Assembly: GCA_001779925.1 (NCBI GenBank)
Contig: MFEK01000014.1
Span: 86,983 to 150,982, forward strand
Source of the DNA: Candidatus Doudnabacteria bacterium RIFCSPHIGHO2_01_FULL_46_14
Lineage (GTDB): Bacteria > Patescibacteriota > Doudnabacteria > UBA920 > 2-01-FULL-46-14
Direction of reading: 5' to 3'
Length of the DNA: 64,000 nucleotides
Shown here: piece by piece, positions 1 to 64,000 of the stretch
How the letters are laid out: the number at the start of each line of letters is the position of its first letter
Numbering within the stretch: position 1 is the first letter of the stretch
Program-made: the position numbers and the translations under genes
The notes under the pieces: generated by a model
Seen by the model: the letters and a program-made list of their open reading frames with translations, nothing else
Database searches by the model: none
What the model was told of the DNA's origin: nothing

Positions 1-1010
1 GGCAGCTCCGCGTTCAGGCTTATTCTGACGAAGCAATCGGCAAGGATATTATTACTGCCGATACGATTAAAGACCCTTCGGGATTGATCAAGTTGATCAA
101 AAAAACCATTACCCAGCCGAAATTCGGGCGAGTTACCACGCCCTATGTGATAGCTTCCATTCCTGAAACCAAATGTTTTGTGCGAGTCATCCAAATGGCT
201 GCGGTTTCCGCCGAAGAAGCCAAGGAAGCCATACCATGGGAGGCCGAAGCTTACATTCCCATTCCGATCGGTCAGGTCTATTTAGATTGGGTCATACTTT
301 CCGGCGATCCTAATCAAAAAGACAAAATGACTGTGCTGATTACTGCGGCGCCCAAGGATTACATTGACGACTACACCAGGATCTTAAAGGAAGCGTCCCT
401 GGAACCGGTAGCATTGGAGATTGAATCCCAGGCCACAGCGCGCAGTCTTGTCTCCAAGCTCGAAGAAACAGTGCTGATTTTGGACATCAATACCCTGCGG
501 ACCAGTTTTATTGTCTACGATCACAACACCCTGCAATTTACGTCTTCCGTGCCGATCGCGGGCAATGTTTTCACGGAAGGTGTAGCCAAGGCTTTGAATG
601 TCAGCACTGAGGAAGCAGAGAAAATAAAGCGCAGGGACGGGCTTGATGAAACGAAAAATGACGGCGCTGTAAAAAAAGCGCTTGCCCCGATTTTGAACAA
701 TCTTGTTTCAGAAATAAAAAACATTATTCGTTTCCACGAGGAACATGCCGCGGCCACGAGCAAGATTTCCCGGATTTTGCTTTCCGGAGGATCGAGCAAG
801 CTTAAGCACCTGCCTTCGGTCCTGTCGGAACGATTGTCCGGAAGCGATCTGTCTGACAGGGCGTTCCGGTCTTTGCCAGGGCTTAAAATAGAGCTTGGGA
901 ACCCTTGGGTAAAAGTCCTCGGCAAAAAACAAACTCCGCCCTTGTCGCGGGAAGATTCGCTTAGTTACGCCACAGCCATTGGTTTGGCGCTTCGGGGGTT
1001 TGAAGAATGA
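1..1010 (+). CDS. pilM: Type IV pilus assembly ATPase-like protein PilM (5' end outside window)
   Basis: Frame 3 is open from nt 3 with no upstream stop. Actin-like PilM motifs LDINTLRTSFIVYD and GNVFTEG. Followed by pilN and pilO. Confidence 0.8.
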   Translation, partial: QLRVQAYSDEAIGKDIITADTIKDPSGLIKLIKKTITQPKFGRVTTPYVIASIPETKCFVRVIQMAAVSAEEAKEAIPWEAEAYIPIPIGQVYLDWVILSGDPNQKDKMTVLITAAPKDYIDDYTRILKEASLEPVALEIESQATARSLVSKLEETVLILDINTLRTSFIVYDHNTLQFTSSVPIAGNVFTEGVAKALNVSTEEAEKIKRRDGLDETKNDGAVKKALAPILNNLVSEIKNIIRFHEEHAAATSKISRILLSGGSSKLKHLPSVLSERLSGSDLSDRAFRSLPGLKIELGNPWVKVLGKKQTPPLSREDSLSYATAIGLALRGFEE

Positions 1011-1011
1011 G

Positions 1012-1091
1012 CCCCGTTAGAAATTTGATCAAGAAAAATTAGACAAATAATTATGATAATACAAATTAACCTACAAGGATTTCTAACGGGG
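1012..1091. mobile_element. 80-bp MITE-like element with perfect 13-bp TIRs CCCCGTTAGAAAT / ATTTCTAACGGGG around a 54-bp AT-rich core, flanked by 4-bp direct repeat TGAG (1008-1011 and 1092-1095)
   Basis: TIRs and TSD read directly from the sequence. Removing the element restores a GAATGAGCGCT junction with pilM TGA overlapping pilN ATG. Confidence 0.65.
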
Positions 1092-1663
1092 TGAGCGCTG
1101 TCGCCGCAAAAAAACGGATCAACCTTCTGCCACCGGAGGAACAAAAAGAAGTAGCGCGTCTGGAAATAAACGCGGAAATTTTACATTTCGGCATAATTTT
1201 GACTGCAAGCTTGCTCGTCCTCGCCGCTGTTTTGTTCGGAGTGAATTTGTGGCTTGGCCGAACTGTGAGCAAGAATGACCAAGAGATCGCGAAATATTCG
1301 ACGCAACTCGAAGCGTATCAGGGGACGAGCTTGCAAAAAGAAGTCGCCGCGTTGAACGAAAACATTGAGAATTTCAAAATGCTTTCGGAGCAGAGCATGA
1401 AATGGTCGCCGTATTTAATGGAGCTGGCAACGCTCATTCCCAAGGACGTCAGTCTTGATTCCATACAGTTGAACCGGATTACGGGAAAGGTCGAGGTTAC
1501 CGGCCGGGCATCAAACCGCAATTCCGTTTTGGCCCTGCGCCAAAGAGTTCTCGATTCCAAGCATTTTAAGAATATCAATTTCCCCCTTTATAACCTGGAA
1601 ACAGCCCGAAACGTTAGCTGGAAATACCGTTTTTATTTGAGGATGGAAGAGGCGGAAGAATAA
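1091..1663 (+). CDS. pilN: Type IV pilus assembly protein PilN
   Basis: KKRINLLPPEE N-terminus, a single TM helix and position after pilM. The GTG start is created by the terminal G of the element plus the TSD. Confidence 0.7.
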   Translation: MSAVAAKKRINLLPPEEQKEVARLEINAEILHFGIILTASLLVLAAVLFGVNLWLGRTVSKNDQEIAKYSTQLEAYQGTSLQKEVAALNENIENFKMLSEQSMKWSPYLMELATLIPKDVSLDSIQLNRITGKVEVTGRASNRNSVLALRQRVLDSKHFKNINFPLYNLETARNVSWKYRFYLRMEEAEE

Positions 1664-1664
1664 T

Positions 1665-2270
1665 ATGAATGTTTTATCCAAAAATACCGCAAGGATCTAT
1701 ATCACCTGTGTGTTAATCGGCGCGGTTTTGGCCTTGCTGTTTTTTTTGCTGGTCATGCCGCTGGCCAGTTCGGTCAGGGGAACCCGCGCCAAGATTTTGA
1801 ACAACAGCGTCAAGATTGCCAAACTTTCCGGCGAGATCACGCAGTTCAAGGAAACCGAATCCAAGCTCGCCCAGATTAAAAAATCCGTAGCTGATGTTAA
1901 GCAGCTTTTTCCGGTTCGCGAAGAATCGGTTGTGCTGGTCGAAGCCGTAGAAGATGCGCTTGCCCGATCCGAGGTTGCGGCGGAAATTTCCATTACCGAC
2001 GATAAAGAAGGATCGGCAGCAAATGATAATGCGACAGAGGGGCTGATAAAGGGTCTAAAAAATATTGAGGAAGTGTCTTACGAACTGGATGTCAGCGGCG
2101 ATTACCGCAATTACGTTGATCTGTTGCTTTACATGGAATCGCTTCCTTATGGCACGGAAATAGTTGATATGAGTTTTGTCGCCGGACAGGAGCTGGGCGG
2201 CGTGACCCGGGCCAAGACCGGGCTTGCTAGCGGCAAGATCAGAGGGATATTTTTCCTGAAAAAACCATGA
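1665..2270 (+). CDS. pilO: Type IV pilus assembly protein PilO-like
   Basis: N-terminal TM helix then a coiled-coil periplasmic domain. Sits in the pilMNO gene order, 2 nt after pilN. Confidence 0.6.
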   Translation: MNVLSKNTARIYITCVLIGAVLALLFFLLVMPLASSVRGTRAKILNNSVKIAKLSGEITQFKETESKLAQIKKSVADVKQLFPVREESVVLVEAVEDALARSEVAAEISITDDKEGSAANDNATEGLIKGLKNIEEVSYELDVSGDYRNYVDLLLYMESLPYGTEIVDMSFVAGQELGGVTRAKTGLASGKIRGIFFLKKP

Positions 2271-2593
2271 TGAAAATTAAACTGAAAATTCCAAAAATCA
2301 GAGTTAATCCGGCCAAGATTCTCCTTTTGGCCCTGGCCATGGTCCTGACCGGGGAACTGTATGTTTTGTATTATGCTTTGTACGCTCCCGTAGAAGAAAT
2401 TGCCGGCGCGGAGACTTTGAGTGTCAGCGCCCTTAAAGACATAGATATTGATCTAGTGGAATACAATAAAATAAAAACATGGATTGAAACCAGGCGAAAC
2501 TATGTAGTGCCGCCGTATTCATTGGAGATTTCCACTACTACAGCTTCTACGACAGGACTGACCGGCAGAGAAAACCCGTTTGCTGATTACTAG
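2267..2593 (+). CDS. Small single-TM membrane protein in the PilP position, function unknown
   Basis: ATGA overlap with pilO; one hydrophobic helix. Confidence 0.35.
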   Translation: MMKIKLKIPKIRVNPAKILLLALAMVLTGELYVLYYALYAPVEEIAGAETLSVSALKDIDIDLVEYNKIKTWIETRRNYVVPPYSLEISTTTASTTGLTGRENPFADY

Positions 2594-2997
2594 CGTTTCT
2601 TTTTAGCATATTTCTGAAAGCCGAACAGCCCGCCGATGAGCCCTCCTGCGATTATTACAATGATCCAAAAGATTGAGCTTTTGGAAGTTTCGTTTGCGGC
2701 TTTATCCGTAGACGTGATGGTTCTCGCCGTCTCTTCGTTTTGGGCTGAAACATTTCCGTCTTCAGAATCTTGCTGTCCTTCCTCATTTTGATTTTGCCGG
2801 CCACCGTCCGGCTGGTTACTGCCGATTGATTCCTTATAGTTCGGCTGGACATCTTGAGGCAGAGGCTGTAGCGGATCTGTTTGTGGTAAATTTCCCGGCA
2901 CCAAACGAGCGGCGCTCGCGCTGTGATATGCGGCTAATGAAAAAATCAGGACGAATGCGAGGACAATTTTGTGGTGTTTAGGCATAGTCAATGTCAA
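2590..2997 (-). CDS. Secreted protein with Sec signal peptide, acidic Gln/Asn-rich middle and C-terminal TM anchor plus KKKR tail
   Basis: Last gene of the minus-strand minor-pilin operon, with 4-nt overlaps between genes. Confidence 0.4.
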   Translation of the reverse strand: MTLTMPKHHKIVLAFVLIFSLAAYHSASAARLVPGNLPQTDPLQPLPQDVQPNYKESIGSNQPDGGRQNQNEEGQQDSEDGNVSAQNEETARTITSTDKAANETSKSSIFWIIVIIAGGLIGGLFGFQKYAKKKR

Positions 2998-4400
2998 TTA
3001 TTAGACCAGGTGATTTGCTGGTAGCCGGAATTGGATAAGGGGAAACTCGGCGGCGGAGAAAACAGCAGGTTGGTGTCATAGGTGGTGACTGTGTTTTGGA
3101 AACCCGAGACTACGGTTCCGCTGCCGTTGACCCAGCTCCATGTCCAAACCCCGAAGCTCATCAGCGAGCCATAGGTTGTTATTGTGGTTTTTATGTTGCT
3201 GGGGAAATAGAAACGCTGGACACTCCCATTTTGGGCAATCAGGGCCGCATCAATATTCAGGGTATTTGGAACATAATATGTGGCTAGCACATCCTTTTGC
3301 GCAAGGAGTCCGAGCGCGACTGTGCCGTCCTTGACTGTATATTGAATGTTGTTGGGGATGAGAATGCTTGGCGCAGTCGCGGGATTATAAGGCAGTAGCG
3401 CGGCCGCGACCATAACCCGACCGGAGACTGTACCCTCCACCCAGGTGCGGTCCTCGATAAACATTATGCCGTTTGCCGGGAGCGCGGGGGTGGAAAGCAA
3501 GGTTCTGGCGCCTCCGCCGGTGCCGTAGTCTAAATCCTCATTATGCGCCGCGCCATTCACATCCCAGCCAGTGGGGTGCGCTCGGAGGCTGTTGACCCGG
3601 TAAATACTTACCGTGTTATTGCTATTGAATACCAGGGAATATCCTTGGGCATTGGAAGGGGCGAGATAAATGCCGTTTGTCTGAGCATCGTTTTTCATGG
3701 TGGCCAGATTGGCTGTGATGGTTGTGAAATCCAGGTTTGGCACGGGGAATTGCCAGAAATTCTGGGTAGATTGCGGCGCTGCCCCCCAGATTCCCGGTTT
3801 GCTTTGCGCCGGGCTGCAGCCGTGATATGGCTGGCACATGTATGTGGTTTTGGCGGAAGTGATCGGCGCGTTGCCGGTCCCGTCAAAGCGGATGCCATTG
3901 TTGGAATGAAACTCGCCATTGACCGATTCCGTATCGCCGATCCAAACATCGCTGTTAGTCAGAAAAGAATATTTTGCCAGTGAGGGAATCCCGTATCTTG
4001 TAGTAACGGTTCTTTTAGTGTTGGGATTGGCGAGGGTATAGCCCGTGGATCTGATTGTGACCACAGTGGAGCCGATGAGGGGAGGGGTGATTGTCAAACT
4101 GAACTGGCCTATCACCGTGCCGGTGTCAGTATCAATATAGTCATGCACATAAGGTCCCGCGCCTCCGGTGCCATCCTGATAGTCTGTAGGATAGTGGGCC
4201 AGATGCCATTGGTAATAATTGATGCCAGCCTCCGAGATCTGCAGGGCTTGCTCGCGGTTTACAGAGGATCTGAGTCCGCCAAGCATCCGGTTTCCCACGG
4301 AAAGCACTGCCAGCAGGGTCATGGAGAAAATAAACATTACCACAACCTCGTAGATCAATATGTAGCCTTGTGAACGAGTGTGTCTCATATTAGTTGCCAA
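2994..4400 (-). CDS. Pilus-associated protein with degenerate prepilin-like N-terminus (PilX/PilY-like candidate)
   Basis: N-terminal SQGYILIYEVVVMFIFSMTLLAVL hydrophobic segment; translationally coupled to upstream minor pilins. Confidence 0.5.
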   Translation of the reverse strand: MATNMRHTRSQGYILIYEVVVMFIFSMTLLAVLSVGNRMLGGLRSSVNREQALQISEAGINYYQWHLAHYPTDYQDGTGGAGPYVHDYIDTDTGTVIGQFSLTITPPLIGSTVVTIRSTGYTLANPNTKRTVTTRYGIPSLAKYSFLTNSDVWIGDTESVNGEFHSNNGIRFDGTGNAPITSAKTTYMCQPYHGCSPAQSKPGIWGAAPQSTQNFWQFPVPNLDFTTITANLATMKNDAQTNGIYLAPSNAQGYSLVFNSNNTVSIYRVNSLRAHPTGWDVNGAAHNEDLDYGTGGGARTLLSTPALPANGIMFIEDRTWVEGTVSGRVMVAAALLPYNPATAPSILIPNNIQYTVKDGTVALGLLAQKDVLATYYVPNTLNIDAALIAQNGSVQRFYFPSNIKTTITTYGSLMSFGVWTWSWVNGSGTVVSGFQNTVTTYDTNLLFSPPPSFPLSNSGYQQITWSNN

Positions 4401-5052
4401 GATTAGTTTTAAGATTGCGGATGGCGGCAGAGCTTGTCACAGTGTAGGTTTGGCTGTTGGCGATTCCGCCGGTAAGATAGATTTGTAGGTTGCTTTTGAT
4501 ATACCGGACCTGAGGGATGCTGACGGGCTGCGTCAGATAGTTGTCGAATGTGCCGTCATAAGTATCGTTGTAATAATAAAAGATCGGATTTGTGCCATTC
4601 GCTAAATCTTCGATTACTACCGAGGAAACCTCGCTGCCGGTATTGTAGACGGGCGGGGTTCCCGTGGGTTTGACAATGCCCCGATAAAGCTTGGCGTTTT
4701 GGGTATAATATCGAACCCGCTCTATGTCTGCGGCCTGGTCAACATTACTGTAAAATAAAAGTTGCTGCGCCTCAGTAATGCCGAGGGAATACGCGCCGGT
4801 CGCTCCCGAGGTTGCGTTACGCAGTTCGTTAGTGATTTGAAAAGCGGTTTTGCGGGCCTGGTCAGAACCGGCCAAAAGCCGTGATTGCCGGCTAGAGTTC
4901 GTGACCATGTTGGAGATGAGGATAATCATCCCGAGCGCGATTACCGAGAAAATGAAAATCGTTATGATCATTTCGATGAGGGTAAACCCACGCAGCAAAC
5001 TACGTTGTGGCGCGGTGGTAAACCCAGCAGCAAATTTGAATGCTTTTTTCAT
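4390..5052 (-). CDS. Type IV minor pilin (prepilin-type N-terminal cleavage/methylation domain)
   Basis: RGFTLIEMIITIFIFSVIALG class III signal motif. Confidence 0.65.
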   Translation of the reverse strand: MKKAFKFAAGFTTAPQRSLLRGFTLIEMIITIFIFSVIALGMIILISNMVTNSSRQSRLLAGSDQARKTAFQITNELRNATSGATGAYSLGITEAQQLLFYSNVDQAADIERVRYYTQNAKLYRGIVKPTGTPPVYNTGSEVSSVVIEDLANGTNPIFYYYNDTYDGTFDNYLTQPVSIPQVRYIKSNLQIYLTGGIANSQTYTVTSSAAIRNLKTNLGN

Positions 5053-6845
5053 GGCGACATCAGGACTTCTATCGTTTGATAACCATTGACATTCAGACCG
5101 GGCAAGATCTGGGTTTGGTAACCTGCTAGCGTCACGTCCAGGTCATAATTGTTTCCGGCGGTCAGCCCGGGAAATATGACCTGTCCCGGAGTAAAACAGC
5201 CTGATACGTAGTTAATCTGAACACTGGTCATGACCGGGGTTTTTTTCTCGTCGGTCGTGGAAAGCAAGGCTCGGTATCGCACGTAACGGTTGCTGTCATG
5301 CGCGTTGGAGATGCTGGTGCCCGGCACTGTGTAGAAAGTGCCGGATGTCCCATCCGGGCCTTTGTAATCCCATGTGGTATTGTCATTGTTGGAAGCGATT
5401 TGGAATTTTAGGGTGGTGGCCGGATTCTGCGAGGTCGGCATCCAGGTAATAGTGCTGTAATTGCTCGATGCTGTTCCCGTATCAAATGTCGAGGGTTGGA
5501 GCTCGCCGTTTGAAACGTAATCGCCAGTGATTTTGAGAAGCTCTACTCCGCTTGGTTTGACCTCGATCTGGCCGTCGTCAATGAAATATTTAGTAACGTC
5601 AGTGAAATTGGCCTGGCCAGGACCGCCTGTCCAGTCATTTTGGACCCAAACGCTGCCGCCGGTCGTGCCGTAGTAATCCTGGGGCTGGCTGCCGCCTTTT
5701 CGGAGGTGCACGGCCGCGTCCTGCAGTGTTGCCTGGGTTGCCGCGTCCTTGACTATCACAAGCAAACTATCCGAAGTTTCCGGGCCGAGGTTTAGGGTGA
5801 AGCTCTGGGTGGTGCCAGGCAGGAGGTTAATGTTTTGTATGGGTGAAGTCCCGTAGATCATGAGATTTTGTCCGGTCAACAAAGCGGGGAGGTAATTGTC
5901 CCATTCCATATTCTGCAGGGCGATGAGTCCGGCGATCGAAGAAAAGTTTTGATCAAATTTTAGGACATTGGGGTTGGTCCCGATTAGTTTTGATCCTTTG
6001 ACATTGACCCCGACATTGCTCAGGGGTTGGCAGGTTTGGTTCAGGGTGGATATATTGAGAGTACTGACCAGATCTATGGCAAAACTGACCTGGGTGACCT
6101 GGCCATTGATGATTGTCGCGTCGGGTTTGACTGGATTGGGATTGCCCGCGGTAATCGGGTAGGTCTGGTCTGAGGAGTACCCGCTTTTGCTAACTACAAT
6201 ATGGTAGCCGTTGACGCTTATCGGCAAGCCGACCTCAATCCAATTGCCGCTCGCATCAGTTTGACGGTTGAGGATTATATTCGGGTTGACCAGATTATTG
6301 GTAATGCTGACGCTTGCGCCTGCAACTGGCTGGCCGCTGGCATTAAAAACTTTTATGTAAAGTGCGCCGGCGTTGGAAAGTCCCTCCAGACCTTTCGGCG
6401 AGACAGTGGTAACAAAAGTATTGACCTGTCCCGTTACCGTGTTTTGGACATTCATTTTGACCTGTTTATAGTCATTCGGGGCCGGGTCTGTGCCTAGAAG
6501 GATCGTGCCGTCCGCACTGTCATCGACATAAGTAACTTCATAATAAATATTGTAATTGATGCCTTCAGCGCTGAGTATTTTCGGGTTTGCTTGGTCATTG
6601 AGATTGCCCGCAGGGTTGCCCGAGACTGTGCCGATGGTGCTGTAGGGTAGGTTTCGTATGGTTTCCAGTTCATTGGCGGTAAGGTTGGTAATCACGGTCT
6701 GCTGGCGGTTAACCTTGGTGACGCGATTGAGCGCGTTGAAAACACCAATTACTCCGACGAGCAGGATTGCGGCGATGCCGATGCCAACCACCGCTTCAAT
6801 CAAGGTGAATCCTTGGAGGATTTTTATTTTATTTTGTGTTCGCAT
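5049..6845 (-). CDS. Large (598 aa) prepilin-type protein, putative pilus tip or minor pilin
   Basis: QGFTLIEAVVGIGIAAILLVG N-terminus; first gene of the coupled operon 6845 to 2590. Confidence 0.65.
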   Translation of the reverse strand: MRTQNKIKILQGFTLIEAVVGIGIAAILLVGVIGVFNALNRVTKVNRQQTVITNLTANELETIRNLPYSTIGTVSGNPAGNLNDQANPKILSAEGINYNIYYEVTYVDDSADGTILLGTDPAPNDYKQVKMNVQNTVTGQVNTFVTTVSPKGLEGLSNAGALYIKVFNASGQPVAGASVSITNNLVNPNIILNRQTDASGNWIEVGLPISVNGYHIVVSKSGYSSDQTYPITAGNPNPVKPDATIINGQVTQVSFAIDLVSTLNISTLNQTCQPLSNVGVNVKGSKLIGTNPNVLKFDQNFSSIAGLIALQNMEWDNYLPALLTGQNLMIYGTSPIQNINLLPGTTQSFTLNLGPETSDSLLVIVKDAATQATLQDAAVHLRKGGSQPQDYYGTTGGSVWVQNDWTGGPGQANFTDVTKYFIDDGQIEVKPSGVELLKITGDYVSNGELQPSTFDTGTASSNYSTITWMPTSQNPATTLKFQIASNNDNTTWDYKGPDGTSGTFYTVPGTSISNAHDSNRYVRYRALLSTTDEKKTPVMTSVQINYVSGCFTPGQVIFPGLTAGNNYDLDVTLAGYQTQILPGLNVNGYQTIEVLMSP

Positions 6846-6997
6846 TTTTTGTTTCTACTGGATTTTTTCTTGAAAATATTATACCATAAAGCGAAGTATA
6901 TCACAAGGATTCGCGGCTCTCCGACCTGTGTCGGAGTCGGGTAAGGGTCGGAGAACGGCTCTAATCGGACAACAGATACCCGCCCGACTCGCCTGAC

Positions 6998-7072
6998 GGC
7001 CCTGTAGCTCAAAGGATAGAGCACTAGTCTTCGGAACTAGTGATGGGGGTTCAATTCCCTCCAGGGTCACCA
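6998..7072 (+). tRNA. tRNA-Arg (anticodon TCG)
   Basis: Manual cloverleaf: acceptor GGCCCTG/CAGGGTC, D arm GCTC..GAGC, anticodon stem CTAGT/ACTAG with loop CTTCGGA, T loop TTCAATT, CCA encoded. Confidence 0.8.
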
Positions 7073-7278
7073 TACGAGTCAGGCGGGCGGGTTTCAAAAC
7101 ATTGGGCTTCCGTTCTAAGTGGATAATCCTTTGGCTGAAAATTCCTGTTGGGCACATACGAATTTAATAACTGGGGCCCCCGAAAAAGCGCAGTTTTTTT
7201 GGGGAGAGCGGGACTCGAGCTTAGATTGCAGAGAACCGCTTTAACGATTCGCGAAAATCGTAGCCCTGAGTCACGCGA

Positions 7279-7354
7279 GGGTCGGTAGCTCAGTTGGTAG
7301 AGCAGGGGACTCTTAATCCCAAGGTCGTGGGTTCGATCCCCACCCGACCCACCA
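7279..7354 (+). tRNA. tRNA-Lys (anticodon CTT)
   Basis: Manual cloverleaf: acceptor GGGTCGG/CCGACCC, anticodon loop CTCTTAA, T arm GTGGGTTCGATCCCCAC, CCA encoded. Confidence 0.85.
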
Positions 7355-7396
7355 CAACACAACTCAAAGGTTTTTGCGAAGGCGGGCATCATAATC

Positions 7397-7603
7397 ATGA
7401 CAAACAAAGAAAAAATTTATGGAGTCACAGAGCTTTCAAAATTTTTCGCGGTCAGCGAAAAAACGATTTGGGATTGGTGCAGGAAAGGGAGACTTCCGGG
7501 ATTCAAAATAGGAAAAGAGTGGAAAGTGAGAATATCTGACCTAAATCGATTAATAATCGGAAAAGTTAATGCCAAAACAGAAAAGGGCAAGACTCTATTT
7601 TAA
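7397..7603 (+). CDS. Small excisionase/MerR-type helix-turn-helix DNA-binding protein
   Basis: VTELSKFFAVSEKTIWDWCRKGRLPGFKIGKEWKVRISDL matches the Xis-family HTH pattern. Lies 43 nt after tRNA-Lys. Confidence 0.5.
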   Translation: MTNKEKIYGVTELSKFFAVSEKTIWDWCRKGRLPGFKIGKEWKVRISDLNRLIIGKVNAKTEKGKTLF

Positions 7604-7605
7604 GT

Positions 7606-8670
7606 ATGATCAATTTTTTCTACGGCGAAGACACATTCACTCTGAGCCAGGAAATTACAAATTTAAAAGCAAGGTTTAAATTTGTGGAAACGCTGTCCAT
7701 CAACGGCGAATCAGATGTTCAGCTCAAAAATAAACTTCAGGACATCCTGCAAAGCCAAGGACTGTTTGTACAAAAAAAACTAGTAATTTTGAACAATTTT
7801 TTAACTGATGTAAAAGCCTATCCGCAGACTGAGGAGTATTTGCTTAAGGCTTTGAATAACTCGAACAGTGAGACTACGGTAGTGATTGCGCAGGAAGAAA
7901 AATTCGATCGCAGATTGAAATTTTTTAAAGCCTTGCAGAAAATAGCCCAGAATCGCGAATTCACTATCCCGGCGGGAAAAGATCTGGAAATTTGGATTAA
8001 GAGTTATTTGGGTCACCGGGGATTTGAAATCGAAAACAGTGGGCTTGTGGAATTAATTGCAAGATTGAGTGATGATGGTATTGACCCCGTTAGAAATAGC
8101 CCGTCCCAATGGGCATCTGGGCGTACTAGCACGGGCGAGATTGCTAACGGGACGAGTTTGTGGCAGGTCAGCTCGGAGTTGGAGAAATTGATGCTATTTC
8201 GATCCCCCCCCTCCCTCAGTCCCTCCCCACCAGGGGGAGGGAAGATTGCATTCGCTGACGTTCGCGATCTTGTGATGCCTAATATTTCCCAAAATGTGTT
8301 CCAGCTCACCAATCTATTCGCTGAAGGAAGAGGCCGTGAAGCTGTATCGCTTTTGGAAAAAATGATGAGCGCACCGCAGGCCTCGGATCTGAAATCTCAA
8401 ACCATTCAGATCATCGGGGGTCTGGCCTCCCAGATCCGAAGCTTGCTTTTGGTCAAGGATTTGGAAAGAGAGACACCTTCAAAGATTGCCGAGATTTTGA
8501 GTTGGAAAGAGGGACGAGTTTGGATAAACTCAAAGCTGGCCAAAAAATTCACAAAGGAAAAATTGCTTGGATTGATGCGCGACCTACGTGCGCTCGATTT
8601 ACGCTTGAAAACTTCGGAAGAACCGCCTAAACTGCTATTATCGCTATTCTTACAGAAAGCCAAAGTTTAA
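7606..8670 (+). CDS. holA: DNA polymerase III delta subunit-like protein carrying an in-frame repeat insertion
   Basis: N-terminal MINFFYGEDTF delta-subunit motif. A low-complexity insert (PVRNSPSQWASGRT..., PPSLSPSPPGGG) is encoded by the repeat elements at 8085-8245. Confidence 0.55.
   Translation: MINFFYGEDTFTLSQEITNLKARFKFVETLSINGESDVQLKNKLQDILQSQGLFVQKKLVILNNFLTDVKAYPQTEEYLLKALNNSNSETTVVIAQEEKFDRRLKFFKALQKIAQNREFTIPAGKDLEIWIKSYLGHRGFEIENSGLVELIARLSDDGIDPVRNSPSQWASGRTSTGEIANGTSLWQVSSELEKLMLFRSPPSLSPSPPGGGKIAFADVRDLVMPNISQNVFQLTNLFAEGRGREAVSLLEKMMSAPQASDLKSQTIQIIGGLASQIRSLLLVKDLERETPSKIAEILSWKEGRVWINSKLAKKFTKEKLLGLMRDLRALDLRLKTSEEPPKLLLSLFLQKAKV
8085..8151. mobile_element. Second copy of the CCCCGTTAGAAAT-TIR element family, inserted in frame inside holA
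   Basis: Shares the 20-mer TTAGAAATAGCCCGTCCCAA and further homology with the copy at 24369-24429. Imperfect TIR CCCCGTTAGAAAT / ATTGCTAACGGG. Confidence 0.5.
8201..8245. repeat. GC-rich hairpin repeat (TCCCTCCCC ACCA GGGGGAGGGA) of the CCCCTCC..GGAGGGG family, in frame in holA
   Basis: Family members at 10167-10199, 10576-10598 and 54241-54300. Confidence 0.45.
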
Positions 8671-8746
8671 CACGTTAGAAATAACAAAGAGTTAACATCA
8701 AGCGCGTAGAAACCAAACATATCTAGCGGTATCTAGAAAGGAATTT

Positions 8747-9529
8747 ATGACATTATTATTATGGATTCTTGCCGGCTGCATAGTTTCCGGAGTGTTATCC
8801 CTGATCGGCGGCGCAGTATTGCTCGTCAAGGCAGATTTGATTCGCAAATTTTCCACGCATTTGGTATCATTTGCGGTTGGAGCTCTTTTAAGCACTGCAT
8901 TTTTAGATCTTCTTCCTGAAGCAATAGAACATGGACGGGAGGCAGGAGTTGGAATCGATGCGCTTCTTGTTGCAGTTATGATCGGGATTGTTGGGTTTTT
9001 TATTTTAGAAAGTTTGATATTGAAATTCCATCCGCACCACCATGAGGACGAGGACGAGTTTCATCATCATGCGACGCCAAAGCTGCTGCTTATCGGGGAC
9101 ACTATGCACAATTTTATTGACGGCGTGGTTATAGCTGGAGCCTTTCTAACCAACGTGCCTTTGGGAATCGTAACGGCCATTGCGGTTGCCGCTCATGAAT
9201 TGCCTCAGGAAATTGGGGATTTTTCAGTGATGCTTTATCACGGCTGGGCAAAACCTAAAGTTCTGTGGGCCAATGTCATATCCTCTCTCTCGAATATTGC
9301 CGGAGCGCTAATTGCGTTTTTTGCCGCAAGTTTTCTTGAACCAAAATTGCCGCATTTACTAGCCCTCACCACTGGGATTTTTATCTACATCGCGGCCGCA
9401 GATCTCATTCCGGAAATTTCCATGTCCCATCGCCGTGATAAAACCAGTCATGTTATAATTTTGCTTTTGTTGGGAATTTTTGCAGTTTGGATTTTAAAAT
9501 TTTATCTGGAAGGAACCGTTCATGGCTAA
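8747..9529 (+). CDS. zupT: ZIP family metal (zinc) transporter
   Basis: His-rich loop HPHHHEDEDEFHHH, conserved HELPQEIGDF motif, multiple TM helices. Confidence 0.75.
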   Translation: MTLLLWILAGCIVSGVLSLIGGAVLLVKADLIRKFSTHLVSFAVGALLSTAFLDLLPEAIEHGREAGVGIDALLVAVMIGIVGFFILESLILKFHPHHHEDEDEFHHHATPKLLLIGDTMHNFIDGVVIAGAFLTNVPLGIVTAIAVAAHELPQEIGDFSVMLYHGWAKPKVLWANVISSLSNIAGALIAFFAASFLEPKLPHLLALTTGIFIYIAAADLIPEISMSHRRDKTSHVIILLLLGIFAVWILKFYLEGTVHG

Positions 9530-10157
9530 GTACATCGACATAAGCTTGAGCCTCGACAATACTACGTTTCCCTGGCCGGGCGACACGAGATTTGTTCGCT
9601 TGGAGAAAAAAGGATCCGGAATAGTTTCCCAGCTAATCATGTCAACGCATACCGGTACTCACATTGACGCACCCAAGCATTTTTTGTTTGATAAATCCGG
9701 CGTTGATCAAATTCAGCTAGCGAAATTGATCGGACCGGCGCGAGTTATGGCGATAAATTCTGAAAAATTAATCACAGTAAAAGATATTCTGTCGGCCCAA
9801 GGCCGATCCGCCTCGGGCGGAAAAATCCAAAAAGCGGAACGGATCTTGTTTAAAACCAGAAATTCCAAACTTTATAAAAAAGGCAGATTCACGGCTGATT
9901 ATGTTTCGTTGTCCCTTGAGGGTGCCGAGTATCTGGCAAAAAAGAAAATCAGTCTCGTTGGCATAGATTATCTGGGCATTGAAGCCAAAAGCGCGCCCGG
10001 GCATCCGGTGCACAAGACACTGCTTGCAGCAGGCATTGTGAATCTGGAGGGACTAGATTTATCCAAGGTCAAACCAGGCAATTACAATCTCGCGGCATTG
10101 CCGCTGAAAATAAAAGCTGGAGATGGTTCACCGTGCAGGGCTATTTTGTGGCGTTAG
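9522..10157 (+). CDS. Cyclase-family protein (kynurenine formamidase-like)
   Basis: HTGTHIDAPKHF cyclase signature. Confidence 0.65.
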   Translation: MAKYIDISLSLDNTTFPWPGDTRFVRLEKKGSGIVSQLIMSTHTGTHIDAPKHFLFDKSGVDQIQLAKLIGPARVMAINSEKLITVKDILSAQGRSASGGKIQKAERILFKTRNSKLYKKGRFTADYVSLSLEGAEYLAKKKISLVGIDYLGIEAKSAPGHPVHKTLLAAGIVNLEGLDLSKVKPGNYNLAALPLKIKAGDGSPCRAILWR

Positions 10158-10552
10158 GAATCTTTTCCCCTCCTTAACAAGGAGGGGTTAGGGGAGGTCT
10201 TGATTGCAGTCTCTATCTCCTCAAGTACTGCCTCAAGATTTTTATAAATTTCCTGATTGGTGAATCGAAGAAACTTGATGCCAAAAGATTGAATATAAGC
10301 CTGCCTATCCTTGTCCAGTCTTGCCGAATTGTCGTCAAAATGTGAATCACCATCAATTTCAATGGCCAATTTCAGGAGCGGGCAATAAAAATCAACAATA
10401 TATTTGCCTACACTGTATTGTCTGCGAAATTTTACGCCGAGTACACTTTTGTTTTTAAGATGCCCCCACAGGATCCGTTCTGCCGGGGGCATATCTGTTC
10501 TTAATTTTTGTCTTTTGATTTTTTCTGATGTCTTATTGAAGGTTTTTGTCAT
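10154..10552 (-). CDS. DUF559 (Vsr-like PD-(D/E)xK) endonuclease-domain protein
   Basis: ERILWGHLKN...KFRRQYSVGKYIVDFYCP...LAIEIDGDSHF...FLRFTNQEI. The C-terminal 14 aa are encoded by the flanking hairpin repeat. Confidence 0.65.
   Translation of the reverse strand: MTKTFNKTSEKIKRQKLRTDMPPAERILWGHLKNKSVLGVKFRRQYSVGKYIVDFYCPLLKLAIEIDGDSHFDDNSARLDKDRQAYIQSFGIKFLRFTNQEIYKNLEAVLEEIETAIKTSPNPSLLRRGKDS
10167..10199. repeat. Hairpin CCCCTCCTTAACAAGGAGGGG followed by TTAGGGGAGGTC; left inverted-repeat boundary of the DUF559 unit
   Basis: AGGGGAGGTC (10190-10199) is the exact reverse complement of GACCTCCCCT (10576-10585). Confidence 0.55.
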
Positions 10553-10575
10553 TTTTTACCCCACCTGACCTCCCC

Positions 10576-10598
10576 TTGTAAAGGGGAGGAACAAAACA
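10576..10598. repeat. Hairpin CCTCCCCTTGTAAAGGGGAGG; right inverted-repeat boundary of the DUF559 unit
   Basis: Mirror of the left hairpin; same loop type TTAACAA / TTGTAAA. Confidence 0.55.
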
Positions 10599-11528
10599 TC
10601 ATTTTTTATATTTGACCTCATGTCCGCCAAATTGCTTTCGAAGCAGGGCTACGATTTTGTTGGAAAAAATTTCCTGATTCTCCGGCTTTTCGGATTCTTG
10701 CCTGACGCGAAAGGCATCTTCCATTACCGGAACATTTACGCCCAGGCGTTTTGCTTCGTCAACAGTCCATTTGCCTTCGCCTGTATGGTGCACATAGCCG
10801 ACAACGTTATCAAGATCCTCAGTGTCAAAAATATTTTTAGCGAGGTCCACGAGCCAAGAGGATACCACTGAGCCTTTGCTCCAGATGTGCGCCACCTGCG
10901 AGAAATCAAGGTTTTTAAATTCAGACGCTTTCAGAACGCCGAAGCCTTCGGCGATCGCCTCCATCATGCCGTACTCGATGGCATTGTGCACCATTTTGAC
11001 GAAATGGCCCGCGCCGTTCGGACCAACCAGACCGAAATTTTCGCCATTGCCGGCCGCCAGCGCTTTGAATACTGGCTCTACCCGCGGCCAGATTTCTTTG
11101 GGACCACCAACCATGATGGAAAAGCCGTTTCTCTCTCCCCACACGCCGCCTGATGTGCCACTGTCGAAAAAATGAATACCTTGCTCTGCGAGTTTTTTGG
11201 CCCGGATTTGCGAGTCACGGTAAAAAGAATTGCCACCGTCTATCACAATATCACCTTTCGACAAGCTCAGGGCCTTCGGCCCAAAAAGGAATTCATCGAC
11301 GAGGTCACCAGCAGGGAGCATTAACCAGACGATTCGTGGTGAGTCTATTTCTGTAATTAGTTGCTCTGGAGTTTCCGCGACCTGGCCCCCAAACTTCGCA
11401 AATTCCTCCCGCGGTCCCGGACTGCGGTTCCATGCAATGATGTTAAATTTATTGGTATGCAGTCTGCGGGCAATCTGCGCGCCCATTCTACCAAGCCCCA
11501 TTATGCCTATTGTTACCTGATGTGCCAT
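10599..11528 (-). CDS. gnd: 6-phosphogluconate dehydrogenase, decarboxylating (short YqeC-type)
   Basis: N-terminal IGIMGLGRMGAQIARRL NAD-binding fold; typical length; overlaps zwf stop. Confidence 0.8.
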   Translation of the reverse strand: MAHQVTIGIMGLGRMGAQIARRLHTNKFNIIAWNRSPGPREEFAKFGGQVAETPEQLITEIDSPRIVWLMLPAGDLVDEFLFGPKALSLSKGDIVIDGGNSFYRDSQIRAKKLAEQGIHFFDSGTSGGVWGERNGFSIMVGGPKEIWPRVEPVFKALAAGNGENFGLVGPNGAGHFVKMVHNAIEYGMMEAIAEGFGVLKASEFKNLDFSQVAHIWSKGSVVSSWLVDLAKNIFDTEDLDNVVGYVHHTGEGKWTVDEAKRLGVNVPVMEDAFRVRQESEKPENQEIFSNKIVALLRKQFGGHEVKYKK

Positions 11529-12961
11529 TGCCTTTGATCCTTTTTGATTAATTTATCAGATCCTTCCGGACCCCAGCTTCCTGCGGGATAAACGGAAACC
11601 CTGGTTTTTTTCAAATATTTTTCAATCTCGTCAATGTATTTCCAGGAATACTCGATTTCATCAGAGCGGGCGAAGAGACGCTGATCTCCTTCGATGAAAT
11701 CGAGGAGCAAGCGCTCGTAAGCCTCCGGAAATTCACCTTGAAAAGCCGAATGATAACCAAGCTCCATGGTCACAGGGTGGAGGCGGATCCCAAATCCCGG
11801 GAATTTGGCCGCGATATCCAAAAACAGTCCTTCGTTCGGATGGATTTCAAAATTCAGCACATTGGGGATGTCCGGTTGTCCGCCAAACAGGTCAGGGAGA
11901 GGACGTTTGAAATGAATCGAAATTTCCGTTATCTTTGATTTTAGTTTTTTACCGGCGCGCAGATAAAAAGGCACGCCCTGCCATCGCGGGTTATCAACAT
12001 GGAGCTTCAGAGCGGCAAAGGTTTCCACTGTGGATTTTGGATGAATGTTCGGTTCCGCTCGGTATTTTGCGTACTGTCCGGCGGCTAGAGAATTTTTCAT
12101 TTCTTTAGCCTTTGGCATTCTGATTTGTTTTATCACTTTTGCCCGCTCATCGCGGATGGCGGTTGCCGACAGATCATGAGGGGCTTCCATGGCAATGTGA
12201 GCGACAAGCTGCATCATGTGGTTTTGCACTACGTCTCGGATTGCCCCTGTTTGTTCGTAGAACGCCCCGCGGTTTTCAATGCCCCTTTCCTCCAGAGAAG
12301 AGATTTGTATATGGTCAATGTATTTACGGTTCCAAATCGGTTCAAAAATACTGTTTGCAAACCGGACAGTGAGAATATTCTGTACGGTTTCTTTGCCGAG
12401 GTAATGGTCGATGCGGTAGATTTGGCTTTCAGAAAAATATTTTTCCAAAGTCTCGTCAAGTTTCTTTGCAGATTTGAGATCAGACCCGAACGGCTTCTCA
12501 ATGACCACTCTGGTTTGGCGCTTGTGGATCCGACAGCCGACGAGCAGGCCTGATTTGTCCAAAGCATGGGAAATGGTGTGGTAATGTGAGGGCAGGGTGG
12601 CGAAATAGAAGAGACGATTGGCGCAACTATGATTTTTGCTTTCTAGTTTTACCAGTAATTTAGCCAGTTTTTTAAAATCATTTTCGTTCGTGAAATTGCC
12701 CGACATATAATAAATTTTTTTCGCAAATTTATTCCATTCTTTGGATATGCCCGGCGGTTCTATTTTTTTACGAAACTGTTCGTGCGAAAACTCGCTTCTG
12801 GCAAAACCGACTATGCTAATCGACTTTGGCAGCAATTTTCGTTTATATAGGCGGTTGAGAGCAGGGATAAGCCTGTGGCCGGCCAGATCACCGGTCGCGC
12901 CAAAAATAACTAGGATGGTCGGGTCAAGATGTTCTTTTTGCATAACTTGATTATAAATCAA
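11513..12961 (-). CDS. zwf: Glucose-6-phosphate 1-dehydrogenase
   Basis: ILVIFGATGDLAGHRLIPAL and RIDHYLGKE signatures. Confidence 0.9.
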   Translation of the reverse strand: MIYNQVMQKEHLDPTILVIFGATGDLAGHRLIPALNRLYKRKLLPKSISIVGFARSEFSHEQFRKKIEPPGISKEWNKFAKKIYYMSGNFTNENDFKKLAKLLVKLESKNHSCANRLFYFATLPSHYHTISHALDKSGLLVGCRIHKRQTRVVIEKPFGSDLKSAKKLDETLEKYFSESQIYRIDHYLGKETVQNILTVRFANSIFEPIWNRKYIDHIQISSLEERGIENRGAFYEQTGAIRDVVQNHMMQLVAHIAMEAPHDLSATAIRDERAKVIKQIRMPKAKEMKNSLAAGQYAKYRAEPNIHPKSTVETFAALKLHVDNPRWQGVPFYLRAGKKLKSKITEISIHFKRPLPDLFGGQPDIPNVLNFEIHPNEGLFLDIAAKFPGFGIRLHPVTMELGYHSAFQGEFPEAYERLLLDFIEGDQRLFARSDEIEYSWKYIDEIEKYLKKTRVSVYPAGSWGPEGSDKLIKKDQRQWHIR

Positions 12962-12995
12962 AACTCCTCCGACGTGTAGTCGGAGGAGTTTTGAT
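12959..12995. promoter_or_regulatory. Perfect palindromic hairpin TCAAAACTCCTCCGAC GTGTAG GTCGGAGGAGTTTTGA; candidate bidirectional terminator
   Basis: 16-bp perfect stem read from the sequence. Lies between zwf start and the small minus-strand ORFs. Confidence 0.4.
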
Positions 12996-13000
12996 TTTGA

Positions 13001-13099
13001 CTATTCACTATCCACACCGCCTCGAGTGTCTTGTCTGGTATCTTCCTCAGCGTCCATGTTGCCGCTTGATTCCTGGCTCTGGTCTTGTTTTTCTCCCAT
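13001..13099 (-). CDS. Tiny hydrophilic ORF (32 aa, MGEKQDQSQESSGNMDAEEDTRQDTRGGVDSE) with strong SD GGAGGTGA
   Basis: Not in the ORF track (<60 aa). Paralogous to the ORF at 13151-13219. Confidence 0.3.
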   Translation of the reverse strand: MGEKQDQSQESSGNMDAEEDTRQDTRGGVDSE

Positions 13100-13150
13100 A
13101 TTCCTCACCTCCTCTCAGCTAGCGGTTAATCGGAAGCATAAAACATTTGC

Positions 13151-13219
13151 TTATTGATTGTCAGACTGGCCGCTTTGCTGACCTTGCTGCCCCTCTTGTC
13201 CTTGACCTTTTTTGTCCAT
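13151..13219 (-). CDS. Tiny hydrophilic ORF (22 aa, MDKKGQGQEGQQGQQSGQSDNQ) with strong SD GGGGAGGTGA
   Basis: Same architecture as 13001-13099. Confidence 0.3.
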   Translation of the reverse strand: MDKKGQGQEGQQGQQSGQSDNQ

Positions 13220-13383
13220 AATAATTTCACCTCCCCTCGGTTATGAATTATTAACGCTCAAACATTATGCTTTGCGCGCTTGATCTAACCGATAGACTAA
13301 TGAACAATTATTTACACAATAATTATCTTATTTTTGGAACAGCCCGGTTTTTGTTTCATGCCTCAGTTTCTATGCTTGTATAG

Positions 13384-13412
13384 TTGAAATTTTTCGTAAA
13401 AAATGGTAAAAT
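13384..13412 (+). promoter_or_regulatory. Sigma70-type promoter TTGAAA-17-TAAAAT upstream of the tRNA-Arg(TCT) locus
   Basis: -35 at 13384-13389, -10 at 13407-13412, 17-nt spacer. Confidence 0.5.
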
Positions 13413-13452
13413 CACAATAATTCGAATAAACGAGTCCCCGTAGTTCAACTTG

Positions 13453-13464
13453 CCCCGTTAGGCA
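13453..13464. repeat. Left arm CCCCGTTAGGCA of a perfect 12-bp inverted repeat; partner TGCCTAACGGGG at 13541-13552
   Basis: Shares the CCCCGTTAG core with the MITE TIRs at 1012, 8085 and 24369. Confidence 0.6.
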
Positions 13465-13466
13465 TT

Positions 13467-13538
13467 CTCCCCGTAGTTCAATGGATAGAACGGGAGCCTT
13501 CTAAGCTCTTGATGTAGGTTCGATTCCTACCGGGGGGA
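13467..13538 (+). tRNA. tRNA-Arg (anticodon TCT), inner intact copy, no CCA encoded
   Basis: Acceptor CTCCCCG/CGGGGGG, D arm GTTC..GAAC, anticodon stem GGAGC/GCTCT with loop CTTCTAA, T arm GTAGGTTCGATTCCTAC. Confidence 0.75.
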
Positions 13539-13659
13539 TGTGCCTAACGGGGTGAAGATAGAACACTGGTCTTCTAAGCCGGATATGTAGGTTTGATTCC
13601 TACCGGGGATACCAACGAGGCAGTAATTTGTAATTAGTACTTAGCCTATCCAAAATACT

Positions 13660-14181
13660 ATGGAAAAAAGCTTTCTACATTTTTTTCTCGGGTCTGATCC
13701 GGAACGGCACCGAAAAATCCTCAAAAGCCTGAAAGCGAAAGCTGACGCCAAACGGACCGTGACTGAGCGTATCGCTGACTGGATGACCAGTCATTTTGGC
13801 ACTATGTTCTTTTTGACTCTGAACGTCATCATCTTTTTCCTCTGGCTTTTGATAAACACTGGGAAAATTTCAGGCATACCTATTTTTGATCCTTTCCCTT
13901 TTAATCTTTTGACCACAGTCGTTTCCCTAGAAGCAATCATGCTCGCCATATTTGTGCTTATTTCGCAGAACCGGGCAGCTAGGGTTGATGATGTTCGCGA
14001 AGAAACTCATTTGCAGATAGACCTGATCACTGAAAAAGAAGTAACTAAGGTTTTAAAACTCCTCACAACAATTGCCGAGAAAAACGGCATTGACCTTTCG
14101 CAGGATCCTGAGTTACAGAAAATGCTGAAACCCGTGAGCGCCGACGATCTCGAAAAAATGCTCGAAAAAGAGATCTCTTGA
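13660..14181 (+). CDS. DUF1003 family membrane protein
   Basis: Two TM helices plus the conserved LISQNRAARVDDVREETHLQIDL region. Confidence 0.6.
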   Translation: MEKSFLHFFLGSDPERHRKILKSLKAKADAKRTVTERIADWMTSHFGTMFFLTLNVIIFFLWLLINTGKISGIPIFDPFPFNLLTTVVSLEAIMLAIFVLISQNRAARVDDVREETHLQIDLITEKEVTKVLKLLTTIAEKNGIDLSQDPELQKMLKPVSADDLEKMLEKEIS

Positions 14182-14359
14182 TTTTTGCTCCGAAAAGGAG
14201 TATACTATCTGCAGTGTATGACATCCGCCTACGCTAAAAGCTTCGGCGGACATGCAGCAAATGTTTGACACAGCAAACATGGTCTGACTCTTCACAATCT
14301 GTGTAAGAGTTTTTTTGAACCCAATTTTGAGTTTTACGCTTTGAGTTTCAAGTTATCAT

Positions 14360-14434
14360 GGTGCCCGTAGTTCAATGGTAGAACGCCGCTCTGTGGCAGC
14401 GGTCACGAGGGTCCGATTCCCTTCGGGCACCCCA
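14360..14434 (+). tRNA. tRNA-His (anticodon GTG) with G-1 and encoded CCA
   Basis: G-1 then acceptor GTGCCCG/CGGGCAC, anticodon loop CTGTGGC, T arm GAGGGTCCGATTCCCTT, discriminator C. Confidence 0.85.
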
Positions 14435-14438
14435 CAAA

Positions 14439-14470
14439 AAACCACCTGTTTGCGCAGGCGGTTTTTTGTT
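14439..14470 (+). terminator. Rho-independent terminator after tRNA-His
   Basis: Stem AACCACCTG / CAGGCGGTT followed by TTTTTTGTT. Confidence 0.5.
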
Positions 14471-14511
14471 AGTGCCATGAGAGCAGTCACCAGTCAGAAA
14501 CACCTCTTTAA

Positions 14512-14796
14512 TTGGTTGATTTGGTAGAGAACGGGTTTTTTACGAGGGTATTCTTGTTCATTTCGGTGGTATTTAGCTATTGTATCTCTATTGAATCTCT
14601 GTCATGCTCCCTGCATATGGCTATAAATTGGAAAGAGATTCACAAAGACTATCGCGGTTTATGGGTGGCGTTGGAAACCACAGTAATTGCTAGTGGAAAA
14701 ACAGCGGAAGAAGCTCTCGAAAGCGCGAAAAAACTTGGTTATCTAAAACCGATCATTGCGCTCATCCCTGACGAGCTTCCCACTTCTTTACTATAA
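14512..14796 (+). CDS. Hypothetical protein (94 aa)
   Basis: ORF only; no recognisable motif. Confidence 0.3.
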   Translation: MVDLVENGFFTRVFLFISVVFSYCISIESLSCSLHMAINWKEIHKDYRGLWVALETTVIASGKTAEEALESAKKLGYLKPIIALIPDELPTSLL

Positions 14797-15235
14797 AAAT
14801 ATTTGCTATATGGGGGGGGGTTAGCAATCTGATGGATTCGATATATTCTTTGAATTGCATGATCCTGTCGCCAAGCAGTTTTTCTTTTTGTTTATCCCAA
14901 CCCAGATCCATGGGCGCGCGGCCCTCTAAACTCAGGCCAGCTTTCATGGCTACGAGTTTTTCCGGTTCCGGGAGAGTAAATTTCCGCAGGCCCAAAAGAG
15001 CTATCTCCATCTCCGCCCGCATGGTCATGAACTTTGAGAGAAAATCCAGGGGGACGGGCGTGTCGAATTCCAAATCATGCTCATAGTGCCGCGCCAGTTC
15101 GGGCATATCCGGAAACATGGAAAGCATCTCTATAATAAGATTTTCGGCTTTTGCAAACGCTGCCATAACTTCCTCTGATCGAGACGGCTGCGGTTTATGA
15201 GGATTGATTAGTTCGCGGAGGTATTGAATGAACAT
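14762..15235 (-). CDS. Hypothetical protein (157 aa)
   Basis: ORF abutting the DUF3494 gene on the same strand. Confidence 0.4.
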   Translation of the reverse strand: MFIQYLRELINPHKPQPSRSEEVMAAFAKAENLIIEMLSMFPDMPELARHYEHDLEFDTPVPLDFLSKFMTMRAEMEIALLGLRKFTLPEPEKLVAMKAGLSLEGRAPMDLGWDKQKEKLLGDRIMQFKEYIESIRLLTPPHIANIFIVKKWEARQG

Positions 15236-15237
15236 AA

Positions 15238-16203
15238 CTAAATCGTTAGCTTTTTCTTTTGATCTATAGCAGATGATGCTAAAACTAACGTAAGCAAGCC
15301 GGCGATCGCAAGGTTTTTACCAAGAGCAGTTCCTGTAACCGGAAGTGGTGTAGCAGTTGGCGCCGGACTTGGCGCAGGAGCCAGGGCAGGGGTGACTGGG
15401 GTTGGAGTGGGCGTTGGCGCTGCAACTGGTGCGGGCGTTGGAGTGGTTGGGGTTGGGGTAGGTGATGGCGTCGGAGTTGGTGTTGGAGCGGGTGTAACAA
15501 CAACAGCCGTACACACTGCTTTGGTAATGGTGTTTGAATCCAGCGTAACTGCGCCGTTCCTTGCCAAAACCCGGCCTTCCACGTTGGCCCCTGTGGTGAG
15601 TGTGGCAGATGTGAGAGCTAGAATGTTTCCTTTCAAAAAGGAATTTGTGCCGAGAGTTGCGCTGCTGCCGATTTGCCAAAAGACATTGCAGGCTTGGGCA
15701 TTATTTGCCAGCACTATATTGCTAGATCCGGCTGTGATAAGCGTAGAAGCGGTTTTGAATACAAAGACTGCATTGGGATCGCCTTGGGCATCGAGGGTCA
15801 GGGTCCCTGTTATCCCAAATGTACCGGCTGCTGAATCGTAGATACCGGCAATTTTGGTTGTTCCACCGAGCTCCGTAGGGACTGTGGAAACTGGTGTTTG
15901 CCCTGCGGCGTTGTTGTAAGCGGTGACCAAATCATTTTTGGCCCCTTGAGTAACCGCATCACCTGCGTGATTTGTTCCGTTCAGCGTGACGGAGCCGAAA
16001 CCTGTCTGGGTCGCAGTTGGAAACGTTCCGACATCACCGGTGATCGTTGTCGCGCCTGTATTGGTGATCCCGGAGCCGCCCAGAACCGCGAAATTATCCG
16101 CTGCGCCAAGGTTTACTGCTGTGGCGGCGCTGACAAGCCCGGGCGGAGCAAGCGTAAAGGCGGCTGCTAGTACGATAAACGAGATTATACTTAACTTTTT
16201 CAT
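15238..16203 (-). CDS. Sortase-anchored surface protein: DUF3494 (ice-binding-like) domain, PT-rich linker, LPVTG sorting signal
   Basis: Signal peptide; NFAVLGGSGITNTGATTITGDVG DUF3494 motif; PTPTPTP linker; C-terminal LPVTG plus hydrophobic helix plus KKK tail. Confidence 0.65.
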   Translation of the reverse strand: MKKLSIISFIVLAAAFTLAPPGLVSAATAVNLGAADNFAVLGGSGITNTGATTITGDVGTFPTATQTGFGSVTLNGTNHAGDAVTQGAKNDLVTAYNNAAGQTPVSTVPTELGGTTKIAGIYDSAAGTFGITGTLTLDAQGDPNAVFVFKTASTLITAGSSNIVLANNAQACNVFWQIGSSATLGTNSFLKGNILALTSATLTTGANVEGRVLARNGAVTLDSNTITKAVCTAVVVTPAPTPTPTPSPTPTPTTPTPAPVAAPTPTPTPVTPALAPAPSPAPTATPLPVTGTALGKNLAIAGLLTLVLASSAIDQKKKLTI

Positions 16204-16499
16204 TTGTTTGAGACTTTCTTATTTATTGGGAAAACCTTGATTATGGACCTGACACTCCAATTGTCCAGGTTCAGGAAATAATAAACGCTGCGACCATGTT
16301 TTTTTTTATTCACGAGACCGCTTAGCGTGAGGATCTTCAAGTGTTGGGAAGAGAGCGGCATGGAGATGCTTAGGGTTTTCGCAATATTACTCACCACCAT
16401 GTGCTTTTTCTCGATCAGGGACCGAAAAATCCGGTATCGGTTTATGTCGCCTAAGGTTTTAAACACCAGAACTAACTCCCTATTTTTTCTGGTCTTCAT
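16200..16499 (-). CDS. ArsR/SmtB family transcriptional regulator
   Basis: YRIFRSLIEKKHMVVSNIAKTLSISMPLSSQHLKILTLSGLV winged-HTH pattern. Confidence 0.6.
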   Translation of the reverse strand: MKTRKNRELVLVFKTLGDINRYRIFRSLIEKKHMVVSNIAKTLSISMPLSSQHLKILTLSGLVNKKKHGRSVYYFLNLDNWSVRSIIKVFPINKKVSNK

Positions 16500-16572
16500 G
16501 AATACTGACCTTTCAATACTTAAGTAATTATCTAACTATTTAAGTATAGCTATGGTAATGGAGACTGTCAAA

Positions 16573-16600
16573 TGGCAGCGGTCACGAGGGTCCGATTCCC
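16573..16600 (+). repeat. 28-bp exact copy of the tRNA-His anticodon-to-T-arm segment (TGGCAGCGGTCACGAGGGTCCGATTCCC); direct repeat of 14391-14418
   Basis: Identical 28-mer read in both places; bounds a 2.1-kb islet. Confidence 0.55.
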
Positions 16601-16786
16601 CTTGACCCCCTGACTTTCAAACGTGCGCTATATGGCGCAGCATTAAATTGATAGGTTGTAAGCAGTATCTAGAACTTTTATAATTCCCTTATATGGTGCC
16701 GCCCGTCTCGCCGTCGGCATCGCCGAGGTTTGGACGAAAGCTAGTGTTTTTTGTTAAGATGAGGTTGTCATCCGAAATTTCTTGAA

Positions 16787-17473
16787 ATGGAAAAACTAAA
16801 GAAAATTTATTTTATCGCTGGGGTAGGAATCATGGCTTTTGGCATTGCTGCCGGCGCCGTATGGACTTTCCATCGGCCGGAGGAGAAAGCTCCTGAGAGC
16901 GCAACCGAAAGCGGAGTTTTAGGAGAGTCAAAAGAAAAAACTGCCGGCGCTGATTCTGATTCTGCAGATAGCCCAGCACCTGATCTCCTTGAAAATCCTG
17001 CATCAGCGCAAGCAGGCAAGGAATCGATTAAGCCATCTGCACCAGTCTCGGCGCCGCCTCCCGCCCAAGCTCCTGCCCCTCCGCCAGCTGGCGGACCAAA
17101 GCCAAAACCAATAGTAAAAAAGATTGATCCGTGTATTCAGGCTGCGGGCGATTTGGAGGCAAAAAAATCAGCAGCGCAGAAACTACTGGAGAAAGAACAA
17201 GGGGAAATTGAAAAGGAGTTTCAAGACCTTGCCAGAAAACGCACCGACGCGATAAATAAATATCTTACCGCAATCGCCCTGGCTACCGCAAAATACAATT
17301 CCTCGACCAGCACAGAAGCTTATGTTATTTATAAAGACGAACAAACCGAAGCGCAAAGCGATTACGCTCAGGCAAATGCGGACATCAGCGTTCAGGAAAC
17401 AGCAGTGACTGAGAGTAAGAAAATATCCCGGCAAAAATACGATGCTATTGCCGCGGAGCAGTTGTCTTGCTGA
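16787..17473 (+). CDS. Membrane-anchored protein with Pro/Ala-rich linker, unknown function
   Basis: N-terminal TM helix, APPPAQAPAPPPAGGPKPKP linker, coiled-coil C-terminus. Confidence 0.4.
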   Translation: MEKLKKIYFIAGVGIMAFGIAAGAVWTFHRPEEKAPESATESGVLGESKEKTAGADSDSADSPAPDLLENPASAQAGKESIKPSAPVSAPPPAQAPAPPPAGGPKPKPIVKKIDPCIQAAGDLEAKKSAAQKLLEKEQGEIEKEFQDLARKRTDAINKYLTAIALATAKYNSSTSTEAYVIYKDEQTEAQSDYAQANADISVQETAVTESKKISRQKYDAIAAEQLSC

Positions 17474-17497
17474 GCCGCAATTATTAATTTCTCACGG

Positions 17498-17848
17498 GTG
17501 AATAACGAAATCAAAATCGTCCAATCGCCAATTTCAATAGATGAGCTGCGGCAAATAGCTGCAAAGACTTTTGGCGATATGGTGAAAATCGTTGTCGATT
17601 TAGAAAAGGGAATTATGGCAGCAGGCGGGGAGCTTCATGCGGACGAGGAGGCGATACTGCTCGATCATGGTTCTAAACAAAATGATTTGTGGGGTGCAAA
17701 CATTTATATCAATGAACCGCGCGATTCATGGCTTGTGTACGATTCGATGATCAACCTGAGACCGAGCCAGGGGAACCTTTTGCGTACCGTGCAGAGTTCC
17801 GAAATCCGCGATAAAATTACCCAAGTCGTAAACAAATTGATACAATGA
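17498..17848 (+). CDS. Hypothetical protein (116 aa)
   Basis: ORF; ATGA-coupled to the next ORF. Confidence 0.4.
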   Translation: MNNEIKIVQSPISIDELRQIAAKTFGDMVKIVVDLEKGIMAAGGELHADEEAILLDHGSKQNDLWGANIYINEPRDSWLVYDSMINLRPSQGNLLRTVQSSEIRDKITQVVNKLIQ

Positions 17849-18165
17849 TTCACGAATCACTTGCTGCCGGCCGTTGGCAGAAAATGACTCTCGCAGAGCA
17901 GATGGGCAATGTCGGCAGTGAATTTGAGCGTGCTCGGGTTTGGAAGCAAAAGGCTCGCCCCGACAAATTTGAGCCGGCATTAGCAAGATTTGCAGAGCTT
18001 ATGGATCTGACGGTTTCTGACCAGCGCTGGCAGGGGATGCGGCGCAGGGAGCTGGCCCGTGCAAAAGAAGAAAGCCTTGCTGCGCTCATCGGCGAAGATT
18101 TGCAACAGCAGAGCTTGCAGGATTATTTTTTGCAATTCGCTATCCTGGCTCGCGCCAAACACTGA
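17845..18165 (+). CDS. Hypothetical protein, possibly MazG-like nucleotide pyrophosphohydrolase fold
   Basis: MTLAEQMGNVGSEFERA resembles the MazG helix; weak. Confidence 0.3.
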   Translation: MIHESLAAGRWQKMTLAEQMGNVGSEFERARVWKQKARPDKFEPALARFAELMDLTVSDQRWQGMRRRELARAKEESLAALIGEDLQQQSLQDYFLQFAILARAKH

Positions 18166-18194
18166 CCCAAAATTATTTTTTAATCCAATCAATC

Positions 18195-18785
18195 ATGAAA
18201 AAATACATCGCAGAACTCATCGGTACATTTAGCCTAGCGCTAGCCGTGTCTGTAGCTTTAACTAATAATTTACTGCTGGCGCCGGTTGCGGCAGGTCTGA
18301 CGCTCGCTTTGTTTGTTTATACGATCGGTCACGTTTCCGGATCACACATCAATCCCGCAGTGACGCTTGGTTTTTTGTTTATGAAAAAAATTGATATCAA
18401 AGACGCGCTCGGTTACATTGCCGCGCAATTTTTAGGAGCGTTTTTAGCTGTCATGATTTTTGGACAGTTCTCTTCTGAAGCAATAAATCTGGTAAGTCCT
18501 GATTCGCTAAAGGTTGGAATCGCTGAGATGATCGGATCATTTCTGTTTACTTTCGGTATTGCTGCCGCAGTCCACGAAAGAACCCCCTCAGCTGTCAAAG
18601 GCTTGGTGATCGGCGGCTCACTGCTTTTGGGGATTGTTATTGCGTCTATTGGCTCAAATGGAATTCTCAATCCTGCGGTAGCCTATGCTCTCGGTTCGTT
18701 TTCCTGGGCATATGCGCTAGGGCCGATCTTGGGCGCGGTTTTGGGCATGTGGTTTTTTTCTTTTACTGATCGCGCTAATCACTGA
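18195..18785 (+). CDS. Compact MIP-family channel (aquaporin-like)
   Basis: Two NPA boxes (SGSHINPAVTLG and GILNPAVAYALG) and six predicted TM helices in 196 aa. Confidence 0.65.
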   Translation: MKKYIAELIGTFSLALAVSVALTNNLLLAPVAAGLTLALFVYTIGHVSGSHINPAVTLGFLFMKKIDIKDALGYIAAQFLGAFLAVMIFGQFSSEAINLVSPDSLKVGIAEMIGSFLFTFGIAAAVHERTPSAVKGLVIGGSLLLGIVIASIGSNGILNPAVAYALGSFSWAYALGPILGAVLGMWFFSFTDRANH

Positions 18786-20119
18786 TTGAGCGCTTCGATA
18801 TCAGCTTGGTATTGATTGGCCATTTTGACGACATTGTCGCCGTAAAATCTATATTTGGTATTAGTGCCACCCGAGAAATAACGCATGGCCGCGGCCCATT
18901 CGCCTCCCACAGTGCCCGCGCCTCCCGCGTGCAGTTTGATCGCTGAAGCGATAAACGCGTCCCGGATATCCCAGGGGTTCGCGGTTTTGCCGGTGATGGC
19001 CGCAACTTTATCTTTATAGCCCATCCATGTTGAAGGAATAAATTGCGCCGGCCCCATAGCCCCGCCCCAGCCGATTTGCTTGCCGTTCCGACGCATGGGA
19101 CAGGAAACAGGGGTAGTGTCCGGGTCCATTCCCAGATCTGCTGTGATTAGTTTAAATGGCTCCTGGTCGCGCTCGGGTTTCATGACCACTCGCCAGCTTT
19201 TTTCCGGCGGATCGCCTGGGCGGTTGCAGGTGCCCACGTTTTTTCCCAGGTTTGATTCCTGCGTTAGAATGGCGAGTAAAAAAGCTGCGCGCACGCCAGT
19301 CATGCCTGAGGCATATTTGGCGATTTCCACGGCTTCGCCAAAGGTGATTTGCGTGTTGACGCCGAGCAGCTGATAGAGGCGATTTCTAATTTCCCCGGCT
19401 TTCTTTTTACTGTCGCCCAGCACTGCCTGATATTCTGACTCGAGCCCGCGGGTTTGCTCGAGGATGGTTTTTTGTTCGGTTTCCGTGCCCACTAGCTGCT
19501 CTTTTTGCAGGCTTTGGATAGACAAAAGATTATTTGCCTCGTCATGCTGCTCGCCAAGCGCGGTTTTTGCAGCCGTCAATTTTTCGTTTGTCTGTTTGGC
19601 TGCGTCAAGCAACGTGCCCAAGCCTTCGGAAACCTGCGAATAATATTCCAGTTCGGAGAGCACGTCCGAAAGATTGTCGTGGGAGAGCACGATGTGCAGA
19701 AGGGGAGTGTTGTCCTGTTCGTACGCAAGCGCAATCAACTCTGCCAGTTGCTTTTTCAGTTCAGACATTTTTGCGGCGTTGCGCTCGATAGAATCTTCTG
19801 TGACAGCAATGCGGCTGCCAATCTCGCTGATGCGTACAGTAGTCGCGCGAATCTGTAGATTCAAAGCGGACTGCTGTTTTTTGAGGGCTTTGATTTTATT
19901 CTGCAGACTGTCTTTTTGTCCTTTGATTTCCGTGAGCTCGCGCTCGTACGCGCGGATCTGGTTTTCTATGTCCAGCAGCTGCCGCTCCAGATCCGTTTTT
20001 TCATCCTGGCCTGCTTGTCCGCCTTGGGTGGACTGTCCGCTCGCCGGGACAATACTGCTTCCTAGAATCACAGCAAGTAAAATCAGCCTGGCTATGTATT
20101 TTTTAGCTCGAGAATTCAT
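18779..20119 (-). CDS. Secreted lytic transglycosylase (SLT domain) with long N-terminal coiled coil (EnvC-like)
   Basis: Signal peptide, about 250 aa of coiled coil, C-terminal LTQESN..GPAQFIPSTW SLT motifs. Confidence 0.6.
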   Translation of the reverse strand: MNSRAKKYIARLILLAVILGSSIVPASGQSTQGGQAGQDEKTDLERQLLDIENQIRAYERELTEIKGQKDSLQNKIKALKKQQSALNLQIRATTVRISEIGSRIAVTEDSIERNAAKMSELKKQLAELIALAYEQDNTPLLHIVLSHDNLSDVLSELEYYSQVSEGLGTLLDAAKQTNEKLTAAKTALGEQHDEANNLLSIQSLQKEQLVGTETEQKTILEQTRGLESEYQAVLGDSKKKAGEIRNRLYQLLGVNTQITFGEAVEIAKYASGMTGVRAAFLLAILTQESNLGKNVGTCNRPGDPPEKSWRVVMKPERDQEPFKLITADLGMDPDTTPVSCPMRRNGKQIGWGGAMGPAQFIPSTWMGYKDKVAAITGKTANPWDIRDAFIASAIKLHAGGAGTVGGEWAAAMRYFSGGTNTKYRFYGDNVVKMANQYQADIEALNQ

Positions 20120-20177
20120 CTATTTATGATTATATCATAGATGAAAAAATAAGCAGAAAAGACACGCTATAGCCTAA

Positions 20178-20207
20178 ATGTATTAGCGTGTTAACATGCT
20201 AATACAT
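20178..20207. promoter_or_regulatory. 30-bp near-perfect palindrome ATGTATTAGCGTGTTAACATGCTAATACAT, operator-like
   Basis: Read directly. Lies about 60 bp upstream of the transglycosylase start. Confidence 0.35.
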
Positions 20208-20470
20208 CAGATAAAAAAGAAAACGGGGCACTATGGCAATGTCCCGTTGATTCATAAATTCAGTCCGGCTATTGGTTGATGTATCTTGCCGCATAGAAAT
20301 TGTATACCTGATCATCGCGGCGGATTACACCTATAATTTTTTTGCGGCTCGTGGGAATTAAAGTGACCATTGCCCAGGTTGAGGAGATGGTTAGCGGAAA
20401 AAATAGAACGAATCGGCATGAGCAGCGTGACGACAAGGTATAGGAAAAAGTGAACATAGTTTATTCAAAA

Positions 20471-20498
20471 TAACCCGCCAACCATACGGTTGGCGGGT
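20471..20498 (-). terminator. Strong hairpin AACCCGCCAACC ATAC GGTTGGCGGGTT, terminator for glnII
   Basis: 12-bp perfect stem about 27 bp past the glnII stop, then a T-rich run in the minus sense. Confidence 0.45.
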
Positions 20499-20524
20499 TA
20501 GAAATGGCTGAATAGGTTACGGTT

Positions 20525-21532
20525 TTATCCGCAGACGGTTTCGATGAGGCGGGCGGTGACGCGGTAAGGGTCCATGTTCGCAGCTGGGCGGCGGTCCTCG
20601 AGATAGCCGCGGCCTAGCTGGGCGGTAAAGATCGGGATGCGGATCGAAGCACCGCGGTCTGATATGCCAAAGCGGAACTCGTCGATCTTTGCGGTTTCGT
20701 GCTTGCCGGTGAGGCGCAAATGATTGTCTGCGCCGTAGACCGCGATGTGCTCGTCACGCTTTAGGCCGAGTTTGTAGCAGGCTTCTTCCACAGCCCGCAT
20801 ACCGCCTTCGTCGCGCATGGCGCGCGTGGAGAAATTGGTGTGCGCTCCAGCGCCATTCCAATCCGCTGCGGGTTTGGGATGGAGCGACACAATGATGTCC
20901 ATCTCCTCGCCGATGCGCTGTAAGAGCCAGCGGGCCAACCACAGTTCGTCCGAGGCTTCCAAGGGACCCACCGGCCCGATTTGGAACTCCCACTGGCCAG
21001 GCATGACCTCGGCATTGATGCCAGCAAGAGTGAGACCGGCTTGCAGACAAGCTTCCATGTGCGCTTCCACGAGCCTGCGCCCGAAGATTTTGTCAGCGCC
21101 CACGCCGCAGTAGTACGGCCCCTGCGGACCAGGATAACCGTTTTCCGGAAAGCCCAGCGGCCGGTTGCCTTTGTACATAGTGTATTCCTGCTCAATGCCA
21201 AACCACGGCTCTTGATCTTCGTACTGTTTGGCGACTGCTCGCAAGCGCGCTCGGGCATTGCTTTCATGAGCTGTGCCGTCAGGACTGAGCACCTCGCACA
21301 TCACGAGAATATTGTCCTCGTTTCGGATCGGATCAGGGGTAAACCGCACTGGAACGAGGAGGCAATCGCTCTTGTGTCCTGTGGCCTGCTCTGTGCTCGA
21401 GCCGTCAAACCCCCAACCCGGAATTTCCGCGAGAGAATTAACTGGCCCAGGCAGGATTTTGGTTTTTGATCTCAAGGAAGCCGTGGGTTTGTAACCATCG
21501 AGCCATATATATTCGGCTTTGATTTTTGCCAT
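20525..21532 (-). CDS. glnII: Glutamine synthetase, short GSII-like form
   Basis: N-terminal AKIKAEYIWLDG and GS catalytic-domain motifs throughout. Confidence 0.7.
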   Translation of the reverse strand: MAKIKAEYIWLDGYKPTASLRSKTKILPGPVNSLAEIPGWGFDGSSTEQATGHKSDCLLVPVRFTPDPIRNEDNILVMCEVLSPDGTAHESNARARLRAVAKQYEDQEPWFGIEQEYTMYKGNRPLGFPENGYPGPQGPYYCGVGADKIFGRRLVEAHMEACLQAGLTLAGINAEVMPGQWEFQIGPVGPLEASDELWLARWLLQRIGEEMDIIVSLHPKPAADWNGAGAHTNFSTRAMRDEGGMRAVEEACYKLGLKRDEHIAVYGADNHLRLTGKHETAKIDEFRFGISDRGASIRIPIFTAQLGRGYLEDRRPAANMDPYRVTARLIETVCG

Positions 21533-21554
21533 ATTTTATTGGTTATTAATAATT

Positions 21555-21610
21555 AAAAAAACTGTCAAGATTTGCGTCCGCCAGAGGCGGATGAGTACAC
21601 AGTTTTTTTT
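21555..21610. terminator. Compound hairpin AAAAAAACTGT..GCGTCCGCCAGAGGCGGATG..ACAGTTTTTTTT
   Basis: Outer A/T arms plus inner GTCCGCC-N3-GGCGGA core, related to the 26664 and 38467 repeats. Confidence 0.4.
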
Positions 21611-21636
21611 AATCCTATTCTATTTTTTTTATTATA

Positions 21637-21912
21637 TCATGGCCGGGGTGTGGAAAACTCGTCCCGTCCAGTGCGAGGAGGTACGGGCGACGGGACGAGC
21701 ACTGGATCCCTCCCAATTTGCTCTCCAAACACATCAGGAGAGGTGCTTGTTGGGACGGTTTCTTCCGGTCTCTGAGACGGCGATGTCGCATTTTGACCAG
21801 GTTTGTCATCCTTTTTGGGCAGTTTTTTCCAGAGAAAAACGCCTCCGACAGCAAGGACGACCAGAAACACGACCCCCAAGATGATTTTCATGCGCGATTC
21901 CATAGGTTCCAT
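21637..21912 (-). CDS. Small secreted/membrane Pro-rich protein
   Basis: N-terminal hydrophobic helix; ORF only. Confidence 0.3.
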   Translation of the reverse strand: MEPMESRMKIILGVVFLVVLAVGGVFLWKKLPKKDDKPGQNATSPSQRPEETVPTSTSPDVFGEQIGRDPVLVPSPVPPRTGRDEFSTPRP

Positions 21913-22015
21913 AGGAATAGTTTAATTTGTTCAATTATACAACCATTTAGGCTCAGTGACCAAAAAAACCTAAAAATTTGTAACTACTTTTCAGGCTCAG
22001 AGTCAGAACTTATAG

Positions 22016-23704
22016 ATGACACTCAAAAAAATATATCTTAACCTGTTAATTGTAACGTTGGTCCTGGCCAACTTTATTTTTGCCCTGCCTGCGACGGCCG
22101 ATGAGAGTTCCCGCAAGATGGTGATTTATCGCGGGCAGGATGGAGCAAGCAGGATCGAGGTCATGGAGCTGACTGCGGAAGACGCTCGGGCGCTGGCACT
22201 CGACCCTCACGTGCTGCGCGTTGAAGATGACGCGACAGTATTTGCGACTGCACAAACTCTGCCTTGGGGCGTGGACCGCATTGATGCGGATAAAGCGCAA
22301 GATTTGAGTGTCGGCGCCGGAGTTCGAGTGGCGATACTTGATAGCGGCATAGACTTGGAGCACCCGGATCTTGCCGGCCGAATAAAAGGCGGTTACAATG
22401 CGCTCTCGCCAGGAGCTTCTTATGATGATGATTTCGGGCATGGCACACACGTTGCCGGCATTGTCGCTGGCCTGAGTAACAGCATCGGCATTGTGGGCGT
22501 GGCGCCTGCCGCGGATTTGTACGCCGTAAAAGTTTTGGATAGCACAGGCAGTGGATTTGTTTCAGATATTATTGCGGGCATTAACTGGGCCGCAGAAAAC
22601 GGCGTGCAAATAATCAATCTGAGTTTGGCAACGTCTTCTGACGTGCAGTCCTTGCACGATGCGGTATCCGCGGCAGTAAGCCGCGGGGTTCTGGTAGTGG
22701 TCGCGGCAGGAAACGATGGCGGGACCGTGAAATATCCGGCCGCGTATCCGGAAGCAATCGCCGTGGCGGCTCTGGACCAAACAGATAATCTTGCCAGCTG
22801 GTCATCGCGCGGGCCGGAAATCGATTTACTTGCTCCTGGGGCGAGTATTTATTCAACGTACGCAGGAGGGATTTATAAATTAATGCGCGGTACGTCCATG
22901 GCGGCTCCTCATGTTTCCGGAGCAGCCGCTTTGATTATGAGCAAGGGAAGCCTAAGCCCGGATGAGGTCAAAACGAAATTGTTAAATTCAGCAGAAACGC
23001 TTGTCTCAGACTATAAATTGGTTGATGCGGAAAATGCTGTGGCGCAAACCGCAAATCCACCACCTGTTGTTCCCTCAAATTCCACACCAGTTAATCAGCC
23101 TGTACAGACGGTTCCCAATCCTATTTCAGCGGCCCCGCCGCAAAGTTCTCCGACCCCTGTTGGACATGCGCCCGGTACCCTCATAAACATGAACGGTACA
23201 ATCTGGCGCATAACTGATGATGGCCAGGCAAGGCAAGGTTTTGACAGCTTGGAAAAATTTTTGTCGTATCGCTTCAAATTTACCATCGTCATGCGAGCCA
23301 ACACGGCCGACATGGCCAAACCTGATGCAGGCCTCATGTCGTGGAGCGACGGCGTACTTTTTAATGACAATGGCACTGTGTACCAGATCTCGGGCGGGCA
23401 AAAGCACGGCTTCACGTCGGCAGGGATTTTTTTGGCTCTTGGTTTTCGATTTGAAAATGTGATTTCCGGCCGGCCAAACGCGCCTACCGGTGCGCCGATT
23501 GTGGATCTTGATAAACATCTGCCGGGAACATTTGTGGTTGGCGCAGGGACCGTATATTTAGTGACGAGTTCCGGGTTGCGGGGTGTTCCAACTCCAGAGG
23601 TACTTTTCTCTTGGGGCGGAAACTGGTCGGAAATCGTGCCAGTCAAAAGCGCGGACCGGCAAGTTTTGACTGAAAATCTCACGCTTCGCATGGCCTCTTG
23701 GTAG
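22016..23704 (+). CDS. Secreted subtilisin-like serine protease (S8) with three C-terminal ~45-aa GTxY repeats
   Basis: Catalytic triad motifs ILDSGID, HGTHVAG and GTSMAAPHVSG. The C-terminal repeats are shared with the 39358 and 45244 proteins. Confidence 0.8.
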   Translation: MTLKKIYLNLLIVTLVLANFIFALPATADESSRKMVIYRGQDGASRIEVMELTAEDARALALDPHVLRVEDDATVFATAQTLPWGVDRIDADKAQDLSVGAGVRVAILDSGIDLEHPDLAGRIKGGYNALSPGASYDDDFGHGTHVAGIVAGLSNSIGIVGVAPAADLYAVKVLDSTGSGFVSDIIAGINWAAENGVQIINLSLATSSDVQSLHDAVSAAVSRGVLVVVAAGNDGGTVKYPAAYPEAIAVAALDQTDNLASWSSRGPEIDLLAPGASIYSTYAGGIYKLMRGTSMAAPHVSGAAALIMSKGSLSPDEVKTKLLNSAETLVSDYKLVDAENAVAQTANPPPVVPSNSTPVNQPVQTVPNPISAAPPQSSPTPVGHAPGTLINMNGTIWRITDDGQARQGFDSLEKFLSYRFKFTIVMRANTADMAKPDAGLMSWSDGVLFNDNGTVYQISGGQKHGFTSAGIFLALGFRFENVISGRPNAPTGAPIVDLDKHLPGTFVVGAGTVYLVTSSGLRGVPTPEVLFSWGGNWSEIVPVKSADRQVLTENLTLRMASW

Positions 23705-23736
23705 AAACTGATTTTTTGGCCTATAATTAAGCCAGA

Positions 23737-24279
23737 ATGTCGGTATTGAAACAAAAAATAAAATCAGGGTTTACTTTGATAGAGTTATTGGTGGTTATCG
23801 CCGTGATCGGTCTGCTGGCGAGCGTGATTTTGATTAGCTTGAACACCGCCCGGATCAAAGCCAGAGATAACCAGCGCAAGGCTACACTGAGGCAGCTAAA
23901 GACGGCTTTGGAACTCTATTTTGATGCTAATGGCAGTTACCCTGTAACTGTAGCCGGACCCTGGCCTTGGTGGTATTCGTCAGAGCCTGGTGACGCGGCA
24001 GCTAACGGCCCCGGCAACAACGGCGTGTGGATTTCAGGGCTGGTTCCTACCTATCTAGGATCTCTGCCGCGTGACCCACTCGGAGGAATCTCGCCTTACC
24101 CGGGTTGCGGCGGGACCTGGAAAAGATCGTACATATACACGAGTGATGCTACGAGTTATAAACTCGTCTCGCAGTGCTCTCCAGAAGGGGGGACAGTACT
24201 GTCCTCTGACGCTTTTTACGATCCGGTTCGCCCAGGTTATGCTTGGATGGTGTGTGCCGGCGTATCGTGTTCTTATTGA
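23737..24279 (+). CDS. Type IV pilin-like protein, array member 1
   Basis: Leader MSVLKQKIKSG then FTLIELLVVIAVIGLLASVILISLNTARIKARD; Cys pair near the C-terminus. Confidence 0.65.
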   Translation: MSVLKQKIKSGFTLIELLVVIAVIGLLASVILISLNTARIKARDNQRKATLRQLKTALELYFDANGSYPVTVAGPWPWWYSSEPGDAAANGPGNNGVWISGLVPTYLGSLPRDPLGGISPYPGCGGTWKRSYIYTSDATSYKLVSQCSPEGGTVLSSDAFYDPVRPGYAWMVCAGVSCSY

Positions 24280-24368
24280 AAGATATAGATTTGAGATCTA
24301 AAATCCAGTATTCTCGCTCATGGCAAGCAATGATGTAGCCTTACAAAGCAGGGGGAGGCTTTACCCTC

Positions 24369-24429
24369 TTAGAAATAGCCCGTCCCAAAGGCTCTTTGGG
24401 CGCACAAAAGCGCGGGCGCAATTTCAAAT
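24369..24429. mobile_element. 61-bp member of the CCCCGTTAGAAAT element family inserted at the pilin GFTL-coding site, flanked by 12-bp direct repeat GGCTTTACCCTC (24357-24368 and 24431-24442)
   Basis: Shares the 20-mer TTAGAAATAGCCCGTCCCAA with the holA copy. Direct repeats read from the sequence. Confidence 0.6.
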
Positions 24430-24904
24430 GGGCTTTACCCTCATCGAACTCCTCGTGGTCATCTCCGTCATCGGGCTTTTGGCCAGCGTGATTATGGTGG
24501 CTTTGAATTCAGCAAGAGTAAAAGCACGGGACATTAAAAGAATGTCCGATATAGGACAATTGCAGACGGCTTTGGAACTTTATTACGATAAATACAGTAT
24601 TTATCCGAACATCTCTCAATCCGCTGATTCTACCAATTGCGAAGATCGCACGCCGGCCCTAGTTTTTTATTTGGGTGAATTCATGTCATCTATTCCCCAC
24701 GACCCACAAGGTCCGCCCGCTGTTCCAAATGTTGATGCCGGTCCCGATCGCCATTGTTATTTTTATAATGTAAAAAAGAGCGGCCAGGGTTATGTAATTA
24801 TGGCTTACCAGGTCGAGCAGGTAACGACGGCTGCAAAAGGTGAAGGAGCGGCGTGTTATCCGGATGTGGTAAACGTTTATTGTAAAGGAATCAATTACCA
24901 ATAA
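24428..24904 (+). CDS. Type IV pilin-like protein, array member 2 (alternative upstream start 24320 reads through the inserted element)
   Basis: MGFTLIELLVVISVIGLLASVIMVALNSARVKARD; the ATG lies at the element/target junction. Confidence 0.55.
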   Translation: MGFTLIELLVVISVIGLLASVIMVALNSARVKARDIKRMSDIGQLQTALELYYDKYSIYPNISQSADSTNCEDRTPALVFYLGEFMSSIPHDPQGPPAVPNVDAGPDRHCYFYNVKKSGQGYVIMAYQVEQVTTAAKGEGAACYPDVVNVYCKGINYQ

Positions 24905-24905
24905 T

Positions 24906-25481
24906 ATGGATAATAAAAAGAATTTACAGGCCAATTCAGGCTTTATCCCCACACCACAACGCCGTTTGGTGTGGGGCTTTACCCTTATCGAACTTCTTGT
25001 GGTCATATCCGTGATCGGGTTGTTGGCGAGCGTGGTTATAATTTCCCTGAATTCATCAAGGATCAAAACCAGAGACACGGTGAGAAAACAAACTTTAAAG
25101 CAGCTGCAAAAGGCTTTGGAACTGTATTTTGACGCCAACGGCAATTATCCAATAGTGTCGCCTTACTATTCTTCAGAACCAGGAGACGTATGGCCTAACG
25201 GATCCGGCGGCAATGGCGACTGGATTCCCGGACTATCGCCGAATTATGTTTCCAAGCTGCCTCGCGACCCTCTTGGCGGCGCTTCCACGAATCCGGTTTG
25301 CACCCCAGGAGGTTATAAACGAGCTTATTATTACCGAAGCCTGGATGGCAAAGAGTACAAGCTTTATTCTCACTGTGGTCCCGAAGGTTCAGTAAATTCC
25401 GATGATCCTTTTTATGATCCGTCCCGGCCAACCTGGGCCTGGATGGTCTGCTCCGGCGAACCGGCGTGTTCAACGTGGTAA
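24906..25481 (+). CDS. Type IV pilin-like protein, array member 3, with a hairpin insertion in its leader
   Basis: Leader ...ANSGFIPTPQRRLVWG then FTLIELLVVISVIGLL. The insert CCCCACACCACAACGCCGTTTGGTGTGGGG (24947-24976) lies between GGCTTTATC and GGCTTTACCC. Confidence 0.6.
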   Translation: MDNKKNLQANSGFIPTPQRRLVWGFTLIELLVVISVIGLLASVVIISLNSSRIKTRDTVRKQTLKQLQKALELYFDANGNYPIVSPYYSSEPGDVWPNGSGGNGDWIPGLSPNYVSKLPRDPLGGASTNPVCTPGGYKRAYYYRSLDGKEYKLYSHCGPEGSVNSDDPFYDPSRPTWAWMVCSGEPACSTW

Positions 25482-25516
25482 AATAAAGTAAACATTTGAC
25501 AATTAACATTTAACAA

Positions 25517-26044
25517 TTGACAAAGAGCGCACAAATCAAAAGTCAAGGCTTTACCCTCATTGAGCTCCTCGTGGTCATTTCCCTCATCGGCTTGCTCGCG
25601 AGCGTGATTTTGGTCAGTTTAAATTCGTCGCGCGTTAAGGCCAGGGACACGGTGAGGAAGCAAACCCTTAGGCAGCTGCAAAAGGGTTTAGAATTTTACT
25701 ACAATCAAATTGGAAGTTATCCGGTAACTCCAGTTAACTGCTGCTCTTCGGAACCTGGCGACCCTTGGCATCCCCAGGATGACTGGATTCCCGGTTTGGA
25801 GCCTAGCTATATTTCTAAATTGCCTAGGGATCCTTTGGGTGGAATTTCGCCAATTTGCGCAGGACCCAGATATAGAAGTTATTTGTACCAAAGCGACAGC
25901 GACGGTAAAAACTATAAACTTTATGCTTATTGCAGTCCGGAAGGCGCTATGACTGACGACCCGTCCGATCCCTTTTACAGCCCAGGGGCTTGGTGGTATA
26001 CCTGGAGGGTCTGCGGCGGCACATCGGACTGCAATTCATGGTGA
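25517..26044 (+). CDS. Type IV pilin-like protein, array member 4
   Basis: TTG start; MTKSAQIKSQG then FTLIELLVVISLIGLLASVILVSLNSSRVKARD. Confidence 0.6.
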   Translation: MTKSAQIKSQGFTLIELLVVISLIGLLASVILVSLNSSRVKARDTVRKQTLRQLQKGLEFYYNQIGSYPVTPVNCCSSEPGDPWHPQDDWIPGLEPSYISKLPRDPLGGISPICAGPRYRSYLYQSDSDGKNYKLYAYCSPEGAMTDDPSDPFYSPGAWWYTWRVCGGTSDCNSW

Positions 26045-26055
26045 TAAATAGACTT

Positions 26056-26592
26056 ATGGAAAAAAACCAAAAAGCCTTTACCCTCATCGAACTCCTCGTC
26101 GTCATCGCCGTCATCGGTTTGCTGGCCAGCGTGGTTTTGGTGGCGATGAATAATTCACGGGCCAAGGCAAGGGATGCCAAACGGATCGCTGAAAAAAAAC
26201 AGGCGGTTACGGCGTTTAATTTATATTACAATGATAACGGCAAGTGGCCGCTAACCGTTTCTTCCTTTACACCCTCATCGAATTGTTTGGCGTCAAGTTC
26301 GGAAACTTGCTGGCTTGGCTCCAGAACAGGATTAGATTCACTTGTTAGCGCCCTTTCGCCGTATTTATCTTCTCTTCCGACAAACAATGTGCCAAGCGGT
26401 GTCCGGGCGTATAATCGGTTATTATATACAGACAATGCAAATGCCGGCGATATTGTCGCAGGCAGTCCCGCCGGAGCGTGGCTCATTTGGGTTCAGGAAA
26501 CCGGCATGACACCGGACAAGTGCGCAAGCAATATTATTTCAAACTATAGCGACGGCTATTTGTATTGCTATGAATTTTTGGGTCCGCCTTAG
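26056..26592 (+). CDS. Type IV pilin-like protein, array member 5 (Ala at the -1 cleavage position)
   Basis: MEKNQKA then FTLIELLVVIAVIGLLASVVLVAMNNSRAKARD. The upstream ORF extension to 25990 overlaps the previous gene and is unlikely. Confidence 0.55.
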   Translation: MEKNQKAFTLIELLVVIAVIGLLASVVLVAMNNSRAKARDAKRIAEKKQAVTAFNLYYNDNGKWPLTVSSFTPSSNCLASSSETCWLGSRTGLDSLVSALSPYLSSLPTNNVPSGVRAYNRLLYTDNANAGDIVAGSPAGAWLIWVQETGMTPDKCASNIISNYSDGYLYCYEFLGPP

Positions 26593-26623
26593 AAATATAT
26601 TTTGTATATTATAAAATAATTTT

Positions 26624-27262
26624 ATGAAGCGAAAAGGCTTTACCCTCATCAAGCTCCCCAGCTCTTCGTCCGCCTCTGGCGGACTACGGCGGGCCAATGC
26701 TTTCACATTGATAGAACTCCTCGTGGTCATTTCCGTCATCGGCCTGCTCGCCAGTATAGTTTTGGTGAGTTTGAACAGCGCGCGGGCCAAGGCAAGGGAT
26801 GCCAAGCGCTTAACCGACTTAGCCCAAATTAAGAAAGCTCTGGAATTGTATTATGACGATAACGGCAGTTATCCTAACACTAATTACAATGTCGGACCCG
26901 GGCAGTGGCGCACCCAATGCGCTTCCTCGGATTCATGGGTTACGCCAAACCTGCCGGCTGACCAGGTGATTAAAGATATTTATAATGGCAAAGGACTGGC
27001 TCCAACTTATATTAGCCCCTTCCCTTCCGACCCCCTCTTGAACGCAGCTTCGAGTCAAAATTGTTATAATTATACTTCCAATGGGACTGACTACAAGTTA
27101 ATAGATACAGCTTTAACAGATATGACCCTTGCCCAAATCAACCAGTATCCAAGCTATAAAGACCCTGCCAGAAACGACACAACCAATACAGCCCCGTGCA
27201 CCTCATTTGCTGATTATTCACTGACTTTGGCCATTTGGTCTCCTGGGGCGCAGTGCTGGTAA
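26624..27262 (+). CDS. Type IV pilin-like protein, array member 6, with a hairpin-repeat insertion in its leader
   Basis: MKRKGFTLIKLPSSSSASGGLRRANA then FTLIELLVVISVIGLL. The insert (26664-26693) has the GTCCGCCTCTGGCGGAC hairpin between GCTTTACCCTCATC and GCTTTCACATTGAT. Confidence 0.6.
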   Translation: MKRKGFTLIKLPSSSSASGGLRRANAFTLIELLVVISVIGLLASIVLVSLNSARAKARDAKRLTDLAQIKKALELYYDDNGSYPNTNYNVGPGQWRTQCASSDSWVTPNLPADQVIKDIYNGKGLAPTYISPFPSDPLLNAASSQNCYNYTSNGTDYKLIDTALTDMTLAQINQYPSYKDPARNDTTNTAPCTSFADYSLTLAIWSPGAQCW

Positions 27263-27278
27263 TTTTTTATTAAATTTT

Positions 27279-27755
27279 ATGAAGCGAAAAGGCTTTACCC
27301 TAGTTGAACTCCTCGTGGTCATCGCCGTGATTGGGCTTTTGGCCAGCGTGATTTTGGTGAGTTTGAACAGCGCGCGTGTGAAAGCCAGAGATGCTAGACG
27401 AAAAGCGGACATGTATCAATTGGGACTGGCAATACAGCTTTACTATGACGCTAACGGCACATTCCCGCCCAGCGTTTTAGATACAATTGACAACACAACA
27501 ACAAAAACCGGAGATTGGCCGCCTGCCTTTAAGACGGAGCTTGCCCCTTTTTTGTCCAAGCTTCCCCTGGACCCACTTTCAAATAGCGCTTTCCCTTTTT
27601 ACGGAGCAGAGAGGATGAATCGGGCTCCGGATGCGAATTGTAATGGGCAATTTGTCATCTGGATGTATTTTGAAGGAACGACTGATCCTGATTATGGTAA
27701 ATATATTTGCGGTTGGGCGCCGCTCCATTATATTAAGTTATTAGGCAAGTATTAA
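27279..27755 (+). CDS. Type IV pilin-like protein, array member 7
   Basis: MKRKG then FTLVELLVVIAVIGLLASVILVSLNSARVKARD. Confidence 0.65.
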   Translation: MKRKGFTLVELLVVIAVIGLLASVILVSLNSARVKARDARRKADMYQLGLAIQLYYDANGTFPPSVLDTIDNTTTKTGDWPPAFKTELAPFLSKLPLDPLSNSAFPFYGAERMNRAPDANCNGQFVIWMYFEGTTDPDYGKYICGWAPLHYIKLLGKY

Positions 27756-27767
27756 CTGCCCGAATAA

Positions 27768-28280
27768 ATGAAACAAAAAGGCTTAACCTTTACCCTTCGA
27801 CTACGCTCAGGGTTCACCCTCATCGAACTCCTCGTGGTTATTTCCGTCATCGGCCTGCTGGCGAGCGTGATTCTTATTTCTTTGAACAGCGCGCGGGCCA
27901 AGGCAAGGGATGCCAAACGCATCGCTGATATTCGGCAAATTCAAAAAGCTTTGGAACTCTACTATGATCAAAATAATGAATATCCGCGTTATGACGGCGG
28001 GGGAATAGTGACTTGCGGTGGTGCTTGGGCAACTACGGATGACGCGCCCACATTTATGCCCTGCTGGAATGATTTGCAAACAAAATTATCCCCGTATATA
28101 AATAGATTGCCGGTTGAAATTCTTTGGACATCCAGCGGTTATCATTATAAAACTCAAAACAGCGGACAAGGTTATTATTTGTTAATGTATCCTGAAAATA
28201 ACTCGATGTATCGGACTGATTCGCCTTGTTATGATAGTCAAGGTTCTCTTTGGTGGTGTACAGGGAATAATTGGGAATAA
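27768..28280 (+). CDS. Type IV pilin-like protein, array member 8, with a short leader insertion
   Basis: MKQKGLTFTLRLRSG then FTLIELLVVISVIGLL; duplicated GGCTTAACCTTTACCCTT / GGGTTCACCCTC. Confidence 0.6.
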   Translation: MKQKGLTFTLRLRSGFTLIELLVVISVIGLLASVILISLNSARAKARDAKRIADIRQIQKALELYYDQNNEYPRYDGGGIVTCGGAWATTDDAPTFMPCWNDLQTKLSPYINRLPVEILWTSSGYHYKTQNSGQGYYLLMYPENNSMYRTDSPCYDSQGSLWWCTGNNWE

Positions 28281-28301
28281 GGTAAGAAAAAATTAATAGA
28301 A

Positions 28302-28856
28302 ATGAGACCTCCACAAATACAAATCAAATATTCTTCTAAAGGCTTTACCCTCATCGAACTCCTGGTCGTTATTTCCGTTATCGGTCTGCTTGCTAGTGTG
28401 GTTATGATTGCTCTGAATTCCGCCCGTTTAAAGGCCAGGAACACCAAACGGCTTGCTGACATCAGGCAGTTGACCACAGCATTCAATCTTGGCCTTGATA
28501 GCAGCAGTAGCGGTTCCCTGCCTGCAAGCGGAGGTAATAATTGGGTATGCGTCAGCGCCAGTTGCTATGGGTCATGGGCGACAAGCTACCCCGCTAACGC
28601 TGGTGTTGATGCTTTTTTGGCGCCATATATTGCCAGCAAACCAACAGCTCCGCTTGGCAGTTATGCGGGAGCGGGCGGATATTTGTATATTTTTGGCTAC
28701 AACGGGGGGGCTGTGTCCCCGTATGACGGCAGTATTCTCGCAGGCACGTATTTGGACGCCCTCATGGAACCGCCTCTCACCCCAGGTATTTGCGGTTCAG
28801 GCAGAATATGGGACGCCACCTCAAACTACATTGAGTGCATGTTTAAGCTTGATTAA
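28302..28856 (+). CDS. Type IV pilin-like protein, array member 9
   Basis: MRPPQIQIKYSSKG then FTLIELLVVISVIGLLASVVMIALNSARLKARN. Confidence 0.65.
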   Translation: MRPPQIQIKYSSKGFTLIELLVVISVIGLLASVVMIALNSARLKARNTKRLADIRQLTTAFNLGLDSSSSGSLPASGGNNWVCVSASCYGSWATSYPANAGVDAFLAPYIASKPTAPLGSYAGAGGYLYIFGYNGGAVSPYDGSILAGTYLDALMEPPLTPGICGSGRIWDATSNYIECMFKLD

Positions 28857-29378
28857 ATGAAACAAAAAGGGTTTACCCTCATTGAACTCCTCGTGGTCAT
28901 TGCCGTCATCGGCTTGCTCGCCAGCGTGGTTTTGATGGCTTTGAATGCGACTCGAGTCAAAGCGAGGAATAGCAGGAGAGCTGCGGATATTCAACAGCTG
29001 GTTAAGGCTTTTAACTTAGCTGCCGATGCCGACGGCGGCACATTTCCCACTACTGGAATTAATCAATATTTTTGTATAAGCAGTACTTGCAGCGGCATAT
29101 GGCCTACCAACCCCAATGTTATAGTTGATAGCGCTTTGGCTCCCTATATAAAAAAGCCGACCGATCCCGTAGATTCTACCAGAGCCGGCGGGGGCTACAT
29201 TTATAACAGCAACTGGCCTTCCGGCAATGTTAGCCCCTATGACGGCACTGCCTGGGTAGGGGGTGTTTATTTGGCTTACTTATTGGAACCCGTTTCCATT
29301 ATCTCGGGCGTATGCGCACCGGGAAAAATTTGGATGGTTGACCAGACTTACATTGAGTGTTTGTTAAAGCTTGATTGA
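28857..29378 (+). CDS. Type IV pilin-like protein, array member 10
   Basis: MKQKG then FTLIELLVVIAVIGLLASVVLMALNATRVKARN. C-terminal region similar to member 9 (...YIECMFKLD versus YIECLLKLD). Confidence 0.65.
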   Translation: MKQKGFTLIELLVVIAVIGLLASVVLMALNATRVKARNSRRAADIQQLVKAFNLAADADGGTFPTTGINQYFCISSTCSGIWPTNPNVIVDSALAPYIKKPTDPVDSTRAGGGYIYNSNWPSGNVSPYDGTAWVGGVYLAYLLEPVSIISGVCAPGKIWMVDQTYIECLLKLD

Positions 29379-29868
29379 AAAAACCATGAAATCTAAATAT
29401 AAATTATCAACCGGTTTTACTTTAATCGAACTCCTCGTGGTCATCGCTGTTATCGGGCTTTTGGCGAGCGTGATTATGGTGAGTTTAAATAGTGCCAAGG
29501 CCAAGGCGCGGGATACTAAACGTAAAGCGGATTTAAAACAGGTCGCAACTGCCTTAAATCTTTATTATGACGAAAATAACTTTTTACCGGGAAATGCGTC
29601 CGGTTGGTGCTCTCTTTTTATCCACGGGGCCACTGGCTTTACGGGCAACGCCATGCCAGCTCCGCTTCTGACTAAGTACATGTCAAGCATTCCTTACGAC
29701 CCTATATGGGCTGGGGACGGGAACCCAAACAGCTACACGGCAGACTATCTGTATTATAATGTTGACAACACGAATGGTAAGTTTACTCTTTGCGCTAACT
29801 TTGAACAGGACCCGGGCAGTCTAACTGTCACGTGCGGCACTAATTATAAGTATTGCATAAGCCAATAA
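29371..29868 (+). CDS. Type IV pilin-like protein, array member 11
   Basis: MIEKTMKSKYKLSTG then FTLIELLVVIAVIGLLASVIMVSLNSAKAKARD. Confidence 0.65.
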   Translation: MIEKTMKSKYKLSTGFTLIELLVVIAVIGLLASVIMVSLNSAKAKARDTKRKADLKQVATALNLYYDENNFLPGNASGWCSLFIHGATGFTGNAMPAPLLTKYMSSIPYDPIWAGDGNPNSYTADYLYYNVDNTNGKFTLCANFEQDPGSLTVTCGTNYKYCISQ

Positions 29869-29906
29869 TTTTAAAAGGGCAAAAAATTTTAAAGTATAAT
29901 AAATTG

Positions 29907-30425
29907 ATGAACAAAATCAGACTTCAAACTGGCTTTACCTCCATCCCTCGGCCTTGTTCGTTCTTCGACAGGCTCAGAACGGCCTTGGGCTTGCCGAAAC
30001 GGTCGGGATTTACATTAATCGAACTCCTCGTGGTCATCGCTGTTATCGGGCTTTTGGCGAGCGTGATTATGGTGAGTTTAAATAGTGCCAGGGCCAAGGC
30101 GAGGGACGCGAGAAGAAAAGCGGATACAAAACAGTTGGGCACTGCTTTGGAACTATTTTACGATGCCAATAATTATTACCCTTACACGGGTTTGCCGGAT
30201 GGAAACAGCGCCGCAATGAGCTATTTAACGACTTATCTAACTCCGGCTTACCTGGCAAAAATCCCTGATGATCCTACCTGCCCGACGGTTTGCTATTCTT
30301 ACGTCCAGCTCGGAAGCGGCAAAGATTACGCGCTTTACGTGCCTCTGCAAGACAACCAAAATCCTTGCGTCATCAGGACTCCGGGCGCAACAGCTGTTTG
30401 GGCAGGTGTTCCTGGCTGTAACTAA
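29907..30425 (+). CDS. Type IV pilin-like protein, array member 12, with a ~62-bp insertion in its leader
   Basis: MNKIRLQTGFTSIPRPCSFFDRLRTALGLPKRSG then FTLIELLVVIAVIGLL. The insert (29953-30014) lies between GGCTTTACCTCC and GGGATTTACATTAATC. Confidence 0.55.
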   Translation: MNKIRLQTGFTSIPRPCSFFDRLRTALGLPKRSGFTLIELLVVIAVIGLLASVIMVSLNSARAKARDARRKADTKQLGTALELFYDANNYYPYTGLPDGNSAAMSYLTTYLTPAYLAKIPDDPTCPTVCYSYVQLGSGKDYALYVPLQDNQNPCVIRTPGATAVWAGVPGCN

Positions 30426-30472
30426 TCAAGTTTGCTCTTCTGCGCGGCAGAAAATAATGCTATAGTTCAGAC

Positions 30473-30823
30473 ATGATTATGGAAAGCGAAATTGGCAAGG
30501 TTCCCCAGGGGGAAACCGCAAGCCCGATAGAAAAGCTACAGCGCGAATACGCTATAAAATGGCTGGCGGCAATGATAGCCGCTTCAGAAGAACGAAGCTT
30601 ATCGAAGAATGACGAAGGCAGACATGAGGCCAAACAACGCTGGTCCGGGCTGCAAACTCAAGTTAAGGACGCTACTGATAAAATCAGGTCGTTACACGGT
30701 GCGGAAGCGGAAAAAATTTTTACCGAGGCCATGACAAAATATAATCTGGAAGGCAATCCGGATCCGCAAATTGCTGCAGAGGCCGAGAAACTTTATAACG
30801 AATGGGGAAAAACTAATGGGTGA
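30473..30823 (+). CDS. Hypothetical helical protein (116 aa)
   Basis: ORF; coupled to the next ORF by ATGGGTGA. Confidence 0.3.
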   Translation: MIMESEIGKVPQGETASPIEKLQREYAIKWLAAMIAASEERSLSKNDEGRHEAKQRWSGLQTQVKDATDKIRSLHGAEAEKIFTEAMTKYNLEGNPDPQIAAEAEKLYNEWGKTNG

Positions 30824-31058
30824 AAGAGGTGAAACTATTTTTCGTTTCAGCACGGAGAATCCCATGCTCCCGAAGGGGCATGGCGAGAAAAAAGCAGCGC
30901 GTAAAAAAAGGTCTGTACCATCCGCCGCGCTAAGAAATCTTGAGGTAGACCAGATTGATATTGACCGCCATGGCGGGAAACACGCCGTAGGGAGCGGTAT
31001 TCCAGAAATCGACCAGATTGATATCGATCGAGAGAAAAAACGCCAGAAAAAGATTTAG
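30816..31058 (+). CDS. Hypothetical basic protein with internal duplication (VDQIDIDRHGG / IDQIDIDREKK)
   Basis: ORF with internal start at 30816 overlapping the upstream stop. Confidence 0.3.
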   Translation: MGERGETIFRFSTENPMLPKGHGEKKAARKKRSVPSAALRNLEVDQIDIDRHGGKHAVGSGIPEIDQIDIDREKKRQKKI

Positions 31059-31738
31059 CTTAGTTCCAGAGCTTTTAGAAATTTGTTCAATTCATCGCCT
31101 TTCAGTTCATGCGACTGGCCTTGTGACAGGCCAGTTAGTTTTATATTGATAATCCGCTCCCGTTTCAGGTCGCGGACTGTATAGCCAAAAGCATCGCACA
31201 TACGCCGGATCTGGTGATGACGACCTTCGGTGAGAATGATTTTGAATTTGTTCTCGCCGAGCTTGGAGACTTTGGCGGGACGAGTGGTGTAGTCATCAAT
31301 TGTTATTCCTTTTCGGCAGTGCTCCAAAAATCCCGGACGCAGTTTTTTATCTACAGTTACGGTATATTCTTTTTCGTGCTCGTATTTGGGGTTGAGCATG
31401 CGGTCAGTAACCCGACCGTCATTGGTGAGCAAGATGAGTCCGTGCGAATTTTTATCCAAACGGCCGATCGGAAACGTGTCCCGGATTTTAATGCTGTGAG
31501 TGTCAATTCCCGTTGGTTTATGATATGCTAAATATATTCGCTGATCAGCGATTTTTTTAACAGTCGGCGAATCAACCTCAACCTTGTCGCCTTCATTTAT
31601 TTTCTGGCCAACGAGCGCGCGCTTGCCGTTGACTGTGACCAAGCCTTCGGCGATGAGTTTGTCAGCCATGCGACGGGAGCAATATTGTTTTTCTGATAGA
31701 TATTTATTTATTCTAATTGGATGATCCATACTTAACAT
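31055..31738 (-). CDS. rRNA pseudouridine synthase, RsuA/RluB family (S4 domain plus catalytic domain)
   Basis: S4 motif INKYLSEKQYCSRRMADKLI; catalytic YLAYHKPTGIDTHS and LDKNSHGLILLTNDG. Confidence 0.75.
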   Translation of the reverse strand: MLSMDHPIRINKYLSEKQYCSRRMADKLIAEGLVTVNGKRALVGQKINEGDKVEVDSPTVKKIADQRIYLAYHKPTGIDTHSIKIRDTFPIGRLDKNSHGLILLTNDGRVTDRMLNPKYEHEKEYTVTVDKKLRPGFLEHCRKGITIDDYTTRPAKVSKLGENKFKIILTEGRHHQIRRMCDAFGYTVRDLKRERIINIKLTGLSQGQSHELKGDELNKFLKALELS

Positions 31739-31776
31739 TGTAGCCCTTCGGCAAGCTCAGGGCAAAAATTCATTTC

Positions 31777-32730
31777 ATGAATTTTTGGAAACAATTAAAA
31801 AAACCAATAATGGCTCTCGCGCCCATGGCCAATGTTACGGATGCTGCATTTCGGCAGATAATTGCCAAATACGGCAAGCCGGACGTCATGTTTACCGAGT
31901 TCACCTCATGCGATGGGCTTGTGTCTGCCGGTCGCGGCAAACTCCTTGTAGATTTGAAATTCACGCCCGCAGAGCACCCGATTGTTGCCCAGTTTTTTGG
32001 TTCAAAGCCGGAAAATTTTTTCAACTGCGCTCAGCTTGCCCAAGAATTAAAATTCGACGGGATTGATATTAACATGGGCTGTCCGGACCGAGCCGTGGAA
32101 AGGCAGGGCGCCGGAGCAGCGCTAATCAAGACACCCGAGCTTGCCCAAGAAATAATTGCCGAAACGAAACGCGGTGCTCCGGATTTGCCGGTATCAGTCA
32201 AAACCCGCCTTGGTTATAATAAAAATATTTTGGAAGAATGGCTGCCAAAGCTTCTCGAAACCGGGCTTGCGGCAATAACCATTCACGCCAGAACCAGAAA
32301 AGAAATGTCGGACGTGGACGCGCACTGGGATCAGGTTAAACGAGCGGTAGAAATAACCGATGATATGGGAAAAGAAACCTTGATTCTTGGTAACGGGGAT
32401 ATAGGGGATATCGGAGAAGCCAAAGTCAAAGTCCAGGAAACGGGCTGCGACGGGGTAATGATCGGCCGAGGCATTTTCGGCAATCCCTGGCTGTTTAGCA
32501 GCGAGCGCGATTATAAAACCATAACACTAGAAGAAAAACTCGCTGTGATGCTTGAGCACACTTTTCTTTTTGAGAAGATGTTCAAGGACATAAAAAGCTT
32601 TGATGTCATGAAGAAGCACTACAAAGCTTACGTGGCCGGTTTTGACGGCGCAAAAGAACTGAGGGTCAAGCTTATGGAAGCAAAAAGCGCAGAAGAGGTT
32701 TCCCAAGTGATCACGCCGTACTTGGGGTGA
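31777..32730 (+). CDS. dus: tRNA-dihydrouridine synthase
   Basis: MALAPMANVTDAAFRQI...GIDINMGCP...TIHARTRKE Dus signatures. Confidence 0.8.
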   Translation: MNFWKQLKKPIMALAPMANVTDAAFRQIIAKYGKPDVMFTEFTSCDGLVSAGRGKLLVDLKFTPAEHPIVAQFFGSKPENFFNCAQLAQELKFDGIDINMGCPDRAVERQGAGAALIKTPELAQEIIAETKRGAPDLPVSVKTRLGYNKNILEEWLPKLLETGLAAITIHARTRKEMSDVDAHWDQVKRAVEITDDMGKETLILGNGDIGDIGEAKVKVQETGCDGVMIGRGIFGNPWLFSSERDYKTITLEEKLAVMLEHTFLFEKMFKDIKSFDVMKKHYKAYVAGFDGAKELRVKLMEAKSAEEVSQVITPYLG

Positions 32731-32805
32731 CAGAATCCGGTAACTATGCTATAGTTTATCCGTAGAATTAAATTCTGCTCTAAGCAGATTTTTTATTAGA
32801 CTTTT

Positions 32806-34611
32806 ATGAATATCCGTAACGTTGCAATTATCGCCCACGTTGACCACGGCAAGACCACTCTTGTCGATTCTTTGCTGCGCCAATCAAGCACTAAACTGCA
32901 TAAAGACATGGCCCAAAAAGAATTTATCATGGATTCCAATGATCTGGAGCGGGAGCGGGGGATTACGATTTTTTCCAAAAACGCGTCTGTGCGCTGGAAT
33001 GATACTAAAATAAATATTATCGACACCCCTGGCCATGCGGATTTCGGCGGTGAAGTAGAACGGGTTCTTCGCATGGCAGACGGCGCCCTGCTTCTCGTTG
33101 ATGCCAAAGAGGGACCAATGCCGCAAACCCGTTTCGTTTTGAAAAAAGCCCTGGCTTTGGGACTCCGCATCATTGTCGTAATCAATAAAATCGACAAATC
33201 AGATGCGCGCGTGCATTATGTGCACGACAAAACCCTGGATCTCTTTTTAGAGCTGGGGGCAAGCGATGAAATCGCGGATTTCCCTACGGTTTACGCGGCA
33301 GCCAAGCTTGGCAAGGCGGGTCTTGAGGCGGATCTCTCCAAAATGACAGATATCTCGCCCGTTTTTGAAGCAATCCTCAAACACATTCCTGCACCGCCTG
33401 TCGACGCAGAAAAGCCTTTGCAAATGCTCATCACGACAGTGAGCGCTGACACATTCAAAGGCCGCATTGCTACAGGGCGGGTCCATAACGGTGTGATCAA
33501 AGCAGGGCAGGACATCATGCACATTAACCGCGAAGGCCAAATGAAAAAATACCGAATAGTGTCACTGATGACTTTTGTGGGACTAGAGAGAGTGGATGCC
33601 GACGAGGTTTTAGCCGGTGACATCGCCTCCATTTCCGGGATTCCAGAAGTGGTCATAGGCGAGACGATTGCTGATGTTCTCAATCCAATCCCCTTGCCAG
33701 TGCTGGAAATCGAACAACCTACGGTCAAAATGACTTTTTCAGTCAATGATTCACCGTTTGCCGGCAAAGAGGGAGACTATTGCACCTCACGGCAGATCCA
33801 AGAAAGATTATACAAAGAGCTGGAAACAGATATGGCTCTTCGCGTGGATGATGGTTTGGCGCAAAACCAATGGACGGTTTCCGGTCGTGGCGAGCTGCAT
33901 TTGTCGATATTGATTGAACGCATGCGCAGAGAAGGATTTGAATTTCAAGTGAGCCGGCCGCAGGTCATCAACAAGGGAACGCTCACACCTTTTGAACGGG
34001 TCTTTATCGAGGTGCCAGAGGTACATTCCGGAGTGATTATCCAAAAGCTTGGAGGCCGTCACGGTGAGATGCAGGATCTACGCACGGAAAATGGCATTGC
34101 TTTTTTGGAGTTCTTGATTCCTACGCGGGGCCTTCTCGGATACAGAAGCGAGTTTCTTACTGACACGCGCGGGCTGGGTATCATCAATGCGACGTTCGAG
34201 GATTACCGGGAAGATCCGGGAAATTGGCGGGAGCGCGAGCAGGGGTCGCTTGTTGTTCATGAAACCGGCACTACCAACATGTACGGCCTCCTTAATGTTC
34301 AAGGCAGGGGAGTGCTGTTTATCGGGCCCGCAGTTTCGGTTTACAAAGGTCAGGTGGTCGGCCAAAATGCCAGGTCTGAGGATATTTCCGTAAATGTCTG
34401 TAAAGCGAAACAACTTTCCAATATGAGATCAAAAGGCGAGGGCGGCGCTGAGCATTTCAATGCTCCAAAAATAATGGAGCTCGAGGACGCCCTGCAATAT
34501 ATCGGCGATGACGAGCTTGTCGAGGTTACCCCGAAAAATGTCCGAATCCGTAAAACAATCCTCGACGAAGCCGAAGCCAAGAGAAAAGAGAAGATGGGCT
34601 TGGTGCGGTAG
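32806..34611 (+). CDS. typA: Translational GTPase TypA/BipA
   Basis: NVAIIAHVDHGKTTLVDSLL G1 motif, DTPGHADF G3 motif, typical length. Confidence 0.9.
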   Translation: MNIRNVAIIAHVDHGKTTLVDSLLRQSSTKLHKDMAQKEFIMDSNDLERERGITIFSKNASVRWNDTKINIIDTPGHADFGGEVERVLRMADGALLLVDAKEGPMPQTRFVLKKALALGLRIIVVINKIDKSDARVHYVHDKTLDLFLELGASDEIADFPTVYAAAKLGKAGLEADLSKMTDISPVFEAILKHIPAPPVDAEKPLQMLITTVSADTFKGRIATGRVHNGVIKAGQDIMHINREGQMKKYRIVSLMTFVGLERVDADEVLAGDIASISGIPEVVIGETIADVLNPIPLPVLEIEQPTVKMTFSVNDSPFAGKEGDYCTSRQIQERLYKELETDMALRVDDGLAQNQWTVSGRGELHLSILIERMRREGFEFQVSRPQVINKGTLTPFERVFIEVPEVHSGVIIQKLGGRHGEMQDLRTENGIAFLEFLIPTRGLLGYRSEFLTDTRGLGIINATFEDYREDPGNWREREQGSLVVHETGTTNMYGLLNVQGRGVLFIGPAVSVYKGQVVGQNARSEDISVNVCKAKQLSNMRSKGEGGAEHFNAPKIMELEDALQYIGDDELVEVTPKNVRIRKTILDEAEAKRKEKMGLVR

Positions 34612-34953
34612 CAACCATTCATTTCACAAAACCACGCAATTGCGTGAGAATGCGTAATGAAATTAGCCAATAAAAAAGATCCGAAAAACAGTCGTTCTGA
34701 CTTCGGATCTTTTTTTAATTTCTGCCTGGCATCATGCCGGCAGTTCGTTTGTGCTATTAGCCGATTGCGCGCCGGGAACGTATGATTTTATAAATCACTA
34801 CGAATCCGGCGCGTTTAAGTTCGGCTTTCATCTGCGCGATGAGTCCCTTTACGCTTGTGATGATTACTGTTGAGCTAAACAAAAAACTGCTCTTGCGAAC
34901 GGTTTTTTGCATCCGAGATTTGGCTTATATTAGCGTTATATCGGATGCGGTTA

Positions 34954-37605
34954 TTATCGTTTCGAGATAACTGCAGCGTGGCTTGTTTTAAAGGTCAGCT
35001 CCTCTTTCTTTGCATCAATCTCAATACTATCGCCGTTTTCGATTTCGCCTTTGATCATGGACAGAGCAAGTTTGTCGAGAATCTCTTTTTGCAGAGCTCG
35101 CTTCAGGGGGCGCGCGCCGTAGACCGGGTCATAGCCTTTTTCGGCCAAGACTTTCTTGGCGGCAGGTCGGACCTTGATCGTGATGTTGCGATCCATGAGG
35201 CGTTTCTGAATCTGAGCGATTTGCAAGTCCACAATAGTGTTGATTTGAGCTTGGGAGAGGGGATGGAAGATAATGATCTCATCAATGCGGTTTAGAAATT
35301 CCGGCCGGAAATGCTTGTTTAAGATATCGAGCACTTGCTCGCGCATTTCCTTTTCGGAAATCTCAGCCTGATCCTTATGTCCGTCCGCAAATCCTAGCCC
35401 TTGTTTGCGAATCATTTCCGAGCCGAGGTTGGAGGTCATGATGAGAATCGTATTTTTGAAATTGACTGCACGGCCCTTGGCGTCCGTGAGCTGGCCGTCG
35501 TCCAGGATCTGCAGCATGATGTTGAATATTTCCGGGTGAGCTTTTTCAATCTCATCGAACAATATTACGCTGTATGGGCGGCGCCGGATAATTTCCGTGA
35601 GCTGGCCGCCTTCCTCATAGCCGACATATCCCGGGGGTGAGCCAATAAATTTTGCTACAGAATGTTTTTCACTGTATTCAGACATGTCAATGCGCACGAG
35701 CGCTTTTTCATCGTTGAATAGAAATTCCGCAAGCGCTTTCGCAGTTTCAGTTTTTCCCACGCCGGTCGGCCCCATGAAAATAAATGAGCCGATAGGGCGG
35801 CGTTCTTCGGCAATGCCGGCGCGGCTTCTTCGGATCGCGTTGGAGATGGCGTCAATGGCTTCTGCCTGTCCGACGATTCTCTTTTTCATATCCGCTTCCA
35901 TATGGGACAGCTTCTTTGTCTCTGATTCGAGCATTTTGAACACTGGCACTCCGGTCCAGCGCGCAACTACATGAGCGATGTCTTCTTCTGTGACTTTTTC
36001 CCGCAGGATCTTGTGCTTGCTTTGCAGTTTGATGAGATATTGCTCTTTTTCTTCAATTTCCTTTGCGAGTTTCGGCAAAGTGCCGTAGCGGATTTCTGCC
36101 ACGCGATTGAGATCGCCGGCGCGCTCGGCTGCTTCAGCCTGCATTTTCAGTTCGTCTGTTTTGGATTTGTTCTCGCGAATCTTGGTGATAACCTCTTTTT
36201 CCGCTTCCCAGTGCAAGCGCAGAGTACGGGATTGTTCCCGCAGTTCCGCCAGCTCTTTTTCGATGCGCGGCAGCTCGAGCATGGACCGCTCCGACTCATC
36301 CTGTTTGAGAGCTTGCCGTTCTATCTCCAATTTTTGGATGCGCCTCGTCAAAAGATCAAGCTCTTCCGGCATACTGTCGATCTCCAACCTTAGATTAGAG
36401 CCGGCCTCATCAATAAGGTCAATGGCTTTGTCCGGCAGGAAGCGGTCTGAGATATAGCGGGATGAGAGGTGAGTGGCGGAGATTAATGCCTCATCAGTGA
36501 TTTTTACCCCGTGGTGAACCTCGTATTTTTCCTTGATGCCGCGGAGTATCGCGATAGTGTCTTCAACAGTCGGCTCGCTGATTATAATCGGCTGGAAGCG
36601 GCGCTCTAGGGCCGCGTCTTTTTCAATATATTTTTGATATTCTTTGAGGGTCGTAGCGCCAATCGCATGGAGCTGTCCGCGCGCCAGCATGGGCTTTAAC
36701 ATATTGGAGGCATCGAGACCTCCTTCGGCCGCGCCAGCGCCGACCACTGTATGCAGTTCGTCAATAAACAGGATAATTTTTCCAGCAGATCGTTCGATCT
36801 CGCGCAGTACTGATTTCAGGCGTTGTTCAAATTCGCCGCGGAACTTGGCGCCAGCCAGAAGCGCGCCCAGGTCAAGGCCAAGTAAGATTTTATTTTTCAG
36901 ACTCTCCGGCACGTCGCCAGAAATAATTCTTTGCGCCAACCCTTCCACCACAGCGGTTTTGCCCACGCCCGGCTCGCCGATGAGCACCGGGTTGTTTTTG
37001 GTACGCCGCGATAAAACCTGCATGACCCGGCGAATCTCTTGATCGCGCCCTATCACCGGGTCCAGTTTATTTTTATGCGCCAGTTCCGTGAGATTCAGGG
37101 TATATTTTTCAAGTGATTGATAAGTCTGCTCAGGCTCAGGATTGGTTACGCGCTCTGCGCCGCGGATGTCTTTGAGGCTTTCGAGGACCTCGTCTGTGCC
37201 CAGGCTGAACTGCTCGAGAATGCGCTTGGCCTGTCCTCCGCGCTCGAGAATTGCCAGAAACAAATGCTCTGTAGACACATAGTCATCCTTGAGTTTGATG
37301 GCTTCTTTCATGGACTGCGAAAGTACCTCGTTGAGGTTGCGAGTAACATAGATCTGCCCAAGCCCGGAAGGGAAGGCTGCAATCTGGGGGACGATCCGCA
37401 AATGCTTTTGGATCTGATTTTCCAGAAGCTTTGTATCTACCTTCAGTTTTTCCAACAGCGAGCCGACCACACCGCCTTCCTGCTGGATGAGCGAGAGGAG
37501 CAAATGCAAAGAGTCAACCTGCTGGTGCTCGTACTCGCTGGCGATTGTTTGAGAGGTTGCTATGGCCTCCTGGGCCTTTTGAGTAAATTTATCGAGTGGG
37601 ATCAT
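34954..37605 (-). CDS. clpB: Chaperone disaggregase ClpB
   Basis: Two AAA+ modules (GEPGVGKT and GPTGVGKT Walker A), middle coiled coil, 883 aa. Confidence 0.9.
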
Positions 37606-37750
37606 AGGAAATATAAAATTTAAAAATCAAAATGCAAAATTACTTATATTTTATAGTTAGCACTCTAAGATGTCAAGTGATAATCAGTAACACGGTTGAT
37701 GCAGTAAATATGGCCGATAGGAAGAATGATAGTCATGTATAAATGTCCAA

Positions 37751-38725
37751 TTATTTTCTAAAACGCCCGTGAAACTTGGCGTGGATTTCTTTTAATCTTT
37801 TATTGGTTAAATGCGTATAGATTTGCGTAGTCGTGATGGATGCGTGTCCCAGGATTTCCTGGACTGACCTGAGGTCTGCGCCGGCCTGCAGGAGATCCGT
37901 GGCCATTGTATGCCTGAGTGTATGCGGGGAAATTTTTATAGTAATCCCTGCCAGCAGAGCGTATTTTTTCATAAGGCGCTGGATCGTGCGAGCGGTGAGC
38001 GGTGAAACATCCGAGATGTCAATTTTATTATTTGAATGTCTTACGAAAAGGGCAGGGGAGTTATCCGATCTTTTGCTGAGATAATTTTTGAGCGCGCTGC
38101 GGGCAGCTGGCGACAAAAATACAACACGGATTTTATCGCCTTTCCCTTTGACTGAGAACTCGTCTTTTTTCAGGTTGACCTGTGCGCGTTTCAGGCCCGC
38201 GCATTCAGCAACGCGAAGGCCGGTGGAAAATAAAATCTCGAGAATCGCGCGGTCGCGCAAGCGCCGAAGTTCGTCTTTTTCCTGGTTGGTTGCGCGGAAG
38301 AGTTTTTCCAAATCCTCGGATTCAAGAAAGCTTACCTGCCTTGACGGCGTTTTTGGAAGTTCCAGTTTTTCGGCGGCAAGGCTTTTGACGTCGCGTCGGG
38401 CTAAATATTTGAGGAAAGAGCGAAGAGCAATAATGTGGTAGGTTTGCGTGGCGAGTTTCAGTTCTCCGCCTTCGTCCGCCTGAGGCGGACTTCGGCGGAC
38501 TTGTCGGCGATTCAATGCGAGGCGAAAGCTTCTTACCAAATCCAAATCAACGCCAGCAGGGGATGATACTCTTCGAGATTCCGCAAATTCGCAAAATCGC
38601 CGTAAATATAAATCATAATTGCGGATGGTCAGGCGAGAGCGGTTTTTTTCCACCTCTAGGTGCTCTAGGAATTGCTGTTTGTATTTTTTTAGTTCCGTTT
38701 GTTTCATATTGTGCGACGTACACAA
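37751..38725 (-). CDS. xerC: Tyrosine recombinase XerC/XerD-like carrying an in-frame hairpin-repeat insertion
   Basis: C-terminal HTLRHTMATDLLQAGADLRSVQEILGHASITTTQIYTHL with catalytic Tyr. Extra RRQVRRSPPQADEGGE segment encoded by the repeat at 38467-38500. Confidence 0.7.
   Translation of the reverse strand: MCTSHNMKQTELKKYKQQFLEHLEVEKNRSRLTIRNYDLYLRRFCEFAESRRVSSPAGVDLDLVRSFRLALNRRQVRRSPPQADEGGELKLATQTYHIIALRSFLKYLARRDVKSLAAEKLELPKTPSRQVSFLESEDLEKLFRATNQEKDELRRLRDRAILEILFSTGLRVAECAGLKRAQVNLKKDEFSVKGKGDKIRVVFLSPAARSALKNYLSKRSDNSPALFVRHSNNKIDISDVSPLTARTIQRLMKKYALLAGITIKISPHTLRHTMATDLLQAGADLRSVQEILGHASITTTQIYTHLTNKRLKEIHAKFHGRFRK
38467..38500. repeat. Hairpin repeat CCGCCTTCGTCCGCCTGAGGCGGACTTCGGCGGAC, homologous to 26664-26693
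   Basis: CTTCGTCCGCCTNNGGCGGACTNCGGCGG shared with the pilin-leader copy. Confidence 0.55.
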
Positions 38726-39235
38726 CTAGTATAGTAAACATCTCTACCGAAGTTAAGCGCGCTACTGTTGATAATCGTTTGACATAATATTAGACAGCCT
38801 GCAAAATGCATTTAACAAATACGGCTGATCAGAGGAACAAAACCTAATCGGTGAATCCGATGCCCCTCGATGTAGATCAGAGCCCTAGAAGCCAAGGAGG
38901 ACCTCATGTTTTTTGGTCACTTCTTTCCCCCGCCTCTTGGTGGCAACGTGTTTGTTCGTTGAATAGTTCACGAAACATTCGAAAACCACAACTACAAAGG
39001 AGAGTACTCTGATGAATGTTTCCGGTTCGAACAACTGGAACTTCGCACGGGTAGCCAATGGCGCAAGCAAAAATCACGAGCGCGCAGCCAACGGCAACGC
39101 GAAGACGAACAACAACAACAGCGCCATACACGGTTAGCGCTGAAAAACGTTAAGGAGAAGGCATGCAACGCTCCTACAGAAAGCCCCGTGATCGTCTCAT
39201 GGTATCGTAGTCGCGTTTAAGCGGCGACCATCTAA

Positions 39236-39290
39236 CCCGCTCATGTATTCACTCCCAATTTTTCCGGGACCACATGAGCGGGCCCCTTTT
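39236..39290 (+). terminator. Rho-independent terminator (11-bp stem CCCGCTCATGT / ACATGAGCGGG, then CCCCTTTT)
   Basis: Read directly; closes a short plus-strand unit of SD-led mini-ORFs (38897-39230). Confidence 0.5.
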
Positions 39291-39357
39291 ATATAAGGTT
39301 GCTTTTCCGGAAAATTTATGCTATAATTAGTTTAGAAAGTAAAATTAAATCATACAA

Positions 39358-42300
39358 ATGCTGAACAATAAGCGTTTTGGTAGATTGTTAATCCTTGCCG
39401 GAGTTATTTTGACGACCGGTTTTTTTGTGTCCGGAGTTTCAGAGGCCGCAGTCTCGATGGAGGGTAGTTTGGTTGCTGACAATTCGGGCACGGTTTACCT
39501 AGTCACCGGAGGAGAGCGCCGTCCGTTCCGGTCTCCCGAGGTTTTCTATTCTCACGGCTATAGCTTTTCCATGGTTGGCCAGGCTACAGCGGATGATTTG
39601 AACCTGCCGATTGGCCCTGTTATGATTTTCCGCGATGGCACGCTTGTCAAAGGTCCGAACGATCCACTGGTTTATCTCATTACCACCGGTTATAAGCGGC
39701 CGTTCCAGACTGCCGAGGATTTTTTGGGTCTTGGCTATTCTTTCTTTAATGTTGTTACAGCCAATGCCGAAACCTTTGCCGACCTTCCGGTAGGCGGAAT
39801 AATGAGCGAGGCTAAATATGGAGGCAATCACCCTCCGGGAACCTTAATCAATGACAACGGCACAATCTACCTGATAACACCCAACGGCCGGAGCGGATTT
39901 GCCAATGCGGATGATTTCCGGTCCCACGGCTATGGATTTAATCAAGTGGTTCTTGCGAATGAGACGGATCGGACATTGCCAAATACCGGCAATGTCCCAT
40001 ATCGGTTTATTCCCACTAGCTCTCTGCCTTTTTCTCCCAAGTCCCCGCCGCCGCTTCCCTCTGACCCGCGCGCGCCCACGAGACCGGCGGTGACAGGCCC
40101 AACCAGTGTCCTGGTCAAATCACTTAACACCTATAGCGCGGTTTCCACGGATCCTGATGGGGACTACATTATTTACACTTTTGACTGGGGCGATGGAAAC
40201 AGTTCCGAAAGATCCGCTGTTTCAGGACAACAGGTCTTTGTGTCCGAGCAGGTTTGGGCGACGAGCGGAATTTATACCGTGAAAGTCCAGGCCAGAGATG
40301 ATTTCGGTCATTATTCTGTGGTGAATACAATGACCGTTTCTGTCTTGCCGGATCTTCCGCCCGCGCCGACCGGCTCGGATTTGCCAGGTGATGCCAATCT
40401 TGACGACAAGGTGAATACTGGTGACTCCGTAGTAATCGACCTTCATGTTGACAATGTTTCAAAATTGACTGATCTTAACGCTTTAAACAATGCTGATGTC
40501 GACGGTAACGGTCTCATTACGAAAAATGATGCTAATCTGGTGGCCAATTTCTTTGGCCGCGTGATAAACAAATTTCCAACCTCCAGCACAACCGTAATCA
40601 GTTTTGCCAAAGCTTCTCCGTTGTCATCTACCACGGTCGCGGCGGGTGCGAACAATCAGCAGGTTGGAGCGTTTGCCGTTACAGTTATTGGCAACCCGGT
40701 ACAGGTCAGCAAGCTGGTGTTCGCTGTAAATAAAGCGATCACGAATGTTGTGGTTAAAGATGGCGACAAGATCATCGCAGGTCCGTTTGATGCGATCGGC
40801 GGCAAAATTACCATGACTGATACGATCATCTTTCAGCCAGGTACGTCCGATTATAAAATTTATGCCAATTTGAATAATGCTTTCGCAACCGGCGATGTAC
40901 TTACCCTGACTCTGGAAAATCCGGAGACCGCGGTGACCGCAAAAGATATTGTCAGTTTGTCAGGTATCACAGCCCAACCTAGGTACAACAAGGCACTTGA
41001 ATCAGTGATTATTAGAAAAGGGGCGGTTGTCGTGAGCACTTCGTCCAGTCCTGCCAGCCAAAGCGTTCTGATTGGAACTCCAGGATTTACATTTGCGAAT
41101 TTTGTGGTGGACGCCGCGGGTTCCTCGGAAGACATTCGTATTACTAGTTTCAAAGTCAGCCAAAAGACTTCCATGGTGGGGATTCAGAGTGATATTGCCA
41201 ATTTAACCATGTATGACGGGACTACACGGATTTCACCTTTTGTGCAACAACCCGGGGGAAGCTTAATTGTTACTTTCAATTTCACGAGTCCGGTCATAGT
41301 GCCTCGCGGAACCGCGAAGACGTTAACTTTGAAAGGAGACGTCGTTGCCGGGAAAAACGGCCAGACTCACAGTTTTGGCTGTCGGGGCACTGGATGCATA
41401 ACAGTTGTCGGATCTTCGACCGGAACAGCAATCACTCCAACAGTGGTGGACAGTGATGGTCCTATTATGACTCTAAGCGACGGCACTGGCGCTGGCGGCG
41501 GGACGCTTACCATTTCCGCTGATGCATCGAGCCCGCCGAGTGGTTTGCTGGTGGGGGGTGCAAGCAAGGTGACTGTTGCCGAGCTTCGCTTCTCAGCTGC
41601 AAATGACGATATGAATCTTGACAGTCTGCATTTTGATGTTACCGGGGTCAATGGGGGGATCCTGCGCAACCAAGTCAACCAGGTCTATCTTTTTGACGGG
41701 ACATCGCTTCTAGCTTTCGGTGTGCCGACTACCACCTCGGCAATTACTTTTCAAAATCTGCGCGACAGATTGATTATCCCAAAGAACGGAAGCAAAAAAC
41801 TCACAGTCAAGGTTGATACAGGTGTGGTGACGAATGGCCAAGGCGACGGTTATGTTGCCAGATCCGGCCAAGGCGTGGCCTTCAATGTTTATGAAGATTC
41901 GTATGGCGCCATTGGCCAGACTTCAGGGACGCGGGTTTTGAACAGCAGCAAATCCGGAAGCGTTACCGGCAGTGAATTTACGGTTTACAAATCCATTCCT
42001 AATGTTCAAAGAGTACCATTGAATACTGGGACATTAGTGAATGGTACCAATGTCCCAGTGTATAAGTTTAAAATCACTGCAGATTCAAAAGGTGATATTG
42101 CTTTTCATAAGGCAGTATTTGAAATTAGTGCCAGCAATGTTAGTACCGGGCCTTCGTATGGATTGTTTGAGGAGCCGGGTACCATTAATGAGGTAGATTT
42201 GAACTATTATCCGGAACTTCCGGGTGCATCCACTGATCCTATTTCCAGTAAAATAAATCTGATAAAGCGAGTCGGTACACCTGGTAATTTCAGATTAATT

Positions 42301-45126
42301 GCCGCAGGACTATCGAAAATTTACGAGGTTCGGACAACAATTTCCAATCGTTCCGGAAACGCTACAGTGAGTACTGTTATGCTGGGGGATTCCAGTTCGA
42401 TATTCGTGCCAGGACAGCCGCCAGTCCTCAACACAATGACAGGCGTAGATAGTTTTTCCGCGAGCAATTTTATCTGGTCTGATTTACACAGGTCAAATAA
42501 TCCGTCAGCCGTTCCGCTTTTGACACAGTGGTACAATGGTTTCAGAGTTCCCGGACTCCCGTCCCGCTCTGATGCGCAAGTCTTGACAAGCCCAAATGTT
42601 GCCCCGCCGCCAGTTCCAACCCCCACTCCCGGTCCGACCCCTGTTCCTGTTCCCTCCTACCGCTACATCAAGGTCCAATCCTCAAGCAATTCCTGGATCG
42701 CTTGGCATGAGATTCAAGCCATTGACACCTCGGGAAATATTCTCACCCCAGTAAGTTGCAGCGCCAGCGGCAACTACCTCTCTTCCTGTCAGGATGTGTA
42801 CCCTGGCAGGGGATCATATTGGAATGCAGGTGACTGGAGCGGCTGGATTACGCTGGATTATGGCGCTAACAAATTCATCTCACAGATAAAGCTCTTGCCG
42901 AGCAATTCTCCCAACCCTGCTTCTGGCACCCACGAGATTTTCGCCATGGCAGACGGCGGATCAGGCTATGGATCCCCAATAAAAACTTTCAGCGGGGCTT
43001 ACTATGACCAGCAGTGGCTCACGCACCAGGTTTCCTCTTCATCTGGCATTGGTCTTGAAAATCCCGGGGCAGTAACAGTCACGGCTCCGGCCGGGCAGTA
43101 TACAAATGCTTTCAGCATCCGTTCCACAACTGCCAAATCTTTCTATTTCTACGGCTACCCAACCAGCTATGGAGCAGGGATAAATATCGCCGAGTCGAGC
43201 GGAGGCATCTCCCCGGGAACACAGATGGATATCCGGATCCAGGTCAACAGTAATGTGCCTGCCGGAACCTACAAAGGCACAGTCAGTCTGCGTACCTCAG
43301 ATTCTGGCATAACCGGTGAGGTCACATTCCCGATCACAGTCATTGTGCCGTCTGCAGGATTACCAGATTTCAGCGTTGAACTGCCGATGGATATCAATCC
43401 CAAGATCGTTGACGCCTCAAATGCCATTGAGGTAAACAAGGACGCAGTACTGAGCTTTACCATAAAAAATAATGGGAGTACCTGGCCTACCAAGCCATCA
43501 TTTAGCCTCAGCTACAAAACAGGGATAAATCCAGTAAATGCTGATGCAGCTATTCCTGAAAATACCTGCAGTACTCTCACTCAGATGGCTTCAAATCAGT
43601 CTTGTGTATATGCGGTCAAGCTGAAATACAGCCAGACCACGTCTCTGACCAACAACGAAGTAAGGCTGGATATCGATTATTATAATTTGATCACAGAGAC
43701 AGATGAAAGTAATAATTGGGGCATCACTAGTTTTGGCGTCCGGTCAGTGCCCGTTGTCCCCAAACTAATTTCCTTATCTCAAAATTCCGGACCCACAGGA
43801 ACGAAAATCAATATTGAGGGAACAGACATAATGCTTTTGGGACGACCCACTACCGTATGGTTTGGCGCTGTCAGCGCATCCTTTCCTTTCGGCAGCGGAT
43901 TTATCCTCACCAACGTAGAGGTTCCAACTAGCTTAACCCAGGGTATTTACCCGGTGACAGTGAGTAATGGCGTAATGACGAGTAATGCCTTAAACTTTAC
44001 CGTTACAACAGGTGTGCCTAACACACCTTCCAATCTCGTGGCCGACAACTCGGTTTGCGGACAGGTCACCTTGAGCTGGACTGACAATGCCGCGAATGAA
44101 GATGGCTTTAAGATTTACCGCAATACAGCAGCGCCGAGCAGTGATTATTTTGAAACCGGAACTGGCTTTTCCAGGAAACGTTATGATCTAGTCTGGACAG
44201 TTGGCAATAACCTAAACACTCACACCTCAGGACCGCTGACTGACAATCCATCACCGGGAGGAGGTTATGGGTATGCAGTGCGCGCGTATAATAATACGAT
44301 GGGGGACTCAGCATGGGTGACCACTTCAAATTCAGTTTTGGTCAATCAATGCACCCAGTCGCCGCCACCGACCCCTACTCCTGTTCCAGCACCAGCACCT
44401 ACCCCGACGCCAGTTCCAACCCCCACTCCCGGTCCGACCCCTGTTCCTGTTCCCTCCTACCGTTACCTCAAGGTCCAATCCACGAGCAATTCCTGGGTGG
44501 CTTGGCATAAAATCGAAGCATATGACAGCGGTGGCAATCTTTTGACTCCTGTGAGCTGCAGCGCCAGCGATACTTATTCAACCTATGTCTGCCAAAATAC
44601 TTACCCGGGCGCGAGTTCGTATTTCATTTCCCCCGGTTACAGCGCCTCCATAACCCTGGACTATGGCAGCAACAAAAGTATTTCCCAGGTCAAGCTAAAG
44701 CCCAGCAATGACCCCAATCCTGCCAATGCCACGCACCAGCTGTTTGGGATGGCAGATGTGGACACTGGCTCCGGCTACGTGAGCCTCAAGACATTCAGCG
44801 GTCCAATCTACGACCAGCAGTGGCTCACATACGACACATCTGCTGTGCAGGGCGCGAGCATTGGCAATCGTGCGCCTTCCGCGCCCACTATCACCAAAAC
44901 CGGCCAGGTAATTTATGGCTATTCAGTTGATCTGGATGGTGACGCGATTACTTACCGCGTGAACTGGGGAGATGGAAGCGCGGAAGAAACCCAAAGACTC
45001 GGTTCGGGATACGCTTATGTTTTATCGCATGGCTGGAGAACGGGGACTTATCTTGTGACAGTCGCGGCAGATGATGGCCGGGGCAGCAGTGCGTCCGTTT
45101 CTTTCATGCTCGTTTCCGTGCCGTAA
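39358..45126 (+). CDS. Giant (1922 aa) secreted multidomain surface protein: N-terminal GTxY repeats, PKD-like domains, dockerin-like repeats, IPT/TIG, FN3, two discoidin-like domains
   Basis: Signal peptide; four ~45-aa repeats (GTVYLVTGGERRPFRSPEVFYSHGYSF); PKD signatures DGDYIIYTFDWGDGN and DGDAITYRVNWGDGS; dockerin-like DANLDDKVNTGD and DVDGNGLITKND; FN3 LSWTDNAANEDGFKIYRN. Confidence 0.7.
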   Translation: MLNNKRFGRLLILAGVILTTGFFVSGVSEAAVSMEGSLVADNSGTVYLVTGGERRPFRSPEVFYSHGYSFSMVGQATADDLNLPIGPVMIFRDGTLVKGPNDPLVYLITTGYKRPFQTAEDFLGLGYSFFNVVTANAETFADLPVGGIMSEAKYGGNHPPGTLINDNGTIYLITPNGRSGFANADDFRSHGYGFNQVVLANETDRTLPNTGNVPYRFIPTSSLPFSPKSPPPLPSDPRAPTRPAVTGPTSVLVKSLNTYSAVSTDPDGDYIIYTFDWGDGNSSERSAVSGQQVFVSEQVWATSGIYTVKVQARDDFGHYSVVNTMTVSVLPDLPPAPTGSDLPGDANLDDKVNTGDSVVIDLHVDNVSKLTDLNALNNADVDGNGLITKNDANLVANFFGRVINKFPTSSTTVISFAKASPLSSTTVAAGANNQQVGAFAVTVIGNPVQVSKLVFAVNKAITNVVVKDGDKIIAGPFDAIGGKITMTDTIIFQPGTSDYKIYANLNNAFATGDVLTLTLENPETAVTAKDIVSLSGITAQPRYNKALESVIIRKGAVVVSTSSSPASQSVLIGTPGFTFANFVVDAAGSSEDIRITSFKVSQKTSMVGIQSDIANLTMYDGTTRISPFVQQPGGSLIVTFNFTSPVIVPRGTAKTLTLKGDVVAGKNGQTHSFGCRGTGCITVVGSSTGTAITPTVVDSDGPIMTLSDGTGAGGGTLTISADASSPPSGLLVGGASKVTVAELRFSAANDDMNLDSLHFDVTGVNGGILRNQVNQVYLFDGTSLLAFGVPTTTSAITFQNLRDRLIIPKNGSKKLTVKVDTGVVTNGQGDGYVARSGQGVAFNVYEDSYGAIGQTSGTRVLNSSKSGSVTGSEFTVYKSIPNVQRVPLNTGTLVNGTNVPVYKFKITADSKGDIAFHKAVFEISASNVSTGPSYGLFEEPGTINEVDLNYYPELPGASTDPISSKINLIKRVGTPGNFRLIAAGLSKIYEVRTTISNRSGNATVSTVMLGDSSSIFVPGQPPVLNTMTGVDSFSASNFIWSDLHRSNNPSAVPLLTQWYNGFRVPGLPSRSDAQVLTSPNVAPPPVPTPTPGPTPVPVPSYRYIKVQSSSNSWIAWHEIQAIDTSGNILTPVSCSASGNYLSSCQDVYPGRGSYWNAGDWSGWITLDYGANKFISQIKLLPSNSPNPASGTHEIFAMADGGSGYGSPIKTFSGAYYDQQWLTHQVSSSSGIGLENPGAVTVTAPAGQYTNAFSIRSTTAKSFYFYGYPTSYGAGINIAESSGGISPGTQMDIRIQVNSNVPAGTYKGTVSLRTSDSGITGEVTFPITVIVPSAGLPDFSVELPMDINPKIVDASNAIEVNKDAVLSFTIKNNGSTWPTKPSFSLSYKTGINPVNADAAIPENTCSTLTQMASNQSCVYAVKLKYSQTTSLTNNEVRLDIDYYNLITETDESNNWGITSFGVRSVPVVPKLISLSQNSGPTGTKINIEGTDIMLLGRPTTVWFGAVSASFPFGSGFILTNVEVPTSLTQGIYPVTVSNGVMTSNALNFTVTTGVPNTPSNLVADNSVCGQVTLSWTDNAANEDGFKIYRNTAAPSSDYFETGTGFSRKRYDLVWTVGNNLNTHTSGPLTDNPSPGGGYGYAVRAYNNTMGDSAWVTTSNSVLVNQCTQSPPPTPTPVPAPAPTPTPVPTPTPGPTPVPVPSYRYLKVQSTSNSWVAWHKIEAYDSGGNLLTPVSCSASDTYSTYVCQNTYPGASSYFISPGYSASITLDYGSNKSISQVKLKPSNDPNPANATHQLFGMADVDTGSGYVSLKTFSGPIYDQQWLTYDTSAVQGASIGNRAPSAPTITKTGQVIYGYSVDLDGDAITYRVNWGDGSAEETQRLGSGYAYVLSHGWRTGTYLVTVAADDGRGSSASVSFMLVSVP
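42611..42720. repeat. Internal direct repeat, copy 1 (linker plus discoidin-like domain start); copy 2 at 44411-44520, exactly 1800 bp downstream
   Basis: 50-nt identical core CAGTTCCAACCCCCACTCCCGGTCCGACCCCTGTTCCTGTTCCCTCCTAC, then about 85% identity for 60 nt. Confidence 0.7.
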
Positions 45127-45243
45127 AATTTGCGGCTTCCTCTTGCATAACCCGAAAATTTGTGCTATAATAATAGGTATGAATCCTGTTAGATATTACG
45201 TTTGCACAAGCAGTGTTACGGATTTTAATGTATCTTCATTATT

Positions 45244-55253: not shown

Positions 55254-56600
55254 ATGAACACAACTTTGGAAAAGGTTGTAAATTTGTGCAAACGCCGCGG
55301 GATCATTTTCCCTGGGTCTGAGATTTATGGCGGGTTGGCTAATAGTTATGATTTCGGACCGTTGGGAACAGAGCTGAAGAATAATATCAAAAAGCTGTGG
55401 TGGAAAATGTTTGTTCAGGAGCGGAATGACGTCGTTGGTTTAGATGCGGCTATAATTATGAATTCAAAAGTTTGGGACGCAAGCGGGCATGTTTCGGGTT
55501 TTAATGATTTATTAGTTGAATGTAAATTTTGTCACAGCCGTTTTCGACCGGACGTTTTGGATAAAAGCGGTGCCGTAAGTCCGCACTCTAAGTTAAAAAA
55601 TGGTTTGATCTGTCCGAATTGCAATACAGTTCGGGAGTTCAGTCAACCCATCAAATTCAACACTATGTTTCGTACGAACCTCGGGCCGGTCGAGTCCTCA
55701 GAAAACGCGGTTTATCTGCGTCCGGAAACCGCGCAGGCCATGTTTGTAGATTTTAATACCATCGCTGAAACGTCCCGTAAAAAAATCCCGTTTGGCATCG
55801 CACAAATTGGCAAAGCATTCAGAAACGAAATCACGCCCGGCAATTTCATTTTCCGCACGCGCGAGTTTGAGCTGATGGAGATCGAATACTTTGTGCAGGA
55901 GAAAGATTGGAAAAAGTATTTTGAGCATTGGCTTGCTGAAATGAAAAAATGGATTACGGCCGTCGGCATTAACTCAAAGTTAGTCGAATACGTTGAAGTA
56001 CCAGATAGTGAGCGTGCGCACTACAGTAAACGGACGATTGACGTTGAGTTTAAATATCCGTTTGGTCAAAAAGAACTCTACGGCCTTGCCTACCGCACGG
56101 ATTTTGATTTGAAAGCCCACGGCATTGAGTACCGCGATCCGGTGAGCGGAGAAAAATTTGTCCCGCATGTCATCGAGCCGGCGCTTGGCGTGGAACGAAC
56201 AGTGCTGGCGGTACTGCTGTCATGCTTTGAAGAGGTGAGAGGCGGCCGCACCAAAACCACGGAAAGCGTTAAAGAACACGAAATCGTCCTGCGCTTGCCC
56301 AAAGAAATCGCGCCGATCAAAGTGGCTATCCTGCCGCTGTCCAAGAAAGAAAATCTGACCGGCATGGCAGAAGACATCCGCAAAACACTTTCCAAACGCT
56401 GGGTGGTAGATTATGACGAAACCGGTTCGATCGGCAAACGTTATCGGCGCCAAGACGAAATAGGCACGCCGTATTGTTTGACAGTGGATTTTGATTCACT
56501 CGAGGACAAGAAAGTCACGGTGCGTGATCGCGATACCATGGAACAGGAGCGGGTCGCGGTTAACGAATTAACATTTTATTTTGCCAGCAAGCTCAATTAA
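55254..56600 (+). CDS. glyQS: Glycine--tRNA ligase, dimeric class II type
   Basis: MNTTLEKVVNLCKRRGIIFPGSEIYGG; class II motifs. The upstream ORF extension from 55173 overlaps tgt and is rejected. Confidence 0.85.
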   Translation: MNTTLEKVVNLCKRRGIIFPGSEIYGGLANSYDFGPLGTELKNNIKKLWWKMFVQERNDVVGLDAAIIMNSKVWDASGHVSGFNDLLVECKFCHSRFRPDVLDKSGAVSPHSKLKNGLICPNCNTVREFSQPIKFNTMFRTNLGPVESSENAVYLRPETAQAMFVDFNTIAETSRKKIPFGIAQIGKAFRNEITPGNFIFRTREFELMEIEYFVQEKDWKKYFEHWLAEMKKWITAVGINSKLVEYVEVPDSERAHYSKRTIDVEFKYPFGQKELYGLAYRTDFDLKAHGIEYRDPVSGEKFVPHVIEPALGVERTVLAVLLSCFEEVRGGRTKTTESVKEHEIVLRLPKEIAPIKVAILPLSKKENLTGMAEDIRKTLSKRWVVDYDETGSIGKRYRRQDEIGTPYCLTVDFDSLEDKKVTVRDRDTMEQERVAVNELTFYFASKLN

Positions 56601-57624
56601 AACAATTCAAGCTTATCTCAAAGAGCATGGCCAAGATGCTTTTTTAGTGCTGACAAAAATAAACCGTCAGTATATTTCCGGGTTCACCGGATCCATGGGC
56701 GCGGTTTTGATAACAAAAAAATCTGCAGAATTGTATGTGGACGACCGGTACACGATCCGGGCCAAGTGTGAGTCGAATTTGAAAGTTTACTCCCTTTCCT
56801 CCCTTTCGTTGAAAGGAAAAGTAGCGGTTGAAGATCATATCTCGGTTCGCGAATTCGCCAGTCTGAAGAAGAATCATAAACGCGCTAAATGGAAGATAAC
56901 TTCCAATGTGGTGGAGAATCTACGGGCGGTGAAAAGCGCGGGAGAGATCAGGGAAATAAGGAAAGCAAGTAGAATCGTTGATCTCTGTTTTTCGCGGATT
57001 CATAAATTTGTGAAGGTTGGCATCACTGAGATGCAGATTGCCCAGGAATTGGAAAGAACCGCAATCAAAAACGGCGCGGATGGCATGGCATTTGAATCCA
57101 TTGTGGCGTGGGGGGCCAATGCGGCTGCGCCGCACCACCTTTCAGGAAAGCAAAAAATCGGCCGGGACAATTTTTTGCTTTTGGATTTCGGCGTGCTGGT
57201 AAATGGCTATCATTCTGATTTCACACGCACGTTTTTCATTGGGAGGCCAAATAAAAAACAGGAGAAAATTTATAATACGGTTTTGGAGGCTCAGGTCAGG
57301 GGCATTGAAAAAGTACAGCCAGAAAATCCGGCCGCATTAGTTGATACGGCTGCTCGCCGCCATATCGAGCGGGCAGGATTTGGGAAATACTTTACCCACA
57401 ACACGGGGCATGGCGTGGGTCTGGAAATACACGAATTACCAAACTTTTCAGCTAAATCCGGCGATGTTTTGCGCGCAGGCATGGTTGTCACAGTCGAGCC
57501 GGGTATATATATTGAGGGCTGGGGCGGGGTCAGGATAGAGGATATGGTGCTCGTCAGCGATGGCGGACCTATTATCCTGTCAAAAAGCCCCAAGGACTTA
57601 GAATCAATGATTGTTAGAGTTTAA
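56581..57624 (+). CDS. M24 family Xaa-Pro aminopeptidase
   Basis: Pita-bread fold metal ligands HHLSGK...DFGVLVNGYHSD...HGVGLEIHE...EPG. Confidence 0.75.
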   Translation: MPASSIKTIQAYLKEHGQDAFLVLTKINRQYISGFTGSMGAVLITKKSAELYVDDRYTIRAKCESNLKVYSLSSLSLKGKVAVEDHISVREFASLKKNHKRAKWKITSNVVENLRAVKSAGEIREIRKASRIVDLCFSRIHKFVKVGITEMQIAQELERTAIKNGADGMAFESIVAWGANAAAPHHLSGKQKIGRDNFLLLDFGVLVNGYHSDFTRTFFIGRPNKKQEKIYNTVLEAQVRGIEKVQPENPAALVDTAARRHIERAGFGKYFTHNTGHGVGLEIHELPNFSAKSGDVLRAGMVVTVEPGIYIEGWGGVRIEDMVLVSDGGPIILSKSPKDLESMIVRV

Positions 57625-57715
57625 TGCAAAATGTAAATATCAAAATCAAAATGAAAATTAAAAATTTTAAAATTTTACATTGTCATTTTACATTTTGATT
57701 TTTTAATTTTGAATT

Positions 57716-58978
57716 ATGTATAAGAAGCAAGTATTGAAGAATGGTCTTACGGTTTTAAAAGTTCCAGTGCGAGGCGCTAGGTCTGTTCTGGTTGATGTTT
57801 TCATCAAGGTTGGCTCGCGCCAGGAGAGCCCGCGTATTAACGGCATTTCGCATTTCTTGGAACATCTGTTTTTTAAAGGTTCAGCAAAATATCCTACTGC
57901 TCAAGATTTATCGCATGCTCTTGATGAAATCGGCGCGGAGTACAATGCCAACACCGGTAAAGAGCACACGCAGTACTACATCAAGGCCGCGAAAAAACAT
58001 TTGCCGTTTGTTTTTAATGTTCTCACCGACATGCTATTACATCCGGTTTTTGACAAGGCCGAGATTGAGCGGGAAAAAGGCGTGATCATCGAAGAGATAA
58101 ATATGTACCAGGACACTCCCATGCGCCATGTCGAAGATGTGTTAGAAGAGGTTATGTGGCCAGACCAGTCGTTGGGGAGAAACATAGCGGGCACCAAAGA
58201 AGTAATAAAAAAAATCAGCCGCCAGGATATTTTGGATTATGTTGAGACTTTTTACCAGCCGGAGAACATGGTTTTTTCGGTGGCTGGGGCGTATGACGAA
58301 GAAGTGCTTGATACCCTGATCAAAGAGTTTTGGAGTAAGCTTCAAAACAAGCAGTTTCCTAAATGGAAAAAAGCTTTAGAGAAACAAGTTGCGCCGGCCA
58401 TGAGAATAGAAGCAAAGAAAACTGAACAAATGCATTTGGCTTTGGGATTTCGATCCTATGACTACAATCATCCGGATTACATTCCCCAACTCATTCTTGC
58501 GACCATTCTCGGCGGCGGGATGAGTTCGAGGTTGTTTTCCGAAATCCGCGAGCGTCGCGGTCTTGCTTATTATATCAAAGCCTCAAGTTCCAATTATCAA
58601 GACACTGGGCTGTTTGTCATCCAAGCCGGGGTTCGACAAGGCTCCTTGAACGATTCAGTCAAAGTCATTGCTCAGGAACTAAAAAAGATAAAAACAGAGG
58701 CAGTGCCGGGACGCGAACTCAAAAAAGCCAAAGAGTACATCAAAGGAACTCTGACCTTGTCTCTGGAAGACAGCGAGAGCCTGCTGGGATGGTATCTCGA
58801 GCAGATTGCATTCCGCAAGAGGGTTTTAGAGCCGGAACAGGCGTTTGAGGAAATCGACGAGGTGACTGCCGAGGATGTAGCCAGGGTTGCTCAGGATATA
58901 TTTCAAAACAAAAAACTCAATTTAGCGATAGTGGGGGCAGGCAAGGTCGTGGAGATCCGAAAACTCCTAGCACTTTAG
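57716..58978 (+). CDS. M16 family zinc peptidase (pitrilysin-like)
   Basis: Inverted zinc motif HFLEHLFFKGS. Confidence 0.75.
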   Translation: MYKKQVLKNGLTVLKVPVRGARSVLVDVFIKVGSRQESPRINGISHFLEHLFFKGSAKYPTAQDLSHALDEIGAEYNANTGKEHTQYYIKAAKKHLPFVFNVLTDMLLHPVFDKAEIEREKGVIIEEINMYQDTPMRHVEDVLEEVMWPDQSLGRNIAGTKEVIKKISRQDILDYVETFYQPENMVFSVAGAYDEEVLDTLIKEFWSKLQNKQFPKWKKALEKQVAPAMRIEAKKTEQMHLALGFRSYDYNHPDYIPQLILATILGGGMSSRLFSEIRERRGLAYYIKASSSNYQDTGLFVIQAGVRQGSLNDSVKVIAQELKKIKTEAVPGRELKKAKEYIKGTLTLSLEDSESLLGWYLEQIAFRKRVLEPEQAFEEIDEVTAEDVARVAQDIFQNKKLNLAIVGAGKVVEIRKLLAL

Positions 58979-59008
58979 TTTTTCGTGGATTTTCGGTAAA
59001 ATAAGAGT

Positions 59009-60028
59009 ATGGCTGAACCGCAGAACATTAATGTGCATATTTCCACAATGGCCTTGGTCAAAATCGTGGTCGCGGGTTTGTTGTTGCTGCTTTTGTATGT
59101 TATTCGCGATATTATCCTCATGCTTGTGGTGGCAATGATTCTTGCCTCTGCCATGGATCCTCTTGTGGACTGGCTGTATCGTAAAGCTAAATTTCCGCGT
59201 GGCCTTTCTGTGCTCATGGTCTATTTGTTTTTTCTTAGCCTCCTCGGGCTTGTCGTTTATTTCTTGATTCCGCCGATCACTCAGGAGTTCAATTTGCTCG
59301 GTGCGCGCATAGAGGATTTCCGGCACGACCTGTCGACTCGCGCCGGTTCCCTTTCTAACGCGCTCAATCAGCTTGGTCTGGCCCGCGGTCTTTCCGCTTT
59401 GGGGCAAGGTTTTGCCGAGCTGACAAATGATGTATTTCAAAAAACTCTTGGTGTGGTTTCAAGCATTGTCCAGCTCGTGGGTACCCTGGTTTTTACTTTC
59501 TATTTGATTTCTTCCGAACATGGCATGAAAAATTTTGTCCGTTCCTTGGTACCGTACAAACACCAAGCATATGTCGTAGGCCTCACGGAAAAAATTCAGA
59601 CAAAAATCGGTTATTGGTTGCTTGGACAGCTGGTGCTTTCTGCATTCATTTTTTCGTTTACATTTTTGGGTCTTTTGGCGCTGGGCGTTAAATATGCTCT
59701 TGCCCTAGCTTTGCTAGCTGGTCTCTTGGAGATTGTGCCTTATCTGGGACCCATCCTTTCTGCTATCCCGGCGGTATTTGTGGCTTTTGCAGAATCCCCA
59801 ACATTGGCGATGTTTGTCATTGTTCTCTACATTCTTATTCAGCAGACCGAAAATTATATATTGGTGCCGAAGGTTATGGGTAGGACCATTGGTACAAATC
59901 CCCTGCTGATTTTACTGGCGGTTCTCATCGGGTTTAAAATAGCTGGAATTATCGGTTTGCTTATGGCCGTACCGGTTGTCGGTGCAATTACGGTTTTTGT
60001 CAACGATTTTAGAGAACAGAGGGCTTGA
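59009..60028 (+). CDS. AI-2E family transporter (PerM/YhhT-like)
   Basis: Eight TM helices; conserved LIQQTENYILVPKVMG segment. Confidence 0.75.
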   Translation: MAEPQNINVHISTMALVKIVVAGLLLLLLYVIRDIILMLVVAMILASAMDPLVDWLYRKAKFPRGLSVLMVYLFFLSLLGLVVYFLIPPITQEFNLLGARIEDFRHDLSTRAGSLSNALNQLGLARGLSALGQGFAELTNDVFQKTLGVVSSIVQLVGTLVFTFYLISSEHGMKNFVRSLVPYKHQAYVVGLTEKIQTKIGYWLLGQLVLSAFIFSFTFLGLLALGVKYALALALLAGLLEIVPYLGPILSAIPAVFVAFAESPTLAMFVIVLYILIQQTENYILVPKVMGRTIGTNPLLILLAVLIGFKIAGIIGLLMAVPVVGAITVFVNDFREQRA

Positions 60029-60029
60029 C

Positions 60030-61463
60030 GTGGACAAATTTTACATTACGACCCCAATCTACTACGTAAACGCGGAGCCTCATATCGGCACTGCTTATAC
60101 CACTATCGCCGCAGATGTGCTTGCACGGTTTTACCGCTTTGGTGGCGTACAGACATTTTTTTTGACTGGCACTGACGAGCACGGCTCGAAGATTGAGCGG
60201 GCAGCTATGGCAGCGGGCAAAGAGCCTGAGGAATTTACCCGTGAGATGGCGGCAAAATTTTCTTTCACTTGGGATACGCTAGCGATTGCGCCCGATGATT
60301 TTATCCGAACAACAGAGGAGCGCCATAAAACAGCAGTTGCTAAATTTTTGAAAGCATTGAAAGCTTCAGGCAAAGTTTACGAGGGCGAGTACGAAGGTTT
60401 GTACTGTGTGGGGCACGAAGCGTTTTTGACTGAGAAAGATCTTGATGAACAGGGCAACTGTCCGGATCACAAGACAGCACCGGAAAAGCTCAAGGAAAAA
60501 AATTGGTTCTTCAAACTTTCCGACTACGAGGCTCTTCTTAAAGAGAAAATAGAGACAGGCGAGTTGTTGATTGCTCCAGCGTCGCGTCGAAATGAGATTT
60601 TATCTTTTATTAATCAAGGACTAGATGATGTGGCCATTTCCCGGCCGAATGTAAAATGGGGTATCAAGCTTCCTTGGGACGAATCCCAGACTGCTTATGT
60701 ATGGATCGAGGCGCTTTTTAACTACGCTTCCGTATTAGACTATCCGGATGGGGAGAAATTTAAGCAGTTCTGGCCGCCGGATCTGCATGTGATGGGCAAA
60801 GATATCCTGCGTTTTCACGCGGTGATCTGGCCGGCTCTTCTGGAAGCTGTAAAGATGCCGTGGCCGAAAAAGATTTTTGGGCATGGGTTTTTCACGATTG
60901 ACGGACAAAAGATCAGCAAATCACTCGGAAATGTCATTGATCCGTTTGCATTGGCGCAAAAATACGGTACTGATACAGTGCGCTATTTTTTGTTGCGCGA
61001 AATCCCGTTTGGCCAGGATGGTGATTTTTCAATAAAAAAGCTGGAGGCAAGATACGACGGTGATTTGGCTAACGGTCTTGGTAATTTATTTTCCAGGCTG
61101 ACAACGCTCGTGGCGCAAAACCTGAATGGAGAAATCGGGGAGATCAAACCTTCTCCGCGAAGCCTGGAAGATATTGATAAGCTGGTGCAGGATTTACGTT
61201 TTCACGAAGCGCTCACGCGCATTTGGGAAGAGATTGCCTGGGCTAACAAATACATTGATGAAACAAAGCCCTGGGAAAAGGCGAAAACCGAGATGAAACT
61301 TTTTAGGGAAGTAATTGATAACCTCGTGGGATTGCTTTACGAGATCGCGCAAAAACTCGCACCATTCATGCCGGATACTGCGGAAAAAATCAGAAGCGGG
61401 CTGAGCACAGAAAAAATTGTTAAAGCTGAGCCACTGTTTCCAAGACTGGAAAAAATAACTTAA
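60030..61463 (+). CDS. metG: Methionine--tRNA ligase (ORF opens at 59976; probable GTG start at 60030)
   Basis: TTPIYYVNAEPHIGTAYT (HIGH) and KISKSLGN (KMSKS); 60030 lies just past the upstream stop. Confidence 0.85.
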   Translation: MDKFYITTPIYYVNAEPHIGTAYTTIAADVLARFYRFGGVQTFFLTGTDEHGSKIERAAMAAGKEPEEFTREMAAKFSFTWDTLAIAPDDFIRTTEERHKTAVAKFLKALKASGKVYEGEYEGLYCVGHEAFLTEKDLDEQGNCPDHKTAPEKLKEKNWFFKLSDYEALLKEKIETGELLIAPASRRNEILSFINQGLDDVAISRPNVKWGIKLPWDESQTAYVWIEALFNYASVLDYPDGEKFKQFWPPDLHVMGKDILRFHAVIWPALLEAVKMPWPKKIFGHGFFTIDGQKISKSLGNVIDPFALAQKYGTDTVRYFLLREIPFGQDGDFSIKKLEARYDGDLANGLGNLFSRLTTLVAQNLNGEIGEIKPSPRSLEDIDKLVQDLRFHEALTRIWEEIAWANKYIDETKPWEKAKTEMKLFREVIDNLVGLLYEIAQKLAPFMPDTAEKIRSGLSTEKIVKAEPLFPRLEKIT

Positions 61464-61505
61464 CCAACTAACAATTTAAGATTATCAGGTTGTTTAATTG
61501 CTAAA

Positions 61506-62402
61506 TTGATGGATCCGAAACTCATCGACACTCATACTCATGTCAATTTCCAAGCTTTTAAAAGCGATTCCGATGAGGTAATCCAAAGGTCCTTAGATTC
61601 CGGCGTATGGATGATAAATGCTGGGACTAAATTTGAAACTTCACGCGCGGCCGTGGAGCTTGCGGAAAATTATTCAGACGGGGTGTACGCTGCAGTAAGC
61701 CTGCACCCGATTCATCTGTTTGAGCATCATGTGGATATTAGCGAAGAAGGGCGGTCTTTTAACGGTGCCGGAGAAGAGTTTGATATGGATGCGTACAGAG
61801 ACTTGATTTCTCGTTCGATAAAAGTTGTCGCGATAGGCGAATTTGGTCTTGATTATTACAGACTCCCAAAGAATGTAGATCCCGAAGAAATAAAGCAGAA
61901 ACAAAAAGAAGTAATGATTGAGCATATCAAATTAGCAAGAGAGGTCAACAAACCGCTTATGATCCACTGTCGCCCCAGCGAAGGAACAATGGACGCGTAC
62001 GAAGACGTTTTGAAAATCCTAGACCAGTATTGCGTACTTTTTTCCCCTCCACGCGAAGGAGCGATGTCAGGGGAGGTCAGAGGTTTTGAAATCCACTGCT
62101 TTACCGGTTCTTCCGATATCGCTCAGGAATTTGTAAAGCGCGGCGGCTATATTGCCCTCAACGGCATAATAACTTTTGATAAATCCGGGCGGAGTGATGA
62201 AGTTGTCAAAAATTTACCCCTCGAATGGGCCATTCTCGAAACCGACGCGCCTTATCTCACGCCAATGCCACATCGCGGCAAACGCAATGAGCCTTCTTAT
62301 GTCAGATACGTCGCCGAAAAATTTGCAGAAATGAAGGGGATCGAGCCTGCCGAGGTCGAACGGGTCACCACTGCCAATGCTAGAAAATTATTTCGAATAT
62401 AA
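61506..62402 (+). CDS. tatD: TatD-family metal-dependent hydrolase
   Basis: MMDPKLIDTHTHVNF...HCFTGS...LETDAPYL signatures. Confidence 0.85.
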   Translation: MMDPKLIDTHTHVNFQAFKSDSDEVIQRSLDSGVWMINAGTKFETSRAAVELAENYSDGVYAAVSLHPIHLFEHHVDISEEGRSFNGAGEEFDMDAYRDLISRSIKVVAIGEFGLDYYRLPKNVDPEEIKQKQKEVMIEHIKLAREVNKPLMIHCRPSEGTMDAYEDVLKILDQYCVLFSPPREGAMSGEVRGFEIHCFTGSSDIAQEFVKRGGYIALNGIITFDKSGRSDEVVKNLPLEWAILETDAPYLTPMPHRGKRNEPSYVRYVAEKFAEMKGIEPAEVERVTTANARKLFRI

Positions 62403-62451
62403 TTTCACACCACAGTATAAAACTAAAACAAAAGAGGCGAATAAAATTCAT

Positions 62452-62485
62452 TTCCAAAATCAATACATTTGTATGTATTTTGGAA
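62452..62485. promoter_or_regulatory. 34-bp palindrome TTCCAAAATCAATACATTTGTATGTATTTTGGAA; second copy at 63203-63237
   Basis: Two nested inverted repeats read directly. Lies 15 bp upstream of the probable start (62500) of the PaaX-like gene. Confidence 0.5.
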
Positions 62486-62499
62486 ATGAAGATAGTTTG

Positions 62500-63189
62500 A
62501 TGAATTTTGACGATTCTATGACATATTACAAAAATCAGTTAAGCTCTATCGTACGAGCATCGCTGCGGAAACAAAAACAGCCCATGCTGACTGAAGAACA
62601 GAAGGAAAGACTTAAATCGGCAGCCCAAACAGCATTGACATTGATAGCCTTGCCAGGTGCAATTTTTCTTGGCGAGCTCGGTCGAGAACTTTTGCAAGGC
62701 ATCGAAAGCATGTTTTATCGCAAAAACCCTTTGCTGAAGTTGTCGCAAAAGGACAAGGAAAGAAAAGTTGTGAGAACTGTTTATTATCTGAAAGAACACG
62801 GTTTTATCAGAATGAAGCGCACTGGTAATGATATTAGGATAACCCTAAGCAAGTTAGGTAAGCAAAAGCTCTCCAAAATTGATTTTGATTACCTTTCCAT
62901 ACCAAATCCAGGTTCATGGAATGGCAAATGGTGGCAGGTGGCAGCCGATATTCCTACAAAAAAATATAGAAGAGGAGCGGACATGTTGCGGCAGAAAGTC
63001 AAAGATATGCGATTTTTCCCTCTCCAGAGGACTCTGTGGTTTTATCCCCATGATCCAAGATCAGAAATAGAATTTATCTCCAAGCATTATGGAATTAGCC
63101 GGTTTGTCACAGTTATGGAAGTTAATCGTCTAGATAAAGACGACGAACGTAAAATGAAGAAATATTTCAAGTTAGAAAAAATAATTTAA
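62500..63189 (+). CDS. PaaX-family-like winged-helix regulator (ORF opens at 62377)
   Basis: GSWNGKWWQVAADIPTKKYRRGADMLRQKVKDMRFFPLQRTLWFYP matches the PaaX C-terminal pattern W-G-W-x-V-x-x-D-I-P...LQ-x-S-V-W. Confidence 0.45.
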   Translation: MNFDDSMTYYKNQLSSIVRASLRKQKQPMLTEEQKERLKSAAQTALTLIALPGAIFLGELGRELLQGIESMFYRKNPLLKLSQKDKERKVVRTVYYLKEHGFIRMKRTGNDIRITLSKLGKQKLSKIDFDYLSIPNPGSWNGKWWQVAADIPTKKYRRGADMLRQKVKDMRFFPLQRTLWFYPHDPRSEIEFISKHYGISRFVTVMEVNRLDKDDERKMKKYFKLEKII

Positions 63190-63202
63190 GCACGCATTGT
63201 CA

Positions 63203-63237
63203 TTCCCAAATTTACTACATTTGTATGTATTTGGGAA
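63203..63237. promoter_or_regulatory. Second copy of the palindrome (TTCCCAAATTTACTACATTTGTATGTATTTGGGAA), between the PaaX-like gene and the IMPase gene
   Basis: Shares the core ACATTTGTATGTATTT with the copy at 62452. Confidence 0.5.
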
Positions 63238-63305
63238 TTGGAAAACGGTGCCGTATAAATTTTTGTCACCTTTTGAGATTGGCTGCACTGTGGTAGAATA
63301 AATAT

Positions 63306-64000
63306 ATGGAGCAATTTATTAAAAACTTGGCCAGAGGCGCGGGAGCAATCCTCAAAGAGGGATTTCACAAAGAACTGCAAATCAACCACAAGAAAGGCTA
63401 CTGGGATGTCGTGACTCAGTACGATTTGGCAGCCGATAAATATATTCAGGATCGCATAAAGAAAAAATTTCCCAAACACTCGATACTTTCCGAAGAAACT
63501 GGCGGCAGCCGCAAAGGCCAGAACATTTGGGTGATCGATCCGCTCGACGGCACTAGAAATTTTTCCCGCGGCACGCCGCTTTTTTGCACTATTATCGCTT
63601 TCATAAAAAACGGAAAAACAGAATTGGGAGCGATTTATGATCCAATTAAAGACGAGCTTTTCTATGCTCAGCGTGGCAAGGGCGCTGCTTTAAACGGTAA
63701 AGCAATAGATATTTTAAAACCGGATACATTGGCGCATTCAATGGCTGGGTTTGATTGGCATGTAAAAGATACCACGGCTAGAATCAGGCATAAAATCAAT
63801 AATTTGATTTATAACGAACGTTTATGGTACATGGCTTTGGGGAGCGCTGGATTGGATTTAGGGTATCTGGCAGCCGGGCGTTTTGATTTTGGTTTGTTGA
63901 ACGGCGCCCACCCGTGGGATTATGCAGCCGGTATTCTGATAGCTCGAGAAGCCGGAGCGAAAGTCACGGATTTTAGAGGACATTTCGCGGTTTGGGATTC
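63306..64000 (+). CDS. Inositol monophosphatase family protein (3' end outside window)
   Basis: SEETGG...WVIDPLDGTRNF metal-binding motifs; frame open to the window end. Confidence 0.6.
   Translation, partial: MEQFIKNLARGAGAILKEGFHKELQINHKKGYWDVVTQYDLAADKYIQDRIKKKFPKHSILSEETGGSRKGQNIWVIDPLDGTRNFSRGTPLFCTIIAFIKNGKTELGAIYDPIKDELFYAQRGKGAALNGKAIDILKPDTLAHSMAGFDWHVKDTTARIRHKINNLIYNERLWYMALGSAGLDLGYLAAGRFDFGLLNGAHPWDYAAGILIAREAGAKVTDFRGHFAVWD

Follow-up and report, generated by a model that had tools for sequence, protein, structure and literature searches.

How did an 80-bp palindrome come to lie exactly where pilM stops and pilN starts? In the stretch of Doudnabacteria DNA analyzed here (64,000 nt, hereafter the window), positions 1012-1091 form a palindromic element with perfect 13-bp terminal inverted repeats and the tetranucleotide TGAG on either side. 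The first-pass annotation described this structure, and both the sequence and five independent assemblies confirm it directly. The locus is laid out as follows.

1..1010, + strand: pilM, 3' part, truncated by the left end of the window (ORF; in L001 the gene is complete, at 369 aa, matches Pfam PilM_2/FtsA and has 1263 homologues, with PilM in the source naming)
1008..1011: TGAG, the target-site duplication on the left of the element (from the sequence; the duplication length across the family is 4 bp)
1012..1024: left terminal inverted repeat, CCCCGTTAGAAAT (sequence and repeat search)
1025..1078: interior, 54 nt, A+T-rich, with no ORF, no likeness to other copies and no Rfam match
1079..1091: right terminal inverted repeat, ATTTCTAACGGGG; the pilN GTG begins with its final G
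1092..1095: TGAG, the target-site duplication on the right of the element, which supplies the TG of the GTG start codon
1091..1663, + strand: pilN, 190 aa, GTG start (ORF; weak Pfam PilN match; relatives start at an ATG overlapping the pilM stop)

The TGA stop codon of pilM (1008-1010) falls within the left copy of the duplication, and the pilN start (GTG, 1091-1093) is built, as had been proposed, from the terminal G of the element and the duplicated TG. Read literally, the direct repeat is 5 bp long (TGAGC) because the first C of the element is also the base following the right TGAG; family statistics set the duplication at 4 bp. An inverted-repeat search returned the pair as 13 nt, 100% complementary, with a 54-nt spacer. 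The window has no other perfect inverted pair of 13-mers spaced 20-150 nt apart, and the mean over 30 order-1 Markov simulations was 0.27; this figure excludes the flanking duplication, and the identical flanking 4-mer adds a further chance factor of about 1/256. The 180 bp from 961 to 1140 occur with zero mismatches in the five assemblies (L001-L005), which excludes an assembly artefact. The interior has a G+C content of 22%, against 47.6% for the window, and AAGGA stands at 1075-1079, 11 nt ahead of the GTG. The longest ORFs spanning the 80 bp are spurious antisense frames, none of them a transposase, and a search of the + strand of the element for a promoter-like site returned none. The predicted hairpin has a folding energy of -21.3 kcal/mol (z = -3.6); the best match of the element to Rfam covariance models at E ≤ 10 was sub-threshold (E = 0.4).

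Removal of the element together with one TGAG had been predicted to restore an ATG overlapping the pilM stop. This is the arrangement found in three related Doudnabacteria lineages, with PilM identities of 90% (L010), 76% (L011/L012) and 71% (L013/L014), in which the pilM stop and the pilN start overlap by 4 bp, ATGA. In alignment A1, the window differs from these empty-site relatives by exactly one 84-bp block, the remainder being gap-free, and the N-terminus of PilN is of equal length with and without the insert (MSAVAAKKRIN in the window, MTVSASKKRIN in L010). No family copies were found in about 66 kb of the relatives' sequence. At the level of sequence, the comparison supports the reading of an element inserted into the pilM/pilN overlap. 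The first-pass annotation went further and called the transposable element recent and active. The transposable-element part of this description stands, but the insertion is fixed in every contig fetched from the source population, and no sibling with the same interior was found among 135 elements. As interiors are moreover mostly unique across the family (84 of 121 are singletons; the largest subfamily sharing an interior has n = 16), the words recent and active go further than these data, as would a recent amplification of the pilM/pilN copy.

Other copies with both ends had been expected if the element is mobile, and they were found, both in the window and in other genomes. Six occurrences of the 8-mer CCCGTTAG make up three inverted pairs in the window, against 1.26 single hits expected by chance. 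Counting the pilM/pilN element, there are 3 intact and 3-4 degenerate copies in the 64 kb; those elsewhere in the window are listed below.

8085..8152: second copy, 68 bp, CCCCGTTAGAAAT...ATTGCTAACGGGA, inside holA (7606-8670) and read in frame as PVRNSPSQWASGRTSTGEIANG
8670..8731: probable old copy, ACACGTTAGAAAT...ATATCTAGCGGTA, with flanks TTTA/TCTA; it fills the holA-zupT spacer
13453..13552, + strand: third copy, CCCCGTTAGGCAT...GTGCCTAACGGGG (100 bp), with a whole tRNA-Arg(TCT) inside it, 13466-13539
24364..24433: degenerate copy of the holA-type subfamily, CCCTCTTAGAAAT...ATTTCAAATGGGC, with TTTA on both flanks
45184..45262: degenerate copy, TCCTGTTAGATAT...AATTTCTAACAGCG, with flanks TGAA/TGAC

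The family is thus expanded in this Doudnabacteria lineage, at about 7 copies per 64 kb. The holA copy has a G+C-rich hairpin interior of a subfamily also present in other CPR genomes (L066, L073, L021 and L106). Its insert is absent from 13 of 13 HolA relatives in A4 and from both HolA sequences in A2, which come from syntenic loci of related genomes (the closest HolA relative is 59% identical), and it represents a net gain of 20 aa. This copy has no clean 4-bp duplication, and the net gain is 60 nt, not 72, so there is no clean empty site. A type IV pilin gene (24320-24904) has the copy at 24364-24433 in its leader, directly ahead of GFTLIELLVV, and by eye this copy shares the holA interior type; the interiors of the three intact copies do not cluster together. 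The annotated ATG (45244) of an 800-aa ORF is located within the right repeat of the copy at 45184-45262, and the holA-zupT spacer measures only 3 nt in L011.

Beyond the window, a scan of one genome per species returned at least 119 further loci, from CPR bacteria, Planctomycetota, Desulfobacterota, Omnitrophota, Cloacimonadota, Elusimicrobia and others; the family ends are present in at least 8 phyla. The end consensus is CCCCGTTAG(A/G)NAT, and the opposite end is CTAACGGGG. Exact 4-bp direct repeats flank 63 of 124 copies, and another 22 copies have such repeats with one mismatch; shuffled controls averaged 10.9 and reached 21 at most, offset controls gave 0-2, and other duplication lengths (2, 3, 5 and 6 bp) reached counts of 0-10 only. 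Flank position -4 is T in 104 of the 124 copies and position -1 is A in 105, the duplications being mostly TNNA and the target R-TNNA-Y. The context in the window, A-TGAG-C, fits this target, with G as the minority base at the last position. Flanking 4-mers differ between copies and match within a copy (TTTA, TAAA, TTCA, TGAA, TTGA, TCAA and others), the pattern that a target duplication would leave and a fixed cleavage site would not. TTAA was never the duplication among the 124 copies, and stop codons within the duplicated 4-mer are five times as frequent as at control sites. Nested insertions with duplications of their own also occur (for example in L106, with TAAG).

Family elements range in size from 27 to about 146 bp. 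About 12 of 135 copies lie in open reading frames, many members are found where genes start, and the right repeat contains the start of several annotated ORFs. At gathering score, Rfam detected nothing but tRNAs in the window and in 18 loci. Plasmids yielded no match to the element and IMG/VR a single hit; the searchable literature contained no description of it, and the repeat sequence used as query led to one irrelevant result. The family has apparently not been described previously.

What enzyme might move these ends? The first-pass annotation had suggested looking for a transposase with matching inverted repeats, and this search came back empty for the window and the fetched loci. No transposase or long element with family ends was detected in 1.7 Mb (0.97 Mb of genome and 0.72 Mb of metagenome loci), where repeat cores were paired 300-4000 bp apart and the ORFs beside unpaired ends were read. 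Approximate sequences of the ISEcp1 and piggyBac transposases, used as queries, gave no tblastn match in any of the loci. Pfam found no transposase among ten window proteins of 320-495 aa, and the genes beside element clusters proved to be housekeeping genes, with no transposase and no HUH gene among them. The only tyrosine recombinase that Pfam recognized in the window is XerC/D-like (37751-38725).

On this evidence, we consider it highly probable that the segment 1012-1091 is a nonautonomous MITE-type element that a transposase acting in trans pasted into the 4-bp target TGAG. The element is small, lacks a transposase ORF, has terminal inverted repeats, a duplication of fixed length and an empty site, and exists in multiple copies; it departs from the MITE definition in that copies are not alike over their whole length, just the 13-bp ends being conserved. 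The enzyme would be a DDE-type transposase making a 4-bp staggered cut. Its target lay precisely where the pilM stop and the pilN start shared ATGA. Gap repair following the staggered cut duplicated TGAG, its left copy preserving the pilM stop and its right copy, combined with the last G of the element, yielding a GTG in the old pilN frame. With the stop kept and the GTG in that frame, both proteins are unchanged. Because the insert is a perfect hairpin, stop and GTG would be brought side by side in the mRNA, adjoining at the base of a predicted stem of 13-14 bp. A ribosome ending pilM would melt the left arm, exposing the GTG and the upstream AAGGA. Translational coupling of pilM and pilN could in this way survive the insertion, an effect on pilN translation that we purely infer.

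The third window copy introduces a variant of the family, in which the element encloses a tRNA gene and itself interrupts another one.

13434..13614, + strand: resident tRNA-Arg(TCT), its D-loop split by the third copy into a 5' part (13434-13448) and a 3' part (13557-13614)

The flanks of this copy, CTTG (13449-13452) and TGAA (13553-13556), replace the TG of the D-loop TGG, and the syntenic place in L011 (18506-18580) holds an intact tRNA-Arg orthologue. The nested cloverleaf is predicted to fold at -82.3 kcal/mol (z = -5.9). At least 70 distinct metagenomic copies likewise have a complete tRNA inside a tRNA gene of the same identity, sitting in the D-, anticodon- or T-loop of the host gene. 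The tRNA-bearing variant measures about 100-110 bp, encodes no integrase and has no 4-bp duplication; its flanks are asymmetric, TYYA[E]CRRG (E, the element) or the reverse complement. What has been added to Leu-CAG and Pro-CGG genes is precisely [element+CAAG], following the native TTCA or TTCG. No one flank rule could be made to cover these copies: a 2-bp CA/TG duplication, a replacement of CA and an HUH-type insertion after TTCA each fit some tRNA classes only. A tRNA intron, whether of group I or of the bulge-helix-bulge (BHB) type, was rejected as well, there being no intron-model match and a continuous stem, and simple excision restoring the same anticodon in only 23 of 79 nested tRNAs. 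Our literature search found no description of nested tRNAs or of Patescibacteria tRNA introns of this kind.

Since the tRNA-bearing copies have the same ends and no duplication, at least part of the family spreads, or was reshaped, otherwise than by the simple model. The flanks TTCA[E]CAAG and CTTG[E]TGAA, together with the missing duplication, would point to an insertion chemistry undescribed for bacterial MITEs. The chances seem to us about even that the family consists of cross-phylum mobile palindromes in which the 13-bp ends alone count and any filler may lie between them, with the tRNA branch acting, through such a chemistry, as a self-compensating "homing" cassette. A cassette of this type (about 105 bp) would destroy and replace an essential gene in one step, and it would be found essentially only in tRNA loops of the same identity. 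The window would show one such event, in tRNA-Arg-TCT, dated by the intact orthologue of the relative.

The tRNA-bearing copies also lend weight to the idea that something other than a DDE transposase moves the ends, either an HUH single-strand enzyme acting 3' of a tetranucleotide or a site-specific recombinase, so that the 4-bp repeats would reflect target choice. Besides their asymmetric flanks and lack of duplication, the tRNA loops that are hit would be single-stranded in folded ssDNA. Insertions of the IS200/IS605 type occur 3' of a tetranucleotide, and the [element+CAAG] pattern in the Leu-CAG and Pro-CGG genes resembles them; nor was a DDE gene found in the sequence searched. Nevertheless, the flanking 4-mers of ordinary copies, variable yet matched, are the signature of a duplication, and these copies end in true terminal inverted repeats instead of subterminal hairpins, all of which makes a non-DDE mechanism unlikely. 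Far less credible is the reversed polarity, in which the element would be ancestral at pilM/pilN and precisely excised in the relatives. Transposases of the piggyBac type do excise precisely, restoring the 4-bp target, and the comparison rests on three related lineages; however, this history would take a precise loss on three separate occasions, once in each of the 90%, 76% and 71% lineages, in place of one gain, and the perfect repeats and duplication argue for a young insertion. Moreover, translationally coupled genes such as pilM and pilN ordinarily overlap by ATGA.

We attach just as little probability to a locally evolved regulatory hairpin (an attenuator, RNase III site or small RNA) as opposed to mobile DNA. 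The stable fold, the many members at gene starts and the ORFs that begin in the right repeat would all suit this explanation, but the comparative data already contradict it: a clean, single 84-bp block is missing in the relatives with the flanking 4 bp duplicated, and the same 13-bp ends recur at unrelated sites and in unrelated phyla, where they have duplications of their own. No Rfam family corresponds to the hairpin, and copies are also found in frame within coding regions. An intron-like intervening sequence, removed from the transcript at the RNA level, seems the least probable of all. Introns and rRNA insertions abound in CPR genomes (PMC13011429), and one copy does lie in a tRNA D-loop. 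Yet the frame runs through the holA copy, and as this is 68 nt long its removal would break the frame; there is no group I or group II model match, the stem has no bulge-helix-bulge, and the anticodon is restored by simple excision in only the minority of nested tRNAs given above.

The preferred reading, a MITE-type element mobilized in trans, invites comparison with known systems. Correia elements of Neisseria (CREE) are likewise not known to have a cognate transposase; the present family is not of this type, since it has a 4-bp TNNA duplication and 13-bp repeats instead of a TA duplication and 26-bp repeats. With bacterial MITEs in general (Correia, MITEAba12 (PMC6382973) and the Tn3-derived TIMEs (PMC4133298)), it shares small size, terminal inverted repeats, target duplication, noncoding character, many copies, presence or absence between relatives and insertion at gene boundaries able to alter expression. 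Unlike them, it has mostly unrelated interiors, ends distributed over phyla and a tRNA gene in some copies, and its duplication contrasts with one of 9 bp in MITEAba12 (PMC6382973) and 5-6 bp in TIMEs (PMC4133298). As in the case of the Rickettsia palindromic elements (RPE), palindromes are tolerated in frame in genes of a reduced genome (here holA and the pilin leader), but the lineage is another and inspection revealed no obvious sequence relation. RPEs are reportedly 100-150 bp long and similar over their whole length; clear target duplications are not known to be a feature of theirs.

IS1380 and piggyBac are candidate relatives: the ends found here, which begin with CC(C), and the 4-bp T...A duplication are compatible with them, and CCCTAGAAAGATA, the putative 13-bp repeat of piggyBac, resembles CCCCGTTAGAAAT. 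The duplication is TTAA for piggyBac and 4-5 bp for IS1380. Neither transposase was matched in the fetched loci with the approximate queries, in contrast, and TTAA was never seen as the duplication in this family. Members of IS1380 mobilize adjacent DNA via surrogate ends (PMC9330008). By analogy, such a use of surrogate ends could explain the capture of cargo. The palindromes of REP/BIME with RAYT and of IS200/IS605 are likewise short and dispersed, and the tRNA-bearing variant is similarly not fully symmetric; these systems are without strict terminal inverted repeats or target duplication, however, and were ruled out by the variable, copy-matched duplications and by the housekeeping genes next to clusters. 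Elements integrating in tRNA genes and archaeal noncanonical tRNA introns have in common with the tRNA variant the insertion at loop positions and a function supplied by the incoming DNA. The variant differs in carrying a whole second tRNA instead of a duplicated 3' end, in encoding no integrase and in having neither a BHB motif nor a group I core, and most outer genes are not restorable by excision. Integron attC sites have the layout RYYYAAC ... GTTRRRY and terminate the cassettes of an array. The GTTAGAA and TTCTAAC motifs found here resemble attC core sites, but this candidate was rejected because their order is the opposite one; CCCC/GGGG lie outside them, and there is no array and no integrase.

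The pilM/pilN insertion is textbook-clean, its ancestral state being retained in relatives, and it illustrates the way in which a palindrome can come between two translationally coupled genes and leave both proteins intact. Few mobile elements are expected in the tiny genomes of CPR bacteria. This lineage nonetheless carries about one hairpin per 9 kb, some of them within holA, a tRNA gene and the leader of a pilin. The occurrence of the same 13-bp ends in Planctomycetota, Desulfobacterota, Omnitrophota and others implies either a widespread enzyme or frequent transfer between phyla. Hairpin inserts mislead gene callers, as several annotated ORFs start in the right repeat, and proteins gain peptides from them, for instance PVRN... 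and ...ISNG. If confirmed, the tRNA-bearing variant would represent a new route for a selfish element into essential single-copy genes and would account for some of the "extra" or split tRNA genes in metagenome bins.

The Rifle aquifer is the source of the contigs, whose PilM is named as a protein of Candidatus Doudnabacteria, a lineage of the CPR. The genes around the element form a type IV pilus cluster, with a T2SSE-type ATPase, a T2SSF-type platform protein, pilM, pilN, a gene in the pilO position and minor pilins; the adjacent pilO-position gene (201 aa) has no Pfam match. Read directly, the pilM/pilN junction runs GAAGAA TGAG, CCCCGTTAGAAAT, 54 nt, ATTTCTAACGGGG, TGAG CGCTGTC, so that the first-pass description of an element with perfect terminal repeats between two TGAG copies stands, as do the positions of the stop and the start:

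1008-1010, TGA stop codon ending the pilM frame
1012-1024, left 13-mer inverted repeat CCCCGTTAGAAAT, perfect reverse complement of the right one
1079-1091, right 13-mer inverted repeat ATTTCTAACGGGG, perfect reverse complement of the left one
1091-1093, GTG, earliest start codon in the pilN frame

This is the sole perfect inverted 13-mer pair with a spacer of 20-150 nt in the 64 kb; order-1 Markov simulations predict 0.27 such pairs per window, with the identical flanking 4-mers left uncounted. The interior of the element has a G+C content of 22%, against 47.6% for the window. The 180 bp around it do not differ between five independent assemblies (ENA, Anantharaman Rifle scaffolds, JGI, Logan), all of the same population.

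In the closest relatives fetched, three Doudnabacteria lineages represented by loci L010, L011/L012 and L013/L014 (PilM identities of 90%, 76% and 71%), pilM and pilN overlap by ATGA. Alignment places the difference from the window in a single block of exactly 84 bp, that is, the 80-bp element plus one TGAG. The pilM stop is kept in the left TGAG, while the last G of the element and the right TGAG create a GTG in the original pilN frame, and the PilN N-termini are of equal length (M-SAVAAKKRIN in the window, M-TVSASKKRIN in L010). Because of this 84-bp block and the equal-length PilN, the empty site proposed in the first-pass annotation proves to be correct.

How pilN might be translated is suggested by the predicted fold of the element RNA, a hairpin of -21.3 kcal/mol with both the pilM stop (1008-1010) and the GTG (1091) in one stem base. 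AAGGA lies at 1075-1079, and the spacer from it to the GTG is the right arm of the hairpin; no promoter-like site was found on the + strand within the element. In this model the start would be buried for a free ribosome, whereas a ribosome terminating on pilM would melt the left arm and make the start accessible. With the left arm opened in this way, translational coupling of pilM and pilN may have been kept despite the insertion.

The element is not alone in the window. Six occurrences of the 8-mer CCCGTTAG, making up three inverted pairs, compare with 1.26 single hits expected, and a relaxed scan, which gives 0-2 matches on shuffled sequence, adds degenerate copies; besides the one at pilM/pilN, the copies are:

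8085-8152, copy 2, within holA, read through in frame
13453-13552, copy 3, enclosing a tRNA
24364-24433, degenerate copy with TTTA at either side
45184-45262, degenerate copy
8670-8731, degenerate copy filling a spacer that measures 3 nt in L011
17426-17499, weak degenerate copy

No family copies were found in about 66 kb from relatives. The copy 2 insert is absent from all HolA relatives examined (13 in alignment A4 and two syntenic loci in A2), the holA difference there being +60 nt rather than a clean 72. A second in-frame holA insert (8203-8243) is the G+C-rich palindrome CCCTCCC...GGGAGGG, translated as RSPPSLSPSPPGGGK, and appears to represent a further type of small insertion into CPR genes; the HolA homologues P0129, P0124, P0131 and P0135 carry other Pro/Ser/Gly-rich inserts at this position. 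About 12 type IV pilin genes are arrayed at 23737-30425, and several (ORF starts 24320, 24906, 26624, 27768, 29853) have additional residues directly before or within GFTLIELLVV. The pilin coding sequence GGCTTTACC includes the favoured target TTTA and seems to be an insertion hotspot. Distinct from these elements is a 32-bp mini-palindrome, TCCCCACACCA...TGGTGTGGGGC (24945-24976), with TTTA at each side, which adds 12 aa in frame to a pilin leader, SGF[IPTPQRRLVWGF]TLIE; it resembles the main family in its CCCC start and 4-bp flank, but its repeats differ. A long imperfect A+T-rich palindrome (57635-57709; 37-nt arms, 76% complementary) sits between ORFs 56581-57624 and 57716-58978.

Scanning one genome per species, we found at least 119 stretches with family elements in other genomes. 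Hosts among the matches listed include CPR classes, Planctomycetota/Brocadiaceae, Desulfobacterota, Omnitrophota, Cloacimonadota, Elusimicrobia, KSB1 and a few Gammaproteobacteria. Among these matches the 13-bp repeat is near-invariant also outside the bases fixed in the search pattern, and the elements measure 27 to about 146 bp, some nested within others. Interiors are another matter: 84 of the 121 listed have no relative in the sample, partly because only one genome per species was taken, and none was found in it for the pilM/pilN element. Subfamilies can be recognized among the matches listed, such as a 94-bp one at 16 loci in Desulfobacterota-type genomes (which carry the labels delta-proteobacteria, Syntrophaceae or Thermodesulfobacteriota) and a holA-type one in several CPR classes. 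In MAG DX4.bin27, a 93-bp element lies within a larger repeat of about 325 bp found in at least five places (L019 2046-2369 and 4832-5155; L018, L024, L038), two inverted copies of which flank a 686-aa ORF.

An exact 4-bp direct repeat abuts CCCC...GGGG in 63 of 124 non-redundant elements among the matches listed, with 22 more at one mismatch. Shuffling right flanks among elements gave a mean of 10.9 (maximum 21), and offsetting the comparison by 1-4 nt gave 0-2. The duplicated 4-mers (TTTA, TAAA, TTCA, TGAA, TTGA, TCAA and others) begin with T in 104 of 124 listed cases and end with A in 105 or G in 17, preceded by a purine and followed by a pyrimidine; A|TGAG|C in the window matches this pattern, with the minority G last. 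Many contain TGA or TAA, and accordingly a long-ORF stop codon falls within the duplication in 9 of 117 listed cases, compared with 1.5% at control TNNA sites. An element that lands on a stop codon, as in pilM, leaves the upstream gene intact. Annotated ORFs often start within an element (window 45244, L044, L254 3260 and others) and exit via the right repeat as ...I-S-N-G-V... (ATT TCT AAC GGG GTG); a duplication beginning with TG makes the junction GGGG|TG, a GTG like that of pilN. Gene callers probably often misplace the starts of genes adjoining these elements.

Within copy 3 lies a complete tRNA-Arg(TCT), and the copy itself interrupts another tRNA-Arg(TCT) in its D-loop (13434-13614); this outer tRNA is orthologous to a gene that is intact at the syntenic position in L011. 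There TTCAA-TG-GATAGAAC has become TTCAA-CTTG[element]TGAA-GATAGAAC, and the predicted fold is a cloverleaf inside a cloverleaf. The outer 3' part (T-loop at 13596) differs from the L011 orthologue at only two positions, one being the universally conserved C56 (GGTTCGA to GGTTTGA), whose partner G19 was lost via the D-loop insertion; either the insertion would be recent or the outer gene still constrained. A metagenome scan for the two repeat cores around a T-loop motif returned at least 120 loci (L134-L253). A full tRNA is present in 78 of the 120 listed (Val 37, Pro 18, Ala 8, Thr 5, Leu 4, Arg 3, Gly 2, Gln 1); the figures that follow refer to these listed matches, 79 copies with that of the window, 70 of them unique. 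On either side of the element lies one half of another tRNA, interrupted mostly in the anticodon loop, otherwise in the D-loop or T-loop, and in 61 of 68 cases leave-one-out matching assigned these halves the amino acid of the inner tRNA. A 4-bp duplication is missing from every one of the 70 unique copies, and their flanks are asymmetric, TTCA[E]CAAG (23 copies, [E] marking the element) or its reverse complement CTTG[E]TGAA, and variants. Simple excision regains an unchanged anticodon in only 23 of 79, and the outer T-loop motif survives whole in 47, carries a single mismatch in 13 and has disappeared in 9. Judged by these two results, most outer genes appear to be inactivated and the inner gene to act in their stead. 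Since selection by itself would leave neutral insertions at other sites in place, the consistent match of cargo to target likely has some mechanistic link behind it. The sole paper found on interrupted tRNA genes in the phylum treats group I introns, without a nested-tRNA architecture (PMC13011429). The 3' part of both tRNA-Arg(TCT) genes, ATTCCTACCGGGG (13523-13535 and 13596-13608), matches the right repeat at 11 of 13 positions. This likeness may be accidental; alternatively, it might point to tRNA 3' ends serving as surrogate ends or to a tRNA origin of the repeat.

No transposase was found by end-pair search, neighbouring ORFs, tblastn or Pfam on the window and fetched loci, no Rfam family matches the element, and no description of the repeat was found in the literature searched. 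The ends and the T...A 4-bp duplication resemble what we take to be those of piggyBac (CCCTAGAAAGATA, TTAA) and the bacterial IS1380 family. The core of the first-pass interpretation, a small transposable element inserted at pilM/pilN, is borne out by the empty site, the other copies and the duplications, while its qualifiers "recent" and "active" are unproven. The element is of a known kind but belongs to a new family, one that has unusual traits and, unexpectedly, a variant carrying tRNA genes.

Follow-up and report, generated by a model that had tools for sequence, protein, structure and literature searches.

We found that conserved genes of a Candidatus Doudnabacteria bacterium, a groundwater organism with a tiny genome, contain short hairpins inserted in frame, and our analysis confirms this as a real phenomenon resembling that of the Rickettsia palindromic elements (RPEs). 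The genome contains short hairpin repeats of mobile DNA that fall into several families, here called families A to D. Sequence comparison confirmed that the segments in holA, tgt and a xerC-like gene are lineage-specific inserts. We consider it probable that they are small, non-coding, palindromic, MITE-like elements of several families that inserted into genes and are translated as disordered loops. Intragenic copies would persist if they lengthen the gene by a multiple of three, introduce no stop and lie in a surface loop, and the open frames suggest that surviving inserts are read as disordered loops rich in P, S, G and R.

The first-pass annotation had proposed that three unrelated genes in the window (the whole 64,000-nt stretch of DNA analysed) each carry a hairpin repeat that recurs elsewhere. 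All three repeat pairs exist, at or adjoining the positions it gave: a degenerate pattern for each pair matched twice in the window, compared to 0.00 expected from 100 shuffles. CCCGTTAG occurred 6 times (1.26 expected), and there were 49 GC-rich stems of 8 bp or more, against 19.5 in the shuffles. The hairpins recur not only in the window but in hundreds of other genomes. Translation showed that all three host reading frames (holA, tgt and xerC-like) are open, as had been claimed, while the description of all three genes as essential applies to holA only; tgt and xerC, though conserved, are dispensable in model bacteria. The statement that the hairpins are also found intergenically does not hold for the hairpin of the xerC-like gene, whose second copy is coding and lies in a pilin leader. 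Peptides expected from the insert-bearing frames include NSPSQWASGR, SPPSLSPSPPGGGK and SPFPNPSPQGR. The features are collected in Table 1.

Table 1 Genes, inserts and repeat elements in the window.
Feature	Position	Strand	Basis and remarks
Family-A element, pristine, between pilM and pilN	1012-1091		13-bp perfect ends, AT-rich core, TGAG duplication on both sides
holA (DNA polymerase III delta subunit)	7606-8670	+	Pfam DNA_pol3_delta, DNA_pol3_delta_C; orthologue alignment; two inserts
Family-A palindrome in holA, GC-rich double-hairpin subtype	8085-8152		68 nt; ends CCCCGTTAGAAAT/ATTGCTAACGGGA; codes PVRNSPSQWASGRTSTGEIANG
Family-B unit in holA	8203-8242		C-rich tail and hairpin TCCCTCCCC/GGGGAGGGA; codes SPPSLSPSPPGGG
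DUF559 (Vsr-like PD-(D/E)XK endonuclease) gene	10154-10552	-	Pfam DUF559; PDB 3hrl E = 4e-17, residues 21-115
Family-B unit, DUF559 3' end	10165-10197		Codes C-terminal TSPNPSLLRRG of the DUF559 protein
Family-B-like unit just upstream of DUF559 start	10558-10589		CCTCCCC/GGGGAGG hairpin and tail; inverted relative to 3' unit
Family-A-type inverted repeat CCCCGTTAGGCA/TGCCTAACGGGG	13453-13552		Encloses intact tRNA-Arg(TCT); sits in D-loop of second tRNA-Arg(TCT)-like gene
Degenerate family-A element (GC-rich holA subtype), leader of pilin 24320-24904	24364-24433		TTTA/TTTA flanks
Family-D hairpin CCCCACACCA...TGGTGTGGGG, leader of pilin 24906-25481	24947-24976		Ends as in L007 111-nt element
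Family-C hairpin-containing insert, leader of pilin 26624-27262	26651-26698		Between first GFTLI and real AFTLIELL
Extra sequence LTFTLRLRS, leader of pilin 27768-28280	27783-27809 (approximate)		Not placed in a family
Extra sequence between GFT and GFTLIELL, leader of pilin 29853-30425	29940-30005 (approximate)		Not placed in a family
xerC/xerD-like tyrosine recombinase	37751-38725	-	Pfam Phage_integrase, SAM-like N-terminal domain; PDB XerD alignment
Family-C hairpin in xerC-like gene, net 21-nt insert	38465-38499		TCCGCC TTCG TCCGCC tga GGCGGA CTTC GGCGGA
tgt (queuine tRNA-ribosyltransferase)	53966-55234	-	Pfam TGT E = 5e-133; PDB alignment
Doublet of inverted family-B units in tgt, tails outward	54222-54304		83 nt; fold and sequence; codes PFPNPSPQGRGINTDSSILRREDKGGGG

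Alignments of HolA, Tgt and XerC with their orthologues showed that the extra segments are missing from the closest relatives, as the first-pass annotation had anticipated. The family-A element of holA is missing in 30 of 30 aligned orthologues. Its GC-rich double-hairpin subtype also occurs in six other genomes, several of them in named CPR groups, and the holA copy is flanked by TTGA and CGAG with no matching 4-bp duplication. The second holA element, a hairpin unit that reads CCCTCCCC/GGGGAGGG, occupies a hotspot: other inserts are present at this site in P0004, P0009, P0011/12, P0015, P0021 and P0051, and P0009 carries a family-B unit like that of holA at the identical site, together with nested DNA. 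Unrelated inserts at identical positions in different lineages mark both the HolA and the Tgt sites as hotspots. In an AlphaFold model of HolA (mean pLDDT 85.8), low-confidence coils are confined to the two inserts, both of which lie between helices or strands; residues 157-182, the family-A insert, have a pLDDT <50. The predicted placement of inserts at loop positions is thus borne out for HolA and, as described below, for Tgt.

Low complexity alone would favour the view that these segments are ancestral linkers or assembly artefacts. Their probability of being either is close to negligible, since they are missing in the closest orthologues and present in scattered lineages only. At least 9 contigs encode one and the same HolA protein with its inserts, and five of these occurrences come from five different samples (ENA, JGI, Logan); as they recur in independent assemblies, the holA inserts are no assembly artefact.

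Insertion itself is visible in two HolA genes of another Doudnabacterium, L006 and L007, which are near-identical save for 111 extra nt in L007. This empty/filled pair shows mobility directly. The extra DNA has the structure TTTA[CCCCGCACCA...TGGTGCGGGG]TTTA, adds 37 codons in frame, and combines 10-bp terminal inverted repeats with a TTTA duplication; the same ends delimit the family-D hairpin of a pilin leader. A second comparison of the filled/empty type is provided by pilM and pilN. In the relative L257 the two genes meet in an ATGA stop/start overlap with no spacer, whereas the window reads TGAG[element]TGAG and pilN now starts with a GTG that uses the last G of the element. Presence and absence at orthologous sites were thus found at both L006/L007 and pilM/pilN.

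Family A has ends CCCCGTTAGAAAT with CCC...GGG tips, terminal inverted repeats of 12-13 bp and a 4-bp T-N-N-A target duplication. It was found at at least 120 loci/genomes in many phyla, where a rough estimate puts the chance expectation for exact matches at ~17. The 12-13-bp ends are conserved across phyla and the interiors are unrelated. Flanking positions -5..-2 and +2..+5 match in 71-80% of copies, compared to 7-39% in other registers; the 4-bp duplication is perfect in 61 of 107 copies (mostly TGAA, TTCA, TTGA, TTTA, TAAA or TCAA), and 89% have a complementary outermost Y..R pair. As to phages as vectors, family A was seen on only five viral contigs. Families A and D share terminal inverted repeats that begin (C/T)CCC and duplication of a 4-bp T-N-N-A target, and both may have been moved in trans by a piggyBac/IS1380-type DDE transposase acting by cut and paste. 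The window and 930 kb of DNA flanking family-A copies yielded neither a transposase nor a full-length autonomous element with family-A ends, and pairs of family-A ends 0.3-4 kb apart, considered as full-length elements, enclosed ordinary genes only (930 kb). The link to piggyBac/IS1380 is therefore one of end and target resemblance only.

Long ORFs read through 10 of the 107 family-A copies, and in each of these ten, a count biased by ascertainment, the length plus 4 is divisible by 3. Nine use the PVRN...ISNG frame, as in holA, and the frame used is the one that avoids the element's own TAG/TAA and the stops arising from target duplication. This choice of frame bears on whether the inserts are translated at all, or are instead removed from the RNA like introns or bypassed by the ribosome, as in the yeast mitochondrial 'byps'. 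The inserts do form strong hairpins, which would suit removal or bypass, but every intragenic copy seen is in frame and free of stops, which would be needless in that case, and no Rfam ribozyme or intron family matched the inserts above threshold. We consider untranslated inserts highly improbable and retain translation as disordered loops. Inteins, self-splicing introns and known ribozymes were rejected on the length of the inserts in proteins (only 7-37 codons) and the empty Rfam result above threshold.

Of the 107 copies, 34 adjoin a start codon and regenerate it. Together with the TATAAT-like boxes in the AT-rich cores of family A, the conserved structure of its GC-rich core (with a few compensatory changes) and the family-B units that flank DUF559 genes, this would speak for elements kept for a function at the site, as promoters, translational couplers, terminators or protein-binding sites, and not merely tolerated as selfish DNA. 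However, intragenic copies occupy disordered loops in proteins that are unrelated, at positions that differ between lineages, hotspot sites hold unrelated sequences, and the elements are missing in the closest relatives. Retention for function is thus decidedly unlikely in our judgement, and tolerated insertion is the reading we prefer.

One family-A-type element splits a tRNA gene (tRNA-Arg(TCT)-like), at the locus 13435-13615. This copy is flanked by CTTG and TGAA, with no matching 4-bp duplication, and none of 16 other long family-A elements carries a tRNA as cargo. Rfam at the gathering threshold returned tRNAs only; a sub-threshold match to Deinococcus Y RNA (27.9 bits, cut-off 80) was discarded and is explained by the position of the tRNA inside a long stem.

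The tgt insert was present as two hairpin units, as first described, and its extent of 54222-54304 is somewhat wider than the 54241-54300 originally given. Its right-hand unit corresponds to 10165-10197, which upholds the reported match to a DUF559-flanking repeat. The insert is missing in P0087-P0091, the closest among the homologues listed (77-94% identical), and the DNA of P0088 likewise lacks it. In a PDB alignment it takes the place of a 4-residue turn of Z. mobilis TGT, between residues 286 and 291. A structural model of Tgt, used for secondary-structure context alone given its low overall mean pLDDT of 58.7, places the insert between beta strands E303-307 and E340-344 with a pLDDT <50. 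In the xerC-like gene, the family-C segment is missing from 24 XerC orthologues, and a DNA alignment showed that P0207 (88% identity) is 21 nt shorter at this site. Since the flanks have diverged, no target duplication is readable at the DNA level on either side of the inserts in tgt and xerC.

The family-C hairpin is where a local origin deserves most attention. The change in the xerC-like gene amounts to a net 21 nt, and neighbouring bases are altered as well to give a perfect palindrome; template switching could be an alternative source of this sequence. More generally, hairpins of small size, above all those of family C and the 21-30-nt inserts, might arise by template switching or slippage at quasi-palindromes during replication, followed by gene conversion that renders them similar. 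The 30-nt insert of P0012 lacks terminal repeats plus a target duplication, neither family B nor family C showed this combination in the units compared, and family C and other 21-30-nt hairpins are repeated and lineage-specific without clear ends or target duplication. Against this, the copy reported in a pilin leader was recovered, with 38465-38499 and 26664-26692 identical at 26 of 29 positions (90% over 29 nt) in two unrelated genes 11.8 kb apart, where 0.00 copies are expected by chance. At least 120 metagenome contigs, of low to high GC content, carry family-B units of the same sequence, and families A and D show clean duplications and a filled/empty site. We regard a local origin as unlikely and continue to favour insertion of mobile elements.

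Pilin genes offer a further set of insertion sites, with inserts present in 5 of 12 leaders. The T-N-N-A target is contained in the codons GGC-TTT-ACC (pilin G-F-T) and CTT-TAC (HolA L-Y), which accounts for repeated insertion into pilin leaders and into a single HolA site. Prepilin peptidase would cut away everything 5' of the real G|FTLIELL, so inserts in the leaders are probably harmless. Insertion of the IS200/IS605 type 3' of TTAC, prompted by GGCTTTAC in pilin genes, was rejected in view of the variable 4-bp duplications and the terminal inverted repeats.

A family-B unit consists of a hairpin, CCCCTCC...GGAGGGG, and a TTAGGGG(T/A)GG tail that comes after it. It is asymmetric, has no GTAG head, and its G-strand contains four G-tracts with G-quadruplex potential. 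Some units stand alone, others are paired as inverted doublets, and others again bracket DUF559 nuclease genes in inverted orientation; the family is spread as widely as family A, across many phyla. ORFs read through 37 of 111 units in metagenome contigs, a figure we did not use because high-GC contigs hold long spurious ORFs in several frames. We counted 12 DUF559 ORFs in 722 kb around family-B units versus none in 930 kb around family-A elements, and inverted B units bracket ~9 of 10 DUF559 genes examined, like the gene in the window; this association is a positional correlation. The syntenic position in L257 is without the DUF559 gene. To our knowledge, DUF559 is a large family with no established function. 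We infer that the nuclease and the B units may constitute one selfish system, by analogy with REP/RAYT. A broader proposal is possible, if on balance doubtful: DUF559 Vsr-like PD-(D/E)XK nucleases would be the partners of cross-phylum B hairpins in a REP/RAYT-like selfish system with a different nuclease class, whose solo units and doublets seed loops in conserved proteins, and in parallel a cross-phylum MITE with piggyBac-like ends would survive preferentially on start codons by rebuilding them.

Mobile DNA is usually described as scarce in the ultra-small, reduced genomes of CPR bacteria. In the CPR genome analysed here, many tiny mobile hairpins have reached core genes, as in Rickettsia, and in-frame colonisation by palindromes therefore looks recurrent in small genomes. 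Such inserts explain many lineage-specific low-complexity loops rich in P, S and G and length differences in CPR proteins, and the loops can mislead alignment, phylogeny, structure prediction and gene calling, as with the pilin and pilN starts. They also provide two leads: a cross-phylum MITE family with piggyBac-like ends, T-N-N-A duplications and rebuilt start codons, and a hairpin family physically tied to DUF559 nuclease genes. The first-pass annotation knew of no description for CPR-like genomes, and we likewise found no earlier report of such inserts for CPR bacteria in the searchable literature on CPR/Patescibacteria, which held nothing relevant on CPR/Patescibacteria MITEs, Doudnabacteria or DUF559.

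Among known systems, families A and D resemble bacterial MITEs (Correia, ERIC, RUP, Nezha and others; review PMC10969869) in their terminal inverted repeats and short target duplication, small size, lack of an ORF, many copies and occasional in-frame fusions. Terminal inverted repeats are present in family A (12-13 bp) and family D (10 bp) and absent from family C, and target duplications of fixed length are seen as TTTA (L007), TGAG (1012-1091) and TTTA (24364-24433). Unlike those MITEs, about one third of family-A copies sit exactly on a start codon that the element rebuilds, and no parent insertion sequence was found in the 930 kb or the window. PiggyBac ends start CCCTAGAAAGATA, with TTAA duplicated and footprint-free excision (PMC5861402), and piggyBac is grouped with IS1380-like prokaryotic elements (PMC5718144). 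Both piggyBac and family A duplicate 4 bp that begin with T and finish with A, and have ends that start CCC and finish GGG (CCCGTTAGAAAT in family A versus CCCTAGAAAGATA in piggyBac). In the IS1380 family the ends are CC and the duplications are 4-5 bp long. Family A may accordingly be classed as a MITE with a piggyBac/IS1380-like signature, although its target is a degenerate TNNA and not strictly TTAA, and the ends resemble each other over a short stretch, perhaps by coincidence, with no transposase found here.

Family B recalls REP/REPIN sequences and RAYT in its short imperfect palindromes, solo or in inverted doublets, and in inverted units on both sides of a small nuclease gene. It differs in that this gene encodes a DUF559 Vsr-like PD-(D/E)XK nuclease and not a Y1 HUH transposase, and in that the units have a G-rich tail and no GTAG head, are not restricted to intergenic DNA and are common to very distant phyla. 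IS200/IS605-derived palindromes insert 3' of a fixed tetra- or pentanucleotide, leave no target duplication and lack terminal inverted repeats; family A, by contrast, has distinct terminal inverted repeats and 4-bp duplications that vary in sequence. Yeast mitochondrial GC clusters and 'byps' are GC-rich mobile hairpins in the protein genes of an AT-richer genome. They are similar in landing in protein-coding genes, but they are mitochondrial, and byps are bypassed by the ribosome, while the Doudnabacteria inserts keep open frames.

The closest parallel is to RPEs, which are ~100-150 bp long, form about ten families and occur mainly in Rickettsia (Ogata et al. 2000, 2002, summarised in PMC10969869). 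Like the Doudnabacteria elements, they are palindromic and non-autonomous, belong to a reduced genome, and lie both in intergenic DNA and in frame in unrelated housekeeping genes, where they add surface segments compatible with the fold. The Doudnabacteria elements are nevertheless shorter (21-111 nt), at least two of their families span many phyla, clear T-N-N-A target duplications are documented for them, and their host is Candidatus Doudnabacteria and not Rickettsia or a close relative. They are also set apart in sequence, as the ends CCCCGTTAGAAAT and CCCCTCC are presumably not RPE ends. The proposed analogy with RPEs thus holds for behaviour, that is, tolerated insertion in frame, and not for family membership, as the elements are shorter and of different families.

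The window comes from Candidatus Doudnabacteria bacterium RIFCSPHIGHO2_01_FULL of the Rifle aquifer (locus tags A2751_), and Pfam agreed with the names that a first-pass annotation had given to three ORFs said to carry hairpin repeats in frame: holA, tgt and a xerC-like gene. Its term "essential genes" held for holA and not for tgt or xerC, since model bacteria require holA and can dispense with the other two. The sequences it quoted are present, and a repeat search independently recovered 8081-8126 with 24360-24405 (80% identical), 26664-26692 with 38470-38498 (90%) and 10160-10197 with 54266-54303 (76%). Degenerate patterns for each of these three pairs gave exactly two matches, the pair itself, compared to 0.00 expected from shuffles. 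CCCGTTAG occurs six times in the window, as three inverted pairs (1.26 copies expected), and perfect GC-rich stems of 8 bp or more outnumber those in shuffled sequence 2.5-fold. Nine contigs encode this same HolA protein together with its inserts; because the five places shown are five different samples, the inserts are not an assembly artefact. We thereby confirm the observation of repeats inside these genes.

Genes and family-A repeats in the window
Feature	Position	Strand	Remarks
holA	7606-8670	+	Pfam DNA_pol3_delta and its C-terminal domain; protein OGE78184
DUF559 gene	10154-10552	-	bracketed by two inverted family-B units, tails toward the gene
XerC/XerD-like tyrosine recombinase	37751-38725	-	
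tgt	53966-55234	-	Pfam TGT, E = 5e-133; protein OGE78226
Family A	1012-1091		13-bp perfect ends, AT-rich core, TGAG either side
Family A	8085-8152		inside holA
Family A	13453-13552		surrounds a tRNA
Family A, degenerate	24364-24433		pilin leader; TTTA/TTTA flanks

Orthologue alignments showed that the extra HolA, Tgt and XerC segments are missing from relatives, as expected of lineage-specific inserts. Among 30 Doudnabacteria-like orthologues, window HolA alone has PVRNSPSQWASGRTSTGEIANGT, and at the position of SPPSLSPSPPGGG six other lineages have different P/S/G-rich segments. The ~28-residue Tgt segment PFPNPSPQGRGINTDSSILRREDKGGGG is absent from P0087-P0091, the closest homologues among the matches listed (77-94% identical), and in a PDB alignment it stands in place of four residues, 286-291, of Z. 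mobilis TGT. At least 11 more distant relatives carry unrelated inserts at this turn, and a second Tgt hotspot follows SLGEK. Seven XerC residues are missing in 24 orthologues, one of them 88% identical; at the DNA level the net gain is 21 nt, with adjoining bases altered too. Structure prediction bore out the proposed loop placement. In the HolA AlphaFold model, with a mean pLDDT of 85.8, low-confidence coil is confined to residues 157-182 and ~200-212; these are the two inserts, each predicted to lie between regular secondary-structure elements. The Tgt insert (310-338, pLDDT <50) falls between predicted strands 303-307 and 340-344 in a model that is poor overall. Inserts in all three proteins are probably translated. 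Inserts of another flavour, ...SLRGNPKQSNSEIAA...ARNDR..., appear in other Doudnabacteria proteins (alignments A3 and A4: Tgt P0092, P0094, P0103, P0112 and P0113; XerC P0259), which points to more hairpin families.

A clean pair of filled and empty sites demonstrates mobility. The holA genes of P0014 and P0015, from another Doudnabacterium, have identical flanking DNA and differ by 111 nt: the empty site reads ...GATGC TTTAC GGCG... and the filled site ...GATGC TTTA-CCCCGCACCA...TGGTGCGGGG-TTTAC GGCG.... The insert has 10-bp terminal inverted repeats and a TTTA duplication, and adds 37 codons. Its ends, CCCCACACCA/TGGTGTGGGG, also bound a 30-nt hairpin in the leader of the window pilin at 24906, where two further bases bring the addition to 36 nt and the frame is kept.

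We searched one genome per species for family A with the pattern CCCGTTAGNNAT-N(30-60)-ATNNCTAACGGG and obtained at least 120 loci, compared to a rough estimate of ~17 by chance. Hosts among the matches listed include many Patescibacteria classes, Planctomycetota, Omnitrophota, Bacteroidales, Cloacimonadota, Nitrospirota, Elusimicrobia and others. Across the 122 copies listed, the flank bases at -5..-2 match those at +2..+5 in 71-80% (other registers, 7-39%), the outermost pair is Y..R and complementary in 89%, and the duplicated 4-mer begins with T in 71-76% and ends with A in 80-81%. Of the 107 copies for which the flanks extend 300 nt or more, 61 have a perfect 4-bp duplication, most commonly TGAA, TTCA, TTGA, TTTA, TAAA or TCAA. 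Terminal repeats with CCC...GGG ends and a 4-bp T-N-N-A duplication thus recur across phyla; judged from sequence, these are hallmarks of a DDE cut-and-paste MITE. Family A and family D, which has the ends of the 111-nt element, show every MITE feature looked for except an identified parent element. Since neither a transposase nor a full-length family-A copy was found in the window or in 930 kb of flanking DNA, we infer the transposase step, for which a piggyBac/IS1380-type enzyme would be the mover. The family-A end CCCGTTAGAAAT resembles the piggyBac end CCCTAGAAAGATA, and piggyBac duplicates TTAA; ends and duplication also recall IS1380 (features as in ISfinder), its prokaryotic counterpart. 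IS1380-like prokaryotic elements have been paired with piggyBac (PMC5718144).

The GC-rich core of the holA copy recurs in six other genomes among the listed loci, several in named CPR groups, and its three-way fold is kept, with a few compensatory changes in this small sample. AT-rich cores (L008-L127, the loci from other genomes) contain an internal partial end motif, then a TATAAT-like box and at times a short in-frame ORF, which suggests a mobile promoter or leader. At window 13435-13615, a family-A inverted repeat, CCCCGTTAGGCA/TGCCTAACGGGG, interrupts the D-loop of a tRNA-Arg(TCT)-like gene. Its interior is a complete, high-scoring tRNA-Arg(TCT), and the outer gene is detected only below the tRNA threshold, at 24.7 bits. 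In 16 other long family-A elements, no tRNA cargo was seen. At 6918-7085, an 8-bp inverted repeat, CGCCTGAC/GTCAGGCG, encloses tRNA-Arg(TCG), preceded by overlapping GC hairpins. Long AT-rich palindromes lie at 57622-57716, 62447-62490 and 63200-63240; the latter two are 85% identical and stand on either side of ORF 62377-63189. ORF 39358-45126 (1922 aa) has an internal duplication of ~1.8 kb (42602-42769 vs 44402-44569, 85% identical).

The T-N-N-A target explains recurrent hits in HolA and in pilin leaders. In HolA, the hotspot is just after L-M-L-(Y/F/L), and the P0014 codons CTT TAC contain the target. In 34 of the 107 copies listed, about one third, the element adjoins the start codon of a long ORF, where its last base (A or G) and the duplicated TG rebuild ATG or GTG. 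At the pilM/pilN junction, the relative's locus L257 (4015-4030) has an ATGA stop/start overlap; in the window (1008-1095) an 80-nt element splits it as TGAG-element-TGAG, and pilN now starts with a GTG made with the element's last base. Long ORFs read through 10 of the 107 copies, a count subject to ascertainment bias, and the added length is a multiple of three in all ten. Nine use the frame CCC GTT AGA AAT...ATT TCT AAC GGG (PVRN...ISNG), which is also that of holA. This bias arises because the alternatives hold or create stop codons: each arm has TAG or TAA in one frame, and the other open frame tends to yield stops from duplicated TGAA/TAAA.

Pilin genes start ...GGC TTT ACC... (G-F-T), with a T-N-N-A target inside. 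Twelve type IV pilin paralogues lie in tandem (23737-30425), and in five of them extra DNA separates a first GF(T), a duplicate of the motif, from the real GFTLIELL, so that hairpin inserts lengthen the leader. Gene callers differ on the starts of lengthened pilins (158 aa vs 194 aa for one). Because prepilin peptidase cuts ahead of F in the real motif, these inserts should go with the cleaved leader, and they are probably harmless. The xerC/pilin hairpin, family C, consists of two TCCGCC/GGCGGA stems. DNA alignments gave no recognisable ends or duplication for it or for the 30-nt insert separating orthologues P0012 and P0011, and template switching is a live alternative for the making of both; family C and other small hairpins are repeated and lineage-specific.

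In family-B units, a hairpin of the form CCCCTCC(n)...(n)GGAGGGG leads into a TTAGGGG(T/A)GG tail, whose length varies with that of the arms. They were found on at least 120 metagenome contigs, from low-GC to high-GC. A single unit makes up the insert at holA site 2. In tgt there are two, in inverted orientation, and their outward-pointing tails pair as an outer stem; comparison of unit sequences and tgt insert DNA gave no readable target duplication. The G-rich strand, GGGGAGGGG TTA GGGG T GGGG, has four G-tracts (10165-10197, 54271-54303; contigs L132-L251) and could form a G-quadruplex competing with the hairpin. The 3' unit of the DUF559 gene codes for its last residues, TSPNPSLLRRG, past the nuclease domain aligned to PDB 3hrl. 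Inverted units bracket ~9 of 10 DUF559 genes adjoining B units in other contigs, and the 722 kb surrounding B units contained 12 DUF559 ORFs, vs 0 in 930 kb around family A. The syntenic cyclase/6PGD interval of L257 is without DUF559. In its place, that spacer (~8530-8660 in L257) has another long palindrome, CCAGCACCTTCC...GGAAGGTGCTGG, which encloses two hairpins. The Vsr-like PD-(D/E)XK clade, of which DUF559 is a member, also includes a homing endonuclease of a group I intron (PMC3424549).

The units around DUF559 are laid out like REP units around RAYT genes, and on this parallel we propose that DUF559 and B units may form a single selfish system; family B differs in being without the Y1 transposase and GTAG head that define REP/RAYT. 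The literature searched, with incomplete coverage, held no report of a DUF559-repeat link and, in line with the first-pass annotation, no such elements in CPR/Patescibacteria. Rickettsia palindromic elements are palindromic repeats that, in a reduced genome, are translated as part of housekeeping proteins (PMC10969869). The window elements behave alike, in frame and inside housekeeping genes of a reduced genome, which supports the interpretation first put forward for them. They differ in host, in their shorter length and in their ends, and two families are cross-phylum. The Rickettsia parallel therefore holds for behaviour and not for family membership.

Follow-up and report, generated by a model that had tools for sequence, protein, structure and literature searches.

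BoxC, PIT and TM repeats, with the TMECO repeats, have been known since the 1990s in E. coli and in cyanobacteria (Bachellier, 1990s; Hoyne & Maher 2000; Holder et al. 2015, PMC4666352). The class is defined by a pyrimidine stem, a complementary purine stem and a second purine stem in mirror register, with stems of 6-15 nt, loops of 1-6 nt and a second loop of 3 nt (Holder et al. 2015, PMC4666352). Triplex formation in vitro has been demonstrated only for TMECO, and DMS footprinting in vivo in E. coli saw no triplex protection (PMC4666352). These repeats are tied to genome instability. DNA polymerase is stalled in vitro by PIT elements, and TM loci are hot spots of rearrangement; PIT elements have neither promoter nor terminator activity (PMC4666352). 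No mobility gene was associated with the repeats in the survey of Holder et al. (2015).

A precedent for a repeat with a partner enzyme is the REP/REPIN and RAYT system (TnpA-REP, the 'REPtron'; PMC3116915, PMC6006769). The locus described here resembles it in that a low-copy nuclease-type gene lies between inverted copies of a dispersed structured repeat, singlets and inverted doublets of the repeat both occur, and the gene is patchily distributed and passed on by vertical inheritance. The molecules themselves differ. The enzyme is a Vsr-like PD-(D/E)XK protein rather than an HUH-Y1 transposase, a third-strand box is added to the hairpin where REP has a simple hairpin, and the 5' GTAG/CGTC tetranucleotide at the hairpin foot is absent from the four units in our window (the whole 64-kb stretch of Doudnabacteria DNA analysed). 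The reading that we prefer, a nuclease-plus-cognate-repeat module analogous to REP/RAYT, stands in our judgement at about an even chance.

Further systems bear comparison. The EDxHD or Vsr-like homing endonucleases (I-Bth0305I, PMC3239194; fractured-gene, PMC2677866) share the catalytic fold and the plan of a small selfish nuclease gene. However, the DUF559 protein of our locus lacks both a NUMOD and an HTH DNA-binding domain, the homing family is not characterised by structured repeats at its flanks, and homing genes lie in an intron, an intein or a split host gene whereas the DUF559 gene is intergenic. E. coli Vsr, of very-short-patch repair, is a distant homologue with the same superfamily fold that nicks at a DNA irregularity, the T:G mismatch; in a difference from Vsr, the ORFs examined beside the DUF559 locus included no cytosine methyltransferase gene that we noticed. 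As in an IS/MITE pair, a gene-bearing unit has terminal inverted repeats and there are short gene-less derivatives, but the DUF559 module contains no recognised transposase, and to our knowledge DUF559 is not among the recognised transposase families. With Rickettsia palindromic elements (RPEs) and MITEs the locus shares short palindromic repeats that housekeeping proteins tolerate as peptides inserted in frame. RPEs are 100-150 bp long and have no triplex-type third block, and we know of no identified partner gene for them. Their in-frame insertion was reportedly described by Ogata et al. in 2000.

The sole ORF between the flanking repeats, at 10154..10552 on the minus strand, encodes a 132-aa DUF559 / Vsr-like PD-(D/E)XK nuclease (Pfam DUF559, PF04480, E=4e-31; 107.5 bits, with the cut-off at 20.6) and is the only DUF559 copy in the window. 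All of its Pfam matches are to PD-(D/E)XK-type families, with no HUH family among them. The product matches PDB 3HRL at E=4e-17 and scores 68.8 bits against the YcjD model, NCBIfam PRK09767; because this is below the equivalog cut-off of 218, it is a member of the family and not a YcjD equivalog. PADLOC and PHROGs returned nothing for this ORF beyond generic nuclease-domain matches. An AF2 model (pLDDT 79.6) predicts a Vsr-like alpha/beta nuclease fold, with top Foldseek matches to 3HRL (E=3e-7), then to the EDxHD enzyme I-Bth0305I (3R3P; E=2e-4, TM 0.73-0.78 as normalised to 3R3P) and then, weakly, to Vsr (1VSR; E=0.06, TM 0.55). All of the family-invariant residues, D54, E65, D67, H71, R43, Q45, R83 and N99, are found in the protein. 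The first four are unchanged across 30 homologues and, from what is known of the family, we take them to form a putative metal site.

Two convergent (inverted) 31-nt units flank this gene. In each, a loop separates a C-rich arm from a G-rich arm, and a 3-nt spacer then leads to a G-box in mirror image of the G-rich arm. The 3'-flanking unit, 10167..10199 on the plus strand, has its Y-arm CCCCTCCTT at 10167-75, the loop AAC, its R-arm AAGGAGGGG at 10179-87, the spacer TTA at 10188-90 and the mirror box GGGGAGG at 10191-97, followed by TC; the box faces the gene. The 5'-flanking unit, 10558..10589 on the minus strand, has Y-arm CCTCCCCTT, loop TAC, R-arm AAGGGGAGG, spacer TCA and mirror box GGTGGGGT, in which a T stands opposite the A of the R-arm; AAAA and the ATG follow. 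On the plus strand this box reads ACCCCACC (10558-10565) and is the counterpart of the left G-box. Both hairpins, CCCCTCCTT-AAC-AAGGAGGGG at 10167-10187 and CCTCCCCTT-GTA-AAGGGGAGG at 10569-10589, have a 9-bp stem and a folding energy of -9.6 kcal/mol as single-stranded DNA (ViennaRNA, which models the hairpin only), and only 0.00-0.02 hairpins of this type are expected per window.

An earlier note on this DNA had described the ORF as Vsr-like and flanked by inverted repeats, and this description holds: AGGGGAGGTC (10190-10199) and GACCTCCCCT (10567-10576) match perfectly as inverted copies over 10 nt. By itself the 10-mer falls short of significance, since the window has four sites with at most one mismatch against 2.4 expected. 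The note also placed a CCCCTCC..GGAGGGG hairpin beside each repeat, which is right for the left one; on the right the arms are CCTCCCC/GGGGAGG and the 10-mer lies inside the 5' arm of the hairpin. Its statement that the left repeat encodes the C-terminus is borne out, in that the 3' unit supplies the final ~15 codons, for residues ~118-132 (TSPNPSLLRRGKDS). The C-terminal tails of homologues read the repeat motif in differing frames (PSLLRRG versus PLLDKEG, for example), and thus the constraint acts on the DNA and not on the protein. In the relatives L083-L085 the arms and boxes of both units are invariant while the coding DNA has diverged to ~75%; the loop of the 3' unit varies, as does the spacer of the 5' unit (TC/CA/TT).

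The family is small in the window, with four intact composite units (against 0.03 in Markov-simulated windows) and one decayed unit. Two of the four flank the DUF559 gene; of the remaining two, one is inserted in frame in tgt and one in holA. The first is part of an 87-nt doublet, 54221..54307 on the plus strand, inside tgt (53966-55234, minus strand). A decayed [C-box + hairpin] at 54221-54262 and a 12-nt spacer are followed by an intact unit (54273-54303) that consists of a hairpin at 54273-54293 plus TTAGGGAAGG, that is, TTA and the box GGGAAGG. The ~36 residues encoded here (307-342) align to only 4 in solved Tgt structures, and the insert, whose boundaries come from DNA alignment, is missing from the closest Tgt homologues (88, 77 and 75% identity). 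The second is a solo unit, 8204..8242 on the minus strand, inside holA (7606-8670, plus strand). Its hairpin TCCCTCCCC/GGGGAGGGA at 8220-8242 is followed by the spacer CTG and the mirror box AGGGAGG and then by a G run, a stretch that is C-rich on the plus strand (8204-8216). The holA gene of relative L083 (62% identity) lacks the unit-encoded residues. Both genes had been said to contain the hairpin with a TTAGGG(G)AGG motif; both hairpins exist and so does the tgt box, but holA has no TTAGGG, its box (CTG-AGGGAGG) lying on the other side and strand. With closer orthologues free of the inserts, in-frame insertion of solo units and doublets of the motif into both genes is supported. A probable decayed fifth unit at 62044..62078 on the plus strand (CCCCTCC-ACGCGAA-GGAG, 8 nt, GGGGAGGTC), in the ORF 61506-62402, was recognised by eye and fails the window unit scan.

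How do these units relate to the known repeats? All four fit the three-block mirror layout with 0-1 mismatch, with a first loop of 3-5 nt and a 3-nt spacer in each, so that the mirror blocks, the loop lengths and the 3-nt second loop of the class are all present. By this layout the window units belong to the BoxC / PIT / TM intrastrand-triplex class, whose motif has already been described, and on one strand each unit appears to be the sequence code for an intramolecular purine-motif triple helix. As members of this class the repeats are no invention of the DUF559 element alone, which the earlier note had put forward as a candidate source of the hairpin family. There are further likenesses: the third block permits T opposite A, inverted A+B doublets are frequent, and the repeats are dispersed and tied to variable regions. 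The window arms of 7-9 nt (CCCCTCC, CCTCCCC and CCCTCCCC) do not match the TMECO consensus CCCTCNCCC-N3-6-GGGNGAGGG-N3-GGGNGAGGG, and represent a different sequence subfamily. Moreover, TMECO repeats were reported to be strictly intergenic and without a mobility gene of their own (PMC4666352), whereas the window units bracket a nuclease gene and also occur inside ORFs.

Across the wider family, 135 of 177 distinct asymmetric units have a box closer to the mirror of the G-arm than to a direct copy, and only 3 show the reverse. The base opposite an internal A of the G-arm is A in 78 cases, T in 61, and C and G in one case each. The spacer is 3 nt long in 101 of 126 units outside the window, and the next box position is T in 138 of 155 units. 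Watson-Crick pairing of the box with a C-arm, as an alternative hairpin or as 5'-3' pairing in the mRNA, was rejected because the box is a mirror and not a direct copy and because changes from A to T are tolerated. The G-arm and box may instead be read as a G-quadruplex, but that reading predicts neither the mirror register nor the A/T rule. The covariation within the mirror repeat offers comparative evidence that selection acts on the third-strand block, and the finding of A or T, almost never G or C, at the mirror position argues that a DNA triplex or triplex-like fold has a biological role.

The association of units with the gene was examined at 80 DUF559 loci taken from genome contigs with flanks of ±3 kb. 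Within 150 bp of either gene end the density of C/G hairpins is 7.0-7.4 per kb, as against ~0.13 per kb in the remaining flanks (0.022 per kb at control loci of related CPR genomes). Hairpins are ~50-fold denser beside the gene than 0.5-3 kb away, and at 70 of 77 loci at least one lies no farther than 120 bp from it. The pairing occurs in at least 13 phyla, with E. coli ycjD included, and is also seen around other distant DUF559 genes, at Neisseria NGO0050, in Azospirillum, Photobacterium and Pseudanabaena, and on pAQ6 of PCC 7002. The usual order is that of the Doudnabacteria locus, [hairpin+G-box]-gene-[C-box+hairpin], and the reverse is found in Nitrospinota, Deinococcus and SAR202. Doublets end in C-box...G-box, and in Nitrospinota and Deinococcus the gene lies within a split doublet, [C-box+hairpin]-gene-[hairpin+G-box]; the Deinococcus gene is flanked by 56-nt inverted repeats that are 98% complementary. 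These data support the view that the DUF559 gene and its flanking hairpin units are one conserved module.

Perhaps the hairpins serve the gene only in cis, as terminators, insulators or RBS-sequestering elements for a potentially toxic nuclease gene, or simply share permissive intergenic gaps with it. The upstream box lies 4 nt before the ATG and is Shine-Dalgarno-like, and the flanking hairpins lie 9-10 nt from the stop codons of the cyclase and gnd genes, in a variable slot. Considering, however, that the units have no T-tail and a terminator scan at the hairpins found no terminator-like site, that PIT elements lack promoter and terminator activity, that the distance from box to ATG runs from 3 to ~50 nt across loci, and that Watson-Crick pairing models conflict with the A-or-T rule at mirror positions, we regard this explanation as very improbable. 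Nor is the co-location passive, given the 50-fold local enrichment with its orientation bias. Rfam gave only a sub-threshold sraL match at the locus (17 bits against a cut-off of 39), and nothing but four tRNAs over the whole window.

The module is intergenic, between the convergent cyclase and gnd genes. The three closest relatives keep it in synteny, while more distant syntenic relatives have both neighbours and no DUF559; such empty sites, for which the earlier note had suggested a search, carry no recognisable target, and the one in L105 is a 39-bp gap. The module here is thus, to judge from synteny, an old, vertically inherited insertion, and the gene has not been recently mobile, since all three of the closest relatives share its position and purifying constraint acts on its repeats. 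The idea of a small selfish unit is supported in part, as regards the conserved module but not recent mobility at this site. Also in its favour are the long inverted repeats of Deinococcus and the Nostocaceae module, which is 90-97% identical between species and sits in unrelated contexts, with 131 of 190 locus pairs lacking common flanking sequence. Pairwise alignments of syntenic Nostocaceae loci yielded only messy nested events and no clean insertion junctions; DNA alignment defined none at the tgt doublet, and no target-site duplications were definable at the tgt, holA or Nostoc junctions. A phage vehicle for the gene was rejected (two weak matches among 2.9 M viral contigs), as was a plasmid vehicle (plasmid homologues are all at most 51% identical, and several of the records are mislabelled chromosomes).

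The gene could alternatively be that of a free-standing homing endonuclease. Pre-existing units or doublets would then be recognition sites, the gene having inserted in or beside them, and it would spread only to other occupied-site alleles by break repair, creating no solo units. The closest fold after 3HRL is I-Bth0305I, the gene of Nitrospinota and Deinococcus lies inside a split doublet, the proteins are 55-65% identical across phyla despite the patchy distribution of the gene, and the cyclase-gnd slot is variable, with a GIY-YIG nuclease there in relative L095. Homing does not, however, account for the new unit insertions in tgt and holA. At most loci, including ours, the arrangement is the opposite one, in which the boxes face the gene, and neither an intron or intein nor a split host gene is present. 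We consider homing unlikely, if still deserving of some weight.

If the locus is instead a nuclease with its cognate repeats, we infer that the nuclease mobilises them. Both at its own ends and at solo copies it would recognise the folded hairpin or triplex and make a nick, and repair or copying of the nicked structure would maintain the units and occasionally disperse them as single units, A+B doublets or, more rarely, together with the gene itself. Among the surviving copies would be those inserted in frame where loops of essential genes, tgt and holA for example, tolerate them. By extension, stand-alone DUF559 proteins including YcjD could be the missing partners of BoxC/PIT/TM repeats, structure-specific nucleases that recognise DNA folded as a hairpin with a third strand and in this way maintain and disperse them, a suggestion that we hold tentatively and at rather less than an even chance. 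In E. coli K-12, TMECO #9 lies 168 bp downstream of ycjD, and a type-B-like hairpin arm encodes the C-terminus of ycjD. Among E. coli genomes sampled across the species, the median number of TM places is 19 with ycjD and 8 without, a difference confounded by phylogroup, and genomes without ycjD still hold 1-18 TM loci. Also weighing against the module reading are the stable, single-copy state of the gene in our window with only ~5 units in 64 kb, the mixed orientation among loci, the junctions at which no target-site duplication was definable and the lack of triplex protection in the DMS footprints.

The enzyme might, on the other hand, be a domesticated host nuclease that clears or resolves triplex or hairpin blocks at replication forks, with the repeats spreading otherwise (by slippage or template switching) and the gene lying beside them only from its origin. 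The polymerase block at PIT elements and the hot spots at TM loci (PMC4666352) would fit, as would the single-copy, vertically inherited gene here and the tandem duplications of the gene 3' end plus unit in E. coli, L058 and L044. The inverted bracketing of the gene in many phyla and the movement of the whole module between Nostocaceae contexts are left unexplained, and we judge such a role distinctly unlikely.

What seems new here is the link of DUF559 to triplex-type repeats, the repeat motif itself being already known. No such link was found in the literature searched, which did not extend to the survey of cyanobacterial small dispersed repeats (SDR; Elhai et al. 2008), and some Nostoc units may belong to the SDR families of that survey. 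With the link, the role of thousands of stand-alone DUF559 nucleases and the origin and upkeep of BoxC/PIT/TM repeats would become testable together, in tractable hosts such as E. coli K-12 and Picosynechococcus PCC 7002. If stand-alone DUF559 proteins are indeed the partners of these repeats, more than 13 bacterial phyla would share a second REPtron-like system with an independent mechanism, and DUF559 would be the first family of natural enzymes that sequence covariation ties to a DNA triple helix. For annotation, the units account for Pro/Ser/Gly-rich inserts and C-terminal tails that recur in proteins of CPR and cyanobacteria, and independent inserts are found at the same permissive Tgt loop in many Doudnabacteria.

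The ORF at 10154-10552 (minus strand) encodes a 132-aa product that matches the Pfam DUF559 profile with E=4e-31, and it is the sole DUF559 in the 64-kb window, which belongs to a Candidatus Doudnabacteria (CPR) genome of the Rifle aquifer. The zwf and gnd genes lie upstream on the same strand, and a cyclase gene is convergent with the ORF, which overlaps its stop codon. Read in the gene's orientation, the upstream flank (10558-10589) is CCTCCCCTT-TAC-AAGGGGAGG-TCA-GGTGGGGT-aaaa-ATG and the downstream flank (10167-10199) is GA-CCTCCCC-TAA-CCCCTCCTT-GTT-AAGGAGGGG. In each flank a 9-bp hairpin (-9.6 kcal/mol as ssDNA) is joined to a G-rich box by a 3-nt spacer, and the two units are inverted so that their boxes point at the gene. 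The earlier note described this locus correctly, and the 10-nt inverted repeat that it claimed is present. By itself that repeat has no significance, while the full unit does, occurring four times in the window where 0.03 copies are expected. The other two are inside tgt and holA, and a decayed fifth unit is probable at 62044-62078.

Units of the same architecture were described by Holder et al. 2015 (PMC4666352) and had earlier been named BoxC and, by Hoyne and Maher (2000), PIT elements. In the published motif the second loop is 3 nt long (TTA or CCG type), and inverted doublets of types A and B are frequent (PMC4666352). These intrastrand-triplex motifs are plentiful in Enterobacter, Microcystis, Anabaena and Nostoc and have been tied to genome instability, and the authors never found mobility functions near the E. 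coli (TMECO) sites (PMC4666352). That paper does not contain the terms "endonuclease", "DUF559" or "ycjD" (PMC4666352), and no paper connecting DUF559 with triplex-type repeats was found in the accessible literature, where the link appears to be unreported.

The box covaries with the G-rich arm in mirror register. Among 177 distinct asymmetric units, the box fits the G-arm better as a mirror in 135 and as a direct copy in three, with 39 ties; perfect matches number 67 and 1, respectively. At least eight arm types covary with the box, for example GGAGGGG with GGGGAGG, GGGGGAG with GAGGGGG, and GGAGAGGGG with GGGG[A/T]G[A/T]GG. The box base facing an internal A of the G-arm is A in 78 cases, T in 61, and C or G in one each, and T occupies the box position mirroring the closing A:T pair in 138/155. 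The spacer is 3 nt long in 101 of 126 units, with the consensus [T/C]-T-[A/G]. By established triplex pairing rules, G facing G and A or T facing A, antiparallel via a short loop, would encode a purine-motif intramolecular triple helix. Watson-Crick alternatives were rejected, since under them the box should copy the G-arm directly, with no tolerance for A-to-T changes.

The pairing of gene and unit extends far beyond this genome. In a sample of 80 DUF559 loci from one-genome-per-species contigs, the density of C/G-rich hairpins is 7.4 and 7.0 per kb within 150 bp of the gene on its two sides and about 0.13 per kb across the remaining +-3 kb flanks, and a hairpin lies within 120 bp of a gene end at 70 of 77 loci. 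The control, 277 kb of related CPR loci without DUF559, has 0.022 per kb. Most often the arrangement is [hairpin + G-box] - gene - [C-box + hairpin]. Both sides of the gene frequently have a full doublet, [C-box + hairpin B] - ~15 nt - [hairpin A + G-box], and such doublets also occur solo elsewhere. The reverse layout, with the gene within a split doublet, is found in Nitrospinota, SAR202 and Deinococcus. The association of DUF559 with the units is tight and oriented over many phyla; that it reflects cis-regulation or passive co-location seems very improbable. Many homologues have C-terminal tails (SPNPSLLRRG, PLLDKEG and SPPYEGGDLGEV among them) that are one DNA motif read in different frames, so the constraint is on DNA rather than protein.

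At E<=1e-5 the window protein has 2,786 homologues. With the exception of four closer relatives, the top 120 share 52-65% identity with it; the 120 belong to Patescibacteria, Nitrospirota, Chloroflexota and Cyanobacteria. Its nearest solved structure by sequence comparison is 3HRL (Neisseria NGO0050). An AlphaFold2 model (pLDDT 79.6; residues 128-132 below 50) matches, in order, 3HRL, the I-Bth0305I homing-endonuclease catalytic domain, PvuRts1I/AbaSI and E. coli Vsr, and the predicted structure has a nuclease fold with the invariant residues intact. A homing-endonuclease model is rather unlikely. The DUF559 subfamily is essentially missing from viral contigs, plasmid carriage is not typical, and no target-site duplications could be defined at the junctions.

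DUF559 adjoins gnd in all three closest relatives, and the cyclase as well in two of them. Their DUF559 proteins are 90, 83 and 76% identical to the window's; arms and boxes are invariant, and loops, spacers and coding third positions vary. In one (L085), the called 222-aa 'DUF559' product (P0003) is an artefact, its ORF starting inside the upstream unit (MSLVPPLSKGRLGGVK-MTKIF...) and running through the downstream unit into the cyclase antisense strand. The empty cyclase-gnd sites envisaged in the earlier note do exist: more distant relatives that share the holA-zip-cyclase / gnd-zwf synteny are without DUF559, the gap being 308 bp in L086-L088 and 39 bp in L105. Since the closest relatives keep the gene and distant syntenic ones are without it, the unit is an old insertion in a variable slot, with no recent jump. 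That note's core idea, a selfish unit whose terminal repeats had spread, was right in part: a nuclease gene does have terminal repeats related to dispersed copies, but the repeats are a known class and the unit is old.

The slot's content differs among syntenic relatives (L095, L086, L093/L094, L099, L092/L108, L089, L103/L104), some of which have unrelated small genes there. At L095:3094-3490, GC hairpins of its own (ttcccgcgaaagcgggaa / atccccgatcaagtcggggat) bracket a GIY-YIG-type nuclease of ~105 aa; elsewhere there is a NUDIX-like ORF, a ~220-aa ORF, a zeta-toxin-like remnant or nearly nothing (39 bp, L105). The relative L089, with no DUF559 at this locus, carries same-class units in its holA and cyclase ORFs (1248-1270 and 2741-2762; TCTCCCCC...GGGGGAGA + GTTA/TTAA + G[T/A]GGGGG).

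Between Nostocaceae species, the doublet-gene-doublet module (~560-600 bp) shows 90-97% identity, and 131 of 190 locus pairs have no common flanking sequence. Downstream of DUF559 in four Nostocaceae loci (L028, L047, L052, L055), a conserved segment, CTACGGTGTACAC(G)CAAGTTATCGAA, splits hairpins just past the loop and is followed by a new C-box; the upstream unit of L047 is truncated exactly at the spacer. The interruptions look like nested small elements, which may be the small dispersed repeats that Elhai et al. (2008) described.

The gene unit and the solo units alike vary in presence and absence. The holA unit (8204-8242 in holA, 7606-8670, plus strand) is missing from a 62% identical orthologue. 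The insert at 54221-54307 in tgt (53966-55234, minus strand) is an 87-nt doublet, giving the window Tgt ~36 residues (307-342) where solved structures have only 4; it is missing from orthologues of 88, 77 and 75% identity, and other Doudnabacteria have different hairpin-encoded inserts in the same loop. This pattern suggests that triplex-type units have inserted recurrently and independently at one permissive site. Many Doudnabacteria have different Pro/Ser/Gly-rich inserts after TRNARHGxLF, such as SPFSPPSEEGSGEV and SPSPNPSHQGRG; homologues with their own insert are P0127, P0130, P0132, P0133/P0134, P0135, P0137, P0143, P0163 and P0170. A second Tgt insert relative to solved structures, ~16 aa (KITNGPVKRQGDSCPI; residues ~104-119, window 54880-54930), has no triplex-type unit associated.

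The pairing recurs in E. coli K-12. The DUF559 gene ycjD (1351407-1351760, minus strand) encodes a C-terminus (..RRSPSP*) read from the C-arm of a type-B-like hairpin, CCGG-TCA-CCCTCTCCC-TGAAA-GAGCGAGGG. Next come ~60 nt that partly duplicate the ycjD 3' end, and then the type-A TMECO #9 (Holder's Table 1; 1351204-1351239), 168 bp beyond the stop, so the layout is gene - [C + hairpin B] - [hairpin A + G], as at other DUF559 loci. As there are 18 TM loci in 4.64 Mb, one would fall within 200 bp of a given gene with an estimated probability of ~0.003. A remnant unit (..CCATGAAAGGGTTAGGGGCTG) also precedes TMECO #9 in the ycjD-fabI interval (L173:1240-1420), and similar tandem duplications of gene 3' end plus unit occur at L058 and L044. 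Outside E. coli, all six distant homologues examined have the association. On a Deinococcus psychrotolerans plasmid, a 495-bp IS-like element (L175:380-874) between paaD and paaZ starts 1 nt past the paaD stop and has 56-nt inverted repeats (98%), a triplex-type unit in each, around a 354-nt DUF559 ORF. The pairing is also found at Neisseria gonorrhoeae NGO0050, in Azospirillum, Photobacterium and Pseudanabaena, and on Picosynechococcus PCC 7002 plasmid pAQ6.

The ycjD locus is present in 3,377 of 5,426 complete E. coli genomes; in phylogroups A, B1 and C it occupies the fabI-sapF slot instead of eefRABCD (2026 paper, PMC12817139). In an evenly spread sample, the median number of TM places is 19 in ycjD-positive and 8 (range 1-18) in ycjD-negative genomes (Mann-Whitney p 3e-9, confounded by phylogroup). 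We favor a model in which the nuclease would recognise the folded unit and then nick there, and nicking would maintain and disperse the units in a REP/RAYT-like manner; that the protein is instead a host structure-processing nuclease is distinctly unlikely. The DUF559-repeat link is of wide generality, and the hypothesis is directly testable in E. coli.

At the gathering threshold, Rfam finds nothing in the whole window besides four plus-strand tRNA genes (6998-7069, 7279-7351, 13467-13538 and 14361-14431). The window also holds a second palindromic repeat family, unrelated to the triplex-type units, with the core GTTAGAAATAGCCCGTCCCAA...GGGCG... (8083-8147, 24369-24430, 1010-1092, ~8673 and ~13544). 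At 1010-1092, 55 nt lie between the inverted ends CCCCGTTAGAAAT and ATTTCTAACGGGG. One copy is inside ORF 24320-24904, and another adds 20 aa in frame to holA, an insert that the close relative L083 is without.

Follow-up and report, generated by a model that had tools for sequence, protein, structure and literature searches.

A tRNA-Arg(TCT) gene of an uncultured groundwater bacterium, Candidatus Doudnabacteria, is split in its D loop by an insert that is bounded by inverted repeats and contains a second, divergent and intact tRNA-Arg(TCT) gene. The nested locus occupies positions 13434-13614 (181 nt) of the window, i.e. the whole 64,000-nt stretch of DNA analysed here. The explanation we favour, with a probability of roughly 0.6, is that a promoter-less and probably mobile tRNA cassette replaced the resident tRNA-Arg(TCT) and that the outer halves are its relic.

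Architecture and history of the nested locus

The nesting proposed in an earlier note on this DNA is real and all of its coordinates hold, including those of the perfect 12-bp inverted repeat bounding the 108-nt insert (13453-13464 / 13541-13552). The nested 181 nt are the same in seven independent metagenome assemblies and are thus no assembly artefact; the contigs stem from ERZ4903055, ERZ27254767 and related runs. Genes for G6PD and a DUF1003 protein adjoin the locus. The cassette is laid out as a 12-bp arm, 2 nt, the tRNA, 2 nt and the other 12-bp arm, with a further 4 nt on either side:

13384..13412, + strand: promoter-like site (TTGAAA, 17 nt, TAAAAT, with TG ahead of the second hexamer)
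13434..13448, + strand: 5' fragment of the outer tRNA-Arg(TCT), GTCCCCGTAGTTCAA (acceptor 5' strand, U8 A9, D-stem 5' strand, A14 A15)
13449-13556: insert, 108 nt
13449..13452, + strand: left junction CTTG, missing from the intact orthologue
13453..13464, + strand: left arm of the inverted repeat, CCCCGTTAGGCA, a perfect 12 bp with the right arm
13467..13538, + strand: inner tRNA-Arg(TCT), canonical (G18 G19, A20, C56, A73), without encoded CCA
13541..13552, + strand: right arm of the inverted repeat, TGCCTAACGGGG
13553..13556, + strand: right junction TGAA, missing from the intact orthologue and no duplicate of the left junction
13557..13614, + strand: 3' fragment of the outer tRNA-Arg(TCT), from D-loop GATA through ACCA, GATAGAAC...CGGGGATACCA (ACCA at 13611-13614)

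In four syntenic relatives the outer tRNA is intact at the same locus, with an identical 75-nt sequence, so the uninterrupted copy that the earlier note suggested looking for does exist (L157/L256, L257 and L254). Contig L157 is syntenic with window positions 7391-12937 (6PGD 87% and G6PD 73% identity) and has GTCCCCGTAGTTCAATGGATAGAAC...ACCA unbroken at the equivalent place; in L254 and L257 (G6PD 74% and 71%, respectively) the 75 nt are identical to this intact orthologue. These comparisons use synteny via G6PD; synteny via the downstream DUF1003 gene was tried and abandoned, as relatives at 77-67% identity carry other genes upstream. The uninterrupted syntenic orthologues show that the 108 nt are a derived insertion. 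In L157, L254 and L257 the first 15 positions of the orthologue match the outer 5' fragment (13434-13448) exactly, and relative to these three contigs the insert took the place of the D-loop bases TG.

Close relatives have three different tRNA-Arg(TCT) alleles at the orthologous locus, including a clean replacement by another allele in L253 (G6PD 85%), which indicates that allele replacement does happen here. The alleles differ mostly in the anticodon stem. The whole nested allele might have come from a different lineage of Patescibacteria, through homologous recombination on the conserved tRNA halves and their flanks, with the odd junctions reflecting donor history. Absence of a target duplication and the near-identity of tRNA sequences between species are consistent with such an import. 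However, except for two C-to-T changes, the outer halves agree with the allele native to this clade, down to G1.U72 and the anticodon stem, and the 5' homology arm inside the tRNA would have been just 15 nt. Import would also merely shift the origin of the nesting to another genome, and we regard it as unlikely though plausible.

The only promoter-like site found by scanning 13250-13750 is the one at 13384-13412, 22 nt upstream of the outer 5' end, and the block can be aligned with its counterparts in L253 and L257. Judging from the sequence, the cassette appears to be promoter-less and the single conserved promoter of the resident gene was apparently taken over.

The inner tRNA was called as tRNA-Arg(TCT) at 13466-13539 by ARAGORN, and 13467-13538 matched Rfam RF00005 over its full length (model positions 1-71) with 66.6 bits, the gathering score being 29. 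Positions G18 G19 and T54 T55 C56 are conserved for tRNA tertiary structure, and A20 and C35 are arginine identity elements. The inner gene (D loop AATGGATA, T loop TTCGATT, anticodon TCT) has the conserved tertiary positions as well as both identity elements. It lacks the encoded CCA that is present in the outer copy and in the window's three other tRNAs. Neither this nor the altered outer T loop described below figures in the earlier note. Inner and ancestral outer tRNA differ at 12 of 72 positions, with mostly compensatory changes in the stems and compensated differences in the anticodon stem. In an alignment of two orthologues with the inner and the joined outer tRNA, we counted 21 of 21 cloverleaf pairs kept, ten of which had changed on both sides, in agreement with the compensatory stem differences noted earlier. 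This degree of divergence, together with the geometry of the insertion, rules out a simple decayed tandem duplicate, which the earlier note had named as one outcome that would overturn its reading. The nearest relatives of the inner tRNA in our sample are stand-alone genes elsewhere. It looks foreign while being canonical, and is presumably the working gene.

Apparent decay of the outer copy and predicted fold of the precursor

As the earlier note had stated, the outer halves fold as a tRNA-Arg(TCT) when joined: ARAGORN made this call for most of the ways of joining them that were tried, and the four stems of the joined cloverleaf are paired (21/21 pairs kept). Conserved positions have nevertheless been lost relative to the intact orthologues. 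The outer copy is missing G18/G19 and has the changes C31U and C56U, the latter giving a T loop of TTTGATT (U56) in place of TTCGATT, whereas the tRNAs of the relatives have undergone none of these changes. In a metagenome scan C56 was present in all 121 comparison matches to tRNA-Arg(TCT), although the search pattern permitted T. Without G18/G19 and with U56, the lock between D loop and T loop that holds the L shape is gone. The outer 3' piece with its adjoining repeat arm scored 24.7 bits, under the Rfam tRNA gathering score of 29, while the uninterrupted orthologue scored 71.2 bits; with this score and with G18/G19 and C56 gone, the outer copy is not a canonical contiguous gene. A strain variant (L259) has an additional A26G and an altered final base of the right arm. 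These patterns suggest that the outer copy is under relaxed constraint, and it is probably a non-functional relic. The damage is light (two substitutions in 73 nt, with every stem still paired), which leaves room for continued constraint.

Folding of the primary transcript, a check proposed in the earlier note, gave two nested cloverleaves as the minimum-energy structure of 13425-13625 (−82.5 kcal/mol, z = −5.1), and none of 200 shuffled sequences was as stable. Both tRNAs might be functional if the repeat stem kept the outer halves together after excision of the inner tRNA, yielding either a two-piece tRNA or a ligated tRNA with an extra D-loop arm, a bacterial counterpart of archaeal split and intron-containing tRNAs. 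The fully paired outer stems, the encoded ACCA, the mere two substitutions relative to orthologues and the nested fold itself are all in keeping with this idea, as are the conserved CUUG/UGAA flanks, which could be an RNA motif, and one nested locus elsewhere (L163) whose outer copy is fully canonical. Against it stand the missing G18/G19 and the U56 at a position that is C in 121/121 comparison genes. Moreover, the fold has no bulge-helix-bulge motif, its borders flanking a continuous helix of at least 12 bp, and there is no match to an intron family. Outer copies at L158, L187 and L169 are heavily decayed while their inner tRNAs are intact, and a working tRNA with the same anticodon makes an outer copy redundant. 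We therefore consider function of both copies quite unlikely. Joining of the halves by an unusual RNA processing step, which the earlier note had offered as an alternative, finds no support on the same grounds (no bulge-helix-bulge, lost G18/G19 and C56, outer copies elsewhere plainly decaying), and from the sequences any RNA-level role for the outer halves seems unlikely. A group I or group II self-splicing intron was also considered and rejected: tRNA is the sole Rfam match in 13300-13750, even at E values of up to 10, and the insert has 108 nt versus more than about 200 nt for such introns.

According to the explanation we favour, replacement of the resident tRNA by a cassette, a cassette with a complete foreign tRNA-Arg(TCT) would have entered the D-loop-coding part of the single resident tRNA-Arg(TCT) gene, displacing TG. 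The resident promoter would then drive one precursor, in which stacking of both repeat arms on the inner acceptor stem may give a helix about 24 bp long that carries the inner cloverleaf at its end. Ordinary tRNA end-processing enzymes (RNase P and a 3' nuclease) could free the inner tRNA, probably following cleavage in the long helix; it would receive its CCA post-transcriptionally and become the cell's tRNA-Arg(UCU), while the outer pieces would be left as a disabled relic bound to decay. The cassette itself would belong to, or derive from, small inverted-repeat elements with CCCCG...CGGGG ends that are moved in trans.

Cassette ends and a MITE-like family

The 9-mer CCCCGTTAG occurs five times in the window against 0.32 occurrences expected, each time at the end of an inverted repeat. 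The earlier note had equated the repeat core with the ends of a MITE, and a real MITE-like family with these ends does exist. The CCCCGTTAGAAAT family, which we defined from our own searches, comprises 122 copies at no fewer than 119 loci in public genomes, with mutually unrelated interiors. Two copies lie in the window:

1012..1091, no strand assigned: canonical MITE-like copy with ends CCCCGTTAGAAAT / ATTTCTAACGGGG and a 4-bp duplication TGAG
8085..8151, no strand assigned: degenerate MITE-like copy, an in-frame 19-residue insertion in HolA

Both arms of the cassette share 9/9 bases with the family termini (CCCCGTTAG at the start, CTAACGGGG at the end), and the left arm shares 11 of 13. At 100 nt from end to end, the cassette is within the family's length range of about 74-104 nt, the interior being free. 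Repeat positions 10-12 of the cassette are GCA, compared with AAA or ACA in the family; GCA was found in 0/122 copies although the search pattern permitted it. Family members have identical 4-bp flanks in 80 of 121 copies, mostly at TNNA sites, whereas the cassette is flanked by CTTG and TGAA, with no target duplication and two native bases (TG) lost. Treating the junctions as duplications of 2 to 4 bp was tried in every possible way, and none agrees with the intact orthologue. The missing duplication and the lost TG count against ordinary transposition by the enzyme of the MITE-like family.

The earlier note's suggestion that this family targets tRNA D loops found no support. A single one of the 122 copies is in a tRNA gene, at L066, where it lies inside tRNA-Pro, outside the D loop, and recreates the 5' strand of that gene. 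The lack of a target duplication at the cassette, as well as the unrelated repeats of other nested cassettes, also argue against it. The companion idea of a tRNA-derived family had as its sole basis a loose likeness of the repeats to tRNA ends. Another family member, at L200, encloses a tRNA.

The same likeness might instead point to a local rearrangement without any mobile element, in which slippage or template switching at tRNA palindromes duplicated the resident tRNA and the repeat consists of copies of tRNA ends. The arms do loosely resemble such ends (CCCCGTTAG vs CCCCGTAG, TGCCTAACGGGG vs TTCCTACCGGGG), and the two tRNAs nested at L213 do not differ in their 3' 50 nt. At the present locus, however, the 12/72 differences from the ancestral outer tRNA, the compensated anticodon stem and the missing CCA of the inner gene speak against a copy of the resident, the 9-nt end is identical to that of an abundant element family of the same genome, and nested cases elsewhere have repeats unrelated to their own tRNA ends. 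Local rearrangement is therefore very unlikely.

Identical family ends are found in Patescibacteria, including Doudnabacteria MAGs, and in Planctomycetota, Desulfobacterota, Omnitrophota, Nitrospirota and Gammaproteobacteria, which hints at a very widespread mobilising enzyme for the MITE-like family. The cassette itself is probably mobile. There was no second copy of the exact cassette among the 122 family matches in genomes or in viral contigs. End pairs 0.4-4 kb apart enclosed no gene that might mark an autonomous partner, the candidates being separate short copies that had been paired. No transposase, integrase or common protein was seen near ten nested loci, at which all-against-all BLASTP of ORFs up to 5 kb on each side gave housekeeping synteny alone. 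Carriage of the family by phages was considered and rejected, with only one copy among 2.9 million viral contigs.

Recurrence and relation to known systems

Repeat-flanked tRNAs within tRNA remnants recur on at least eight other metagenome contigs (L163, L213, L237, L200, L187, L158, L169 and L162). Inner and outer anticodons agree at every locus with a readable outer copy: this holds for L163, L213, L237 and L187 and probably also for L169, the outer anticodon being ambiguous in L200 and unreadable in L158 and L162. Outer copies range from intact (L163) to heavily decayed with further hairpins (L158, L187). The repeats of other nested cassettes, e.g. CCTGCCCGCC...GGCAGGCGGG, are unrelated to the CCCCGTTAG ends. 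Insertions would survive only if the tRNA they bring shares its anticodon with the transcribed tRNA gene that they enter, because the damage would then be complemented and a promoter gained; selection of this kind is the probable cause of the matching anticodons.

Nested-type cases make up several percent of our metagenomic sample of tRNA-Arg(TCT) genes, and flanking duplexes of −25 kcal/mol or stronger were present in 5/325 tRNAs, versus 0.17% in mismatched-flank controls. The motif CTTG recurs ahead of a CCC... hairpin at L200, L061 and L162. In RNA, pairs of the types G.U, U.G and U-A would form between CUUG and UGAA, a possible pairing that fits an RNA-level signal more naturally than DNA ends.

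More generally, and with somewhat less than even confidence, we suggest that Patescibacteria may carry a hitherto undescribed class of tRNA replacement cassettes, non-autonomous and promoter-less, in which a whole tRNA gene flanked by short inverted repeats enters the loop-coding part of a gene with the same anticodon, takes its promoter and leaves a relic. Such cassettes would cause continuous turnover of tRNA alleles, of which the three alleles at one locus would already be a visible sign, and evasion of nucleases that attack tRNAs could be what drives such turnover. In a bolder variant, the conserved helix flanked by CUUG/UGAA would be an RNA-level signal and the outer halves would still give a working two-piece tRNA. 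Should the cassettes prove mobile, horizontal exchange would be open to essential single-copy tRNA genes while their old copies are retired, a selfish element could become indispensable, and tiny genomes could renew their tRNA alleles. For annotation, the locus carries a warning: tRNA finders list the inner gene alone and miss relic halves and tRNAs behind such inserts.

We found no earlier account of this arrangement in the literature searched for the repeat sequence, for nested or disrupted bacterial tRNA genes and for MITEs together with tRNA in Patescibacteria. The cassette resembles MITEs and the Rickettsia palindromic elements, which Ogata et al. reportedly described in 2000 as small palindromic insertions into genes that are tolerated. 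Like these, it is short and non-autonomous, with terminal inverted repeats and a variable interior, and the related family gives 4-bp duplications and has entered HolA in frame and an RNA gene (L066). Unlike these, it bears a complete tRNA with the anticodon of its target, made no duplication and removed two bases. To our knowledge, no MITE has been described in which the target is replaced by the cargo.

Disrupted tRNA genes are also known in archaea, where the bulge-helix-bulge motif at exon-intron borders consists of two 3-nt bulges around a 4-bp helix. Among them are the split tRNAs of Nanoarchaeum equitans and genes with non-canonical bulge-helix-bulge introns (PMC4033280). As in the archaeal genes, the halves are parted at a loop and a G+C-rich, 12-bp complementary pair could hold them together; the present case differs in that it is bacterial, has no bulge-helix-bulge, has lost conserved tertiary positions and comes with an intact copy, without splicing. 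The tRNA introns of Patescibacteria likewise break tRNA genes in a loop and occur in the same phylum, but they are self-splicing ribozymes of hundreds of bases in the anticodon loop and restore the host tRNA, whereas the insert described here (108 nt) matches no intron, interrupts the D loop and holds a tRNA. The word 'nested' is absent from the paper on these introns. A review describes bacterial tRNA genes as uniform and lists self-splicing introns as the sole structural exception (PMC4033280); a tRNA gene interrupted in its D loop by an insert that brings its own replacement would be an exception to this rule.

Integrative elements that target tRNA genes share with the cassette that they disrupt such a gene yet supply its function and leave the displaced native part as a relic. 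The cassette departs from them in placing a whole tRNA between 5' and 3' relics, in having 108 nt and no recombinase, and in its D-loop insertion. Integrase events leave one complete tRNA and a partial 3' copy that flank kilobases of cargo. The locus might be an integrase-type island scar or an integron-like cassette, as GTTAGGC and GCCTAAC within the repeat recall attC core sites, and a tRNA-His 3' copy 2.1 kb downstream of the tRNA-His gene in the window indicates that integration at tRNA genes occurs in this genome. However, a 5' fragment, a full tRNA and a 3' fragment within 181 nt have the wrong geometry. An attC site folds with the inverse core RYYYAAC on its 5' side and the core GTTRRRY on its 3' side, and it adjoins intI. 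The order GTTAGGC ... GCCTAAC is inverted relative to this, the related family's ends GTTAGAA do not match GTTRRRY, and neither an integrase nor intI was seen near the locus, all of which makes an integrase or integron origin extremely unlikely. The tRNA-His remnant, at 16573-16605, is a classic example of tRNA-targeting integration. It accounts for one of the further T-loop-like words in the window; the other, at 19249, lies in unrelated sequence.

The nested locus and its counterparts in relatives

The nested tRNA-Arg(TCT) arrangement that the earlier note had read from this DNA was borne out: two outer halves, 108 nt apart, enclose an intact inner tRNA, and the 12-bp inverted repeat of the insert contains no mismatch.

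Features of the nested locus (window positions)
13434-13448: left half of the outer tRNA-Arg(TCT), GTCCCCGTAGTTCAA
13449-13556: 108-nt insert, in order CTTG, CCCCGTTAGGCA, TT, the 72-nt tRNA, TG, TGCCTAACGGGG, TGAA
13467-13538: intact inner tRNA-Arg(TCT)
13557-13614: right half of the outer tRNA, GATAGAAC...CGGGGATACCA

From the unmodified sequence, ARAGORN and Rfam (66.6 bits) call the inner tRNA-Arg(TCT) only. When the insert is deleted, ARAGORN calls a second tRNA-Arg(TCT) at most of the join points tried, as the earlier note had expected of the joined halves. Folding, which it had also proposed, predicts two nested cloverleaves on one long helix for the 201-nt region (−82.5 kcal/mol, z = −5.1), in which the sequences on either side of the inner tRNA (5' leader, 3' trailer) are paired up to its acceptor stem in a helix of ~24 bp with one bulged U. 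The 181-nt locus is identical in seven independent metagenome assemblies, which rules out an assembly artefact.

Flanking the locus are G6PD and DUF1003, in divergent orientation. The G6PD is 100% identical to that of an NCBI Candidatus Doudnabacteria (Patescibacteria) MAG, which assigns the organism to this group. Synteny via DUF1003 homologues did not reach the orthologous tRNA locus. A metagenome scan for a common anticodon-loop and T-arm pattern found a relative (L157) that is collinear with window positions 7391-12937 (HolA, ZIP, cyclase, 6PGD at 87% identity and G6PD at 73% identity) and carries an unbroken outer tRNA (GTCCCCGTAGTTCAATGGATAGAACACTGGCCTTCTAAGCCGGATATGTAGGTTCGATTCCTACCGGGGATACCA; 71.2 bits) in the corresponding position upstream of G6PD; L256 is from the same population. 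Two further relatives obtained through G6PD homologue look-ups, L254 (G6PD 74%) and L257 (71%), have a 75-nt uninterrupted outer tRNA identical in sequence to that of L157. Because the outer tRNA is thus unbroken in syntenic relatives, the outer type is ancestral, and the window lineage has gained 108 nt that replaced the D-loop bases TG. The closest relative, L253 (G6PD 85%), shares its promoter block with the window and carries at 592-663 a third, different, uninterrupted tRNA-Arg(TCT) allele without a surrounding relic. Aligned, the alleles of the locus keep 21/21 cloverleaf pairs, 10 of them with changes on both sides. One orthologous locus in a narrow clade therefore holds three tRNA-Arg(TCT) alleles, and the allele has changed more than once. 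It is unlikely that the window lineage acquired its nested allele whole, by recombination.

Proposed replacement of a resident tRNA gene

All conserved features (G18 G19, A20, T54 T55 C56 and A73) are present in the inner tRNA. It has no encoded CCA, and neither do some tRNA genes of relatives (in L253, and the tRNA-Arg(TCG) of L157), so that CCA is presumably added enzymatically in this clade. Compared with its orthologues, the outer copy has the G18/G19 segment replaced and C56 and C31 each changed to U; C56 occurs in 121/121 scan matches, under a pattern that permitted T. A strain variant (L259), the contig end of which is unreliable, adds A26G to the outer changes, and the final base of its right arm is mismatched. 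In three other lineages the 75 nt are unchanged, while their proteins are ~70-74% identical to the G6PD of the window; this invariance, set beside two changes at structural positions in the window, suggests relaxed constraint on the outer copy. Its differences are exactly those expected of a gene freed from constraint, and they argue for such a history. The earlier note had allowed for joining of the halves at the RNA level, and the joined halves can be called as a tRNA; with these changes in the outer copy, we regard a still functional two-piece or extra-arm tRNA as improbable.

Between 13250 and 13750, a scan found a single promoter-like site (TTGAAA and TAAAAT spaced by 17 nt, extended by a TG), located 22 nt before the 5' end of the outer tRNA and conserved in both L253 and L257, and no terminator was found between the tRNA locus and DUF1003. 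Both observations suggest that the inner tRNA is transcribed from the predicted promoter of the resident gene as part of one precursor, which may be cut in the ~24-bp helix before RNase P and 3' trimming.

The best-supported explanation is gene replacement by insertion of a promoter-less, repeat-bounded tRNA cassette. Such a cassette would enter the loop-coding part of a resident gene with the same anticodon, its tRNA would use the resident promoter, and the outer halves would remain as a relic; across loci, outer copies form a series from intact to decayed. A tRNA gene would thus be disrupted by a mobile element with compensation built in. In genomes with single-copy tRNAs, the only survivors would be cassettes that complement the broken gene and land behind its promoter, so selection can account for the matching anticodons; a targeting mechanism could also lie behind them.

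Among the closest known likenesses are palindromic MITE-type elements tolerated within genes, integrative elements that repair the tRNA gene they interrupt, archaeal tRNAs that are split or carry introns, and the recently catalogued group I introns in Patescibacteria tRNAs (PMC13011429), but in none of the four does an insertion bring a complete replacement tRNA into a gene of the same kind. The sole structural exceptions in bacteria given by a review of tRNA gene diversity are group I/II introns (PMC4033280). A full-text literature search found no description of such nesting, an absence that is not proof since most subscription papers lay outside its reach. There is a fair chance that these loci represent mobile tRNA cassettes of a class not recognised so far.

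Nested tRNA genes at other loci

Excise-and-rescan and flank-duplex ranking over 341 and about 325 ARAGORN-predicted tRNAs of the collected loci revealed similar arrangements in other metagenome contigs.

Further loci with nested tRNA genes
L163, L213: tRNA-Arg(TCT) in tRNA-Arg(TCT), exactly between A21 and G22; arms CCTGCCCGCCAT.GCC... / ...GGCGATGGCAGGCGGG
L158: arms and position as in L163 and L213; outer copy full of further hairpins
L237: tRNA-Arg(CCT) in the D loop of tRNA-Arg(CCT); perfect arms CCCCGTATTGTT / AACAATACGGGG
L187: tRNA-Pro(TGG) in a decayed tRNA-Pro, at its anticodon region; arms CCCCGTACCAAAT
L169: outer copy interrupted twice, by an empty hairpin (D loop) and by a tRNA cassette (anticodon loop)
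L162: insertion follows AA in the D loop; junction AAGCTTGCCC
L200: tRNA-Pro in the anticodon loop of another tRNA, itself between CCCGTTAGAAAT-type ends; further tRNA-Pro fragment upstream

The anticodons of outer and inner copies agree in L163, L213, L237 and L187 and probably in L169; the outer anticodon is ambiguous in L200 and unreadable in L158 and L162. L200 (6900-7700, minus strand) is a multi-level nest, in which a tRNA-Pro 5' fragment is followed by a CCCGTTAGAAAT-type end, a split tRNA and the matching right ends; what splits this second tRNA, at the anticodon loop, is a cassette with CCCCTCACCTTTT arms and an intact tRNA-Pro(TGG). The CTTG...TGAA flanks of the window recur at two levels in L200 and around two empty hairpins (L061 and L162).

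Flank duplexes of −19 kcal/mol or stronger were found in 6/112 metagenomic tRNA-Arg(TCT) genes. Remnants resembling tRNAs surround or adjoin five of these (L158, L162, L163, L169 and L182); the other one (L178) stands alone, with part of a tRNA repeated in inverted orientation downstream. At −25 kcal/mol or stronger, they occur in 5/325 tRNAs compared to 0.17% in controls. The inner and outer tRNAs of L163 show compensated pair differences at 5-68, 49-65 and 50-64, which indicates that the inner tRNA evolved as a working tRNA elsewhere. For the window, in-place duplication of the resident tRNA is very unlikely. In L163, L158 and L213 the arms are more conserved than the tRNAs between them. Near the nested loci no protein family recurred, and we give almost no credence to an integrase or integron scar.

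Repeat ends and other tRNA genes of the window

The motif CCCCGTTAG occurs five times in the window (0.32 expected), each time at a repeat end, and two MITE-like copies were recognised.

MITE-like copies in the window
1012-1091: copy with 13-bp ends CCCCGTTAGAAAT and duplication TGAG
8085-8151: degenerate copy; 19-residue in-frame insertion (PVRNSPSQWASGRTSTGEIA) in HolA relative to L157

The first copy was inserted into a former ATGA stop/start overlap (site 1007-1095): the upstream ORF (84-1010) retains its TGA, and the downstream ORF (1091-1663) now begins with a GTG, formed by the element's last G and the duplicated TG, in frame with the old ATG at 1007. HolA, the host of the degenerate copy, is DNA polymerase III delta (7606-8670); just downstream of that copy, a second C/G-rich palindromic stretch (~8200-8240) encodes SPPSLSPSPPGG.

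A scan of one genome per species found the family at at least 119 loci, with ends CCCCGTTAGAAAT / ATTTCTAACGGGG that are identical across many phyla (L009-L127): Patescibacteria (including Doudnabacteria), Planctomycetota, Desulfobacterota and other 'Deltaproteobacteria', Omnitrophota, Nitrospirae, Gammaproteobacteria, KSB1 and others. Among the matches listed, the 122 copies measure 74-104 nt, their interiors are unrelated, and 80/121 have identical 4-nt flanks, mainly TNNA; copies are nested within one another in L106 and L090. The elements form a real, non-autonomous family with a very wide distribution. Searches found no autonomous partner, a single copy in viral contigs and no description in the literature.

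The earlier note had equated the core of the cassette repeat with the MITE end. The terminal 9 nt are indeed common to both (11/13 on the left arm), but the cassette departs from the family at positions 10-11 and has no target duplication: its left flank is CTTG, its right flank TGAA, and two native bases have been lost. Membership of the family is thus plausible, with one defining feature, the duplication, absent. The observation in the earlier note stands, and so does part of its interpretation, but its suggestion that the family targets tRNA D loops is not supported: only 1/122 listed copies lies in a tRNA gene, at tRNA positions 6-9. In this case (L066, an Omnitrophota MAG, 5089-5263), the copy lies within tRNA-Pro(TGG) with duplication CGTG, and the element's last bases CGGGG together with the duplication rebuild the 5' acceptor strand perfectly; the original 5' end (CTGGGCGTG), now displaced, is still present upstream.

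An interrupted 15-bp inverted repeat (6975-7095; ACCCGCCC..GCCTGAC / GTCAGGC GGGCGGGT), with a flank duplex of −31 kcal/mol, surrounds the tRNA-Arg(TCG) gene of the window (6998-7072) and resembles the arms of L163-type cassettes. The gene is very unlike the syntenic L157 tRNA-Arg(TCG) in sequence, so it may be another replaced tRNA.

An intact tRNA-His (14361-14434) has a 28-nt direct copy of its 3' part, spanning the anticodon loop through the T arm, 2.1 kb downstream (16573-16605). The ORFs between the two encode a DUF5678 protein, a 157-aa protein, an ice-binding-like surface protein and an HTH regulator. In its layout this is a classic mark of integration at the anticodon loop, but no integrase is present. 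A conserved block of ~110 nt (~7163-7278; GGGGCCCCCGAAAAAG..TTTTTTGGGGAGAGCGGGA..AGATTGCAGAGAACCGCTTTA..AAAATCGTAGC..CACGCGAG), which has no match in Rfam, immediately precedes tRNA-Lys in the window and tRNA-Arg(TCT) in L254 (upstream of 1915, minus strand) and may be a transferable leader or promoter for tRNA genes. Between cyclase and 6PGD, the window has an ORF for a DUF559-like (Vsr-type) endonuclease (10154-10552), where syntenic L157 has a different ORF.
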